Origin: Candidatus Poseidoniaceae archaeon
GTDB taxonomy: Archaea; Thermoplasmatota; Poseidoniia; Poseidoniales; Poseidoniaceae
DNA length: 32,000 bases
Assembly (NCBI GenBank): GCA_943789275.1
Contig: CALSTM010000003.1
Location: forward strand, 210,001-242,000
Direction: 5' to 3'
Shown: positions 1 to 32,000 of the stretch, piece by piece
Layout of the letters: each line of letters opens with the position of its first letter
Numbering within the stretch: position 1 is the stretch's first letter
Notes under the pieces: generated by a model
Database searches by the model: none
What the model was told of the DNA's origin: nothing
What the model saw: the letters and a program-made list of their open reading frames with translations, nothing else
Program-made: the position numbers and the translations under genes

Positions 1-205
1 GGGATAGAATTTCTTCAGACATGCCCCAATAGCAGGTTACTTGCTCTTCCTGAATGAAGGGAATGCCTTCTTCAACATCACATGGAGGTAACATGGCTTG
101 CTCGGTTCCACCGTCTTCTACCGTTGGTGGCGGTAACAAGGTCGGTAAGGCCAGCAACATGATGCTTAGAATGCCAGCAATCCACCGAAACACAGTATCT
201 CTCAT
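1..205 (-). CDS. hypothetical secreted/membrane protein, N-terminal part only (gene runs off the left edge)
   Basis: Manual reverse-strand translation from ATG 205-203 gives MRDTVFRWIAGILSIMLLALPTLLPPPTVEDGGTEQAM..., open to base 1. It has a hydrophobic N-terminal helix and starts 10 nt after the stop of the upstream gene. It is absent from the ORF track because it has no stop in the window. Confidence 0.4.
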   Translation of the reverse strand, partial: MRDTVFRWIAGILSIMLLALPTLLPPPTVEDGGTEQAMLPPCDVEEGIPFIQEEQVTCYWGMSEEILS

Positions 206-214
206 TCTGAACCC

Positions 215-1261
215 TCACATATCGTCCCATTCAGCCCATTCCTTTGAATTGGCTTTCTTTTCTATTGGAACTGTCTTTCGACGGGTTGTCACCGGTTCTT
301 TACTGGGTGCCGCACCGTCTCCACCAGCGTCCCAAACAGAAATCTGTTCGGTATTTGCCTTCTTTGGCTCGTTCCGCGTTTCTTGAGGACTTGGGGCTGA
401 ATCCGCAAATGGGTCTTCAACAGGGCGAGACATCTCTTCGATGTCTCCCCGCATGAAAGCATAGACTTGTTCTGTGGTCAAGAGTTGTCCTTGCATTACG
501 GCTTTTGAACCGTCAACGAAGGAGTCATCTTCCTGCTCTTGTTCATCGTGTGATTCGGCCATTTGCTGTCTTTCCAAATCTTCCTTGAGTCTTTGAAGCA
601 TCGGATGCTGAGCAACCATGGACTGATCTTGCTCCTGCAGTGTTCGGAGGAATTCTTGGTCTCTTCCAATAACGTTGAGTGTTCCACGAACTGCACGGCT
701 ACGATTTGAATACGCCACTACAGCAGCGACGGGCAGCACGATTAATCCCATGCAGCACAAACTAAAACCGAGCGTGAGGCCGGAGGATTCGAATATTTCC
801 ATTTGCCAGTTATCGATGTTAACAATCCAGACAACTTCATTCTCGCAATCGTTACCTTCGCAGGACACGCTCACCATCAATTCACCTGATTCTTCAGTTA
901 CCCATTCTTCAACCACAACAAAACTGGCGCCGTCAGACGCCATTGGCGTCCAATCTGTAAAACATTTTTCAGTTTCCATGGCTTCATTGACAGCAGCCAC
1001 GCCAACCATTTTCTTGATTTCGACTTCACTTTCTGATGCATTTGAAAACGCAACCGCCATGTAGCACTCGTCGTTTCCGACTTCCAGAATAGCGGATTGG
1101 CCAACACTGATTTCAACGGTCGCCCGTTCTCTTGGATCGTATATCGAATCAATGGCGCTGGTTTGGGAAGAGAGTGCGATACCGCCGCCGAGCAGCAGTA
1201 AAGCGCCTAGAATTCCGAGCCGTAGCCCCCAAGGCGAACGCTTGGAGGAATTCCCTGCCAT
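215..1261 (-). CDS. hypothetical membrane protein (N-terminal signal/TM helix, second TM mid-protein, acidic C-terminal half)
   Basis: 348-aa ORF with hydrophobic stretches LGILGALLLLGGGIAL and LTLGFSLCCMGLIVLPVAAVVAY. It is same-strand and 42 nt downstream of top6A. I recognise no family motif. Confidence 0.6.
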   Translation of the reverse strand: MAGNSSKRSPWGLRLGILGALLLLGGGIALSSQTSAIDSIYDPRERATVEISVGQSAILEVGNDECYMAVAFSNASESEVEIKKMVGVAAVNEAMETEKCFTDWTPMASDGASFVVVEEWVTEESGELMVSVSCEGNDCENEVVWIVNIDNWQMEIFESSGLTLGFSLCCMGLIVLPVAAVVAYSNRSRAVRGTLNVIGRDQEFLRTLQEQDQSMVAQHPMLQRLKEDLERQQMAESHDEQEQEDDSFVDGSKAVMQGQLLTTEQVYAFMRGDIEEMSRPVEDPFADSAPSPQETRNEPKKANTEQISVWDAGGDGAAPSKEPVTTRRKTVPIEKKANSKEWAEWDDM

Positions 1262-1303
1262 GGTAAAGCCTCAGTCTTCATCCTCAATGAATCCTTGCGC
1301 GAC

Positions 1304-2401
1304 TCAAGCCAAGCCAAGTTCAGCCAACTTTTCTGGCAGATAGGTCTCGGTAACGAAATCAAGGCCGTACTTTGCCAACGATTGTTGTTCAGCCTTCTTA
1401 TCCAATTCCAACATCATATTGATTTGGTCTTGCCACCAACTGTCGGCAAATCGCGGGTCTGAAAGTTCCGCATTAAGTGCTTCAATATCTTTCTTTGAAA
1501 GGTCGTCGCTTGGCAAATCATAGGCAACAATGTCATCAGCAGTTATGCCAAGATAAGTTGCTGATGGTGTTGCGAGGTACTCTGAAATGTGTGCTGTTTT
1601 AATCGCTCCGTAAGCAATCGAAGCGAAGATTCGGAAGGACCATGGGTCACCGTCAAGGAAGACGACGACAGGCAAATCCCACTCTTCACTCATTCTCTTC
1701 ATGATCCGACGCGTAGAGCGAGCTGGTTGGCCCTTGAGATGCAAGAGCCCACAGCGGTAATCTTCGTCAAATCCATTTTCGATCAACCGGTCAAACATAC
1801 CACCGGTTTCGATGGCCATGATGAAATCAATATCGTGTTCAAGAAGTTCAATCTTCTCAAGTTCAACGTTGTATGGCACGCCATAGCCCGAATCACCGAC
1901 GTCGTCTCGAGCATTGATTCTCATCCATTCGCCTCTACGGTTTCTCTCCCGCAATGTGAGGTTTCCAATCATTCGTGCACCGTCTTCTTCAGGTCGCAAC
2001 TTGAAGTCTTCACGTAAACATTTGGTGACGATTTCCAAGTCCTCAGCCAAGTTATTTGAATCGTTTTGACTTCCGAATTTGCCCATTCCCCAGCCTTCAG
2101 AAATATAGTACATTTCTCTGAGAGTGGAAGACTTTCCAGCGTCCAGCATTTCTTCAATGAATTCGACCACGTGAAGGGCTCGAAGCAATTGTTTGGCTGA
2201 GCCCAAACTTGTAGCATCGCGAATGGATTGTTTCTTTCCATACTTGTAGACGCCGAGTTTTTTGTCGAAGCCGATGTTGTTCTTTGTCCGAACCGGTAGC
2301 GTCATGGTTGGCGGTTCACCTTTGACAATTCGGTCATACATTTCAGCAACGACTTCGTGCATGGCTGCTTTTGTTTCTTCTGGCGTGTGCATTCGGGACA
2401 T
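1304..2401 (-). CDS. top6A: DNA topoisomerase VI subunit A (Spo11-like)
   Basis: The 365-aa ORF has the length and sequence character of archaeal Top6A (winged-helix/5Y-CAP N-terminal half, Toprim C-terminal half, e.g. VVVFLDGDPWSFRI). Its start overlaps the top6B stop as TAATG. Confidence 0.93.
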   Translation of the reverse strand: MSRMHTPEETKAAMHEVVAEMYDRIVKGEPPTMTLPVRTKNNIGFDKKLGVYKYGKKQSIRDATSLGSAKQLLRALHVVEFIEEMLDAGKSSTLREMYYISEGWGMGKFGSQNDSNNLAEDLEIVTKCLREDFKLRPEEDGARMIGNLTLRERNRRGEWMRINARDDVGDSGYGVPYNVELEKIELLEHDIDFIMAIETGGMFDRLIENGFDEDYRCGLLHLKGQPARSTRRIMKRMSEEWDLPVVVFLDGDPWSFRIFASIAYGAIKTAHISEYLATPSATYLGITADDIVAYDLPSDDLSKKDIEALNAELSDPRFADSWWQDQINMMLELDKKAEQQSLAKYGLDFVTETYLPEKLAELGLA

Positions 2402-4491
2402 TAGACATCACCTCCAAATAAGGTACGTTGGCCTTCTGGAGGCGCAACAGCGGGTTCAGCAACTTCTTCAACAACAGGTGGTGTTGATGCAACAGGTGCT
2501 TCTTCGAGTGTTTGTTCAGACGGAGTGCTTTCATCTTCACTTTCCTTGAACAGTTGTTCTTGACGACGAATTTCTTGAAGGAATTTTTCATCCATTTTGG
2601 TGGCGCCAATAACATCTTGCGAACCACGGAACAGAACTTCAGTCTCTGTCCAATCACCGCGTTCAAGACCGCTCAAACTGAAGGTGATGTTCTTTCGTTC
2701 TCCTGGCTGCAATGCATCGAGCTTCCAAGCCCACACGCCGAGCGCTTCCTTGCGACCACCAGTGCTGTTGTTTTCCATGGTAGCGCCCGTTTTTTCGGGC
2801 CATGTTGCAAGAATGGTGTAAGCTCGTGCGCGGCTGGTATAGTTGAACAAAACAATATCTACATCGGTTTGCTTTGTTTCTTTGTTCCATACAGTTGTTG
2901 ACTCACTGATGACGGCCGACATGATTTTTGTGATGGAGCCAGATAACTCTGGAACCGGTCGATTGAGTAATTGAGCGGACTTTTCAGCGATTGCAGGCAA
3001 GATGTCGTTGATGAGTTCGAACTTTTCTTTGGTTTTCGCCATCTTCTTTTTCTTTTCAAGATGCTTTCTCAAACCTCTTCCCATTTCCAGCATGGCTTTG
3101 CGCGCTTCTTCCATCACTTCGCCGTTGTCGGCAAGCGCTTCTTTTGCTTCAGAAGTGAATTGGACGTTCGTACTTGCAAGGTGAACTAATATTGCAGCAG
3201 GACCCTTTGGTACGCCTTTTCCACCGGCTTGGTCCAGGCCATATTGGCGCCAATCAACGCTTTCAATCGCCTTGGTGAGAAGGCATCCACCTTGTTGATA
3301 CATAAGCGGAACTCGGTTCGCAAACCGCAAGATCTCTACGGGCTTATCGCCGGCCATCGAACCGCCAAAAATCAACCCGACTTCAACTTGGAACGGATTG
3401 CCTTGAGTCACGCACGGCACTCGTGTGAGCGTGGTAACGAAACGAGAGTCAATGGTTTTTGAGAGTCCCTTTTTAATGAGGATTTCCTCGATGGGCGACA
3501 GACAATTTGTTGGTGGTTTGAGCAGTTTAGCAGGTTGACCATTGACCAACCGTTCGCCTTGGAATGCCTCCAAAAGGTTGCGAATATCATCACCTTTGAT
3601 GGCTCTCATTTTCCTTGTACCTTCAAGTTCCGCTGCTTGGCACAATTCCTTTCGGGCTCGGTTTGTAACTCCGGAGAAATTGTTCAAGAGGAAATGGTTC
3701 AAGTTCAAATCGTTCGACTCAGATACCATTCTCTGCAGTTGACCTAACTCAATACCGTGAGGGTGCGGCTTGATGCTCTCTACTTTGGTGGGCAAACGCT
3801 CTGTTACACGGGTCCAGTGGTGCTTCTCGCCTTCAGGGTCAACAAAGATAATTTCTGCGTGTGGATTGACGATGCTTGTCATCCGTAGATACTGCCAAAC
3901 GCTTTGACGGCCTTTCTGGTATTTGGCTTTCATTTGTGCGGTAACTTCAGTGCCGTGCTCTTTGGAACTTCCGTCTTCATTGTACCAAATCTCCCGCCCA
4001 GCATTGGCCTTCGTGGCTTTGTTTTTCCTGGTGTCAAGGCCAATGTCAACAACAGCAGCAGTTGGTTCAGTGGCAATTTTTGAGCGTACATGAGTCGTTC
4101 GCCCCGTCGTAAGTTGACAATACATGACCACACCGGTAATCCCGATTCCTTGTTGCCCTCGAGATTGACGAATGGCGTGGAAACGAGAGCCGAACAGCAA
4201 TTGTCCAAACACTTTCTCAATGCTTTTCTGAGGTATGCCTGGGCCGTTGTCTTCAACAATGAGTTGGATAATGTCTTTCTTTGGATCTATTTTGGTAATT
4301 TCGATACGTATGCTGGGTAGAATCCGGGCTTCTTCACATGCGTCAAGGGCGTTATCCACAGCTTCTTTGACCGCAGTAATAAGAGAACGTGCAAGAGAAT
4401 CAAAACCGAGAAAGTGCTTATTTTTCTCAAAAAACTCAGAAATGGCGACTTGCTTTTGGTTTGACGCGAGTTTTTGTGCTATGCCGGACAT
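2401..4491 (-). CDS. top6B: DNA topoisomerase VI subunit B (GHKL ATPase) with extended C-terminal domain and acidic/Pro-rich tail
   Basis: N-terminal Bergerat fold motifs (VKEAVDNALDA, EDNGPGI, GQQGIG) precede a transducer region. GGAGGAAGACCC lies immediately upstream of the ATG. The gene is coupled to top6A. Confidence 0.93.
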   Translation of the reverse strand: MSGIAQKLASNQKQVAISEFFEKNKHFLGFDSLARSLITAVKEAVDNALDACEEARILPSIRIEITKIDPKKDIIQLIVEDNGPGIPQKSIEKVFGQLLFGSRFHAIRQSRGQQGIGITGVVMYCQLTTGRTTHVRSKIATEPTAAVVDIGLDTRKNKATKANAGREIWYNEDGSSKEHGTEVTAQMKAKYQKGRQSVWQYLRMTSIVNPHAEIIFVDPEGEKHHWTRVTERLPTKVESIKPHPHGIELGQLQRMVSESNDLNLNHFLLNNFSGVTNRARKELCQAAELEGTRKMRAIKGDDIRNLLEAFQGERLVNGQPAKLLKPPTNCLSPIEEILIKKGLSKTIDSRFVTTLTRVPCVTQGNPFQVEVGLIFGGSMAGDKPVEILRFANRVPLMYQQGGCLLTKAIESVDWRQYGLDQAGGKGVPKGPAAILVHLASTNVQFTSEAKEALADNGEVMEEARKAMLEMGRGLRKHLEKKKKMAKTKEKFELINDILPAIAEKSAQLLNRPVPELSGSITKIMSAVISESTTVWNKETKQTDVDIVLFNYTSRARAYTILATWPEKTGATMENNSTGGRKEALGVWAWKLDALQPGERKNITFSLSGLERGDWTETEVLFRGSQDVIGATKMDEKFLQEIRRQEQLFKESEDESTPSEQTLEEAPVASTPPVVEEVAEPAVAPPEGQRTLFGGDV

Positions 4492-4807
4492 GGGTCTTCC
4501 TCCAACCAGGTCCTCCTTCGTCCGAATGACGTCGGGCCTATGTGGTAAGCAACCTTTCTTACCGACGGTTCTTAATGTCTAAGACTCTACTTCATCAAGC
4601 ATTAGGGTTTGTCACCATACGCATGGGTTCTGAGACGACCTACTGCTGAAGAGCAGGTTTGGTTTCGCTGGAATAAGTGTCTGATGACGGGTAAGCCTCG
4701 ACCGGAGGTGCAGTGACTCTGGTATGGCTAAATCGGCATATAGGCCATAATTTTCAAACACTCCTTTAAGAGTGAATTGGGATTTAAGTCGGATTAGTGA
4801 TTAAGTC

Positions 4808-4996
4808 ATGAGCGGAAATATAGCAAAAATCGGATTAGTAGCAAGCATGTTGTCAGTAGTATTGTCATTGTACATTTACTTCGTTGGAGATAACCCAGAT
4901 GAAATGTTGGGTATCTTCGTGGGCCTATGGGCCCCCACACTCATCCTCGCAACCAAAGAGTTCGAGGCATTGTTGGAAGATTCTTCCAGCGAGTGA
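4808..4996 (+). CDS. small hypothetical membrane protein (two predicted TM helices)
   Basis: 62-aa ORF MSGNIAKIGLVASMLSVVLSLYIYFVG...GIFVGLWAPTLILA with no homology I can recall. Confidence 0.35.
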   Translation: MSGNIAKIGLVASMLSVVLSLYIYFVGDNPDEMLGIFVGLWAPTLILATKEFEALLEDSSSE

Positions 4997-5151
4997 ACCA
5001 ACCTCCTTGTTTAGCGTTGAACTCCAAATGCGAGTTCACCTCGCCATCGGTAGGTTCATGTTTTGAACAAGCCCTAGGCTCTGAAACAACATCGTTGATT
5101 TTAGAAACATTATCAGCCGAATCATCCGTGAACAATCTTGAAGGTTAACCG

Positions 5152-7278
5152 ATGGACCCTCAAACCATGCGACCGGTTTACTTTGTGTTGATGCTGGTCC
5201 TGCTCACGTCCCTTTCGGGATGTTTGGGCGACGGGGACTCCTCCGATCAGGTGCCCGGCACTTATGTTGTTGAATCTCAGCTAACTCTCATCGAGATAGA
5301 GGCAAAATCCGATTACTATCAAGACGACGAGACGATGTTGTGGTCGGTTGAATCTGGCCCTTTTATCGACGCCATCGAAGATGCTGGCGGAAACGTAGTC
5401 GGGGTGTTGTTCTCATTGAGTTATGGTGAGGACGAATCTTCAGGCGGTCCAGTGTGCACCGGGGGTGAGGCCAACCAACCCGACACGATCACCGGCTCCG
5501 TAACCAAGGGCGAATGGGTTCTTTCGGACCCCGGTGAAAACCCCGGTTCCCATGACGTGAACCTCACGTGGTACAACCAGTCACTGCTCTCGGGTGTGAT
5601 TGAAGGCGTGACCAAGAGCGAAATTGAGGCACAATTGGCCTTCGGTGAAGAAGCCCTTGGAAGATATGAGTTGAGCCTCACCGTCGATGCGGAGGCCTTC
5701 AACGGCGTGTTGTGTTCGAACAACGACGACGGGGAAGAAGTCGCTACCGTGGTCAGTTTGCTGGTGCTGGATTTCACCGTTCTCAACGAGGACGGAGAGG
5801 GGGAATCGGTGTTGGCGGTCGGCGATGATTCGTTACCTCTGTTCATGTTCGCAGCCTGGATTTTCCCGGTGGTGTTTCTCGTCGGGTACGTTTCGACCCA
5901 ACAACGAGAACGCTTCCACCTTGACCTAGATTTTGGAGAACCGGAAACCGAAGTCGTTGAGGGCGAGTCCACTTCAGACGGCGAGACGCTGGTCGACAGT
6001 TATCGAGCCCGTGTCATCACCCTCTCTGCGCTCTACGTCGCACAAGGCGTACCGTGGGGCTTCATCACCGTCACGATGGTGACCTTCCTCGCTGCTGAAG
6101 GGGCGGACGCCGGCGATCTTGCGTACTTGCTAACACTCGGCACCCTACCGTGGTCGTTCAAGTTCCTCTGGGGGCCTATCATTGACCGCTTCCAGATGCC
6201 CGATCTTGGACGGCGTCGGCCCTGGATCCTCATTGCTCAGACCGGCATGGTGGCGCTGCTGGTCACCATGCTCTTAGTGCCCAATTTGACCGACAACATA
6301 TCCCTGCTTGGTGCGCTGTTCTTCGTGTACAATGTGTTCACTGCGCTTCAAGATGTGTCGACCGATGCCTTGGCAGTTGACGTGCTGCAATCCCATGAAT
6401 TTGAGCGGGTCAACAGCTACATGTTCACCGCCAAGTCGTTGGGTGGTATCATCGGTGGAGCAGGTCTTGGGACCATCATCGGCATCGTGGGCATCAGAGG
6501 GGCCTTCCTCATCCAAATCCCCATTCTCATTGTGATCATGATGGTGCCCTTGTTCATGCGTGAGCGTCCGGGCGAAAAGCGCTTCCCTTGGGACAAAAAC
6601 GACGCCGTTGAGATGGCTGACAAGTCCGATGAATGGGATGAGGGCGTGCGGGGCTTCGCCGTCATTCTCGGGAACATCAAGACCGCCTTTTCTGTTCGTT
6701 CAGCCCAACTCGGCATTGCGGTCAGCCTCATGATTTCCCTTGCGTTCATTCTCATCCCTATTCTCCCACTGCTGTTCCTTCAAGAGTTGGGTTGGAGCCA
6801 AGAAGAATTCAACGCCACGAAGGGCGGAATCATTCTGGTAGTCACCATGCTTGGGGCCATGGCAGGTGGCGAACTTGGTCGCAGATTTGGTGGAAAATCC
6901 ATGCTGATGTACGCTGCGCTTAGCGCTTCGTTAACCACATTGGCGTGGGGTACGTTTGACAATATGTGGAGCGAAGGTTGGTTCATGATGCTGGTGTGGC
7001 TGGTCCACACTTTCCTCTGGTCAATCGTATCCATCTGCGCCTATTCGCTCATGATGAGAGTGACATGGGCGGAAGTTGGTGGAACTCAATTTACCGGTTA
7101 CATGGCGATGATGAACCTCTCTGCCATCATAGGCTACCAATTAGCGCCCATCTTCGCAGAACGCTACAACTACCAGACCATCTTCTACATCGCTGCAGTG
7201 CTTGAGACGTTCGTGGTGCTTGCTGCGCTTTTCATTGACCCTGAAGAGACGGATCGAACCCTCAAAACTGCAGTGTGA
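5152..7278 (+). CDS. MFS transporter of the AmpG/PAT-like family with an N-terminal lipobox signal and a ~230-aa acidic extracytoplasmic domain
   Basis: Signal LLTSLSGC is followed by an acidic Asp/Glu-rich domain. Then come about 12 or more TM segments with the AmpG-type motif LPWSFKFLWGPIIDRF. Confidence 0.8.
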   Translation: MDPQTMRPVYFVLMLVLLTSLSGCLGDGDSSDQVPGTYVVESQLTLIEIEAKSDYYQDDETMLWSVESGPFIDAIEDAGGNVVGVLFSLSYGEDESSGGPVCTGGEANQPDTITGSVTKGEWVLSDPGENPGSHDVNLTWYNQSLLSGVIEGVTKSEIEAQLAFGEEALGRYELSLTVDAEAFNGVLCSNNDDGEEVATVVSLLVLDFTVLNEDGEGESVLAVGDDSLPLFMFAAWIFPVVFLVGYVSTQQRERFHLDLDFGEPETEVVEGESTSDGETLVDSYRARVITLSALYVAQGVPWGFITVTMVTFLAAEGADAGDLAYLLTLGTLPWSFKFLWGPIIDRFQMPDLGRRRPWILIAQTGMVALLVTMLLVPNLTDNISLLGALFFVYNVFTALQDVSTDALAVDVLQSHEFERVNSYMFTAKSLGGIIGGAGLGTIIGIVGIRGAFLIQIPILIVIMMVPLFMRERPGEKRFPWDKNDAVEMADKSDEWDEGVRGFAVILGNIKTAFSVRSAQLGIAVSLMISLAFILIPILPLLFLQELGWSQEEFNATKGGIILVVTMLGAMAGGELGRRFGGKSMLMYAALSASLTTLAWGTFDNMWSEGWFMMLVWLVHTFLWSIVSICAYSLMMRVTWAEVGGTQFTGYMAMMNLSAIIGYQLAPIFAERYNYQTIFYIAAVLETFVVLAALFIDPEETDRTLKTAV

Positions 7279-7465
7279 GTGCTTGACTGTGAGGATTTAT
7301 TCCGATACCATGTCGTCCGGAAAAACTCGTTGCAACCCTTTGTACACCCATTAGTAAGCTTTTCACGCGTGGGTACCCATTCGTGAGATGCATGTGGGAT
7401 GGGTGTTGGGTGGGTATACAGTTTGCTTCAAGTAGGGTTTATCTACAGTTGCCAATGGTAAGGGT

Positions 7466-8713
7466 TTGATGCAGATGAACGACTCCTTTGAATTTAGATT
7501 AGGAGATTGTTTTTCAATTGGAAAAGAATTGGAAGACGAGAGCATTGATTGCATCATTACATCTCCTCCATATTGGAAACAAAGAGAATATGATGTAGAT
7601 GAAACAAAGATTGAGTTCTTGATTGGAATGGAAGAAAAACCTGAAGAGTATGTAGACCATTTAGTTAGAGTTTTGTCAATCTTGAAAAAGAAATTGAAAA
7701 GAGGAGGGTCATTGTGGCTAAATCTTGGTGACAAATATGTGAAAAAGAACCTCATGGGTATGCCGTGGAGAGTGGCAATAGCGTTGATGGATGATGGCTG
7801 GATCTTGAGGAACGATGTAATATGGCATCGAATGAAAGGAACACAGAGTGCAAAGGATAAACTTCGAGATAACCATGAATACATCTTTCATTTTGTCAAA
7901 AACAAGAAATATTTCTATGACTTAGATTCCATAAGAATAGAGAGAGATCAAAAACCAAAGATGAAAAATGGTAGAATCGTATCATCCACCGGTGTTTCTG
8001 GACAATCTTATTTCCGTAAGATTAAGAATTCAACAATATTAACCGACGAAGAAAAAGAGAATGCGACAAATGCCCTTAATCAAATGTTGGGACGCATGAA
8101 AGAAGGTAATATTGATGATTTCCGAATGTACATCAAGGGAGAACACCGAATCCTGCATAGTGATAAAGAACGAATCAGCGGAAGGGCACGTCAATTAAAT
8201 AGGGAAGGATTCTACTTCATGAGTAGTACTTCAAAGGGTAAAGTTCCATCGGACATTTGGTCTCATTCAGACAATGACATTTTCGAAAACGATGCTATTT
8301 GTGCATTTGCTGTTTTAAGATCAGGGGACCTTATTCCAGGTACTCTATGGAATATTACTCCTGAAGATGAATGGAGAAAAGATGCTCATTATGCAGTGTT
8401 CCCTACAGAATTACTACGCATCCCCATTTTGGCAACATGCCCTATAGATGGTGTTGTTTTGGATCCATTTATGGGTACTGGTAGTACTATTCTGGCAGCA
8501 GTAGAATTTGGTAGGAAAGGAATTGGTTTCGATATTAGCCAGAAATATCTAGATATCGCGCAATCTAGACTGATAAAGGTCAACGGGGCTGCCAAGGAAG
8601 AATATCTAGATTTGCCTTCAAAGACAATAGTACAACTGAAAGAACTACTCAAAAAAGCAGGTAAACCAGTTTCCGGTAAGAAGTCTGAACTAATTAAAAG
8701 ACTCAATCAGTGA
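7466..8713 (+). CDS. beta-class DNA methyltransferase (N4-cytosine or N6-adenine) with C-terminal SAP motif
   Basis: Catalytic motif IV DCIITSPPYW is near the N-terminus. The AdoMet motif I VLDPFMGTGSTILAA is near residue 335, the beta-class order. The last ~35 aa, LPSKTIVQLKELLKKAGKPVSGKKSELIKRLNQ, fit the SAP helix-extended-helix pattern. The likely ATG start is 7469. Local GC is low. Confidence 0.9.
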   Translation: MMQMNDSFEFRLGDCFSIGKELEDESIDCIITSPPYWKQREYDVDETKIEFLIGMEEKPEEYVDHLVRVLSILKKKLKRGGSLWLNLGDKYVKKNLMGMPWRVAIALMDDGWILRNDVIWHRMKGTQSAKDKLRDNHEYIFHFVKNKKYFYDLDSIRIERDQKPKMKNGRIVSSTGVSGQSYFRKIKNSTILTDEEKENATNALNQMLGRMKEGNIDDFRMYIKGEHRILHSDKERISGRARQLNREGFYFMSSTSKGKVPSDIWSHSDNDIFENDAICAFAVLRSGDLIPGTLWNITPEDEWRKDAHYAVFPTELLRIPILATCPIDGVVLDPFMGTGSTILAAVEFGRKGIGFDISQKYLDIAQSRLIKVNGAAKEEYLDLPSKTIVQLKELLKKAGKPVSGKKSELIKRLNQ

Positions 8714-8763
8714 ATTGTATAAATTGGCTAATACATAATTAACAACCCAGTCTTAGCGTTGAC

Positions 8764-9534
8764 ATGGTCAAGGTTCCAATTGAGTGGTTTGGTTGGAAAA
8801 TCCCGGCCTTTAGTTCAACGGAATCAACTATTGGTCAAGGAAATCAAACCTGCAGATTTACAAACAACTTGTGCTCAAAGCCTCGAAAATCAACTCCTGA
8901 AATTAGGACTGGAATTTGCTCAGTAAACATGACTGCAGGATTTTTTGAAGGAACTAGAAGAGTAATCATCTGTCCTAAGCGCTTTGAATTAGATAATTTC
9001 TTTTCAATGCTTTCACAAAGATACTTTGACGCCGATCACTCTGTAACATGGACTCCAGAAGTCAAGATTGGCAATTTTGGGAATATCGATTTCGTGGCAT
9101 CACACTCATTACCAAGGGATGAAGAAGCGGATGAATCTGATGAAATGGAAGATGAAGATGATGTGGATGATGAACCACAAATCGTTTTGTTCGAATTACA
9201 AGCCGGAGGTACCACGGGAAGCCCTTATCCAGCAATTGAAGATTTTATTGAGAATCAGAGTTTTTCACAGACCAGCTACAGTTTTTCCATTAATTGGGCG
9301 AATGAATTTATCAAAACTATGGGGCAACAGATCATCAAAAAGGGTCACGCAATTAATGGCTGGGGGGTTCCGATTGTATTTGTTATTCAAGACGTGGCCA
9401 TGGAATATATCGTGGACAAAATGAATACTGAAAATCTAACAGAGCGCCCCGTAGATGCAGAGTGGCCTGACGAGGAGTATATCACTTTAGAACTATCACG
9501 ATGGGAGATGGTGATGATTCAATGTTTTCTTTAG
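8764..9534 (+). CDS. NotI-family type II restriction endonuclease (main reading frame; probably frameshifted near its 3' end)
   Basis: The N-terminal Cys cluster CRFTNNLCSKPRKSTPEIRTGICSVN...IICPKRF resembles, from memory, the NotI metal-binding region (CPF...C...GVCVVN...LVCPNR). IDFV...VLFELQAGGTTGS matches the NotI catalytic D...E-x-Q block (FDW...VLEIQTMDFHGS). It lies 50 nt downstream of the methyltransferase. Confidence 0.65.
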   Translation: MVKVPIEWFGWKIPAFSSTESTIGQGNQTCRFTNNLCSKPRKSTPEIRTGICSVNMTAGFFEGTRRVIICPKRFELDNFFSMLSQRYFDADHSVTWTPEVKIGNFGNIDFVASHSLPRDEEADESDEMEDEDDVDDEPQIVLFELQAGGTTGSPYPAIEDFIENQSFSQTSYSFSINWANEFIKTMGQQIIKKGHAINGWGVPIVFVIQDVAMEYIVDKMNTENLTERPVDAEWPDEEYITLELSRWEMVMIQCFL

Positions 9535-9674
9535 AAGAGGGGTCTTTCTACACAGCAACCTTGGAGACAGCTGAGGCAATGCTGACTGTAGAAGGGTCCA
9601 TCCATTTAAATCAATTTTTATTAGACTTGGAAGGCCGAATGGAAAGGGCTGAAACCTTCACAGTTGACACATGA
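9501..9674 (+). pseudogene. out-of-frame continuation of the NotI-like endonuclease (57 codons)
   Basis: A second frame is open from 9471. Read from ATG 9501 it gives MGDGDDSMFSLEEGSFYTATLETAEAMLTVEGSIHLNQFLLDLEGRMERAETFTVDT. It overlaps the last 34 nt of the main frame and fills the otherwise empty gap up to the recombinase stop. The NotI-like main frame (256 aa) is short for the family. Confidence 0.4.
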
Positions 9675-9678
9675 AAAG

Positions 9679-10471
9679 TTATTTTCTTCGATGCCAGGGC
9701 TTGCCTCCCCACCAAGGGGGGTGCTGAAACTTCAATCTCTTCATATGGAAATCATTACTGATTGTTCTAGTTATGGAATTACCTTGCCACTTCCCCCCTC
9801 GCTTACCCTTGATACCTCGCTTGTTGAGTGACCTAGCCAAAGCGGCAGTAGCCATGCCATTTTCATTAATTTGCCATGCCATGTAGTCGATGCAGTCTTG
9901 CTCAGTCCAATTGGGAACAAACATGCCATTCTCATCAACATCCCACCCAAAGATTGACTTCGTGAATTGTTTGTTTGTTGCTCGAAGTTGATTCATGGCT
10001 TCTACTGTTCGTTCTGAAATCAATCCTCTTTCCATTTCAGCGAGGGCGCCCATCAGTGTTAGAAAAAATCGACCCATCGTGGTTGAAGTATCTACAGCCT
10101 CACCGTTCAAATCCACAATGTGTAGATTGATATTTGCATCATTAAGTTCATCGATTGTTATCAAAACGTCTGTCGTCAATCTGAACATCCTATCTAATTT
10201 CATCGTAATGAGGTCGCTGTATTGGCCTGTGCTCAATCTTCGTTTGAGTATTCGACCTTTCGGCCTATCCCACAGTGGAATACCTCCACTCACACCTTCT
10301 TCGATAATGATGTCATCTGGACTGAGGTTCAATTTCTTGTATCTTACATATTCGAGAATTCTTCTCTTCTGAGCTTGTATGCTCACACCTTCATCCACCT
10401 GCCTCTGTGATTGAAACTCGAATGTAGGCTACGCTTTTTGCTCGTTGGTTAGGTTGATTATTATGCAACAT
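9679..10471 (-). pseudogene. serine recombinase (resolvase/invertase catalytic domain plus partial Recombinase domain), interrupted by a 1-nt frameshift just after the catalytic Ser codon
   Basis: The main frame 9679-10398 contains VDEGVSIQAQKRRILEY...GRFFLTLMGALAEMERGLISERT and IFGWDVDENG. It lacks the AxYxRVS catalytic strand, and an in-frame TAG sits at 10429-10431. A different frame from ATG 10471 reads MLHNNQPNQRAKSVAYIRVS. Deleting the single base at 10411 joins it to SQRQVDEGVSIQAQ, giving the canonical RVSSxxQxxxGxSxxxQ spacing. Confidence 0.8.
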
Positions 10472-10492
10472 TTCTGAAGATTGTGATACTTT

Positions 10493-10500
10493 CTATTTAA
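10493..10500 (-). promoter_or_regulatory. TATA-like box (TTAAATAG) for the recombinase, flanked by a 7-bp inverted repeat
   Basis: TTAAATAG on the minus strand ends 21 nt upstream of ATG 10471, consistent with a leaderless archaeal start. TTGTGAT (10481-10487) and ATCACAA (10504-10510) bracket it. Confidence 0.35.
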
Positions 10501-10528
10501 TACATCACAACGTCGGAAATTTCACGCA

Positions 10529-10742
10529 GTTGGAACAATCAACCAATCGTTAATCATAATTGCACATGGGTTCAAGCAAATAACCCTTGAAACATGTTGA
10601 TTGATTTTCAACGGTATGTTTGAACCCCTGTTTGAACAATCAACCAATCGATTAGGATAGGTTGCAAGGGGTTATCCGAAACCCCATTCAACTTCCAAAT
10701 CCGGTTTGAAGGGGATGCAGTCGGTCTGTTGGGTTCGCTACC
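10529..10742 (+). repeat. left copy of a ~210-bp imperfect direct repeat (partner at 20033-20246)
   Basis: It aligns by eye with 20033-20246 along its whole length. The alignment is strongest in the right ~145 bp, e.g. TTGAACAATCAACCAATCGATT / TTGAACCATCAACCAATCAATT, TATCCGAAACCC and GGTCTGTT.G.TTCGCTACC. It contains a ~20-bp motif three times: direct at 10531-10550, inverted at 10587-10614 and direct at 10631-10652. Confidence 0.85.
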
Positions 10743-11051
10743 GTTCCAACCATATACAGTCGCAAGGGCCCGCTTCCAACTTTTTTAAATGTATTATATT
10801 CACGCTATCCATCCAATTACTCTTGAGTGAATGGGGGCGTTGCGATTGGCATGACAAAAGTGCCTTTATATTGAAAAAATGATATTTCTACTCAATAACC
10901 TAATACAAATAGATGAAGAATCATTCTGAGGGTGGCAATCAGGAAGACCATGCAAAAGATACGGCAGAAATAACATGTTCAAGACCAACTTTATGGGCAT
11001 TAACGTTCTAGGTTCGCGGGCTGTAGCAACCCTCTATGAGGTTCAGTAATA

Positions 11052-11069
11052 TCTTTTGATGTCAAAAGA
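11052..11069. other. perfect 8-bp-arm palindrome TCTTTTGA-TG-TCAAAAGA followed by a T-rich run
   Basis: Read directly from the sequence. It lies in the 800-bp non-coding stretch, and GTTTGTTTGTT follows on the plus strand. Confidence 0.5.
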
Positions 11070-11178
11070 GTTTGTTTGTTCATTAAGTATTAAGCCACAA
11101 CCGGTATATAAAGAGGTGTACCCTGCTGGCCTGGTGACTTTTGAGCGTTCAATAGAAATAGATTTATTTCAGAAACAC

Positions 11179-11196
11179 CAATTAAAATTTTAATTG
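11179..11196. other. perfect 18-bp AT-only palindrome CAATTAAAATTTTAATTG just downstream of the 982-aa gene stop
   Basis: Read directly. It lies 12 nt beyond the stop codon (11208-11210) on the minus strand. It could be a terminator-like or protein-binding element. Confidence 0.45.
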
Positions 11197-11207
11197 AATA
11201 AATACGA

Positions 11208-14156
11208 TCATTCATTTTCTTCACTATCCGAAAGGTAACCATCCTTTAATTGACCCCACAGAAGGGACATTGCTGGTTTATCTTGATGTGTATTGATGTC
11301 CCTAAAAGTCGTGCTTGAAACGATCGTTCGGCCATCAAACACCACAGGGAATAAAACCAATCGACTCCATAAAATCCATTCTCGATCTGTGGTTTTACGT
11401 ATACGTTGGAAGGCACGTTCGATTGTTTCTTGTGTATTTGGTAATGTATTCGCACTCCCCGAAGGTGCATCCTCGTCGAAAACATCCAAAACATCCATCA
11501 GTTCCTCGTATTCTTCCGGGGTAAGTTCGTATGGGCCTTCGAATTTATTTGATAGCGGAGTCTGGATGAACGAAGTCCAATCTTCATAATGAATACCTTC
11601 AAAATTAAGTCGGGTTCGAGACTTCTCTAGTATTGAGACCATTGAACACTCAGGGCCTCTTCTCGGCAATCCGTTTGAGAGAAGATATTCGAGATCTAAA
11701 TCTCCACGGATCAGTTCTTTATCGTGGCGGTCATCAAACTTCAATGGATTGAAATGGATACCAAGATGTCCCTTCTGTTTTATGAGTATTTTTAATCTTG
11801 ATAATATGTCATCATTAATCTCACATTGATGAAGTTCAGGATTATTTTCAAAATAAGTTGCCTCGCTCTTCAGCCATTCACTGTGCATGAACTTCAAGAG
11901 AACGCGAACCTGATCGATAACCAGGACACTGCTGTCCTGATAAGGTTGGCGAAGTGGCTGTTCAAGCAACAAACGTGCGATCTGTTCAACACGGGCCGTG
12001 AGCACATACAAACGTGCAAACGAGACCCTCAACATCTGGTCGACAAGTTGAGCCTTGTCGTACAATTTTGAATCACCATCGTGCTGCAACACCCTCATCG
12101 GTGCCTGAGCAGCTTCTTGGGCCGCATGAATGATATCGTGAATGTGAATCGATTTCAAAGAAGACGGAAATCCACTGGTATCCACTGAAGATTGCCTTGC
12201 AGCACGATCAAGTCGGTCCTCAATATTGAATGGTGCTTGGTCAGCGATGAGATGTTCGATCAAATTCATCGAAGTCGCAGCAAACATGAGCGGGTCCATT
12301 CTATTGACGCGGTTGACATTTTTTCGGGAAAGAATGTTCTTTTTCAATTGAGCCTTAGTGTCGGCTGGCTCAGGAAGACGATGGCTCACAAAGGGCTTGT
12401 TGTTGGGGTTGCCTTTCAAATGACCAATGGAAAATTGTGGACGGTTTTTGACTGCGCCGCTGACTTTCCATGTGCTGTTTTTTCCCTCGTGATTGAACAT
12501 TTTTTCTAAATTTCCAAAGTAGTTGTTTTCATCTGGTTCTTTCAAAATCAATTGCATGTACGCCATCAAAATTGATATCTGCGATTGGTTGATAGAAGAT
12601 TGAGGGAAATATTGCAAATGTTTGGATTTGTGATTCTCTTCCACGCCCCAAATCCAACGAGGCAGAAGTCCCACTTTGGAGGTGAACGGATTTAATTCTC
12701 TTGGATCACCAATCAAACGGATTAATCTCCCGAGGCCGGATGGGTTGCCTTGCGAGGCAGATCTATCAAACATGTCATTCATGGATGCTTTTCTGAAGAG
12801 TCCTCTGATTCTTGCTGGACAATCCCTTTCATCGTCCCATCCCATCTCGATGTACTCCTCTATCAGTTTCGATTTTTGTTGAAAGTCTTCAGCATCGTCT
12901 TGTGAGATTTCCCCCTCTTTTACTTCCTTCTCGAAGTAATTCGGTTTAGACATCTCTAGGAGAATCGCCGGAACAATATTTGAGAGAAGGATACCCCTAT
13001 CTTGTTTAAGCTTGGAAAGAACCATTTCCTTCATCCAAGCATCGGTTGTTGTGACGGAATCAACAGCTTCTGTTAACTTTTCATACAAATCAATTATCTC
13101 AGTCGAAAATTCCAATCGAAGGGTGAGTTGGTTGATCGGGGGGTTATCATCATCGCCATTCGTAGCCGTCTGATCTTTTTTATCAGTCTTGACAAAAGGC
13201 CTTGTTTCGTTGACAAGATTGTGGCACATCACGCGCAAGGTGCTTTCGATGTGAAGCACAGACGAGATGTGCAATTTTCCGGCAGAATCCCGAATAAAAC
13301 TCCTGATTGCATTGAAAATGTTCTTGAGTTTGTCCTTGTCCGAGTTCTGTTCAAACTCTTTTAATGTTTGAGACGCTGCATTCTTTGAATTGAGGGTGAT
13401 TCTTTTGGAAATTTCAAACAGGGCGCGTATCCATAATTCTGCTTCAGTGGCATCTGCTTCTGTACTTGGTTGAATTTCGCTAAACAACAACGGACTGAAC
13501 GAAATTAAACCCTTGACATCCTCTGGCATGAATGCCTTTTCGTGGATTTTCAATTTCGAACCTTGCTTCGCCAGCATCAACGCTGGAGCGATCAAACCTC
13601 TTGCCCTCAACACCAATGTAGATTCATAGATGACCGCAATTTCCCACCAATTGACTGCAGATTCGGATTTGTTTTCTCGAATGATGGCATACCCCTTGTT
13701 GACGACAAAATTCGTTAATTCTTGATTGACTCGACAGTAGTCGCTAAGTTCATGCTGTGTGATTGTCGTTTTTTGGCCGGCGAGGGCTTCGGCACTGAGT
13801 TTACCGTTGAATGCGGTATTGATGCGGGCTATGATCCGGCGAAGGAGACAGATGTCATGCCATAGTTGAAAGGTTTTTTTTGAATGTTCAGCGTTATTCC
13901 ATTCCGAAACTTTGCGAATCGTTTCTTTGCTTAACTCAAGAAGTTCTCTTGTAAGTCGTTCAATTCGTGCTTTGGGCCGGTTGTGCACTGGTCCATTTGA
14001 TGAAGGTAGAACGCCATGTATGCAATCAACGATTGCGCTTGTAAGTGCGTTTGCTTCAAACAATACTGTGTGCGATTCACGGCCCATCATGTCCACTCTC
14101 ATGACGCCACATAACGTGAGTATATTTAAGCATGTTATGGTTGCATTCTCAAACAC
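11208..14156 (-). CDS. large hypothetical protein (982 aa in the longest frame), no recognisable domain; divergent partner of the NERD/SbcCD-like operon
   Basis: This is a long uninterrupted ORF in a low-GC stretch. I see no Walker A, nuclease or methylase motif, and the composition looks mostly alpha-helical. The likely true start is ATG 14102 (MRVDMMGRESH...), because a TATA-like box sits 18 nt upstream of it. Confidence 0.8.
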   Translation of the reverse strand: MFENATITCLNILTLCGVMRVDMMGRESHTVLFEANALTSAIVDCIHGVLPSSNGPVHNRPKARIERLTRELLELSKETIRKVSEWNNAEHSKKTFQLWHDICLLRRIIARINTAFNGKLSAEALAGQKTTITQHELSDYCRVNQELTNFVVNKGYAIIRENKSESAVNWWEIAVIYESTLVLRARGLIAPALMLAKQGSKLKIHEKAFMPEDVKGLISFSPLLFSEIQPSTEADATEAELWIRALFEISKRITLNSKNAASQTLKEFEQNSDKDKLKNIFNAIRSFIRDSAGKLHISSVLHIESTLRVMCHNLVNETRPFVKTDKKDQTATNGDDDNPPINQLTLRLEFSTEIIDLYEKLTEAVDSVTTTDAWMKEMVLSKLKQDRGILLSNIVPAILLEMSKPNYFEKEVKEGEISQDDAEDFQQKSKLIEEYIEMGWDDERDCPARIRGLFRKASMNDMFDRSASQGNPSGLGRLIRLIGDPRELNPFTSKVGLLPRWIWGVEENHKSKHLQYFPQSSINQSQISILMAYMQLILKEPDENNYFGNLEKMFNHEGKNSTWKVSGAVKNRPQFSIGHLKGNPNNKPFVSHRLPEPADTKAQLKKNILSRKNVNRVNRMDPLMFAATSMNLIEHLIADQAPFNIEDRLDRAARQSSVDTSGFPSSLKSIHIHDIIHAAQEAAQAPMRVLQHDGDSKLYDKAQLVDQMLRVSFARLYVLTARVEQIARLLLEQPLRQPYQDSSVLVIDQVRVLLKFMHSEWLKSEATYFENNPELHQCEINDDILSRLKILIKQKGHLGIHFNPLKFDDRHDKELIRGDLDLEYLLSNGLPRRGPECSMVSILEKSRTRLNFEGIHYEDWTSFIQTPLSNKFEGPYELTPEEYEELMDVLDVFDEDAPSGSANTLPNTQETIERAFQRIRKTTDREWILWSRLVLFPVVFDGRTIVSSTTFRDINTHQDKPAMSLLWGQLKDGYLSDSEENE
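14121..14129 (-). promoter_or_regulatory. TATA-like box TTAAATATA for the 982-aa gene
   Basis: On the minus strand, TTAAATATA is followed by 18 nt and then ATG 14102. This spacing fits an archaeal leaderless transcript. Confidence 0.4.
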
Positions 14157-14268
14157 ATTAAGGTTGCATCTGCGCTCAGATTTAGAAAGTCATAAACGAA
14201 AAAATCAATGCTAAGGATTGAAAATATGTTAGCACAGGTTTCATTAACTGGGACCAATTGGCAAACTC

Positions 14269-14892
14269 GTGCGAACACAGTCAGAGTTCAGAAAGCTTCG
14301 TCGAGAAATGGCGCCTTACGTGGAAGTCATTGCAAAAATTGGTGCAACTACGGTCAAATCGATCTTCGATGATGTGTGGAACAAAGAGGAAAAGGATATC
14401 GGATTCGAAGAAGACGATGCTTGGATGTCTCGATTTCTTGCAAAAATGGTCATTGATGATCTCATCGAAGACCAAGAGCAGTCCCGAACCCCCAAAGACG
14501 TTACACTTCTACATCAAAACATAGTGGAATCGATGGCGACTGTATTGCTTCAATGCCTCAAAACTCGAGCGATCATCGTTGAAGGCTATGTTCCATCGAT
14601 GACGACAGAATACGTGGTCTCTGAGTTCGTGAAGATGGCTATCAATGATTCAAATCTGGACCGCGCTATAATTGCATGGCGCTTATTGGAGGATCTTTCG
14701 ATGAGCTTTGGGCCAGCTATGCGGCGGTTAGCTCCTATTTTTACGTTAGCCAGGGAAGAAGTATCGGAATCCAAGGATCCTTCCTATGGTACGTTTGTTT
14801 TGATCGCAAATCTCACAGATCGCAGGATTGATCAAATGATTCTGAGGAAAATCGCGGCTGACGATACGGAAGAAGGGTGGTGGTGCGCATGA
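14269..14892 (+). CDS. hypothetical acidic helical protein, first gene of the operon
   Basis: 207-aa ORF with a GTG start at 14269 and an alternative ATG at 14308. Its stop overlaps the next gene's start as ATGA. No motif recognised. Confidence 0.65.
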   Translation: MRTQSEFRKLRREMAPYVEVIAKIGATTVKSIFDDVWNKEEKDIGFEEDDAWMSRFLAKMVIDDLIEDQEQSRTPKDVTLLHQNIVESMATVLLQCLKTRAIIVEGYVPSMTTEYVVSEFVKMAINDSNLDRAIIAWRLLEDLSMSFGPAMRRLAPIFTLAREEVSESKDPSYGTFVLIANLTDRRIDQMILRKIAADDTEEGWWCA

Positions 14893-16166
14893 TGAACATT
14901 TTCACAAATATTGGATGGTATCTCAGGGCTTCTAAAGAACGGAAAAAGCCATCCGATGGAATGCGCATTGCTGCTGAGAAGGCCGAGCTGGACGTCTTGG
15001 ACGCAATCGAGGAGATGCCCGGGGTCATTTCGGCTTGGCATGCGATCAGAATTCAAGATCCCACTCGCCGAATTGGTGCGGGCGAAGTCGATGTTATGGC
15101 CTTAACGAACAAGGGATTCGTTTGCATTGAAGTCAAGCACTGGACAGGAGCGGTTCAAATGATGGATGGAGACATTGTTCAAGAGAAGTTGCAAAAGAAA
15201 CGCCCTGTTTTTGAACCCCTCGAGAAGAAGGCCGTACATCTCAAGCGATGTGCTCAAACCCTGATTCAGGATGATGCGCTCGAGGTAATTACGCTCGTCG
15301 TTTTGACAAACCCTAATGCGAAAGCCAGTCATGATGTCTTGCAACACCCCAGAGTAGCGACGTTGAAGTCCCTCTCCGAGAAAATCAATCGCGGGTTCAG
15401 CGACCACGAACCGCTCAGCACCCACACACTGAACAATTACACTCAACTAGCCGCTTGTTTCGGCACTTGGGATTCGCTGGGATATGAAGGAGGCGCAACG
15501 CACATCGGCGATTTTGATGATCAGTTGATGCCACAAGAGTGGAGCAGAGACAAATATCAAGACATCGAGATTTCTATCGCTCATGGATTTTGGAAAACCA
15601 TTTTCTCAGGCCCGAAACTATCGATCCGCCTCACGGGCTGGGATGGCAAGGTAACGGTGGAGAACCTCACTCCGCCACTGCTCATCAAACACACCTCACC
15701 ATGGGAGAACGGTGGGATTGACAACAAGGGACATTATCCTGTCTCTTATCTTCGAACCATAACTTATGGTTTCCAGTACGACGCTTTTGGAGAGCATCAC
15801 GCACGGCGACTCGAGATGAACCTTCAATATCCGACAGAAGAACCATCCATCAGTCTTGGCAAAGAAGTACATTTGAAGCGCAAACACAACGATGCTGGGC
15901 GCCCACCGAGGATCGACTATTCGCAAAAATTCTCACCGGGGAGTCGTCACAAAGGCACCATTGTCAGGCATCTCAAAGACGAGGATGGCAACGTTTACGC
16001 GATGCTTGTGGCACTCGTTGAGCGGAAGGTCAAAGGACGGATTCGAATCCGCGACTTAGACGCTGTTCATCCAGACCTTTTCGATAGGGCTTATGGCGTT
16101 GGGACCCCGCTGGACGTGAGGATTAAAAGCTATACAAGCCCAAAGAAGATCGACCTACACATCTAA
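14889..16166 (+). CDS. NERD-domain (PD-(D/E)xK-like) nuclease with a tentative C-terminal S1/OB-like domain
   Basis: The NERD pattern is GEVDVMALTNKGFVCIEVKHWTG with flanking AEKAELDVLDAI and PLEKKAVHLKR. The C-terminal ~80 aa, GSRHKGTIVRHL...GNVYAMLVAL...KGRIRIRDLD...GTPLDVRIKSY...KIDL, resembles an S1 fold. ATG 14889 overlaps the upstream stop; the track start is 14877. Confidence 0.8.
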   Translation: MMNIFTNIGWYLRASKERKKPSDGMRIAAEKAELDVLDAIEEMPGVISAWHAIRIQDPTRRIGAGEVDVMALTNKGFVCIEVKHWTGAVQMMDGDIVQEKLQKKRPVFEPLEKKAVHLKRCAQTLIQDDALEVITLVVLTNPNAKASHDVLQHPRVATLKSLSEKINRGFSDHEPLSTHTLNNYTQLAACFGTWDSLGYEGGATHIGDFDDQLMPQEWSRDKYQDIEISIAHGFWKTIFSGPKLSIRLTGWDGKVTVENLTPPLLIKHTSPWENGGIDNKGHYPVSYLRTITYGFQYDAFGEHHARRLEMNLQYPTEEPSISLGKEVHLKRKHNDAGRPPRIDYSQKFSPGSRHKGTIVRHLKDEDGNVYAMLVALVERKVKGRIRIRDLDAVHPDLFDRAYGVGTPLDVRIKSYTSPKKIDLHI

Positions 16167-16167
16167 T

Positions 16168-16284
16168 ATGGAAGTGAAAAATATGAACATGAATAAAGAA
16201 ACAGAAGAAGCGAACATGGGGATTCCTCGGAAACCCCATGCGATTTTGACGACCTTGATATATAGTGGGCAGGGGGTTTGTTGA
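16168..16284 (+). CDS. possible 38-aa micro-ORF bridging the NERD and phosphoesterase genes
   Basis: ATG 16168 lies 1 nt after the NERD gene's TAA. It translates as MEVKNMNMNKETEEANMGIPRKPHAILTTLIYSGQGVC. Its TGA (16282-16284) overlaps ATG 16284 of the next gene as TGATG. It is below the 60-aa track cutoff. Confidence 0.3.
   Translation: MEVKNMNMNKETEEANMGIPRKPHAILTTLIYSGQGVC
16215..16240 (+). other. hairpin CATGGGG-(12 nt)-CCCCATG carrying the GGGG..TCC..GAAACCCC motif also present in both flanking repeats
   Basis: A 7-bp perfect stem read directly. The related motif occurs at 10668-10685 (GGGGTTATCCGAAACCCC) and 20175-20191 (GGGGGTATCCGAAACCC). Confidence 0.5.
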
Positions 16285-17414
16285 TGAGCATCAAGATTCT
16301 CGCAACCGGCGATTTTCAGTTGGATAAGACGTTTGGAACGCTTGGCGAATACGCAGGAGCCTTCCGCCAGCAACTTATGGCCACCTTCAAGCACGTGATG
16401 CTTGAAAGCACCAAAGATCATGACATCGTCCTCATTGCTGGAGACCTTTTTGACCGAATGGGAACGCCGATTCACATCATTCAAGAGGTCGCTGAAACTC
16501 TTGCAAAATGCCCGATTACGTGCGTCGTCCTCCCTGGAAACCACGATCCTGTCATCAGCGGAATCCCGAAGGCATTGAGCGAGGCTCTGAAAGCCAAGAA
16601 TGCAAGTCACGTCCATGTGGCGTTGAAGCGTGAGCCAATCCATTTCGAAGCGCTTGGAATGACATTGTATCCGGCGCCGCTCTTTCGTAAGGATGACATC
16701 TCAAACCAATACGCTTGGATTCCAGCGCGAAAAGATGGAGATGGGTTACGCGTAGCCCTCATGCACGGAGCTCTTACCACCCTGCCGAACGGGCTGATTC
16801 CTGAAGATGTCGCCAATCAGATGGACCTCGACCTCGTAATTTGCGGAGATCAACACGGTCCTTTATCGGGAGATTCTGAGGCTTCACCACTGTTTAACCT
16901 TGCAACTTCGAAAGCTCGTCGCTTGTATTACGCAATGGCTCCCGAGGCACAAAACATCAGTCAGAACTTCACGGGAAGCGTTCTGAGTCTTGAGGTGGAC
17001 GATGCTCATGCAGTCATGGATGCATCGAGAATCGATGTCGGCGTCTTGCGCTTTGTAAACGGCAGCGTAAACTTCGCTGGTGAGAGCGACATTGAGGGGC
17101 AACTTGCTCCATTCTTCGAACCGTACAACGAGCAGCAGCCTGGACTGGTAAGTCTTCGGCTTGAACTCACAGGCGAAATCACACGCGATGAGTCGGTTGC
17201 ACTGCAGGCTCAACTGGAAAACCTTCGGCAGCAATGGCCGCTTCTCGATGTGAAGAATCTGGTTGCCGTTCCTCAGGAGGATGCTGAACTCGCAGGTCCT
17301 GAAAACCCCCTCCAAACAATGATCCAAGATGCCCTTCATGCTTCTGATGCTTCTGAAGAAATACGAGCCAAAGTCATTGAGTTGCTACCAATTATCATCG
17401 GGAGGTGCGACTAA
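16284..17414 (+). CDS. SbcD/Mre11/YhaO-like calcineurin-type metallophosphoesterase with non-canonical motifs I and VI
   Basis: Motifs in order are ATGDFQLD (canonical DxH), AGDLFD (GDxxD), LPGNHD (GNHD), LMHGA (H) and CGDQHG (canonical GHxH). The C-terminal LRLELTGEI region is like the SbcD/YhaO capping domain. The stop overlaps the next start as TAATG. Confidence 0.8.
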   Translation: MSIKILATGDFQLDKTFGTLGEYAGAFRQQLMATFKHVMLESTKDHDIVLIAGDLFDRMGTPIHIIQEVAETLAKCPITCVVLPGNHDPVISGIPKALSEALKAKNASHVHVALKREPIHFEALGMTLYPAPLFRKDDISNQYAWIPARKDGDGLRVALMHGALTTLPNGLIPEDVANQMDLDLVICGDQHGPLSGDSEASPLFNLATSKARRLYYAMAPEAQNISQNFTGSVLSLEVDDAHAVMDASRIDVGVLRFVNGSVNFAGESDIEGQLAPFFEPYNEQQPGLVSLRLELTGEITRDESVALQAQLENLRQQWPLLDVKNLVAVPQEDAELAGPENPLQTMIQDALHASDASEEIRAKVIELLPIIIGRCD

Positions 17415-20023
17415 TGCTCAAAAATATCGAACAATTAATTGTCCGAGACATCCGAAAATGGGACGGTGAACACACGTTCGATTTCCATGAGGGAGTCACT
17501 GTTCTTCACGGCCAAAACGGACGGGGCAAGACGACTCTAAACACTGCGTTAATGCTCACACTCGTGTTTTCTGCCAATTCGAACGGACTTCAGCAGGATC
17601 TCACACCTCGAAATGGTGGATCCCCGCGGTCCAGTGTGATTTTCTCGACACAAGATGGACGGCGATTCAGAATCAGCAAAACATGGGGCGACAGAAACCA
17701 ATCTCGTCTTTTCGATGCCGACACAAATGAAGAACTTGCACGTGGAGGGGACGCCGAAGATCAAACTCGAGAATTGGCCTTCGGAATTCCGCCATCCAGC
17801 GGCCGGTACAGCGCCAGAAATGGGTTGGTCGCTAATCTCGAGCAAACGATCGAAAACTACGTTGCAACCCTCTCCTTCTATTCACAGGGGAGCCTCCATA
17901 TCGCCCCAAAAATGGGCGAGGCCCTAAGAAACATTGGCCTCGTAGCGGACGAAGCAGAACGAGCACGAGGCTTTACTGCAATCAGTCTTGTGGCCAAAAC
18001 TGAGTCTCAAGGACTCATTTCGGGAGTGACAAACGCAGGGTTGCCAAGGGCAAATGCAACTGGGAGAGTAATCAATCAGCAGAAGGTGCTCGATAACATC
18101 CGTGCTGAAATTCAGCAAGCTCGCGAAACCGAAGCAGACTTGATCGAGGCTGAATCAAATCTGTTTGTAATGACGGATGAGGTTGACGAGGACATCAATG
18201 AAGAAACTCGGCAACAGAAAGCGGATTTGATTCGAGGCTTTACTCAAGATGCGGCCAATCACCGGGCAGAGCGGGAAGCAGCACGCGTCCTTCATGATCA
18301 ATCAAAGGAAACCCATGACCCACTCAAAGTCATGAACGATGAGCGGAAGCGACTCATCAAAACCGCCCGCGATGATGCGAAGAGTTTGAGAGGTCTCGGG
18401 CAAAAGGAGAACCATGCTCGAGAAAAGTTCGAACAGTCAGAAGCGTTACATGCGTTGAAGTTACAAGAGAAAGACACTCATTCTTTAGAACTTGAAAACA
18501 TCAAACTCTGGCAACTCTACCTCACTCAAGAAGAGCGGAATCAAGAACAAAGGGTTGCACTCGGCAAAGCCATTGAACATCGTAACAACCACGAGGAAGG
18601 GCTCGTATACCAGGCAACGCTCCAACAGCAACGAGATCATCTCCAGTTAGCGAGTGACGAACAGTGGACAAAAATCAAGGATTATGATGCACAAATTGCT
18701 GCTGCAAAGGCAGAAAGGACCATGAAGATCAAGATCGGAACACTCCCAAAGAATTGGGTTGTCGAAGGCGATGGCTTGCCCCTCCAAGAGGATGGTTCAG
18801 CTTCAGAAAGCATCGAAGTCCGGGACAAAGACGGCATGGTTTTGGAAGTGCGGCAAGCCATGGATGGTGCGTCACCCACCGAACTTGAACTCTTGAAAAA
18901 TGAAGTGCTTGGAGAACTAAAGGCTACATCAACAAGTGAGCTCCGCCAACGGCAAGACGAAGCAACTCGGTTAAAAACTGAAATTGATGTAAGCAAGCGA
19001 TCGTTGGCAATGCTTCCTCTGACCACTGAACTCGATGCCATCATCGCCGAGCTCAAGGCCAAAATCGAAACAGAAGTGACGCAACCAGACCTTCCACTGC
19101 CTGAAGGAGACTTGCGCGATGAAGGTGTCCGTATTACTGAACGGGTACGGCTCGCAGAAAAGGCGCTGGAAGCCGTTCGTGAAGCACGGACACAGGCGCA
19201 AGCTGATTACATCACCTCGAACACAAGGCTCGTCGATGCGACAACCGTATGGAATGAAATTCTTTCAACGCTGGAGGAGCATCGTACCACCTACGGGACT
19301 GACGAGGATGTAGCTCAACAATTAACTCAAGCATCTCAAGACTTAGAAACAAAGGCTGCGGTGTGGAATGGATTTGTTGAAAATAAGGAACTACGGGAGG
19401 ATGCACCCGAAAAGAAGGCAACAAATCTCCAGCGATCACTCGACGCTTATGATCAACAACGGAACGGACTGATTCGCCTTCAAGAGCGAGTGGTTCTGTT
19501 GAGAAGCAACCCTCTCTTACAACGTCTTCCGGATTTGGAAGCAGCACTCCATGTTGAGGCCGATGAGTTGGCACGGCTCCAATTGGAATACGAAGCATAC
19601 GACTTGATTCAGAAATTAGCGGAGCAAGCTGGCGTGGCTGCTCAACAACTCGCTCGCAATGAAACTACAGAACGAATGCACCGTTTGCTGAACTATGTCT
19701 GGGGAGTGGATGCTGACTTGACCTTTGCCGAGGACGGTGCACCCATTCAAACCCGCCAAATAAACATCAAAGATGAATCGCATGGAACCAAGGAGCAACT
19801 CCAAACAATTCTTCGCTTGGTACTGCTTTCAACCGCAGCAGAGAATGGTACAACGATGCTGCTGGATGATGCGCTTGTCTTCTCCGATGATGGGCGATTA
19901 AACAGAATGAAGGATGTGCTCCAGGTCGAGAGCAACGCCGGTATGCAATTGATCATCTTCACATGTCGGCCGGAGGATTACGTAGACATCGCTGATGAAA
20001 TCATCAATCTGGACGACTTTTGA
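17414..20023 (+). CDS. SbcC/Rad50/YhaN-like coiled-coil ABC-type ATPase lacking a zinc hook
   Basis: Walker A is GQNGRGKTT. Long heptad-like Glu/Gln/Arg/Lys-rich arms follow. The C-terminal signature-like sequence is SHGTKEQLQTILRL, and Walker B/D-loop is TMLLDDALVFSD. GGAGGTG lies 9 nt upstream of ATG 17414; the track start is 17405. Confidence 0.85.
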   Translation: MLKNIEQLIVRDIRKWDGEHTFDFHEGVTVLHGQNGRGKTTLNTALMLTLVFSANSNGLQQDLTPRNGGSPRSSVIFSTQDGRRFRISKTWGDRNQSRLFDADTNEELARGGDAEDQTRELAFGIPPSSGRYSARNGLVANLEQTIENYVATLSFYSQGSLHIAPKMGEALRNIGLVADEAERARGFTAISLVAKTESQGLISGVTNAGLPRANATGRVINQQKVLDNIRAEIQQARETEADLIEAESNLFVMTDEVDEDINEETRQQKADLIRGFTQDAANHRAEREAARVLHDQSKETHDPLKVMNDERKRLIKTARDDAKSLRGLGQKENHAREKFEQSEALHALKLQEKDTHSLELENIKLWQLYLTQEERNQEQRVALGKAIEHRNNHEEGLVYQATLQQQRDHLQLASDEQWTKIKDYDAQIAAAKAERTMKIKIGTLPKNWVVEGDGLPLQEDGSASESIEVRDKDGMVLEVRQAMDGASPTELELLKNEVLGELKATSTSELRQRQDEATRLKTEIDVSKRSLAMLPLTTELDAIIAELKAKIETEVTQPDLPLPEGDLRDEGVRITERVRLAEKALEAVREARTQAQADYITSNTRLVDATTVWNEILSTLEEHRTTYGTDEDVAQQLTQASQDLETKAAVWNGFVENKELREDAPEKKATNLQRSLDAYDQQRNGLIRLQERVVLLRSNPLLQRLPDLEAALHVEADELARLQLEYEAYDLIQKLAEQAGVAAQQLARNETTERMHRLLNYVWGVDADLTFAEDGAPIQTRQINIKDESHGTKEQLQTILRLVLLSTAAENGTTMLLDDALVFSDDGRLNRMKDVLQVESNAGMQLIIFTCRPEDYVDIADEIINLDDF

Positions 20024-20032
20024 GGCAAAACC

Positions 20033-20246
20033 TCTTGTTACATCCACCAACCAATTAATCTCCATGATTTCGAATGGGTTTTTGCACCGACCCCATCGAA
20101 CAGATTGATTGGTTTGAACGGTGTGAAAATTCACCATGTTGAACCATCAACCAATCAATTCGGATGCGTTGGAAGGGGGTATCCGAAACCCTATCCAACT
20201 GGAAAAGTCGTTGGAAGGGTTTTCAGTGGGTCTGTTTGTTCGCTAC
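20033..20246 (+). repeat. right copy of the ~210-bp imperfect direct repeat (partner at 10529-10742)
   Basis: It begins ~10 nt after the ATPase stop and ends 7 nt before the stop codon of the convergent aconitase-family gene. The motif copies lie at 20041-20060 (direct), 20097-20121 (inverted) and 20138-20160 (direct). Confidence 0.85.
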
Positions 20247-20253
20247 CCTCTGC

Positions 20254-22242
20254 TCAGTTGAACAGGCCTTCATTCCACGACGTGATACTTCCTGTGAAAG
20301 CAGATGCAGCAACAGTAAGTGGGCTTGCAAGGTAGAGTTTTCCAGGCCCAGAACGTCCTTGGAAATTACGATTGATTGCGGAGACGGTCACTTGTTCAGG
20401 CGTGATGGAAACTCCAGGGCCTGCACCAATACATGCCCCACAACCCGGGTCGATGAGTTTGACACCAACTCGGCCGAACAAATCGTGCCAGCCTTCGCGA
20501 ACAGCCAAATCTTTGACGAGACCTGATCCATATTGAATGTAGAAATCAACACCGTCCTTGACCACGAGACCTGCTTCTTCAGCTGCTTTACACACTTGAG
20601 CATAGTAAGCAACATCGTCTGCTTTACCAGCAGTACACGAGCCACCATAGGCGATATCGATGGTGACGCTACCGATATCAGCAACATTCGCTCCATTGGT
20701 CGGGTCGCTTGGAATGCCTTTGTTCGGGTCGCCTGGGTGTGCGACCATCGGTTGAATTTCAGACATGTTGATGATGTGGACTCCCCCGTCATAATGAGCG
20801 TCTTGGTCAGGATGTACGGCAAGTCCTTTCTGAGTCTCAAGGTCAAGGTGCGGTTGGGCAGCAATCATCCAGTCATACAGCAGGTCATCCGCTTCACAAA
20901 TCCCCGTACGGCCTGAACATTCTGTTGCCATGTTGCACAAGGTCGCTCTTTCATCAATGGACAAACCTGCGAGGCCAGAGCCGCCGAATTCCATGCTGCG
21001 ATTCAAGGTGAGTTCCTTGCGAGCGTGGTCGGCAAGGATGAACAGAATGACGTCTTTCGCAGTGCAACCCTTGGCAAGTGTGCCTTGCAGTTCGAATCGG
21101 ATTGATTCAGGGACCTTGACAAACGTGAATCCTGCACTGATGAGGTTGGCGTATTCAGTTGCGCCTACACCCCATGTCAAGGCATTCGAAGCGCCACCCA
21201 TGCAGGTGTGGGAGTCGGTGGCTTGGATGAAATCACCAACTTCGATAAACTCTTCACGCGCCACTTGATGGCAAATACCAGGAGAAACGCCGTCTTTGGC
21301 AGAATAATCACGAACTTTCGTGTGCTGCTGGAATGCAATTTGTAAATCTCTCAACGTTTGTACCTTGTCCATGAATGGAACAAACTTTGGATTGTGATGG
21401 GCATAGAGCAAATGGTCTTCAAACACGGCGAACTTTCCAGGGTTTGGTAATGCGTACCCCTCTCCGTATTCTTCTTGTAAGAAGGTATGAACTTGGGCGG
21501 TGGTAAATTCGTGTGAATAGCCACCTTGAACTTGGGCGATAACCGGGTCTTCAGGTTTGACACACTGCCCGTCATCTTGACCGACAAGGTTCCGAGCAAT
21601 GATTTTCTCAGCCATAGTCATTGGTCGGGGTGGCGTGTTGATAGCAGGCAGTTCGATGTCTCCAGATTTTAGAGATTTAGCAAACGGAAATAATCCACCT
21701 TTCTCAAGAATAATTTGAGTGACTTCATCGTAACGCGAGGTGAACTCTTCCAAAGCGATTTCTTCACCGTTTTGAAGCCGTTCAAGCATTGCATGGTCGC
21801 CCATGATTTGACCGAGATTGATGTTGTTCCGTTCATGAATTGGGGCAAAAGAGGCGGCGATGACGATGTTTATTCCTGCCCAGCGTTCACACTGAGCGGC
21901 GGTTTCTCTCGAGGAGCCCGTTCCCTTTCGTTGTCCAGAGACAATCGCTTCGAAGTTTCCATTTTTGAGGGCGTTTTCACTGAAGACTCTTAGGCCATTA
22001 TGCATCAATCCAGCATAGGCGTTTTTAGCAATTTCAGCCGGGTCATGGTCGAAACAGACCCATGCAGGCGTCATGACATCGGTATTAATATCGTCAAGCA
22101 AGTCATCAACGGTGAGGTCTTTCATGTTGAGATTAAGACCATCATACAATTGCTGTTTGATGAGACTGAGGTCTTTTGTAAGGAAAAGAACCCTTTTTTC
22201 AGGGTTTAGAGCAACTTTTTCCGGTGGCCACTGGTCTCTCAT
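20254..22242 (-). CDS. aconitase-superfamily hydratase/dehydratase with the swivel (LeuD-like) domain at the N-terminus
   Basis: The N-terminal GTGSSRETAAQCERWAGINIVIAASFAPIHERNNINLG is swivel-domain like. Catalytic domains follow with Fe-S ligand contexts TDSHTCMGG, GGSCTAGK and PGCGACIG. Confidence 0.85.
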   Translation of the reverse strand: MRDQWPPEKVALNPEKRVLFLTKDLSLIKQQLYDGLNLNMKDLTVDDLLDDINTDVMTPAWVCFDHDPAEIAKNAYAGLMHNGLRVFSENALKNGNFEAIVSGQRKGTGSSRETAAQCERWAGINIVIAASFAPIHERNNINLGQIMGDHAMLERLQNGEEIALEEFTSRYDEVTQIILEKGGLFPFAKSLKSGDIELPAINTPPRPMTMAEKIIARNLVGQDDGQCVKPEDPVIAQVQGGYSHEFTTAQVHTFLQEEYGEGYALPNPGKFAVFEDHLLYAHHNPKFVPFMDKVQTLRDLQIAFQQHTKVRDYSAKDGVSPGICHQVAREEFIEVGDFIQATDSHTCMGGASNALTWGVGATEYANLISAGFTFVKVPESIRFELQGTLAKGCTAKDVILFILADHARKELTLNRSMEFGGSGLAGLSIDERATLCNMATECSGRTGICEADDLLYDWMIAAQPHLDLETQKGLAVHPDQDAHYDGGVHIINMSEIQPMVAHPGDPNKGIPSDPTNGANVADIGSVTIDIAYGGSCTAGKADDVAYYAQVCKAAEEAGLVVKDGVDFYIQYGSGLVKDLAVREGWHDLFGRVGVKLIDPGCGACIGAGPGVSITPEQVTVSAINRNFQGRSGPGKLYLASPLTVAASAFTGSITSWNEGLFN

Positions 22243-22463
22243 CTTACGCCCTCAAATCCTTTCAAGCGCTCAGTGTTGATAACCGGTTCGGGAATATTCT
22301 TTGGCTGTAGACGGCAAAGATTTGACTCTTCCAGCCTTTTTGTTCACTTAACTTTATACTACAAACCGCATTAGTTTAAATACCATCACTTGTCGGAATA
22401 TAATAAAGTTCCCCAACGAGTTGAGCAACGAAGCTCGGCGAGGGAGTGCAATGAGGAATACAT

Positions 22464-23390
22464 ATGGATGAGCAACAAGTAGAAGATATCGTAAAATGCA
22501 GCGACTGTGCGAGTCGAAATTTAACCCGTGATGAAACTCGCGGTGAAGTCATTTGTGACGATTGTGGATTGGTTTTAGAAGACAATGTCATCGATCAAGG
22601 CGCAGAATGGCGTGTGTTTTCTCCAGAACAAGGAGACCAGCGCGCCCGTACCGGTGCCCCAATGACGGTCATGCTGCACGACAAAGGTTTGTCCACAGAT
22701 ATCGACTGGCAGAACAAAGACTACTCGGGAAAAACCATCAATTCTCGCTACCGCTCTCAATTCTACAGAATGCGTAAGTGGCAAAAGAGAAGCCGTGTTT
22801 CCAACGCTACAGAACGAAACTTGGCTATGGCTCTTGCAGAACTTGACCGAATGGCAAGTCGACTCGAATTGCCGAAATCCGTACGTGAAGCAGCAGCGGT
22901 GAACTACAAGAAAGCAGTTGACAAGCGTTTGATTCGTGGCCGTTCGATTGAAGGTGTTGCTGCTGCATCACTCTATGCTGCTTGCCGCCAATGTGGCGTA
23001 CCTCGTACCCTCGATGAAATCGGTCAAGCATCAAGAACCGGTCGTAAGGAAATTGGCCGAACATACCGTTTCATGGTCCGAGAATTGAAGATGAAAATCA
23101 TGCCAACAGGTCCTGAGGACTACATTTCCCGATTCTGTTCAGGTCTTGGATTGGATGCTGAAGTTGAAGCCAAAGCATACGAGTTGATCAAAGCGGCACA
23201 AGAAAAGGAACTGACCAGCGGCCGTGGCCCAACCGGTATTGCTGCCTCCATTATCTACATCGCATCGGTTCTTTGCGGCAAGCGAAGAACCCAACGTGAA
23301 GTTGCTGAAGTGGCAGGTGTCACTGAAGTGACGATTCGTAACCGATACAAGGAACTGATTCAGAACTTGAACATCGAACTGGACATTTGA
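22464..23390 (+). CDS. tfb: transcription initiation factor TFB (TFIIB homologue)
   Basis: An N-terminal zinc ribbon CSDCASRNL...VICDDCGLV is followed by a B-finger/linker and two cyclin-fold repeats ([33 protein letters not shown]). Confidence 0.95.
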
Positions 23391-23420
23391 TTTGACCATT
23401 TGATTCCTTGAGGTTTCAGC

Positions 23421-24905
23421 ATGGGTAAAGAACGGATGAAATTATCGGACCGCGTTTTTGAGGCGGTCGAAAGCGGTCTCGTACAAGCGATGGAGCGAGG
23501 GACTGTGGCCTGGCCACTCCCTCAGCCACCAATGACCGACCCGGATTTCCCGCCAATCGAGCCTCGCACTCCTGCCAAAGTCATCGAACAAGGTCTCGGA
23601 ATCCTACAAATGGACCGTGCCATGTTTGAAGCGAACCTCAATACTGTGGTCGACCTTATTGTCCCCCACCGAATGAATCTCAGCGACGACCCGTTTGAGG
23701 TGCATCAAAAATGGCTTCATCGACGTGTTGACAAAGTGGCAGAACGATTGCTTTTCACGGTTGCAACCGATTGGCTTTCCCAGGCTTTTGATCATACTGC
23801 GCCGAATACGGACCGATGGTGGTTGGCCATAGCCCTCATCAACGGCCTTTCGACTGTTCCACACGGACAACCGGTTCACCAAGGCTACCACTTGGTTGAG
23901 TCGATTGCACTCGCAGAACGGCCAGGAACGTGGCATACTCAACCGGATGTCGGACCTCACCAACTGGAATGGAATCCACATGCAGTGATTCCACGCAATA
24001 CCGGCGTAGTGGCTCACGATGCTGGTGTTGAGGCCGCAAAATGGCTCTTGGAGAAACTTGAGAACGATTCCGTGGAACGACGTCTTCTGCTCATGGAATG
24101 GGTTCGATTGCTCCTTCAACGACCGAACCTTGTCGAACCGCTTGGTTTGACCGACGTGCTTCTTCGTCGAGCCTCTGATGCGGAACCCGAGGTTGCTGGA
24201 CGCGTGACGTTATGTCTTGCGAAAACCATCGAATTCAACCGCGATACAGGTCTCCTCCTCGCTCAACGTCTCCATCAACGAAAGGAGAAACTGCTTCGAA
24301 GAGGTATGGCGGATGTACTCACTCGAATGTTCCGCCGTCTTGAATGGGATGCAGTCCCTTTTCTCAATGATATGCTGAAGGATGAAGATGAGGGGGTATT
24401 GGCCGCTGCAAGTGCTACGGTTGGTGACCTGCGTTTCCTTGATTCGGAACTCTGGGCCGATACCATGGCTGAACTCGCAACTCACCCTTTGCCGATTGTA
24501 AGAAGAAACCTTGTACCTTTCTTACGCGATTATATTGAGCAGTATTCTGAGGACGAACGCCGCCTCCTTCCCCAACTCTGGCAAGACGGAGACGAAGTCG
24601 TTCGAACTCGAATGCGGGAACTGCTGATGCGAATGGAAGAGGTTTCACCGGACCATTTTGCTGCGCGACTCGAAGATTTCCGGAAGCAAGGCTGCGATCT
24701 CGAAGGCCTTTGGGAGCCTCTCACGCATCGTCGACCGGAACGCAGCCTCCTTTGGCAAGCATGGTTTGCCGGCGAAGGAGAACAACCAACTTCCCCGCCA
24801 CCTGCTCCAGCACCGCACAGCGATATGGATGAATCGGGTGAATTGCCATCTGTAGAAGATGCGTACGAACTTCTCGACCAAGAACTTGGTTTCATTGACG
24901 ATTAG
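23421..24905 (+). CDS. hypothetical protein, possibly HEAT/ARM-like helical repeats, with acidic C-terminal tail
   Basis: 494-aa ORF 30 nt downstream of tfb. It has repeated helical segments rich in Leu/Arg (e.g. VRRNLVPFLRDYIE, VRTRMRELLMRM). The repeat assignment is tentative. Confidence 0.6.
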   Translation: MGKERMKLSDRVFEAVESGLVQAMERGTVAWPLPQPPMTDPDFPPIEPRTPAKVIEQGLGILQMDRAMFEANLNTVVDLIVPHRMNLSDDPFEVHQKWLHRRVDKVAERLLFTVATDWLSQAFDHTAPNTDRWWLAIALINGLSTVPHGQPVHQGYHLVESIALAERPGTWHTQPDVGPHQLEWNPHAVIPRNTGVVAHDAGVEAAKWLLEKLENDSVERRLLLMEWVRLLLQRPNLVEPLGLTDVLLRRASDAEPEVAGRVTLCLAKTIEFNRDTGLLLAQRLHQRKEKLLRRGMADVLTRMFRRLEWDAVPFLNDMLKDEDEGVLAAASATVGDLRFLDSELWADTMAELATHPLPIVRRNLVPFLRDYIEQYSEDERRLLPQLWQDGDEVVRTRMRELLMRMEEVSPDHFAARLEDFRKQGCDLEGLWEPLTHRRPERSLLWQAWFAGEGEQPTSPPPAPAPHSDMDESGELPSVEDAYELLDQELGFIDD

Positions 24906-24906
24906 A

Positions 24907-25329
24907 TTACTCTTCTTCGTCTTGCTTTGCTAAAGGTCCGACGGTAATGAGTCCGACGTAGATCGCGTTGAGAGCAACCATGCTGCCTGCTAATGTGAGT
25001 ATCATCCCAGTTGGTTCAGGCGCATAGGCATCGTAACCAGTCCACACGAGGACTTTCACCGTCACCATCATCGAGAGTCCAACCAATAGAACATCTTGCC
25101 ATTTCTCGGCAGGGTTTTTCCATAAATCGACAGTGGGGGCGACTCCTTTTCGGTCGAAAGCCCATCGAAACCAACTCAAATAAATCAAGATGAGTCCAGT
25201 CAAGCCGACCAAACCTCGAGAAAAAGAGCGTGAATTCCAAGGGCCTTCTGGAGTGATATCGACAAAGGATTGAGCCACCAGAACAATTCCTGTTATGGCA
25301 AACCACCGCCACTCTACAGTTCTGCCCAT
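24907..25329 (-). CDS. small integral membrane protein (about 4 TM helices)
   Basis: The track ORF extends to 25569, but that extension overlaps the divergent nucleotidyltransferase gene and looks non-protein-like. Starting at M81 (25329) gives MGRTVEWRWFAITGIVLVAQ..., 140 aa with four hydrophobic segments. Confidence 0.55.
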   Translation of the reverse strand: MGRTVEWRWFAITGIVLVAQSFVDITPEGPWNSRSFSRGLVGLTGLILIYLSWFRWAFDRKGVAPTVDLWKNPAEKWQDVLLVGLSMMVTVKVLVWTGYDAYAPEPTGMILTLAGSMVALNAIYVGLITVGPLAKQDEEE

Positions 25330-25381
25330 AGTCGACCGTAGGAGGGCCACGCTTGAAAGCCTACGCCACACAGCGGCCATC

Positions 25382-26248
25382 ATGACGGCGGTTCGAGATG
25401 CTTTACTTGTTGCCGGGGGATTGGGAACGCGTATGCTACCGACAAGCGCCTCCGTGCCCAAGGAAGCACTGCCTTTGGTCGACATACCTGCACTTGTGCA
25501 TTTGGCTCGAGAAGCCGTAGCTGCTGGTGTGGAGCGATTGCACATTATCTCGTCGCCTCGTAAAGACATGAGCGCACTCCTAGGAGATCACGGTTGGCTT
25601 CTCGAGCGTCGACCCGACCTTGACCCCCAACTCCTTTCGCCGTTCGCAGACGTAGAAGTTCATGTCCACATCCAACACGAGCCACTGGGATTAGGCAACG
25701 CTATTGAAAGCGCGCTTGACTCAATCAACGGGCCATTCTTGGTTCTGCTTGGTGATAATATTCTGTTGAACCATCACACGGCACCAAATGACTTCACCCC
25801 TTCGAATGCGAGTCGGCAACTTGTTGAACACTTCCAGTCGAACGGTTTGCCGTGCGTTGGTCTTCTCCCTGTTCAGCCTTCCGAAGTTTCGAATTATGGA
25901 GTCGTACGGCTTGATGGACAACGTATTTTGGAAATTTGTGAGAAACCGAGTGCAGAGGATGCCCCTTCAAACTTGGTGATGTGTGGACGTTACTTGTTTA
26001 CCTCTGATGCTAAAACACTGTTGCAAAAGTACGATGTCGCCACCCACGGGGAACTCCAATCCATCGCTCTTCAACAGCATTGGATGAGTCATGATGGTTT
26101 GTTGGGCGTCGAATTAAACGGTTACCAATGGTACGATTCTGGAAAACCCCTCCCCTGGCTTCAAGCACAGGTCGACCATGCATTACGACGAGAAGATTTG
26201 AGCGAAGAATTTCGTTCTTGGCTGGTGAAGCGGCTCGACGAAAATTAA
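25382..26248 (+). CDS. sugar-1-phosphate nucleotidyltransferase, GalU-like (UTP-glucose-1-phosphate uridylyltransferase family)
   Basis: The N-terminal signature LLVAGGLGTRMLPTSASVPKEALPLVD matches the GalU-type GxGTRxLPxTKxxPKEMLP motif. I chose the internal ATG at 25382 rather than the track start 25295. Confidence 0.8.
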   Translation: MTAVRDALLVAGGLGTRMLPTSASVPKEALPLVDIPALVHLAREAVAAGVERLHIISSPRKDMSALLGDHGWLLERRPDLDPQLLSPFADVEVHVHIQHEPLGLGNAIESALDSINGPFLVLLGDNILLNHHTAPNDFTPSNASRQLVEHFQSNGLPCVGLLPVQPSEVSNYGVVRLDGQRILEICEKPSAEDAPSNLVMCGRYLFTSDAKTLLQKYDVATHGELQSIALQQHWMSHDGLLGVELNGYQWYDSGKPLPWLQAQVDHALRREDLSEEFRSWLVKRLDEN

Positions 26249-26790
26249 CGTTGGCCAGGCTTCCAAAAGGTCAGCGGGACGGGCATTTCGCCTTGCGCTT
26301 TCCTGAGTGCTAAGTGATCAGCACGTTCGTTCCACCGATGGCCTCGATGGGCTTTGACGTGCTCCCAGGACAATGTTCGGACTTCAGATACTGCGTCCCA
26401 AAGCGATTGTACGTGGGCTACAAGTTCACGGTTGGCCTTTGCCTTCCACGCTCCGCATGCTAAGTTTCCAGCATACTGGGAGTCTGCTCGAACGACAGCA
26501 GGATTTTCGCCACCTTCAATCAGAAGCCAACGTAGTGCAGCTGCAAAACCACAGAGTTCCGCTGTATTGTTTGAACCAACTTCAGCACCAATGAAATCTT
26601 CTTGCGTTGGGTCTGTAATCACGACATCAGCGAATTCTTCATGCAATTCACCGCTTCCTCTCCCGAGGCCAGTATCGCCGGTTACGACCACAACGGCCCA
26701 TGCTGCAGGTGTTGAAGCATCGACGTTCTGGTTGCCTAAGCAAGAGCCGTCAACATAGAGGCTCCAGCGCTCAGTGCTCACACTTTTCAC
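26245..26790 (-). CDS. rnhA: ribonuclease HI (type 1 RNase H)
   Basis: Catalytic contexts are LYVDGSC (D), SNNTAELCG (E), VRADSQY (D) and HVKAHRGHRWNERADHLA (H...D). The GTG start overlaps the gcvH stop as GTGA. Confidence 0.9.
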   Translation of the reverse strand: MKSVSTERWSLYVDGSCLGNQNVDASTPAAWAVVVVTGDTGLGRGSGELHEEFADVVITDPTQEDFIGAEVGSNNTAELCGFAAALRWLLIEGGENPAVVRADSQYAGNLACGAWKAKANRELVAHVQSLWDAVSEVRTLSWEHVKAHRGHRWNERADHLALRKAQGEMPVPLTFWKPGQR

Positions 26791-27194
26791 TCGCCAAGTT
26801 CTGACTTGTATTCGGCAGCGCTCATGAGAGATTCAACCGCACTGGGGTCTTGTAATTTCATCTTCACAATCCAACCTTCGCCGTATGGGTCGGTATTCAT
26901 GAGTTCAGGAGTGTCTTCAAGCGCTTCATTCACCGCAGTAATTTCGCCAGCAAGTGGAGCGAAAATGGGTGATGCGGACTTGACGGATTCAACGATTGCA
27001 AACTCATCCATGTCGTCAAGCGTTTCTCCTTCACCAGGCAGTTCGATGTAGACAATGTCAGTGAGAGCGTCTTGAGCGTGGTCAGTGATTCCAATCACGA
27101 CTTCATCACCTTCAACGCGTATCCATTCGTGCTCTTTTGTGTAGTATTGTCCTTCGGGAATATCGCTCATATTGCCGTCTCCATGATTATCCAA
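26787..27194 (-). CDS. gcvH: glycine cleavage system protein H (lipoyl carrier)
   Basis: YTKEHEWIRVEGDEVVIGITDHAQDALTDIVYIELP and the lipoyl-lysine context VESVKSAS are present, followed by DPYGEGWIVKMKL. The likely start is M9 at 27170. Confidence 0.92.
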   Translation of the reverse strand: MDNHGDGNMSDIPEGQYYTKEHEWIRVEGDEVVIGITDHAQDALTDIVYIELPGEGETLDDMDEFAIVESVKSASPIFAPLAGEITAVNEALEDTPELMNTDPYGEGWIVKMKLQDPSAVESLMSAAEYKSELGE

Positions 27195-27376
27195 CCATCG
27201 GCATTTGATGAACTCACCGATGCCAATCCGTAGATTCAGTGACCTCGGTTGGGCACATGCCTCAAATGTAAACCTCGGAAAAACACCCGTTAAGGCAAGA
27301 AAACCGTCGCGGTTCTTATTAGCAGATCAAGTTCGCTCCAAAACGAAGTCAAGCGACTTCAAGGGATGGGACCCTC

Positions 27377-27733
27377 ATGAGTAGAGCATTTAGAGAAGGC
27401 GTAGAGAAAAACAAGCGAGTACATGCACCAGTTCGAAGAAGAAATTGGAGCCCAGTTCGGGACCTTCAAGGGCTTAAAGCCCGTACTCAAGTCATCGGTT
27501 CTCAGATGGGGCCACTTGTTGAAATTCCTGCAATGGTCCGTATAGAAAATGAACACTGGGTTTTCGAACGGATTGAAGAAGGCACACTGTACAACATTAC
27601 TCACAAACTCATCCTTCACGAAGGTGACCAAGAGAAAGTCATTGGTGGAACAACGGACATGCACACGGCTATGAAAGTTGCACAATGCATGGCGCAGAAG
27701 GAAAACCGAATCGTGATGATTCAACCTGTTTGA
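27377..27733 (+). CDS. hypothetical protein
   Basis: This 118-aa ORF has ordinary amino-acid composition. The overlapping minus-strand 121-aa ORF is Cys/His/Phe-rich and looks like a shadow frame. No motif recognised. Confidence 0.45.
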   Translation: MSRAFREGVEKNKRVHAPVRRRNWSPVRDLQGLKARTQVIGSQMGPLVEIPAMVRIENEHWVFERIEEGTLYNITHKLILHEGDQEKVIGGTTDMHTAMKVAQCMAQKENRIVMIQPV

Positions 27734-27734
27734 G

Positions 27735-27935
27735 TTAGAACAGGTCCATTATCCATTGAATAACGCCTTGATTAACAAGGTAAAAGAAGGTACCAACGCC
27801 GATACATGCAGCATAAACTTGGAAAGGAGTAATCTTCCAAGCATCTTCCGATTCCTCGTCGAAATATCGGATAAGACCTGCAGCCTGTTGGATACCGCTA
27901 CCGTCGGATTTCTTCTTTGAAGCCATGTGGACCAC
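27735..27935 (-). CDS. preprotein translocase subunit Sec61-beta (archaeal SecG)
   Basis: Short tail-anchored protein KKKSDGSGIQQAAGLIRYFDEE...ITPFQVYAACIGVGTFFYLV, the typical Sec61-beta pattern (GLxRYxDE plus a single C-terminal TM). The likely start is M4 at 27926. Confidence 0.75.
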   Translation of the reverse strand: MVHMASKKKSDGSGIQQAAGLIRYFDEESEDAWKITPFQVYAACIGVGTFFYLVNQGVIQWIMDLF

Positions 27936-27982
27936 TCTCTGCGAGTTGCCACCCCTTTATCAACGCGACGCGGCCAAGAAAT

Positions 27983-28843
27983 TCACTCTTCTTCATCCTC
28001 GCCGGTCAAATCTACAAACGCAATCTCATCTTCAACACCATCATAGGTGAGCACATGCCCTTGAGGAATATCGTCTCCTGAATTGGAAAATGCGTCACCG
28101 TCGCTTTCAGGATCGGCTTCAATAAAATACGCTTCAGCCCTCGCCAACGCCCGTTCAAACGCCGGAGCATTCCCATCAGCAAGGGCCCCGCGAGCAATTT
28201 CCAAGTCGTAATGAGCCGAACCAATGGACAGCAGTGCCTTGTCTTTCGCATCACTTTCTTGTGATTGGTTGATTCTTTTCTCTACAAGCTTGCCTTGTTC
28301 TTCGAGAGCAAACAAGTGCTCTTCAAACACAGCCCGAGCCATTTCCAATCCTTTTTTCCATGCGAGTTCATTTGATTTGAGCGATACCTCACTCCTCTGT
28401 TTTGTGAGAAATCGGGTTGCTGCTACGGAATGAGCAAATTCCCATGGTCGATGGGAAAGGGATGCGGATAAGTCGAACATCAATCGAGCATACGAGGAAG
28501 GAGAACCTTTGAACTCAATACGATTGAGATATCCTGAGTTAAACAATCCAAATCCCCAATAGGAGCGGGAAGTGATGGTCACTCGAAGGTCTCCGCTTTG
28601 CGTCACAAACGACCACCGTTGTTCGTTGAAATGAGGTTGTTCGCGGAAATGAGGCGTTTCTGGGTGTTCAAGGTGCACCAATGCGTGTGTTGCCACGTCG
28701 CCTAAGTAGACAATTTTACTCGGCAAGGAGAATGACTTCGGGCGCAGAAAGCCCGTATCTAATTCTACGCGATGGTTCGCTTTCGCTTTACCAACTTGGG
28801 CATAGATGACGATGGTATTGCCAACAGAATCGTACTTGCCCAT
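27983..28843 (-). CDS. hypothetical protein with acidic C-terminal tail
   Basis: 286-aa ORF with no recognised motif, divergent from the HhH protein gene. Confidence 0.6.
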   Translation of the reverse strand: MGKYDSVGNTIVIYAQVGKAKANHRVELDTGFLRPKSFSLPSKIVYLGDVATHALVHLEHPETPHFREQPHFNEQRWSFVTQSGDLRVTITSRSYWGFGLFNSGYLNRIEFKGSPSSYARLMFDLSASLSHRPWEFAHSVAATRFLTKQRSEVSLKSNELAWKKGLEMARAVFEEHLFALEEQGKLVEKRINQSQESDAKDKALLSIGSAHYDLEIARGALADGNAPAFERALARAEAYFIEADPESDGDAFSNSGDDIPQGHVLTYDGVEDEIAFVDLTGEDEEE

Positions 28844-28946
28844 GACTGTTGCACCGGTTCACGGACCATGAATCCAACGCTTTGTTGCAACCGTATCGGG
28901 AGAAGTATTGATGAATCGCGCCCTGCATGGAAGGTTAGGTGAGCCG

Positions 28947-29501
28947 ATGGCTGCAAAGGGAGATTCGAAGATTGAGAAATTAACCGCACTACCAGGAATT
29001 GGTGCTGCGACGGCAAAGAAATTAGTGTCTGCAAAGATCGATACGGTCTCCAAAGTGGCTTCCGCAGGCTCTAAAAAACTCCAAGAAGTTGGCCTTAGTG
29101 CAGCGGTTGCGACCAAGATTAGTGCTGCTGCCAAGGCCGCAGATAAAGCGTCAAGCGCAGCAAAGAAGGCGACCTCAAAAGCCAAGTCTGCTGCAAAGAC
29201 TTCTGCCAAGAAATCCACATCTGCAGCTAAATCTGCTGTTTCGAAATCGAAGTCGGCAGCGAAAAAAGCGTCCTCAAAGGCCAAGTCTGCAACCAAATCC
29301 TCGGCCAAGAAATCCTCCGCTGCGGCGAAATCCGCCGTATCGAAGTCGAAGTCGGTCGCCAAGCAAGCCGTTGAGAAGGTAACGGCTCAATCAACAGAGA
29401 ACCACACGGTTAAATCCACGAAATCCTCAGACGGCCGTAAAGGTGGCACCTTGCGTATTCCACGCAGCGTCAAGGACATGCCTTGGTTCAAAAAGAAGTG
29501 A
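28947..29501 (+). CDS. helix-hairpin-helix DNA-binding protein with a Lys/Ala/Ser-rich histone-H1-like tail
   Basis: The HhH motif is LTALPGIGAATAKKLVSAKI. About 90 aa of AAK/SAK/KKA low complexity follow, including a 33-aa tandem duplication. GGTGA lies 5 nt upstream of ATG 28947; the track start is 28908. Confidence 0.75.
   Translation: MAAKGDSKIEKLTALPGIGAATAKKLVSAKIDTVSKVASAGSKKLQEVGLSAAVATKISAAAKAADKASSAAKKATSKAKSAAKTSAKKSTSAAKSAVSKSKSAAKKASSKAKSATKSSAKKSSAAAKSAVSKSKSVAKQAVEKVTAQSTENHTVKSTKSSDGRKGGTLRIPRSVKDMPWFKKK
29178..29375 (+). repeat. 2 x 99-bp in-frame tandem repeat inside the HhH/Lys-rich gene
   Basis: Unit 1 is KAKSAAKTSAKKSTSAAKSAVSKSKSAAKKASS (29178-29276). Unit 2 is KAKSATKSSAKKSSAAAKSAVSKSKSVAKQAVE (29277-29375). 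Confidence 0.85.
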
Positions 29502-29738
29502 AAGCGCTTCAAACAAGGGTTAGGATTGAAAACCGTCACCAGACACATCGGCCCATGCCTCGGCGCAAATACGGTCGTTTACGAAAGACTGTTGAGATGC
29601 CGTCAAAGGAAAACTGTTCACGTTGCCGTTCGGGTAAATACTGTCCGATTGAAGGGCACGCTGGCCAAGAAACAACGCCCCATCGGGCGTGGGCTGGGCC
29701 TTCAACGGTAAAGAAACGCAAACAAAAGCGCAAGTGAT

Positions 29739-30782
29739 TTATTCAATGCCGACCGAACTGGTTGATGGCGTTGTCTCAACCAATTCCTCTTCTGCATGTT
29801 CAGTTGCTGCAGCCGCCGCCTCAAGCGTTTGGCGCGTCGCCTGTGCTCTGTGGTAGACTTCACGCAGCGTTTGGTCGGAAATTTCGAGATAGACACGGGT
29901 TGTTGCGATGCTTGAATGCCCCAGAAGCCGTTGAATGGTTACCAGGTCGGCCCCTCGCTCCAGCAAACCTGTCGCGAAGTTGTGCCGAAGCACGTGAGGC
30001 GTTAGCTTTCCTTTGGGTAAATTTGCATGAACGGCAAGTTTGTCCATGAGCCTCTGAACGCCCCGCGGTTGCAATCTGCGCCCAGCCGAGTTGAGTAAGA
30101 AAGCAAAATCTTCGTTGCGAACTCTTGCGTCACGTATCGGAATCCATGCATGTATGCGTTCAAGTGTCCGGCGGGTGAAGAGGACGAGCCGGTCTTTGTC
30201 TCCCTTGCCTCCGTACACGCGAGCAGAACCGTCTTCAAGGTCAATATCATTCATGTCAAGGTTGCAAACTTCGCTGACTCGTAATCCAGTATCAAGCATC
30301 ATGGTGACCAGGATTGAAGCGACCGGATCTTCGCTTACCGAAGCAGCATCCAATACCATCGTCATCTCTCTGCGGTTGAGTGTTCGCGGTAGACGTTTAC
30401 CGGCACGGGCTCGTACCAAATGGTCCGGCCAACGATGACCGAGCCATTTGAGCAGGTGTCGAGCTGCTGCTAATCGGGCGTTGTAAGTCGTTGGGCGTAG
30501 GTCTGAGAGGCTGTGAGTCCAACGGTCAAGGCGCCCACTAAGGGGTTCCATCCGTTCAGCCAACTCATAGACGGTGAGCGTTTGAAAATCGTTCTCACTG
30601 AGGACATTTTCATTGGGAAGTGTGGTTTCAATGAGGGCACGTAAACCGCTGGCATACGATTTCTGCGTATTTTTCGACTTGTTCTCGGCCTTCAGCGTCT
30701 GCATATAGCATGAAAGCCACGGTAAATCTTGCATGTGGATAAGGCGCGGTGGAAGGGCAACTGAGACATCATTCAGTCTCAT
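29739..30782 (-). CDS. xerA: tyrosine recombinase, XerA/XerC/XerD-like
   Basis: Catalytic contexts are TGLRVSEV (R), GKGDKDR (K), HVLRHNFAT (HxxR) and LLGHSSIATTRVYLEI (H...Y). The start is uncertain: the track gives a TTG at 30983, and candidate ATGs are at 30836, 30782 and 30734. The region 30783-30983 translates poorly. Confidence 0.85.
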   Translation of the reverse strand: MRLNDVSVALPPRLIHMQDLPWLSCYMQTLKAENKSKNTQKSYASGLRALIETTLPNENVLSENDFQTLTVYELAERMEPLSGRLDRWTHSLSDLRPTTYNARLAAARHLLKWLGHRWPDHLVRARAGKRLPRTLNRREMTMVLDAASVSEDPVASILVTMMLDTGLRVSEVCNLDMNDIDLEDGSARVYGGKGDKDRLVLFTRRTLERIHAWIPIRDARVRNEDFAFLLNSAGRRLQPRGVQRLMDKLAVHANLPKGKLTPHVLRHNFATGLLERGADLVTIQRLLGHSSIATTRVYLEISDQTLREVYHRAQATRQTLEAAAAATEHAEEELVETTPSTSSVGIE

Positions 30783-30979
30783 TTGGCTCGGCCTCAACGC
30801 CTTGCGATTCCGCTCTGTTCCTTTTCTCGTATTCATTGGCGTTCCCCGCCTCCCGCCTGTGGCGGGTGTGCATCCCGTGCTCCGAAGAGCATATGGTAAG
30901 AATGAGAACTCCCATATCAAACCACCGCGCGATATCAAGACACATCCGAGCAGTATGAGACGTCCTCGGGAACGCCGAA

Positions 30980-32000
30980 TCAAGCGTTGGTTTCTTCCGA
31001 GTCCGGCAGAGTGAATGCCTTCTGGGATACATCAAGCATGGCTTGACGCAACGAATTTCGGAGTTCTGTGAGTTCTCCGTAACAGATTAAGACATCTTCG
31101 TAGCGAAGCTGGATGTCGTCGCTCGGGTTCCACAGCAGGCTGTTGTCACGAGATAAAGCAAAGACTGGAATCCTTGAACTTGAATTGAAAAGTTCTGCCA
31201 GCGGTTTTCCAACCAATTGCTGATGGTTACTGATTTGTAAAGAAAGTACTCCAGAACCCGGGACTGTTCGTAACAATTGGTCGAGGTCAACTTCTGCAAA
31301 GGCCGTTTCACTTGTGACGTAGTCTATGATTTCACCCGCTACATTGACACCGCTTGCTTTCTCGATGCCTTCGAGGCCCGGTGAGGAATTCACTTCCAGA
31401 ACCAACGGACCGTCTCTTGCTTCCAACAGGTCAACTCCAGCGATATGAAGTCCAAGCACTCTTGCAGCCCTGCAAGCGGCTTCTTCGAACTCAGGCGGCA
31501 AATCGACTTTTTCGACCGTACCGTTGAGATGGTAGTTGCTTCGGAATTCCCGTCCTCGTGCTTTACGGCGCATGCTTGCAACGACTCGATCACCAACGAC
31601 CAGTGCTCGAATGTCCTTGCCGTGAGACTCAGCAATGTACTCTTGAATGAGAACTGCTCGACCGGTGAGCAATAAGCCTTGGACGAGGTTTCGCGATTCA
31701 CGAATGGTGTGACGCAGAAATACGCCTTGGCCTTGCGTTCCTTGCGTCACTTTGATGACGACAGGCAAGCCACCGACGAAATCCACAGCCGTTTCCACAT
31801 CGATGATATCTCGCACGTATGTGGTTCGAGGTACAGGAATCCGATTCCGTGCTAGAATTTGCGAAGCGTGCAGTTTGTCCCTGCTCTGGAGAATACCAGC
31901 TCCAGTGTTCGCAGTCCAAATGCCGAGTTGTTCAAGATGCCGTAGAACAGCAACTCCGTGTTTGGTTATTGAATGACCTATCCGGGGGATGACGGCATCG
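30980..32000 (-). CDS. RimK-type ATP-grasp ligase fused to a C-terminal TrkA-C (RCK_C)-like domain; 5' end outside the window
   Basis: The ATP-grasp core is VVIKVTQGTQGQGV, LIQEYIAESHGKDIRALVVG, REFRSNYHLNG, AGVDLL...LVLEVNSSPG. Manual translation upstream of the track start stays open to base 32000 (DAVIPRIGHSITKHGVAVLRHLEQLGIWTANT...SRDKLHASQILA). The C-terminal ~85 aa, VLSLQISNHQQLVGKPLAEL...VFALSRDNSLLWNPSDDIQLRYEDVLICYG, fit TrkA-C. Confidence 0.85.
   Translation of the reverse strand, partial: DAVIPRIGHSITKHGVAVLRHLEQLGIWTANTGAGILQSRDKLHASQILARNRIPVPRTTYVRDIIDVETAVDFVGGLPVVIKVTQGTQGQGVFLRHTIRESRNLVQGLLLTGRAVLIQEYIAESHGKDIRALVVGDRVVASMRRKARGREFRSNYHLNGTVEKVDLPPEFEEAACRAARVLGLHIAGVDLLEARDGPLVLEVNSSPGLEGIEKASGVNVAGEIIDYVTSETAFAEVDLDQLLRTVPGSGVLSLQISNHQQLVGKPLAELFNSSSRIPVFALSRDNSLLWNPSDDIQLRYEDVLICYGELTELRNSLRQAMLDVSQKAFTLPDSEETNA

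Follow-up and report, generated by a model that had tools for sequence, protein, structure and literature searches.

Organization of the island and of its two repeats

The window, by which we mean the whole stretch of 32,000 nucleotides that was analysed, belongs to a Marine Group II archaeon and carries an island delimited by two TA dinucleotides, at 7374-7375 and 20244-20245. From these borders, it holds two cassettes, at 7376-10738 and 10741-20243, and one repeat ends each of them. The left border (7358-7391) is a near-palindrome, TCACGCGTGGG-TA-CCCATTCGTGA; the window is the same as contig L094 up to this TA and diverges from it right after, where the G+C content falls. Scans with Pfam, PADLOC and NCBIfam showed that cassette 1 contains an N6/N4 DNA methyltransferase gene (7466-8713, plus strand), an ORF of 256 aa without assignment (8764-9534, plus strand) and a small serine recombinase gene on the minus strand (9679-10471), and ends in the first repeat, copy A. 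The TA at 10739-10740 is the putative crossover at the junction of the two cassettes; conservation of the repeat family stops there, and the recombinase-containing module is bounded at this point in at least 13 contexts. Cassette 2 begins with the arm CCGTTCCAAC, ends in copy B, and contains a 982-aa ORF (minus strand), a 207-aa ORF and genes for a NERD-domain protein, an SbcD-like phosphoesterase and an SbcC/Rad50-like ATPase (plus strand). The TA at 20244-20245 would be the crossover between island and chromosome, and eight other contigs with an identical aconitase diverge exactly here. It is followed by a chromosomal arm, CCCTCTGCTCA (20246-20256), which is identical in nine strains and overlaps the stop codon of the aconitase-family gene (20254-22242, minus strand). 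The same scans found no Tn3-type transposase, replication or partition gene in the island. Exact-protein look-ups for four ORFs of the window returned no record of the same cassettes elsewhere, and the right part of cassette 2 recurs in three contigs (L004, L031 and L041) with three different right flanks.

Copy A (10529-10740) and copy B (20033-20245) align over their full length, as the original prediction had described from the sequence alone; they are in direct orientation, and the gaps are few. Their global alignment has 158 identical columns out of 222 (71%), while composition-preserving (mononucleotide) shuffles averaged 50% and never exceeded 54%; the longest block without gaps spans 62 nt, with 85% identity. 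The two inner blocks that had been reported, GGGG..TCCGAAACCC and GGTCTGTT.G.TTCGCTACC, were seen in both copies, and the ends assigned to copy A, GTTGGAAC (10529-10536) and GTTCCAAC (10743-10750), are indeed reverse complements. The copies were thus located where the prediction had placed them, but their functional ends are the TAs at 10739-10740 (A) and 20244-20245 (B): the final CC of the copies as first drawn, and GTTCCAAC, are past the boundary of family conservation and inside the next segment.

The motif ATCAACCAATC is present in exact form at 10538, 10639 and 20146, and in degenerate or inverted form at 10597-10614, 20042-20056 and 20103-20113. This direct, inverted and direct pattern reflects two tandem units of about 100 nt, the first a degenerate copy of the second. 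In copy A, the proximal unit (10529-10629, plus strand), which holds the first two motif sites, precedes with a 101-bp period the distal core unit (10630-10738, plus strand; match to the core HMM at 10627-10740, E=3e-26). In copy B, the proximal unit (20033-20135, plus strand) begins 10 bp past the stop codon of the SbcC-like gene and itself matches the core HMM at 20035-20124 with a score of 18.9; the distal unit (20136-20243, plus strand) matches it at 20138-20245 with E=7e-34. The covariation counts and the core alignment defined two inverted repeats in each distal unit. In copy A, H1 pairs 10652-10658 with 10674-10680 and H2 pairs 10682-10692 with 10704-10714, and the terminal arm GGTC..GGGTTCGC occupies 10723-10738. 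In copy B, H1 pairs 20159-20165 with 20181-20187, H2 pairs 20189-20199 with 20210-20219, and the terminal arm GGGTCTGTTTGTTCGC occupies 20228-20243.

The serine recombinase and its module

The recombinase gene of cassette 1 matches the Pfam Resolvase family (E=4e-23). Alignment with the intact proteins of L002 and L003 placed its start codon at 10471, not at 10398, and frame analysis showed a +1 frameshift at about 10411-10417, directly past the catalytic-serine motif AYIRVS, so any activity at this locus would have to come in trans. Intact relatives have 255-269 aa; in the intact family protein of 265 aa, the Resolvase domain (PF00239) starts at residue 13. In Foldseek searches, an AF2 model matched two integrases, Bxb1 and PhiC31, but only in the catalytic and recombinase domains. 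By this modelled fold, the protein, which has no zinc-ribbon/coiled-coil domain, looks more like a large serine recombinase in truncated form than like a gamma-delta/Tn3 resolvase. The closest NCBIfam models of the window recombinase are CcrB, XisF and CcrC.

The 57-bp spacer between the gene and copy A (10472-10528) contains a TATA-like box, TATTTAATA (10494-10502), read from the sequence. About 24-28 bp lie between this probable promoter and the recombinase ATG, and about 27 bp between it and the element; the same spacer geometry was found in L002/L003 and in L102-L104. The link between the element and a serine recombinase, which the original prediction had drawn from a single locus, was supported: besides the window, 16 of the 93 loci scanned have the recombinase start codon about 57 bp from the start of the element, the two being divergent and the TATA box common to both. 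Together, they make up a module of about 1,046 bp that is bounded on both sides and has at least 13 different right flanks. Its left border is C-TA-TGCCAAGG in 8 of 13 cases, while GA or TG replaces TA in the other 5. A second recombinase subfamily, with 64% identity, has the same layout and a different element variant, which also ends in SSS-TA. The module has no TnpB-like ORF.

The recombinase gene was present in 20 of 105 loci, and most copies of the element have none in the DNA fetched. The recombinase family has more than 1,000 members in marine metagenomes. Viral contigs contained neither the element nor close relatives of the recombinase, only generic serine recombinases with 35-38% identity.

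Distribution and anatomy of the element

Exact-pattern scans located the element in four Poseidoniales genome contigs and 89 marine metagenome stretches, and an HMM built from the alignment of diverse units found 167 copies in 102 of 105 loci. Each copy consists of one or two tandem units of about 100 bp. Comparison of the 70 unique sequences among the collected copies showed that only the distal ~104 nt are kept throughout the family, nearly gap-free, while the proximal half is common to a subset. The three ~20-bp ATCAACCAATC motifs, which had been put forward as binding-site-like elements, are not what is conserved.

The distal unit has a rigid layout with fixed spacing. H1 is TTCGGAT-N15-ATCCGAA, and H2 is an inverted repeat clamped by GGG/CCC, with a variable stem. 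Conservation then ends abruptly with GGGTC-N8-WCGC followed by TA (GTTCGC-TA). Downstream of the TA, 67 distinct flanks were found, and these have in common only TA-S-S-S-W and a GGG at +26 to +28.

Cassette borders and a possible passive repeat

The aconitase site showed how the distal end of the element behaves at island borders. In nine strains whose aconitase proteins are identical, the islands differ, with GmrSD, a Type ISP enzyme, restriction-modification systems and transporters among their contents, and all of these islands are joined to the chromosome at TA|CCCTCTGCTCAG. In all nine, the breakpoint is at the TA located 8 bp past the stop codon, the putative exchange point. The site of the element has a further ~90-190 bp that are conserved. 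An element variant was recognisable left of the TA at six of the nine junctions, while L097, L098 and L099 have only ..SGS-TA. In L094, the same two TAs that enclose the 12.9-kb island of the window enclose a single cassette of 730 bp, so that this is a near-empty site.

Several chromosomal hotspots are in use, and similar borders were found at other loci. Segments of 921 bp (L008/L071) and 1,132 bp (L019/L080) are common to contigs with different flanks, and both have SS-TA-SS on each side. A unit made of an ORF and an element occurs three times in a row in L087, all co-oriented, and L046 has a cassette of 522 bp with an ORF of 59 aa. The element is at one end of each cassette only, the other end having just SSSW beside the TA. 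Tail-to-tail junctions were also found, such as GGGTCTGTTTGTTCGC-TA-GCGTCTGTATCGACCC, which is a dyad centred on TA. As judged from these alignments, the breaks support a site-specific crossover at the distal end of the element. In L102-L104, a few bases beside the TA differ among otherwise near-identical elements, so the exchange point is not pinned to the base.

The same borders could be left by a passive repeat, that is, a MITE-like transposon end moved by an unlinked enzyme (a TA-targeting DDE transposase, for example) or a portable patch of homology through which islands are exchanged by homologous recombination, its linkage to the recombinase being incidental. There are many copies per genome, most of them without a nearby recombinase; contigs often break 70-250 bp past the element, and most recombinase genes were found on contigs of ~1 kb, which is what a repeat would give. 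Elements of the IS630/Tc1 type typically have TA flanks, and the TA at both cassette ends is compatible with either a MITE/DDE or a recombinase model. However, terminal inverted repeats are absent, the element being confined to one cassette end, and the island ORFs that were scanned gave no transposase domain. No enzyme but the serine recombinase recurs; its distance from the element is fixed, and its two subfamilies go with different element variants. Nor would homologous recombination fuse unrelated island ends to one chromosomal base again and again. We therefore regard a passive repeat as improbable.

Covariation of the inverted repeats and the question of an RNA

RNAalifold was applied to the two copies of the window and then to 66 near-identical cores; the structures were unconvincing because there was too little sequence variation, and diverse variants were collected afterwards. 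The resulting 47 diverse units align almost gap-free. The covariation that the original prediction had proposed to look for was found in this set: H1 and H2 were 84% paired, against 23-53% when the partner strand was slid, and the covariation score was 0.195, against 0.089 in shuffles, none of 500 shuffles reaching 0.195. Ten pairs of H1 and H2 showed changes on both sides, and the loop lengths were invariant over divergent variants.

A structured non-coding RNA could account for these helices, either as an outward transcript running from the TATA box into the variable flank (a guide or scaffold, like omega/right-end or bridge RNAs) or as a 3'-UTR element of the cassette genes. It would agree with the covariation of H1 and H2, with a possible pseudoknot pair (36-47) that switches from GC in 27 sequences to UA in 8, with the TATA-like box ~27 bp upstream of copy A and of the recombinase-linked copies, and with the 7-30 bp that separate many copies from a co-oriented ORF ahead of them. 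Right-end guide RNAs, too, have as their signature a conserved scaffold with an abrupt end in front of variable sequence, and sequences folded singly exceeded shuffles in stability to some extent (z from -1.5 to -2.6), with a slight advantage of the plus strand for whole copies.

Other results speak against an RNA. H1 and H2 contained 20 G.T and 33 A.C mispairs, which shows no strand bias, and the minus strand folded better in the H2 region of 55 of 72 units. Rfam gave no match at gathering thresholds and, at E<=10, only chance-level miRNA-type matches with E>1, and ARAGORN detected no tRNA or tmRNA. Downstream oligo-T terminators were not enriched (5 of 62 flanks, against a background of 14%). 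Most copies have unrelated 5' flanks with no promoter-like box, the TATA box is placed for a leaderless recombinase mRNA, and invariant loop lengths fit helical phasing of DNA better. We know of no RNA-guided enzyme of the Resolvase family. These results lead us to lean towards a role as DNA, and make a structured RNA an unlikely explanation.

We give very little credence to the narrower idea that the module provides the recombinase with a guide RNA. The H2 sequence is not strictly linked to the terminal arm or flank, since L029 joins one H2 type to the other terminal arm. Pairing of the upstream arm GTTGGAAGGGG with CCCCATCCAAC beyond the GGGG/CCCC clamp was also rejected, as it showed no covariation with the H2 variants; the clamp pair itself is ambiguous.

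The element as a probable recombination site

Our preferred reading is that the ~210-bp repeat is probably a recombination-site module that ends each mobile cassette of a serine-recombinase system of Poseidoniales (Marine Group II). It would be an att/res-like site at whose TA crossover takes place, in a cassette system of the integron or SCC kind, and we consider this interpretation, too, to be the probable one. The element is present in multiple copies, most of them with no recombinase gene nearby, and ends unrelated cassettes, which points to an attC/att-like cassette end rather than a private res site.

The serine recombinase would be the catalyst of this system. It may bind a site consisting of the terminal arm, the TA and a weakly conserved opposite arm (TA-SSSW...), bring two such arm-TA-arm sites together and swap their strands at the TA. 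A circular cassette would be inserted by recombining with a site on the chromosome or with one already resident, whereas the direct copies A and B, by recombining with each other, would release 10741-20245 as a circle. The circle of cassette 2 would then have the junction GGGTCTGTTTGTTCGC-TA-CCGTTCCAACC, and the deletion product would have the arm of copy A joined to TA-CCCTCTGCTCAG. Two direct copies 9.5 kb apart are the geometry for resolvase-type excision. The self-complementarity of TA also allows tail-to-tail and head-to-head joining, and junctions of both types were observed. The internal inverted repeats may serve as accessory architecture, like res subsites or attP arms, perhaps as extruded hairpins.

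Serine recombinases use duplex sites with conserved half-site sequences, while the arms here are barely conserved beyond WSSS-TA-SSSW. To our knowledge, covarying, sequence-variable inverted repeats have no precedent as accessory sites of a serine recombinase, and recognition by shape is not a known substrate type for these enzymes. More tentatively, the system could be an integron equivalent of Archaea that relies on a small serine recombinase, with cassettes of which many carry defence genes and with variable, strictly paired and spaced inverted repeats recognised by their shape as extruded hairpins. The unit of recombinase and site would then itself be a mobile module of about 1 kb.

A classical res site, which would resolve cointegrates or multimers of a Tn3-like transposon or integrated plasmid with copy B as the second res, is hardly credible: the site is directly upstream of the recombinase gene, beside its promoter, contains several inverted repeats with different spacings and has A and B in direct orientation, but there are no transposase, replication or partition genes, the recombinase is unlike a ~185-aa resolvase with a C-terminal helix-turn-helix, no 12-bp motif common to H1, H2 and the terminal arm could be seen by eye, hundreds of copies end unrelated single-gene cassettes, and homology is lost where the element has its far end, with a new partner each time, whereas a res would be inside a constant transposon. 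What stands of the res-like site first proposed is a recombinase site whose direct repeats can excise 9.5 kb; the layout of three subsites with a shared 12-bp motif does not, and the Tn3 transposase is absent.

Comparison with known systems

Full-text searches of the searchable literature returned no description of this system. It is similar to SCC/SCCmec in that serine-recombinase cassettes are inserted in tandem at one site, at the 3' end of a housekeeping gene, in arrays that are bounded by short repeated site sequences and whose cargo includes restriction-modification and defence genes; the window recombinase also gave NCBIfam matches to CcrB, XisF and CcrC. It differs from SCC by its archaeal host, by a recombinase of ~265 aa without zinc-ribbon/coiled-coil, by a rigidly spaced module of ~104-210 bp with covarying inverted repeats, by many cassettes with a single small ORF and by the use of several hotspots. 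Large serine recombinases that use att sites have more than 400 aa and three domains (catalytic, recombinase and zinc-ribbon/coiled-coil), whereas the members of this family have 255-269 aa. Their sites are simple, of ~40-50 bp, and strands are exchanged at the dinucleotide in the centre, with integration where a conserved gene ends; here the breakpoints are just past the aconitase stop codon, and the site includes the further ~90-190 bp of conserved sequence.

Similarities with integrons are a recombinase gene that is divergent from and beside a primary site, variable downstream content (at least 13 flanks), co-oriented arrays of an ORF plus a site (L087, L046), structured sites of variable sequence and defence cargo. 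However, IntI is a tyrosine recombinase, while the only recombinase here belongs to the Resolvase family PF00239. Exchange is apparently at a TA at the end of the module and not at G|TT, the breaks being located ~26 nt past the boxes, and the recombinase gene is inside the possibly mobile ~1-kb module. The attC boxes RYYYAAC/GTTRRRY fit only the commonest H2 stem (ATCCAAC/GTTGGA) and not the other variants, and we consider this match to be coincidental.

The res sites of Tn3/gamma-delta and of Sin/beta share with the element a multi-part site beside the recombinase gene and its promoter, a crossover far from the gene, a palindromic A/T-rich central dinucleotide and direct repeats that would give a deletion. 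The element differs from them by the lack of three subsites with a common motif, by the lack of a transposon or plasmid context, by another recombinase architecture and by dispersed copies with changing partners. As in the system proposed here, Tn4451 (TnpX), Tn5397 (TndX) and IS607 have the recombinase gene inside the mobile element, a circular intermediate in which the joined ends are the active site, and weak target needs beyond the central dinucleotide. TnpX and TndX are large proteins. In the TnpA of IS607, which is often accompanied by tnpB, a MerR-like helix-turn-helix at the N terminus precedes the catalytic domain; in the recombinase described here, the latter is itself N-terminal. 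None of these three systems has a structured end module of ~104 bp or single-gene cassettes mobilised in trans.

Significance for Poseidoniales

In the Poseidoniales, which are uncultured, the element marks the borders of hypervariable islands, precise to the base, and the islands that it borders carry restriction-modification systems, GmrSD, a Type ISP enzyme, SbcCD/NERD and Mks-like systems. Its ~104-nt core is a marker for island borders and cassettes in fragmented metagenomes, and explains the breaks of assemblies at these positions. The recombinase and its site are candidates for use as a compact tool in recombination. Should the recombinase be the catalyst, Archaea would have an exchange platform of the integron/SCC kind that combines a minimal serine recombinase with an unusually elaborate structured site. 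On the more tentative integron-like reading, it could be a main source of strain-level variation in gene content in one of the most abundant archaeal groups of the ocean.

Structure and family of the repeat

The two copies of the repeat, A (10529-10742) and B (20033-20246), lie in direct orientation and could be aligned end to end. The global alignment showed 71% identity (158 of 222 columns), while shuffled versions of copy B gave a mean of 50% and a maximum of 54% against copy A, which bears out the full-length duplication of the original prediction. The top ungapped block reached 85% identity across 62 nt. The predicted motif ATCAACCAATC, the block GGGG..TCCGAAACCC and the pair GGTCTGTT..GTTCGCTACC were each found as described.

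A search with a pattern of the distal half recovered 89 marine metagenome stretches (70 unique sequences), and only the distal ~104-110 nt were conserved in all 70. The predicted motif sites are present in the window, but sites 1 and 2 fall in the proximal half, which is common to a subset of the family only. With a broader profile, 102 of the 105 loci fetched for comparison yielded 167 copies in total. Exact-pattern matches in genomes all belonged to Candidatus Poseidoniales (Marine Group II), and the window itself is archaeal, since it encodes TFB and topoisomerase VI. The profile of the distal ~104-nt unit (the core) also matched the proximal half weakly (20035-20124), so the 210-bp element consists of two tandem ~100-nt units, and this accounts for the direct, inverted and direct arrangement of the motif.

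Conservation of the family stops abruptly at GTTCGC-TA (TA at 10739-10740 and 20244-20245 in the window). Past this terminal TA, the 67 distinct flanks had nothing in common but TA-S-S-S-W and, at +26 to +28, a GGG. In divergent variants the terminal arm differs (GGGTC-GATACAGA-CGC-TA, for example); these variants are often placed tail-to-tail with a main-type copy, the TA being the dyad centre. Many cassettes open with their own CCS-stem-loop-stem-GGG inverted repeat immediately past the TA (window 10741-10780; L027, L081 and L016), often followed ~28 nt on by GGG-TA, GGG-TG, or GGGG|CCCC with the first arm repeated.

Probable maintenance of the core at the DNA level

The 47 diverse core units gave an almost gap-free alignment, so all spacings in the core are fixed. 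Two inverted repeats lie inside it: H1 (TTCGGAT-N15-ATCCGAA), with compensatory variants such as TTAGG/CCTAA and TTTGG/CCAAA, and H2 (CCC(C)-stem-11 nt-stem-GGG), whose stem variants include ATCCAAC/GTTGGA, TTTGTAT/ATACAAA, ATGCGAAT/ATTGCAT and CTTGTG/CACAAG. The cells of H1 and H2 were paired in 84% of cases, compared with 23-53% for slid partners, and ten base pairs showed changes on both sides. The covariation score was 0.195 against 0.089 for shuffles, and none of 500 shuffles reached 0.195.

Maintenance of H1 and H2 by compensatory change would also fit an RNA role, but this role is poorly supported. The two types of mispair were about equally frequent (20 G.T and 33 A.C), neither strand was singled out by a comparison of folding energies, T-runs were not enriched downstream of the element, and most copies had no promoter-like box. 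For these reasons we read the pairing, or dyad symmetry, of H1 and H2 as upheld at the level of DNA and not of an RNA gene. Searches of the repeat against Rfam found no family, even at E<=10, and those for tRNA and tmRNA found none.

The repeat is linked to a serine recombinase

The recombinase gene of the window lies on the minus strand between a 256-aa ORF and copy A, and its true start is at 10471. Set against intact relatives of 265 aa, the gene has a one-base insertion directly after the catalytic AYIRVS motif (10405-10420, minus strand), where the window reads TCAATCAC and the relatives TCATCAC or TCTTCAC. The insertion splits the ORF into MLHNNQPNQRAKSVAYIRVS... and ...SQRQVDEGVSIQAQ..., and is either a true pseudogene mutation or an assembly indel. 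The predicted structure of the recombinase (pLDDT 73.5) matched the Bxb1 and PhiC31 integrases over the catalytic and recombinase domains, without the zinc-ribbon/coiled-coil part, and the nearest NCBIfam models by sequence were CcrB, XisF and CcrC.

The start codon was found ~57 bp from the start of the element, in divergent orientation and with a TATA-like box between the two, in 16 loci and in the window. Pairwise comparisons showed that gene and element form a discrete module of ~1,046-1,050 bp, sharply delimited at either end. On the right the module stops at the TA; on the left it stops shortly after the conserved codons run out, and this border has the sequence C-TA-TGCCAAGG in 8 of 13 cases. 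Three pairs of loci (L005 and L065, L003 and L015, L038 and L044) share left flank and module but have differing right flanks; content therefore changes at the distal end of the element.

In a subfamily of recombinases with only 64% identity, the equivalent divergent position is occupied by another element variant, which also ends in SSS-TA. One recombinase of this subfamily adjoins the riboflavin operon in a 2.04-Mb contig (ERZ28548095 contig_6994), and downstream of it (L102, 6782-12774) ~10 small ORFs (38-157 aa) that match no family look like a cassette array. In L103, a recombinase of this type lies beside MksE/MksF-like and PIN genes.

Assemblies of Poseidoniales metagenomes are systematically broken by the element: about one third of the contigs oriented on it (L005-L093) stop 70-250 bp past its TA, and the recombinase family, whose members number more than 1,000 and measure 255-269 aa, occurs mainly on ~1-kb contigs, as a repeat that breaks assemblies should.

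Breakpoints and cassettes

An exactly identical aconitase-family protein was found in eight further contigs, with eight different gene sets downstream. The nine sequences are identical from TA|CCCTCTGCTCAG on and unrelated before it; differing element variants lie left of this TA, with only ..SGS-TA in 3 of the 9. The gap between the MFS transporter and aconitase genes (L094-L101; window 7375-20245) is a hypervariable hotspot, with nine different contents in nine strains. Its contents include a helicase-methylase restriction system, AspBHI/Mrr and Type ISP enzymes, GmrSD, a phosphate ABC transporter and dehydrogenases, among others. L094 is near-empty: after the MFS transporter gene come TCACGCGTGGG-TA, a single 730-bp cassette (a 156-aa ORF and one element) and TA-CCCTCTGCTCAG. 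The window matches L094 up to the TA at 7374-7375 and diverges immediately after; low G+C begins near 7300. The island of the window thus runs from one TA to another, and a third TA (10739-10740) divides it into two cassettes, both closed by a single repeat copy.

In cassette 1 (7376-10738), an N6/N4 DNA methyltransferase that has a SAP domain at its C-terminus is followed by the 256-aa ORF, which has no family match (7466-9534); together they probably make up a restriction-modification system. The same recombinase module adjoins a C5 methylase and an NgoFVII-type endonuclease in L002. Cassette 2 (10741-20243) encodes, at 11208-20023, proteins of 982 aa and 207 aa for which the family search gave no match, a NERD protein, an SbcD-like phosphoesterase and an SbcC/Rad50-like ATPase with weak matches only, to the PtuA, GajA and LmuB ATPases. 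Together these may form an undescribed defence system. Copy B begins 10 bp past the stop codon of this ATPase and ends 8 bp from that of the convergent aconitase-family gene. Elsewhere in the window, a 33-nt tandem repeat (29157-29354) inside an ORF at 28908-29501 (plus strand) encodes a lysine/alanine/serine-rich stretch (..SAAKKATSKAKSAAKTSAKKSTSAAKSAVSKSKS..) resembling a histone-H1/Hc1-like basic protein.

L087 contains three successive, co-oriented ORF-element units, and L046 a 522-bp cassette (59-aa ORF) flanked by two direct copies. Segments of 921 bp (L008 and L071) and 1,132 bp (L019 and L080) recur in different surroundings with SS-TA-SS at both borders. Three further loci (L004, L031 and L041) contain the window's SbcCD-type cassette, each with another neighbour on the right. 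An inverted element pair with 3' ends inward surrounds a 13.9-kb segment (L007, with the element at 516-626, and L014/L033), and two outward-facing inverted copies surround the recombinase and 3.3 kb in L033. The system may thus be able to invert segments as well.

Relation to known systems and proposed mechanism

The system resembles integrons in that the recombinase adjoins a primary site and in its arrays of ORF plus site, but there is no IntI, there are no attC boxes and exchange is not at G|TT, so we rejected membership of this class. It resembles SCC elements in its serine recombinase and in having cassettes in tandem at a housekeeping gene's 3' end, but membership was rejected here too, as the recombinase lacks the C-terminal domains of large serine recombinases. 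Tn3-type res, IS607 and MITE assignments were rejected, the defining features of each being missing. Full-text searches, which cover the literature in part, turned up no account of a comparable system, either in Poseidoniales or in other archaea.

We propose that the repeat is a site module closing each cassette. The crossover site would comprise three parts, a terminal arm (GGGTC-N8-WCGC), the TA and a weakly conserved far arm (SSSW...) supplied by the adjoining DNA, with H1 and H2 at fixed spacing as a putative accessory architecture. The linked recombinase, as the presumed catalyst, would bring two such sites together in a synapse, with strand exchange at the TA. In this way a circular cassette could enter a resident site, and the DNA between direct repeats, such as A and B, could be excised. 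The data show the anatomy of the element, its linkage, the breakpoints and the covariation, while the catalyst, the precise point of exchange and what the accessory part does are inferred. Since TA is palindromic, tail-to-tail and head-to-head joins should also arise; both types were observed.

The original prediction of a Tn3/gamma-delta-like res site upstream of the recombinase holds in part: the repeat is a recombinase-linked recombination-site module, but not a private res site. This structured module is dispersed and gives the borders of cassettes to the base, and such a marker in a very abundant marine archaeon is of more interest than a private res site.

Follow-up and report, generated by a model that had tools for sequence, protein, structure and literature searches.

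Gene content and limits of the island

The window (the whole 32,000-nt stretch analyzed here, to which all coordinates refer) comes from a Marine Group IIa archaeon (Poseidoniaceae) and contains a strain-variable hot spot, 7376 to 20243, that is flanked on one side by an MFS transporter gene and on the other by the 3' end of an aconitase-family gene and holds two units in tandem (Table 1). On the MFS side, an alignment showed the window to be identical to contigs L001, L002, and L008 up to ...GCGTGGGTA and divergent beyond; on the other side, TGA-GCAGAGGG-TA was common to all 10 strain variants, the junction lying 8 nt from the aconitase stop in each of them, and the sequences part beyond this point. 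Contigs L001 to L010 encode an identical aconitase protein, and nearly every one of them continues with different content; in about 60 related species, the aconitase gene directly adjoins TopoVI-B, with no island. No tRNA is involved at the island. An earlier, sequence-only reading of this DNA had drawn a cassette from 10743 to 20032; the variable island proved to be larger and to comprise both units, the conserved flank resuming at 7375 and not at 10529.

Table 1. Features of the island and of its borders, in window coordinates
Feature	Position	Strand	Remarks
MFS-side border site CACGCGTGGG-TA-CC	7364..7377	+	TA 7374-7375; strain-conserved flank stops here
Unit 1, putatively autonomous cassette	7376..10738		Methyltransferase, putative restriction partner, serine recombinase, left double element
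N6/N4 DNA methyltransferase with C-terminal SAP domain	7469..8713	+	Pfam N6_N4_Mtase 7e-48; PADLOC type II MTase 2e-67
256-aa ORF, putative restriction partner (putative nuclease)	8764..9534	+	Role suggested by position
Serine recombinase gene	9679..10472	-	263 aa when intact; Pfam Resolvase 4e-23 and partial Recombinase domain
Left double element	10529..10742	+	Recombinase-proximal end of unit 1; predicted crossover TA 10739-10740; L211 identity begins at 10739
Unit 2, cassette without recombinase	10741..20243		Short inverted end, five genes, right double element
Putative short-form end of unit 2	10741..10790	-	Minus strand: GGAAGCGGGCCCTTGCGACTGTATATGGTTGGAACGG-TA; loop-less palindrome, ~20 nt, then TA
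982-aa ORF, no assigned function	11208..14156	-	918, 960, and 1016 aa in sister contigs
207-aa ORF, no assigned function	14269..14892	+	Family searches without match
NERD (nuclease-related domain) protein	14889..16166	+	Pfam NERD 3.6e-10; weak matches to PglW and MAD6 NERD regions
Mre11/SbcD-like metallophosphoesterase	16284..17414	+	Pfam Metallophos 1e-12; TIGR00619 sbcD 5e-7
Rad50/SbcC-like ABC ATPase, long coiled coil	17414..20023	+	Weak SMC_N and AAA matches; N terminus versus PDB Rad50 chains 3e-4
Right double element	20033..20247	+	Terminal element of unit 2; predicted crossover TA 20244-20245; L211 identity stops at TACC 20244-20247
Aconitase-side half-site CCCTCTGC, then aconitase-family stop (TCA = TGA on minus strand)	20246..20256	+	Common to strain variants

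Unit 1 is delimited by TA 7374-7375 and TA 10739-10740, and its layout is repeated in at least 10 sister contigs (L213 to L222). The product of the ORF between the methyltransferase and recombinase genes, 256 aa in the window and 303 aa in the sister contigs, had no match in Pfam, NCBIfam, or PHROGs. From the long element, the recombinase gene is read toward the interior of the unit. In the window, a 1-base insertion near 10410 breaks its frame within the catalytic AYIRVSS motif; the intact N terminus is present in contig L213, and the frameshift may be a sequencing error.

Unit 2 recurs in another contig, L211: window positions 10739 to 20250 correspond to L211 positions 4455 to 13967 (98.9% identity over 9515 nt), with unrelated sequence on either side. 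Its five genes presumably form a defense module, and the cargo would then have an antiviral role. The 982-aa ORF had no match in Pfam, PADLOC, NCBIfam, PHROGs, or PDB. The end of the unit at 10741 to 10790 appears to be a short form, judged by its resemblance to the site at 4400 to 4455 of L211 and to palindromic sites in metagenome contigs.

Repeats and junctions

The regions 10529 to 10742 and 20033 to 20247 are direct repeats with about 73 to 80% identity over some 210 nt. A repeat search of the window gave 85% identity over 62 nt (10632 to 10693 versus 20139 to 20200), a MAFFT alignment of both regions gave a mean column identity of 80% over about 215 nt, and blastn of the left against the right repeat gave 72.7% over 209 nt (E = 1e-22), far above chance; the repeat pair is thereby confirmed. 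The right copy starts 10 nt past the stop (20023) of the last cassette gene and ends 7 nt short of the aconitase-family stop codon (TCA on the plus strand, 20254 to 20256), and the first base of the left copy is 57 nt upstream of the intact recombinase start (~10472). Our measurements thus agree with the sequence-only reading as to the direct orientation and position of both copies, the two distances at the right copy, and the placement of the left copy by the recombinase promoter; the absence of a long identical core, which it had also noted, is compatible with a 2-bp crossover. Each copy consists of two tandem modules: module 1 (10529 to 10629 and 20033 to 20138) is a hairpin part with no tail, and module 2 (10630 to 10742 and 20139 to 20247) is a hairpin part followed by the tail GCAGTSGGTC-N8/9-CGC-TA-CC.

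Junctions at TA, elements at the borders, and arrays reshuffled between strains were observed directly when contigs were compared. The identity between unit 2 and L211 opens at TA-CCGTTCC and closes at CGC-TA-CC, and the left junctions of the window and L211 (GGTTCGC-TA versus CAGTGGG-TA) share only TA before the common cassette. L211 matches contig L009 at 99.8% over 4 kb and therefore represents the same hot spot in another strain; the hot spot of L211/L009 holds at least five units, and L211 has three other units between unit 2 and aconitase as well as a different left neighbor. What L211 records is a change of neighbors within one hot spot and not a move to a new locus. In L004, tails are joined to inverted tails through TA, which is the sole sequence shared at these junctions, and five further tail-to-tail pairs, with a spacing of 88 to 92 nt, were found in metagenomes. 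The difference between L007 and L010 is a single cassette, but the two make no clean before-and-after pair, since the element that both carry is also changed at four positions just before the TA.

These comparisons bear out in part the earlier view of the segment as a recombination module. The 9.3-kb segment that it described as a repeat-bracketed cassette is a discrete, recombination-delimited module, with new neighbors on both sides in L211, but only the right copy of the repeat belongs to it; the left copy is the recombinase-proximal end of the adjoining R-M/recombinase unit. Excision as a circle had also been suggested, with a check of the junctions, and the contig collections searched yielded neither an excision product nor a circle junction nor an empty site for this cassette: the JGI metagenome contigs held no circular junction, and none of the island and sister contigs carried unit 1 with unit 2 precisely missing.

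The element family

Each repeat is a doubled copy (~214 nt) of an element of ~100 nt, which belongs to a family common in Marine Group IIa (Poseidoniaceae). The elements are located at the borders of cassettes, and ...CGC-TA-CC is invariably their end. nhmmer detected 60 copies in the fetched loci, and a pattern for the family matched at least 120 marine metagenome contigs, 116 of which were confirmed by the model (189 copies in 506 kb). The TA was invariant in all 216 distinct tails, a figure that is partly forced by the search pattern. An element has a tail repeat and three arms (A, A', and A2) that covary and contain GGG/CCC cores; it has no 12-bp motif, and the strict half-site CARWGGG was not enriched in the window. 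Some copies have RYYYAAC-like arms, and borders map to the TA ~25 nt past the last hairpin.

Covariation of the hairpin arms exceeded that of shuffled and slid controls (0.310 versus 0.151 and 0.264 versus 0.163) and was reached by none of 500 shuffles. Folding energy was marginally better than that of shuffles (z = -1.6 and -2.2), and an Rfam search returned no match. Plain protein-binding sites do not usually have covarying arms, and these could point to a role as a folded strand or an RNA. At the long end, the inverted-repeat motif GCAGTGGG lies 13 nt from TA (12 to 13 extra nt), and at the short end it abuts TA; proper terminal inverted repeats are therefore absent. Arrays of elements in direct orientation delimit mostly single-ORF cassettes, with a median spacing of ~0.9 kb (448 to 4089 nt). 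The orientation of ORFs relative to the elements is mixed (30 in the same direction, 25 opposite), and the cargo is mostly without known function.

The serine recombinase

The 263-aa recombinase consists of a Resolvase domain and a partial PF07508 Recombinase domain and resembles the N-terminal half of large serine recombinases. Its best profile matches were the cassette-chromosome recombinase CcrB, XisF, and the TP901-1 integrase catalytic domain; the NCBIfam CcrB profile was matched over positions 8 to 247 of 542, with a score of 74 bits against a cut-off of 900. The proposal of a resolvase-type system with res-like sites does not fit this protein, which is not a Tn3-type resolvase, given its 263 aa and CcrB as best profile, and which is frameshifted in the window. 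The best 120 of its 1044 homologues were all 255 to 269 aa long, and the AY(I/V)RVSS motif was intact in every homologue copy examined.

The element family is linked with this recombinase family. An element was present within 3 kb of every recombinase locus with sufficient flank, the background density being ~1 element per 175 kb (80 loci, other species). The start codon lies 252 to 268 nt from the outward-facing tip of an element in window-type contigs and in L233, L234, L359, and L268, and the element-to-start spacing of L235 is that of L234. Units in L233, L234, and L333 are bounded by inverted elements and occupy palindromic insertion targets, for example GTATCTCCATGGG-TA-CCCATGGAGATAC. 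No other recombinase or transposase family was recurrent in the 506 kb of element-bearing contigs. The recombinase is encoded in only 6 of the 120 element-bearing metagenome contigs listed, and action in trans must therefore be assumed.

Discussion

Our results make it reasonably probable that the hot spot contains two adjacent mobile cassettes, belonging to an SCC-like or integron-like array in which a serine recombinase carries out crossover at TA. Each cassette would have a long structured element on one side and a short inverted end on the other, with TA at every border. The serine recombinase, supplied by unit 1 or by another genomic copy, would pair two such sites and exchange strands at the central TA; we infer that the 263-aa protein is the catalyst, and the exchange would involve a staggered cut of 2 bp at TA. 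Since TA reads the same on both strands, the outcome could be deletion or insertion as well as inversion. Recombination of TA 10739-10740 with TA 20244-20245 would set unit 2 free in circular form, with one element, this circular intermediate presumably being able to insert by the reverse reaction; the deletion junction expected is GGGTTCGC-TA-CCCTCTGCTCAG, and the circle junction expected is TGTTTGTTCGC-TA-CCGTTCCAACC.

Dispersed intergenic repeats of the REP or MITE type, with cassette differences arising by ordinary homologous recombination and no dedicated recombinase, would account for elements that are abundant, break assemblies, and mostly have no recombinase gene nearby, and copies 70 to 90% identical over ~100 nt might support some homologous exchange. 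We consider this explanation unlikely, since the junctions fall at the same TA even though the partners share few bases beyond it (L211 versus the window and the L004 joints) and the recombinase stands at a constant ~260 nt from element tips. Quite unlikely in our judgment are non-autonomous transposons mobilized by some TA-target-duplicating transposase in the manner of IS630/Tc1-mariner. TA on both sides of the units, and the inverted ends of some units in palindromic targets, agree with such a mechanism, whereas the sole recurrent enzyme is the serine recombinase, the 506 kb of element-bearing contigs have no recurrent transposase family, and the displacement of GCAGTGGG from TA at the long end leaves no proper terminal inverted repeats. 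An RNA function (a 3'-end or terminator element, or a small RNA, recurring after genes) would make the link to cassette borders secondary; two alternative hairpins that covary above controls and the location of the right copy directly 3' of the last cassette gene point that way. It is nevertheless highly improbable, in view of the empty Rfam search, a folding energy that barely beats shuffles, the occurrence of elements in either orientation to neighboring ORFs, and an invariant part that is the unpaired tail ending at the recombination junction.

The elements might also be folded single-strand sites comparable to attC, acted upon by a tyrosine recombinase such as the product of the Xer-like gene ~9.5 kb away (~29739 to 30782). 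Direct-orientation arrays of mostly single-ORF cassettes separated by ~100-nt elements at a median of ~0.9 kb, a conserved structure with variable sequence and covarying hairpin arms, and a cargo mostly lacking known function are all integron-like traits. Yet IntI and a GTTRRRY core are missing, crossover is at the TA of the 3' tip and not in the stem, and ORF orientation is random; the Xer-like gene is kept at 77 to 95% in 16 other species' loci, with or without islands, and in a survey of archaeal integrons (PMC9668308) there is no mention of Poseidoniales, Thermoplasmatota, or Marine Group II. A tyrosine recombinase system of this kind is therefore very unlikely.

Building on the reading as serine recombinase cassettes joined at TA, we propose tentatively, as an idea not quite evenly balanced between true and false, that the Poseidoniaceae have a cassette-exchange system, not described before, whose function is comparable to that of integrons and SCC. 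In this system, a serine recombinase of ~260 aa would join structured ends of ~100 nt at a palindromic TA and so assemble, shuffle, and invert arrays of defense, restriction-modification, and cell-surface cassettes at chromosomal hot spots, as a main generator of the flexible genome. The cassette system is widespread and has apparently not been described so far. The Poseidoniales are among the most abundant archaea of the surface ocean and are uncultured; the mechanism suggested here for the construction of their flexible genomes is concrete and testable, with a defined element (at least 120 metagenome contigs), a crossover TA, and a candidate enzyme family (more than 1000 homologues). If confirmed, it would provide an archaeal counterpart of SCC and integrons for the spread of defense and surface genes, explain why short-read assemblies break at islands, and offer a serine recombinase of unusually small size whose site is mapped and which might be of interest for genome engineering.

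Comparison with known systems

SCC and SCCmec elements encode the large serine recombinases CcrAB/CcrC, and tandem defense cassettes are mobilized by Ccr (bioRxiv 10.1101/2023.03.17.533233). The island resembles them in its integration just past the 3' end of a conserved housekeeping gene, in its tandem cassettes with directly repeated sites between them (two units in the window), in the presence of a serine recombinase in one cassette and not in its neighbors, and in a cargo rich in restriction-modification and defense genes, with CcrB as the best NCBIfam match. It differs in that the host is an archaeon, that the recombinase has ~260 aa (catalytic domain and part of the recombinase domain, no zinc-ribbon/coiled-coil) in place of the ~440 to 560 aa of Ccr, that the ends are structured and ~100 nt or longer where SCC has short integration-site sequences, and that many cassettes are single small ORFs. 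Assignment of the recombinase to SCC was rejected, its 74 bits standing below the NCBIfam CcrB equivalog cut-off of 900.

Integrons (IntI, attI, and attC arrays) have been reported in Archaea (PMC9668308) and likewise have compact cassettes, each closed by a structured site of ~100 nt whose architecture is conserved and whose sequence varies, as well as strain-variable content mostly without known function. Here, in contrast, there is no tyrosine integrase, attI, or common promoter, the sole tyrosine recombinase being ~9.5 kb off; there is no R/L core or GTTRRRY, with crossover instead at the terminal TA; genes lie in either orientation; and multigene cassettes reach 9.5 kb. Membership among integrons was rejected on finding neither IntI with attI nor attC R''-L''/L'-R' arms with a GTTRRRY crossover.

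With Tn3/gamma-delta res, the elements share a multipart site of ~100 to 200 nt directly upstream of a serine recombinase gene, the deletion geometry of directly repeated sites, and crossover at an A/T dinucleotide, here at the end of the site. A res site is ~120 bp with three subsites of inverted 12-bp motif pairs; the element has three covarying arms and no 12-bp motif. The differences are that the recombinase is no helix-turn-helix resolvase of 185 aa, that neither a DDE transposase nor a cointegrate to resolve is present, that inverted and tail-to-tail junctions imply a reaction that is not deletion-only, and that the sites mark the ends of mobile units and are not internal resolution sites. 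A Tn3-type system was rejected, with no transposase in the window or recurrent in the 506 kb and a protein of 263 aa with partial PF07508. An IS630/Tc1-mariner system was rejected as well, with no recurrent DDE transposase gene and 12 to 13 nt between the inverted motif and TA at the long end.

As at the att sites of large serine integrases, recombinant junctions share only the central dinucleotide (window/L211 and L004); those enzymes are full length, with zinc-ribbon and coiled-coil control of direction, whereas the best 120 of the 1044 homologues here have 255 to 269 aa. As proposed for the cassettes here, Tn4451 and Tn5397 (TnpX and TndX) excise as circles and insert through a 2-bp crossover dinucleotide at both ends, and their target resembles the joined ends; they differ in having full-length large serine recombinases and a GA dinucleotide, in being bacterial, and in that they are not known to form arrays with structured 100-nt ends. 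The tycheposons of Prochlorococcus have tyrosine recombinases in 910 of 937 cases, and their integration sites are tRNA genes, with partial tRNA repeats (bioRxiv 10.1101/2020.12.28.424599). Although they thus rely mostly on tyrosine recombinases and tRNA sites, versus a serine recombinase and no tRNA here, they too are cargo-carrying integrative elements from which flexible islands are built in a marine microbe that is abundant and streamlined, and they too include tandem arrays and integrase-less units.

Two tandem cassettes with related end elements

The window contains two tandem cassettes of one family, and the repeats described in the sequence-only reading are the long end elements of both units (see the table). 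Their positions, their shared direct orientation and their distances from neighboring genes were borne out: a repeat search of the window aligned 10632-10693 with 20139-20200 at 85% over 62 nt, blastn paired the left and right copies at 72.7% over 209 nt (E = 1e-22), and a MAFFT alignment of 10500-10760 with 20010-20270 gave a mean column identity of 80% over ~215 nt. The right copy starts 10 nt past the stop of the last cassette gene (20023) and ends 7 nt before the aconitase-family stop codon (20254-20256); the left copy adjoins the recombinase gene on its upstream side. Both copies are internally double (module 1 plus module 2). The window had no match in Rfam at gathering thresholds, and tRNA and tmRNA scans of it found none, so the repeat is neither a known RNA nor an attachment site derived from a tRNA; folded as a single sequence, each repeat was only marginally better than its shuffles.

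Features of the variable island and its borders (window positions)
Feature	Position	Strand	Remarks
MFS/BT1 transporter gene	5152-7278		G+C ~0.55
Unit 1	7376-10738		R-M/recombinase unit
Methyltransferase (unit 1)			N6/N4, 7e-48
Recombinase ORF	9679-10398	-	Pfam Resolvase, 4e-23, plus start of Recombinase domain
Left copy	10529-10742	+	Just upstream of recombinase gene
Right copy	20033-20247	+	Between last cassette gene and aconitase-family stop
Module 1	10529-10629 and 20033-20138	+	Further copy of the part with the hairpin
Module 2	10630-10742 and 20139-20247	+	Hairpin part plus conserved tail GCAGTSGGTC-N8/9-CGC-TA-CC
Unit 2	10741-20243		Five-gene cassette
982-aa protein (unit 2)	11208-14156		No relatives detected in Pfam, PADLOC, NCBIfam, PHROGs, PDB
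207-aa protein (unit 2)	14269-14892		No relatives detected in Pfam, PADLOC, NCBIfam, PHROGs
NERD-domain protein (unit 2)			
SbcD/Mre11-like phosphoesterase (unit 2)			
Rad50/SbcC-like ATPase (unit 2)			
Aconitase-family gene	20254-22242		662 aa

Host and limits of the island

The flanks of the window encode archaeal proteins (TFIIB, topoisomerase VI, Sec61-beta, and the like), and a scan with the aconitase-family protein, one genome per species, had all its matches within Candidatus Poseidoniales/Poseidoniaceae (Marine Group IIa), with identities of 81-96%. The order in ~60 of these species is TFB, aconitase, TopoVI-B with a ~145-nt spacer and no island. In the window's own population, the aconitase protein is identical and the DNA beyond it differs between nearly all contigs examined (L001-L010): several restriction-modification and defense genes, small ORFs, or, in L001, only a 156-aa ORF. 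Common to all variants is TGA-GCAGAGGG-TA after the aconitase stop, with divergence beyond it; on the other (MFS) side, the conserved flank stops at ...CACGCGTGGG-TA, the TA being 7374-7375. Since conserved sequence on both sides ends at TA, the variable island in the window spans 7376-20243, more than the segment delimited in the sequence-only reading. The lower G+C over 7000-14500 agrees with the larger island.

The MFS/BT1 gene is missing at this position in ~60 related species, where aconitase directly abuts TopoVI-B; because its segment ends in the short site CACGCGTGGG-TA, that segment may itself be an old, fixed cassette. The aconitase-family protein has a permuted order, with the Aconitase_C swivel domain N-terminal, ahead of the main Aconitase domain. 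At the same hot spot in another strain (L002, 12129-19928), a related unit with different ends encodes a ResIII helicase together with a methyltransferase of 1055 aa and a serine recombinase of 386 aa (41% identical); neither of its two junctions, GTGGG-TA-GTCTGTG and ACAGACGG-TA-CCCTCTGC, has a long element.

Reshuffling at TA junctions

A contig found through the exact SbcD-like protein of unit 2, L211, matches window 10739-20250 in its positions 4455-13967 (98.9% over 9515 nt), and the rest of it has no match to the window. At the left border, the window reads ...GGGTTCGC-TA-CCGTTCC and L211 reads ...TCAGTGGG-TA-CCGTTCC; at the right border, they read ...GTTCGC-TA-CC-CTCTGC and ...GTTCGC-TA-CC-GTCGTG, respectively. 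These limits of identity imply that the module common to both runs from TA to TA, with the right repeat inside and the left repeat outside. That L211 carries the cassette at a different locus was ruled out: its positions 14343-18359 equal 16014-11996 of the hot-spot contig L009 at 99.8%, so L211 represents this aconitase hot spot in another strain. There, the cassette is separated from aconitase by three other units (4.4 kb), and on the other side, an HNH-gene unit stands in place of the R-M/recombinase unit. L211 shows an array whose modules are reshuffled at fixed borders, each a TA; it does not show transposition to a new site.

Other hot-spot contigs hold further junctions. In L004, two type A tails (the window type) are joined to inverted type B tails at ...ACACTCGC-TA-GTGTCTATAC... 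and ...CAGACGC-TA-GGGAGTGTAC..., the partners having only TA in common; such joints are the expected product of recombination between inverted sites. A cassette of a 120-aa ORF plus element is present in L010, L006, and L008 and missing in L007, the difference beginning at the tail; the comparison is not a clean isogenic pair, because the element common to these contigs also differs at four positions just upstream.

The TA was invariant in 216/216 distinct tails, in part of which the metagenome search pattern forces CGCTACC. Bases beyond it are biased to CC(C/G)(T/A)(T/C)(T/G)(G/C), the reverse complement of the tail motif CAGWGGG, so that the full junction resembles an imperfect palindrome centered on TA. 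Compact palindromic sites in four loci (L292, ~1380-1510; L305, ~745-875; L261; and L285) consist of CAGAGGG-TA-CCCTCTG flanked by loop-less palindromes, in extended form [CAGAGGGG.CCCCTTTG]-13 nt-[CAGAGGG-TA-CCCTCTG]-14 nt-[CAGTGGGC.CCCCTCTG]. Such sites might be landing pads with nothing inserted, or two short ends that adjoin. Other compact versions are a short site in L211 (GGCAAGGGGGCCCCTTTGC...CAGTGGG-TA) and the left end of the window cassette, on the minus strand.

The element family

Iterated from the two window copies as seeds, an nhmmer profile recovered 60 element copies in the fetched loci. They border variable segments in L001 and L004-L010, and in further Poseidoniaceae species (L030, L040, L053, L056, L075, L079, and L081), they lie at other insertions between genes. 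Besides type A, there are tails of type B (...GTACAATGGGTGTTCAGTCCCCCAGTACACTCGC-TA) and type C (...GCAGTCCGCCCTTTCAGAGGC-TA); all three types share one plan: arms A, A' (inverted), and A2, whose cores are GGG, CCC, and GGG, and then a tail ending C-TA-CC. A degenerate pattern of the type A tail hit at least 120 marine metagenome contigs; the profile confirmed 116/120 among the matches listed, with 189 elements in 506 kb. Many of these tail matches lie at contig ends, as expected because repeats break assemblies. Among the matches listed, neighboring elements were in direct orientation in 43 cases (448-4089 nt, median ~0.9 kb), had tails outward in 20 (363-4629 nt) and tails facing each other in 10, 5 of the latter joined directly at 88-92 nt; between direct pairs there was usually one ORF (30 in the same orientation, 25 opposite), most without a Pfam family. 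Scans of the three tail types in IMG/VR viral contigs gave chance matches only or none, and the elements are therefore not evidently viral.

Covariation was scored on 46 aligned, diverse type A copies: it was 0.310 for the helix pair H0 (CGGAT/ATCCG) plus A':A2 (shuffle mean 0.151, observed value reached by 0/500; slid controls, maximum 0.132) and 0.264 for the alternative pairing A:A' (shuffle mean 0.163, observed value reached by 0/500; slid controls, maximum 0.140). Since both covary, the middle arm is complementary to both neighbors, which would fit a DNA or RNA strand that folds, or else binding sites in inverted and direct orientation that are kept matched within the element. The strict half-site motif CARWGGG was not enriched in the window, so that several recombinase half-sites in phase within the element are a weak inference only.

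A linked serine recombinase

The recombinase ORF of the window is without the catalytic serine region: one extra base near 10410 (10405-10417, minus strand), within the codons of the AYIRVSS motif, breaks the frame and may be either a real, inactivating frameshift or an error of long-read sequencing (homopolymer). The MFS, methyltransferase, recombinase, and five-gene layout is common to ten sister contigs (99.0-99.4% identity over 11-19 kb); in most, the recombinase is intact (in L213, 263 aa, starting MLHNNQPNQRAKSVAYIRVSSQRQVDEG), and L216 has a different indel nearby. A decayed fragment was ruled out, ~260 aa being the full length in sister contigs and >1000 homologs. There were 1044 homologs at E < 1e-5; the best 120 of them are all 255-269 aa and 61-92% identical, most on short metagenome contigs. 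The nearest solved structure is the TP901-1 integrase catalytic domain (9e-13), and the best NCBIfam profiles are CcrB (9e-21), XisF, and CcrC, with CcrB covered at positions 8-247/542 and scoring 74 bits against a cutoff of 900. The protein is thus similar to large serine recombinases in their N-terminal half and lacks their zinc-ribbon and coiled-coil parts.

At every recombinase locus with enough flank, an element lies at most 3 kb away, against a background of ~1 element per 175 kb in 80 loci of other species (1.4 Mb). From the tip of an outward-pointing element inward to the start codon, the distance is 252-268 nt in window-type contigs, L233, L234, L359, and L268, and the element-to-start spacing in L235 is as in L234. 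This ~260-aa family was the sole recurrent recombinase-like family in the 506 kb of element-bearing metagenome contigs, among the matches listed. The genomic linkage of recombinase and element is consistent, there is a hint that element types A, B, and C covary with recombinase clades, and the 263-aa protein is the candidate catalyst. A Xer-like tyrosine recombinase ~9.5 kb away is kept at 77-95% in 16 other species' loci and looks like a housekeeping gene.

Other units carry the recombinase with different contents. In L233 and L234, inverted type B elements enclose units of 8.5-9 kb, one with the recombinase and many small ORFs and the other with the recombinase and MksE/MksF-like genes. On the 2.04-Mb contig of L233 (10001-18297), the recombinase is followed by ~8 kb with a dozen small ORFs (38-224 aa) and wide spacers between the inverted bounds, resembling an array of cassettes within a larger unit. 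The 3.8-kb unit of L333 has inverted type A elements at its bounds and its insertion point at the center of a perfect 28-bp palindrome, GTATCTCCATGGG-TA-CCCATGGAGATAC; in L359, a Type ISP restriction enzyme and a PLD/SNF2 gene lie behind the recombinase. Units of ~5.3 kb in L224-L232 (e.g., L224, 620-6741) have small unknown ORFs and a type C element between two serine recombinase genes that differ from each other (269 and 261 aa). Charybdis elements integrate in Poseidoniales (bioRxiv 10.1101/2025.08.03.668216); that the L224-type units are such elements was unsupported, one L224 protein being without relatives in IMG/VR viral contigs.

Cargo

The second ORF of unit 1, without a family assignment, may be the nuclease partner of the methyltransferase. 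PADLOC assigned no known defense system to the five-gene cargo of unit 2; from its gene types and the defense-rich hot spot, we infer a role in defense. In ~99%-identical sister contigs (L213-L222), the 982-aa ORF is 918, 960, or 1016 aa or is split (545+213+155 aa), and the 207-aa ORF ranges from 174 to 222 aa, reflecting either a genuinely variable protein pair or assembly indel noise. A divergent SbcC-like/SbcD-like cassette (689, 381, and 185 aa) in the metagenome locus L253 (930-4924) has a type A element on either side, so such cargo recurs in the system. The commonest cargo beside elements, at 17 loci in L236-L355 among the matches listed, encodes large, probable surface proteins whose repeats are thrombospondin type 3-like (Asp-rich DTDGDGVDD motifs). 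Also recurrent in these metagenome loci are small secreted proteins whose sequence begins MRNDQIFVLLLV....

Possible excision and relation to known systems

There is good evidence that the cassette borders represent true recombination points. If the two TA dinucleotides recombined, unit 2 would leave as a circle with the right element; the deletion junction would be ...GTCTGTTGGGTTCGC-TA-CCCTCTGCTCAGTTGAAC and the circle junction ...GTCTGTTTGTTCGC-TA-CCGTTCCAACCATATAC. That geometry is the one put forward in the sequence-only reading. No direct product turned up: the circle-junction pattern GGGTCTGTTTGTTCGCTACCGTTCCAACC had 0 matches in JGI metagenome contigs, a weak negative because close relatives are mostly in ENA assemblies, and no contig among L001-L010 and the sister contigs has unit 1 without unit 2.

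The searched literature on Poseidoniales/Marine Group II, incomplete in coverage, contained no account of this cassette system, and an earlier description is possible. The nearest known systems are SCC elements, integrons, Tn3-type res sites, serine-recombinase transposons, and tycheposons; Ccr recombinases were recently demonstrated to mobilize neighboring defense cassettes (bioRxiv 10.1101/2023.03.17.533233). The system described here differs from each of these in defining features, namely, recombinase size and domains, site type, and host, and it is therefore filed as a new form of recombinase-driven cassette islands, a member of none of them.

What the first reader, a model, noticed from the sequence alone, without database searches (positions are those of the whole stretch)
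14269..20023. Candidate undescribed system: tightly coupled operon of acidic protein, NERD nuclease, micro-ORF, variant SbcD-like phosphoesterase and hook-less SbcC-like ATPase
All junctions are coupling-type: ATGA at 14889-14892, TAA-n-ATG at 16164-16170, TGATG at 16282-16286 and TAATG at 17412-16. This indicates co-translation as one unit. The combination is not the canonical archaeal herA-mre11-rad50-nurA repair operon, because there is no HerA or NurA and the Rad50-like protein has no zinc hook. I also cannot match it to Wadjet (no JetA/B/D-like Toprim), Lamassu, Gabija or Septu layouts. The location suggests a defence or foreign-DNA surveillance role: it is repeat-bracketed and sits next to an R-M unit and a recombinase in an AT-rich island. 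One possible model has an SMC-like DNA sensor or clamp, two different nucleases (PD-(D/E)xK and phosphoesterase) and unknown partners. That role is inference.
Basis: partly seen in the sequence, partly recalled or inferred. Interest (0 to 1): 0.85.

Follow-up and report, generated by a model that had tools for sequence, protein, structure and literature searches.

The report
Mobile SbcCD-like nuclease cassette, marine archaeon
A marine Group II archaeon carries, inside a 15-kb inserted genomic island, a rare and mobile six-gene cassette built around a zinc-hook-less relative of the SbcCD/Mre11-Rad50 DNA-end nuclease plus a second (NERD) nuclease and two unknown proteins; it is probably a foreign-DNA surveillance system, but that role is untested.

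Summary
The ORFs, junctions and domain calls are real. The unit is larger than reported. It includes the divergent 960-982-aa gene (11208-14090, minus strand). The cassette recurs in at least 10 independent marine metagenome loci. Its order is 982-like | 207-like, NERD, short ORF, phosphoesterase, ATPase.

It is accessory. In most of 80 related Poseidoniaceae genomes the two flanking genes lie directly adjacent, and none carries the 15.2-kb insertion. Near-identical cassettes sit beside different neighbours.

No Pfam, NCBIfam or PADLOC model names the system. The phosphoesterase-ATPase core is not unique, though. It belongs to a large unnamed hook-less SbcCD-like superfamily (1,269 clusters at E<=1e-10). 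Bacterial plasmid members share its odd D-x-Q and TCR motifs.

The NERD protein keeps its D...ExK site and ends in an S1/OB domain. The 207-aa gene is hypervariable and the accessory genes are swapped between clades. The micro-ORF is conserved in position but not in sequence.

Best reading: an SbcCD-derived defence-type system (about 0.5). Main rival: an accessory SbcEF-like repair or recombination module (about 0.3). It is a new variant of a known kind.

The parts
11208..14090 (-). 960-aa protein (982 aa if read from GTG 14156). It is all-alpha and solenoid-like, of unknown function, and divergently transcribed from the operon. It is the most constant partner of the cassette.
   Evidence: Twelve homologue clusters only, none with a Pfam domain. 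It lies next to the operon in L001, L002, L003, L090, L091, L101, L105, L106 and the P0019 contig. AF2 gives mean pLDDT 57, with residues 1-445 mostly at 70-90 and all helical. No significant fold match in PDB or BFVD; the best E is 0.04, to generic TPR/HEAT solenoids. No Pfam, PADLOC, NCBIfam or PHROG hit.
14091..14268 (.). Divergent intergenic region between the 982-aa gene and the operon; presumed bidirectional promoter region.
   Evidence: Sequence read. Function is inferred only; no archaeal promoter tool was available.
14269..14892 (+). 207-aa acidic protein (pI 4.76). It is fast-evolving or swapped, and carries a conserved acidic 'DD-x-W' patch near residues 45-55.
   Evidence: No family hit. 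Window versus L009: 44% aa identity, while NERD, phosphoesterase and ATPase are 88, 87 and 93%. Nucleotide identity is about 57% here against 82-100% in the rest of the operon, with a sharp break near 14900-14980. Counterparts of 189-246 aa stand first in the operon in every clade.
14889..16166 (+). 425-aa nuclease: N-terminal NERD (PD-(D/E)xK) domain, a central beta-rich domain and a C-terminal S1/OB-fold nucleic-acid-binding domain.
   Evidence: PF08378 at E=3.6e-10. D68, E81 and K83 are invariant in 19 homologues down to 23% identity. AF2 gives pLDDT 82 and pTM 0.77. Foldseek matches the C-terminal roughly 80 residues to ribosomal protein S1, Tex and exosome S1 domains (E=3e-4, probability 1.0, rmsd 2.4-3.4 A).
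16168..16284 (+). 117-nt spacer holding a 38-aa ORF (the 'micro-ORF'). Its coding status is unresolved. Its 3' half travels with the phosphoesterase-ATPase module.
   Evidence: An ORF of 33-64 aa with a stop overlapping the phosphoesterase start is called in L006, L009, L091, L002-L004 and the P0019 contig, but the sequences are unrelated between clades. Window versus L009 shows 3 differences, 1 synonymous and 2 non-synonymous. In L106 a recombination breakpoint lies inside this spacer.
16284..17414 (+). 376-aa SbcD/Mre11-like metallophosphoesterase with motif I D-x-Q (GDFQLD), GDLFD, GNHD, MHG and GDQHG, plus a C-terminal domain.
   Evidence: PF00149 at E=1.1e-12. TIGR00619 sbcd scores 29.7 bits against a cut-off of 77.65. 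The family profile hits E. coli SbcD at 6e-15 and T. maritima and archaeal Mre11 at 1e-11 to 1e-8. D10, D54, D57, N86, H87, H161, D189 and H191 are invariant, and Q12 is present in at least 90%, in archaeal plus bacterial members.
17414..20023 (+). 869-aa SMC/Rad50/SbcC-like ABC ATPase without a zinc hook. Features: Walker A GQNGRGKTT, Q-loop SQG, signature ESHGTKEQ, Walker B LLDDA, a 'FTCR' tail, and a central non-helical segment at about 438-490.
   Evidence: There are 13 close clusters. A profile search finds 1,269 clusters at E<=1e-10. Among 117 full-length representatives of the top 150, 0 have a central CxxC, 73 have S.GT.EQ and 80 have TC[RH].
20037..20262 (.). Right copy of a roughly 226-nt repeat with internal inverted CAACCAATCRAT subsites. 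It lies inside the 3' end of the shared cassette.
   Evidence: It is 99% conserved at the same place in L091, where homology to the window ends at 20249. RNA fold z = -2.4.
10527..10752 (.). Left copy of the same repeat. It lies just outside the shared cassette, between the serine recombinase gene and the 982-aa gene.
   Evidence: L100 is 99% identical to the window down to 10739 and then diverges. Fold z = -2.8.
9679..10398 (-). Serine recombinase (resolvase/invertase type, 239 aa). This is context and a possible mobiliser.
   Evidence: PF00239 at 4e-23 and PF07508. PHROG integrase at 1.5e-41. A 46%-identical homologue lies 5.8 kb downstream of the cassette in L001.
5014..20250 (.). 15.2-kb genomic island holding an MFS transporter, an N6/N4 DNA methyltransferase with a SAP domain, a 256-aa unknown, the recombinase and the cassette. 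It is inserted between the topo VI B gene and an aconitase-family gene.
   Evidence: In most of the 80 related Poseidoniaceae genomes the two flanking genes are about 100-900 nt apart, and none of the island genes is present. The closest genome, L010 (96-99% aa identity), replaces the island with about 105 nt.

Best explanation
The cassette (about 10739-20249) is an accessory, horizontally moving, SbcCD/Mre11-Rad50-derived nucleoprotein machine. It most likely polices foreign or aberrant DNA in a Poseidoniaceae (marine Group II) archaeon.

Proposed working (inferred):
1. The 376-aa phosphoesterase and the 869-aa hook-less ATPase form an SbcCD-like complex. Its ATP-driven head engagement recognises DNA ends, hairpins or other non-chromosomal DNA structures.
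2. The phosphoesterase cuts there. The NERD-S1 protein supplies a second PD-(D/E)xK nuclease that is tethered to nucleic acid by its OB domains.
3. The hypervariable acidic 207-aa protein and the 960-aa alpha-solenoid act as specificity, regulatory or scaffold subunits.

Shown:
- Domain identities and conserved catalytic residues.
- Conserved gene order and junctions.
- Rarity, island location and different flanks.
- Modular exchange of the accessory genes.

Inferred: complex formation, substrate, and the defence role itself.
For: Accessory and mobile.
- The 15.2-kb island is absent from all 80 related species genomes at the syntenic site.
- The ATPase and 982-aa families have only 13 and 12 clusters in 5.8e9 proteins, all from metagenome sources.
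- Cassettes 98-99% identical to the window have different neighbours: a membrane protein in L091, HNH plus HTH genes in L100 and a photolyase-like gene in L101.

Conflict-type evolution.
- The first gene is 44% identical where the rest is 87-93%.
- NERD is replaced by unrelated 278-aa and 211-aa (HEAT-like) proteins in L002/L003.
- The phosphoesterase-ATPase pair is replaced by a 612-aa protein in L090.
- L106 is a mosaic with a breakpoint in the NERD-phosphoesterase spacer.

Neighbourhood.
- An adjacent methyltransferase and serine recombinase lie in the window.
- Bacterial relatives of the pair sit next to type III R-M plus PDC-S06, Bil plus UvrD-nuclease, and Abi/AbiE genes.
- A marine relative (L096) sits beside genes with weak Cas10-like and CARF hits.

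Active-looking enzymes.
- NERD D68/E81/K83 are invariant.
- Phosphoesterase metal ligands are kept except for H to Q in motif I.
- The ATPase motifs are intact.

Precedent.
- Lamassu is proposed to have evolved from SbcCD by adding effectors upstream of an SbcD-derived subunit and an SbcC-like ATPase (PMC12663957).
- NERD nucleases are embedded in BREX type 2 PglW (PMC12839542).
Against: - There is no experimental evidence of any kind.
- No component reaches a defence-system profile threshold.
- The nearest characterised hook-less analogue, B. subtilis SbcE/SbcF, is a repair and competence factor (PMC2811018).
- Three of six bacterial plasmid contexts inspected show no defence neighbours: L094, L108 and L109.
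- One cassette lies beside a T7-type RNA polymerase gene on what may be a mobile element. In that setting an SbcCD-like module could serve the element's own replication.
- No relative was found on IMG/VR viral contigs.
- The 982-aa and 207-aa proteins have no assignable function.
Confidence: 0.5

Rival explanations
1. It is an accessory DNA repair or recombination module of the SbcEF (YhaN/YhaO) type. A hook-less SbcC-like ATPase and an SbcD-like nuclease process breaks, hairpins or incoming DNA for the host. Alternatively they serve the plasmid- or virus-like element that carries them. NERD acts as an auxiliary end-processing nuclease.
For: - Architecture matches SbcE/SbcF: an SbcD-like nuclease next to an SMC-like ATPase that lacks CxxC and has its own central domain, with a role in double-strand-break repair and competence (PMC2811018).
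- The bacterial relatives are annotated 'DNA repair exonuclease / AAA family ATPase'. They occur as bare two-gene modules on large plasmids and chromids, including among metabolic genes.
- The best sequence relatives with structures are SbcD, Mre11 and Rad50.
- The P0019 contig carries a T7-type RNA polymerase next to the cassette, which hints at a mobile element with its own DNA transactions.
Against: - A repair module does not obviously need a hypervariable first gene, swappable accessory genes or a second nuclease.
- It is extremely rare and island-borne within a well-sampled lineage.
- Pfam AAA_27, the YhaN-type N-terminus, is not matched by the window ATPase. Bacterial relatives match it only over about 50 residues.
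Confidence: 0.3
2. It is a divergent member of the Lamassu family. NERD-S1 would be LmuA (effector plus C-terminal domain), the phosphoesterase would be LmuC, and the ATPase would be a long LmuB.
For: - The gene order matches lmuA-lmuC-lmuB: effector, then SbcD-related protein, then SbcC-like ATPase.
- The V. cholerae Lamassu LmuB has no zinc hook.
- Long LmuC resembles the SbcD C-terminal domain, and Lamassu is proposed to derive from SbcCD (PMC12663957).
- There are weak LmuB profile hits (PADLOC E=5e-4 for the window ATPase; 2.8e-14 for a bacterial relative, N-terminus only).
Against: - The LmuB hits cover only the Walker A region.
- The phosphoesterase is a full-length enzyme with conserved metal ligands. 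LmuC, as described, is a small DNA-binding protein or an SbcD C-terminal remnant.
- The NERD protein's C-terminal part is an S1/OB fold. The fold search returned no Lamassu chain.
- Two further conserved genes (207 aa, 982 aa) have no Lamassu counterpart.
Confidence: 0.08
3. It is the host's housekeeping Mre11-Rad50 equivalent, in a diverged form.
For: It shows homology to SbcD/Mre11 and Rad50. Archaea normally need such a complex.
Against: - It is absent from the syntenic locus of 80 related species, including a relative whose flanking genes are 96-99% identical.
- The family has 13 clusters, none from NCBI genomes.
- Identical cassettes have different flanks.
- L001 carries split or frameshifted copies.
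Confidence: 0.03

Closest known systems
SbcCD / Mre11-Rad50 DNA-end and hairpin nuclease complexes
   Same: - A calcineurin-type phosphoesterase sits directly upstream of, and overlaps, a long coiled-coil ABC ATPase.
- Motifs II-V of the nuclease are kept, as are Walker A, Q-loop, signature and Walker B of the ATPase.
- The best solved relatives are E. coli SbcD (6e-15) and P. furiosus Rad50 (6e-5).
   Different: - There is no zinc hook.
- Motif I is D-x-Q rather than D-x-H.
- The signature is S-x-G-T-x-E-Q, Walker B is h-h-h-D-D, and a T-C-R tail replaces the H-loop His.
- Scores lie far below the NCBIfam cut-offs.
- It is accompanied by NERD, 207-aa and 982-aa genes.
- It is island-borne and rare.
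SbcE/SbcF (YhaN/YhaO) of Bacillus subtilis
   Same: An SbcD-like nuclease is paired with an SMC-like ATPase that lacks CxxC and has a family-specific central domain (PMC2811018).
   Different: - SbcEF is a conserved chromosomal repair and competence factor of Gram-positive bacteria.
- No AAA_27 match for the window ATPase.
Unnamed 'DNA repair exonuclease + AAA family ATPase' pairs on alphaproteobacterial plasmids (for example Sphingopyxis NZ_CP012701, Bradyrhizobium NZ_CP066352, Rhizorhabdus pSWIT02)
   Same: - Same sizes (about 370 and 875-890 aa) and the same overlap of the two genes.
- Same D-W-Q-L-G-K motif I, G-D-W-H-G motif, LSxGTQEQ signature, LDDPLVYSDD Walker B and LTCR tail.
- No CxxC.
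- The phosphoesterase is 24-26% identical over 88-99% of its length.
   Different: - They are bacterial.
- They are usually a bare pair, without NERD, 207-aa or 982-aa partners.
- Function is untested, and their contexts are mixed.
Lamassu (LmuA-LmuC-LmuB / DdmABC)
   Same: - An SMC/SbcC-like ATPase has an SbcD-related partner and an upstream nuclease effector.
- The gene order is the same.
- It is proposed to descend from SbcCD.
- It senses DNA ends (PMC12663957).
   Different: - Here the SbcD-like subunit is a complete, apparently active phosphoesterase.
- The effector C-terminus is an S1/OB fold.
- LmuB profiles match only the P-loop region.
NERD nuclease domains of BREX type 2 PglW and MADS MAD6
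   Same: It shares a NERD PD-(D/E)xK domain (PADLOC PglW 7.6e-5; NCBIfam MAD6 4.9e-6).
   Different: There are no kinase domains. The scores are far below the cut-offs (25 bits against 460), so the similarity is at domain level only.

Membership tests
SbcCD / Mre11-Rad50 | Nuclease subunit with the five calcineurin-type phosphoesterase motifs, including D-x-H in motif I | tested here: inconclusive
   Motifs II-V are conserved. Motif I is D-x-Q in at least 90% of 12 archaeal and bacterial members.
SbcCD / Mre11-Rad50 | Zinc hook (C-x-x-C) at the coiled-coil apex of the ATPase | tested here: not met
   No C-x-x-C in 13 of 13 family members, and none in the central third of 117 full-length superfamily representatives.
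SbcCD / Mre11-Rad50 | Curated family score (NCBIfam sbcd, SbcD, Rad50 and Mre11 equivalogs) | tested here: not met
   TIGR00619 scores 29.7 bits against a cut-off of 77.65. Rad50 PRK02224 scores 18.9 against 1087.
Archaeal herA-mre11-rad50-nurA operon | HerA helicase and NurA nuclease genes adjacent to mre11-rad50 | tested here: not met
   None of the cassette proteins hits HerA or NurA models. The neighbours are NERD, 207-aa and 982-aa proteins.
SbcE/SbcF (YhaN/YhaO) | Hook-less SMC-like ATPase with its own central domain, paired with an SbcD-like nuclease | tested here: met
   No CxxC. A conserved non-helical central segment lies at about 438-490. The gene is adjacent to an SbcD-like gene. 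The family definition is taken from PMC2811018.
SbcE/SbcF (YhaN/YhaO) | Sequence membership (Pfam AAA_27 N-terminal domain, or orthology to B. subtilis YhaN) | tested here: not met
   No AAA_27 hit for the window ATPase. Bacterial relatives match only positions 1-50 of 206. Direct comparison with YhaN could not be run.
Lamassu | LmuB-type SMC ATPase matched over its length | tested here: not met
   PADLOC LmuB hits are limited to residues 24-53 or 10-58, at E 5e-4 to 1.6e-3.
Lamassu | LmuA effector with the family's C-terminal LmuB/LmuC-binding domain | tested here: inconclusive
   The NERD protein's C-terminus is an S1/OB fold. No Lamassu chain appears among the PDB Foldseek hits. A negative Foldseek result is weak evidence.
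Wadjet (JetABCD) | Kleisin JetA, KITE JetB and Toprim JetD partners | tested here: not met
   No PADLOC Jet hits for any cassette protein.
Gabija / Septu / PARIS (OLD-family ABC ATPases) | Full-length match to GajA, PtuA or AriA, with a Toprim, HNH or UvrD partner | tested here: not met
   Only the first roughly 60 residues match (E 1e-6 to 9e-3). No such partner is present.
BREX type 2 / MADS | PglW or MAD6: NERD followed by protein kinase domains, with PglZ, PglX and other partners | tested here: not met
   Only the NERD domain matches: PglW 18.7 bits, and MAD6 25.3 bits against a cut-off of 460. The model shows no kinase fold.

The most novel reading that the evidence does not exclude
The cassette is a previously unrecognised immune system of marine Group II archaea. 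It keeps an intact SbcD-type nuclease and a hook-less SbcC-type ATPase, and has recruited a NERD-S1 nuclease, a hypervariable acidic subunit and a 960-aa solenoid. That would make it a living intermediate between SbcCD repair complexes and Lamassu-type 'detect-and-kill' systems. By extension, the large unnamed D-x-Q/T-C-R superfamily on bacterial plasmids (at least 1,269 clusters) would be an overlooked class of SMC-like anti-foreign-DNA modules.
Probability: 0.2. Interest if true: 0.8.

Novelty: new variant of a known kind. Interest (0 to 1): 0.6.

Why it matters
Marine Group II archaea are abundant and uncultured, and their means of dealing with viruses and plasmids are poorly known. A conserved, mobile, multi-nuclease cassette would give a concrete candidate to test.

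SMC-like complexes (Wadjet, Lamassu, Rad50, Smc5/6) are emerging as sensors of foreign DNA. This cassette has a complete SbcD-like nuclease, a hook-less ATPase and exchangeable accessory genes. It would bear on how repair machines are converted into immune machines.

The work also exposes a large bacterial plasmid-borne sister family with the same unusual active-site motifs. No profile library consulted here names that family.

Tried and rejected
- Pfam, PADLOC, NCBIfam and PHROGs on the 207-aa, 38-aa and 982-aa proteins gave nothing.
- Rfam on the whole window gave no hit, and ARAGORN found no tRNA, so there is no tRNA-type attachment site.
- The IMG/VR scan with the ATPase profile found no relative. 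The phage collection gave one weak partial hit.
- The repeat was tested as an empty-site attB. It is not present at the uninterrupted site of relatives. Partial copies occur elsewhere, in L052 and L055. A simple attL/attR reading is therefore not supported.
- The micro-ORF was tested as a conserved peptide and rejected as unproven. The spacer is not a clear outlier of nucleotide conservation: it falls in the top 10% of windows and lies next to a 100%-identical stretch.
- A leaderless internal promoter (TTGATATATA about 25 nt upstream of the phosphoesterase ATG) was considered. It was not adopted, because genes here carry Shine-Dalgarno-like motifs, this one included.
- The 278-aa and 211-aa proteins of L002 were tested as divergent NERD. 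hhalign probability was 0.1-0.2%, so this was rejected.
- Genomes lacking topo VI downstream of the aconitase-family gene were checked for alternative islands. They show rearranged synteny with transporter genes, not defence islands.
- Literature searches for NERD+SbcCD defence, COG4717 and 'SbcCD-like defense island' found nothing relevant. Krishnan et al. 2020 on ABC ATPases was not held.

Full report
**1. Observation**

The five ORFs exist as described, and the junction sequences are exact:
- ATGA at 14889-14892
- TAA-T-ATG at 16164-16170
- TGATG at 16282-16286
- TAATG at 17412-17416

The likely starts are ATG 14889, ATG 16284 and ATG 17414. Each follows a GGAGG/GGGGG-like motif of the kind seen before housekeeping genes of this window.

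Profile searches confirm the following:
- NERD: PF08378, 3.6e-10.
- Calcineurin-like phosphoesterase: PF00149, 1.1e-12, with a weak SbcD subfamily hit of 29.7 bits against a cut-off of 77.65.
- An ABC ATPase whose N-terminus resembles SMC and Rad50.

The first protein has pI 4.76. The ATPase has one cysteine and no C-x-x-C. The same holds for all 13 family members.

**2. The real unit is larger and conserved**

The ATPase has only 13 homologue clusters among 5.8 billion proteins, all from ENA, Logan or JGI metagenomes. Their contigs show the same cassette: a divergently transcribed 920-1030-aa protein, then a small first gene, NERD, a short ORF, the phosphoesterase and the ATPase.

The 982-aa protein of the window (11208-14156; probably 960 aa from ATG 14090) has 12 homologue clusters. 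It is 29-98% identical to these partners.

Four architectures occur:
- **A.** 982 | 207, NERD, short ORF, phosphoesterase, ATPase. Seen in the window, L091, L101, L009, L006 and the contigs of P0005 and P0019.
- **B.** 996 | 189, (54), 278, 211 (HEAT-like), 64, phosphoesterase, ATPase. Seen in L002-L005. The 278-aa and 211-aa proteins are unrelated to NERD.
- **C.** 924 | 63-aa HTH, NERD (split), phosphoesterase, ATPase (frameshifted). Seen in L001.
- **D.** 930 | 225, NERD, 612-aa unknown, with no phosphoesterase or ATPase. Seen in L090.

**3. Host and island**

Flanking genes identify a Poseidoniaceae (marine Group II) archaeon. In most of the 80 related species genomes, the aconitase-family gene (window 20254-22242) is followed within about 100-900 nt by topo VI B. 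None of the 80 carries any gene of window 5152-20023. The closest genome, L010 (96-99% aa identity in flanking genes), aligns up to window 5013 and resumes at 20251, with about 105 nt in between.

The window therefore holds a 15.2-kb insertion. It contains:
- an MFS transporter (53-56% GC);
- an N6/N4 methyltransferase with a SAP domain, a 256-aa unknown, a serine recombinase and the 982-aa gene (38-44% GC);
- the operon (about 50% GC).

**4. Mobility of the cassette**

- L091 is 98% identical to window 10909-20249 and then continues into a different gene.
- L100 is 99% identical down to window 10739 and then continues into HNH-like and HTH genes.
- L101 has a photolyase-like gene 34 nt after the ATPase.

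A roughly 226-nt repeat brackets the cassette (10527-10752 and 20037-20262; 79% identity). It contains CAACCAATCRAT subsites in a + - + arrangement. The right copy is inside the shared cassette and the left copy is just outside it.

The repeat is absent from the empty site of relatives and from L100, L101 and L009. Partial copies occur elsewhere in Poseidoniaceae genomes. Its role is open: recombination site, miniature element or terminator-like structure (fold z -2.4 and -2.8).

A 46%-identical serine recombinase accompanies the cassette in L001.

**5. Components**

*Phosphoesterase.* The family profile's best solved relatives are E. coli SbcD (6e-15), T. maritima Mre11 (1e-11) and archaeal Mre11. 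D10, D54, D57, N86, H87, H161, D189 and H191 are invariant. Motif I reads D-x-Q rather than D-x-H in at least 90% of members.

*ATPase.* It has Walker A, a Q-loop, the signature E/L-S-x-G-T-x-E-Q, Walker B h-h-h-D-D and a T-C-R tail. A conserved non-helical central segment stands in place of a hook.

*NERD protein.*
- D68, E81 and K83 are invariant in 19 homologues.
- The AF2 model (pLDDT 82) shows NERD, a beta-rich middle domain and a C-terminal S1/OB fold (Foldseek 3e-4, probability 1.0).

*982-aa protein.* It is an alpha-solenoid in its confident N-terminal half and has no significant fold match.

*207-aa protein.* It matches no family. It evolves or is exchanged much faster than its neighbours: 44% against 87-93% aa identity, and about 57% against 82-100% nucleotide identity, with a sharp breakpoint near 14900-14980.

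*Micro-ORF.* It is conserved in position only. In L106 a recombination breakpoint lies within this spacer. It joins a 36-37%-identical 982/NERD module to a phosphoesterase start that is 100% identical in nucleotides.

**6. The core pair belongs to a large unnamed superfamily**

A profile of the ATPase against 1.84 billion representatives finds 3,282 proteins at E<=1e-3 and 1,269 at E<=1e-10. Most are 860-920 aa and matched end to end. Among the 117 full-length representatives in the top 150:
- none has a central C-x-x-C;
- 73 have S-x-G-T-x-E-Q;
- 80 have T-C-R/H.

The phosphoesterase matches 112 plasmids, mostly alphaproteobacterial, over 64-99% of its length (at least 80% in 83 of the 112; 88-99% among the best hits). 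These are annotated 'DNA repair exonuclease' next to an 'AAA family ATPase'. The bacterial pairs share D-W-Q-L-G-K, G-D-W-H-G, LSxGTQEQ, LDDPLVYSDD and LTCR, and they have no hook.

No NCBIfam, Pfam or PADLOC model reaches its threshold for them. Their contexts are mixed:
- type III R-M plus PDC-S06 in Sphingopyxis;
- Bil plus UvrD-nuclease in Bradyrhizobium;
- Abi and AbiE in Rhizorhabdus;
- replication genes in Croceibacterium;
- metabolic or toxin-antitoxin neighbours in Rhizobium and Paroceanicella.

A marine relative (L096) lies beside genes with weak Cas10-like and CARF hits.

**7. Mechanism**

The best-supported reading is an SbcCD-derived surveillance machine.
- The phosphoesterase-ATPase pair would recognise and cut DNA ends or hairpins.
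- NERD-S1 would be a second nuclease anchored to nucleic acid.
- The hypervariable acidic protein and the solenoid would be specificity, regulatory or scaffold subunits.

All steps beyond domain identity, residue conservation, synteny and mobility are inference.

The main rival is an accessory SbcEF-like repair or recombination module. B. subtilis SbcE lacks CxxC, has its own central domain, pairs with SbcD-like SbcF and acts in repair and competence (PMC2811018).

A Lamassu affiliation is attractive in outline. The gene order matches, and Lamassu is proposed to derive from SbcCD (PMC12663957). However, it fails the profile and fold tests available here. The housekeeping reading is close to refuted.

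**8. Verdict**

- The cassette as a whole is undescribed, rare and mobile, and it has hallmarks of conflict systems.
- Its enzymatic core is a member of a widespread, unnamed, hook-less SbcCD-like family.
- The defence role is untested.

Novelty: a new variant of a known kind. Interest: 0.6.

Noticed in passing
window 5014-20250: The whole stretch is a 15.2-kb insertion between the topo VI B gene and an aconitase-family gene, two genes that are direct neighbours in most of 80 related Poseidoniaceae genomes. It is compositionally composite: the MFS gene has 53-56% GC, the R-M/recombinase/982-aa part 38-44%, and the operon about 50%.
   Followed up: yes
window 10527-10752 and 20037-20262; also L052:641-755 and L055:69-114: A roughly 226-nt repeat carries three CAACCAATCRAT subsites (+ - +) and a long internal hairpin (fold z -2.4 to -2.8). 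It is dispersed in Poseidoniaceae genomes and absent from the empty site. No Rfam family matches it. Its nature is unknown: recombination site, miniature element or RNA.
   Followed up: partly
contig of P0019 (JGI 3300072015, 25.8 kb; no DNA available): A cassette of type A lies next to a 1,345-aa protein with a T7-type single-subunit RNA polymerase domain (PF00940), a 748-aa methyltransferase and a ThiF-like gene. This may be a plasmid- or virus-like element of marine archaea.
   Followed up: no
L106:1-420 versus window 15990-16405: This is a mosaic cassette. The 982-like and NERD genes are only 36-37% identical to the window. From the 3' half of the NERD-phosphoesterase spacer onward the DNA is about 100% identical. 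The breakpoint lies inside the 'micro-ORF' spacer.
   Followed up: partly
L001:4148-5412 and 6924-9551: In the 438-kb contig the NERD gene is split into two ORFs and the ATPase C-terminus lies in other frames. This is either decay of the cassette or frameshift errors of a long-read assembly.
   Followed up: no
window 7466-8713 and 8764-9534: The N6/N4 DNA methyltransferase carries a C-terminal SAP DNA-binding domain (2e-8). It is followed by a 256-aa protein with an acidic insert and no family match. That protein is presumably the cognate restriction enzyme, but this is unverified.
   Followed up: no
L092-L095, L108, L109 (alphaproteobacterial plasmids): These plasmids carry hook-less SbcCD-like pairs with the same D-x-Q and T-C-R motifs. 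NCBI annotates them only generically. There are 112 plasmid records, 66 of them Rhizobium. No curated family model reaches its threshold.
   Followed up: partly
L096:5335-14194: Next to a distant relative of the phosphoesterase-ATPase pair lies a minus-strand gene cluster. It shows weak Cas10-like (3.6e-6), CARF (6.6e-9; 3.1e-5) and JAB hits, so it may be a cyclic-nucleotide signalling defence locus.
   Followed up: no
L090:3739-5577: In one clade the phosphoesterase-ATPase pair is replaced by a 612-aa protein. It has no P-loop and no family match, and it follows the 225-aa and NERD genes.
   Followed up: no
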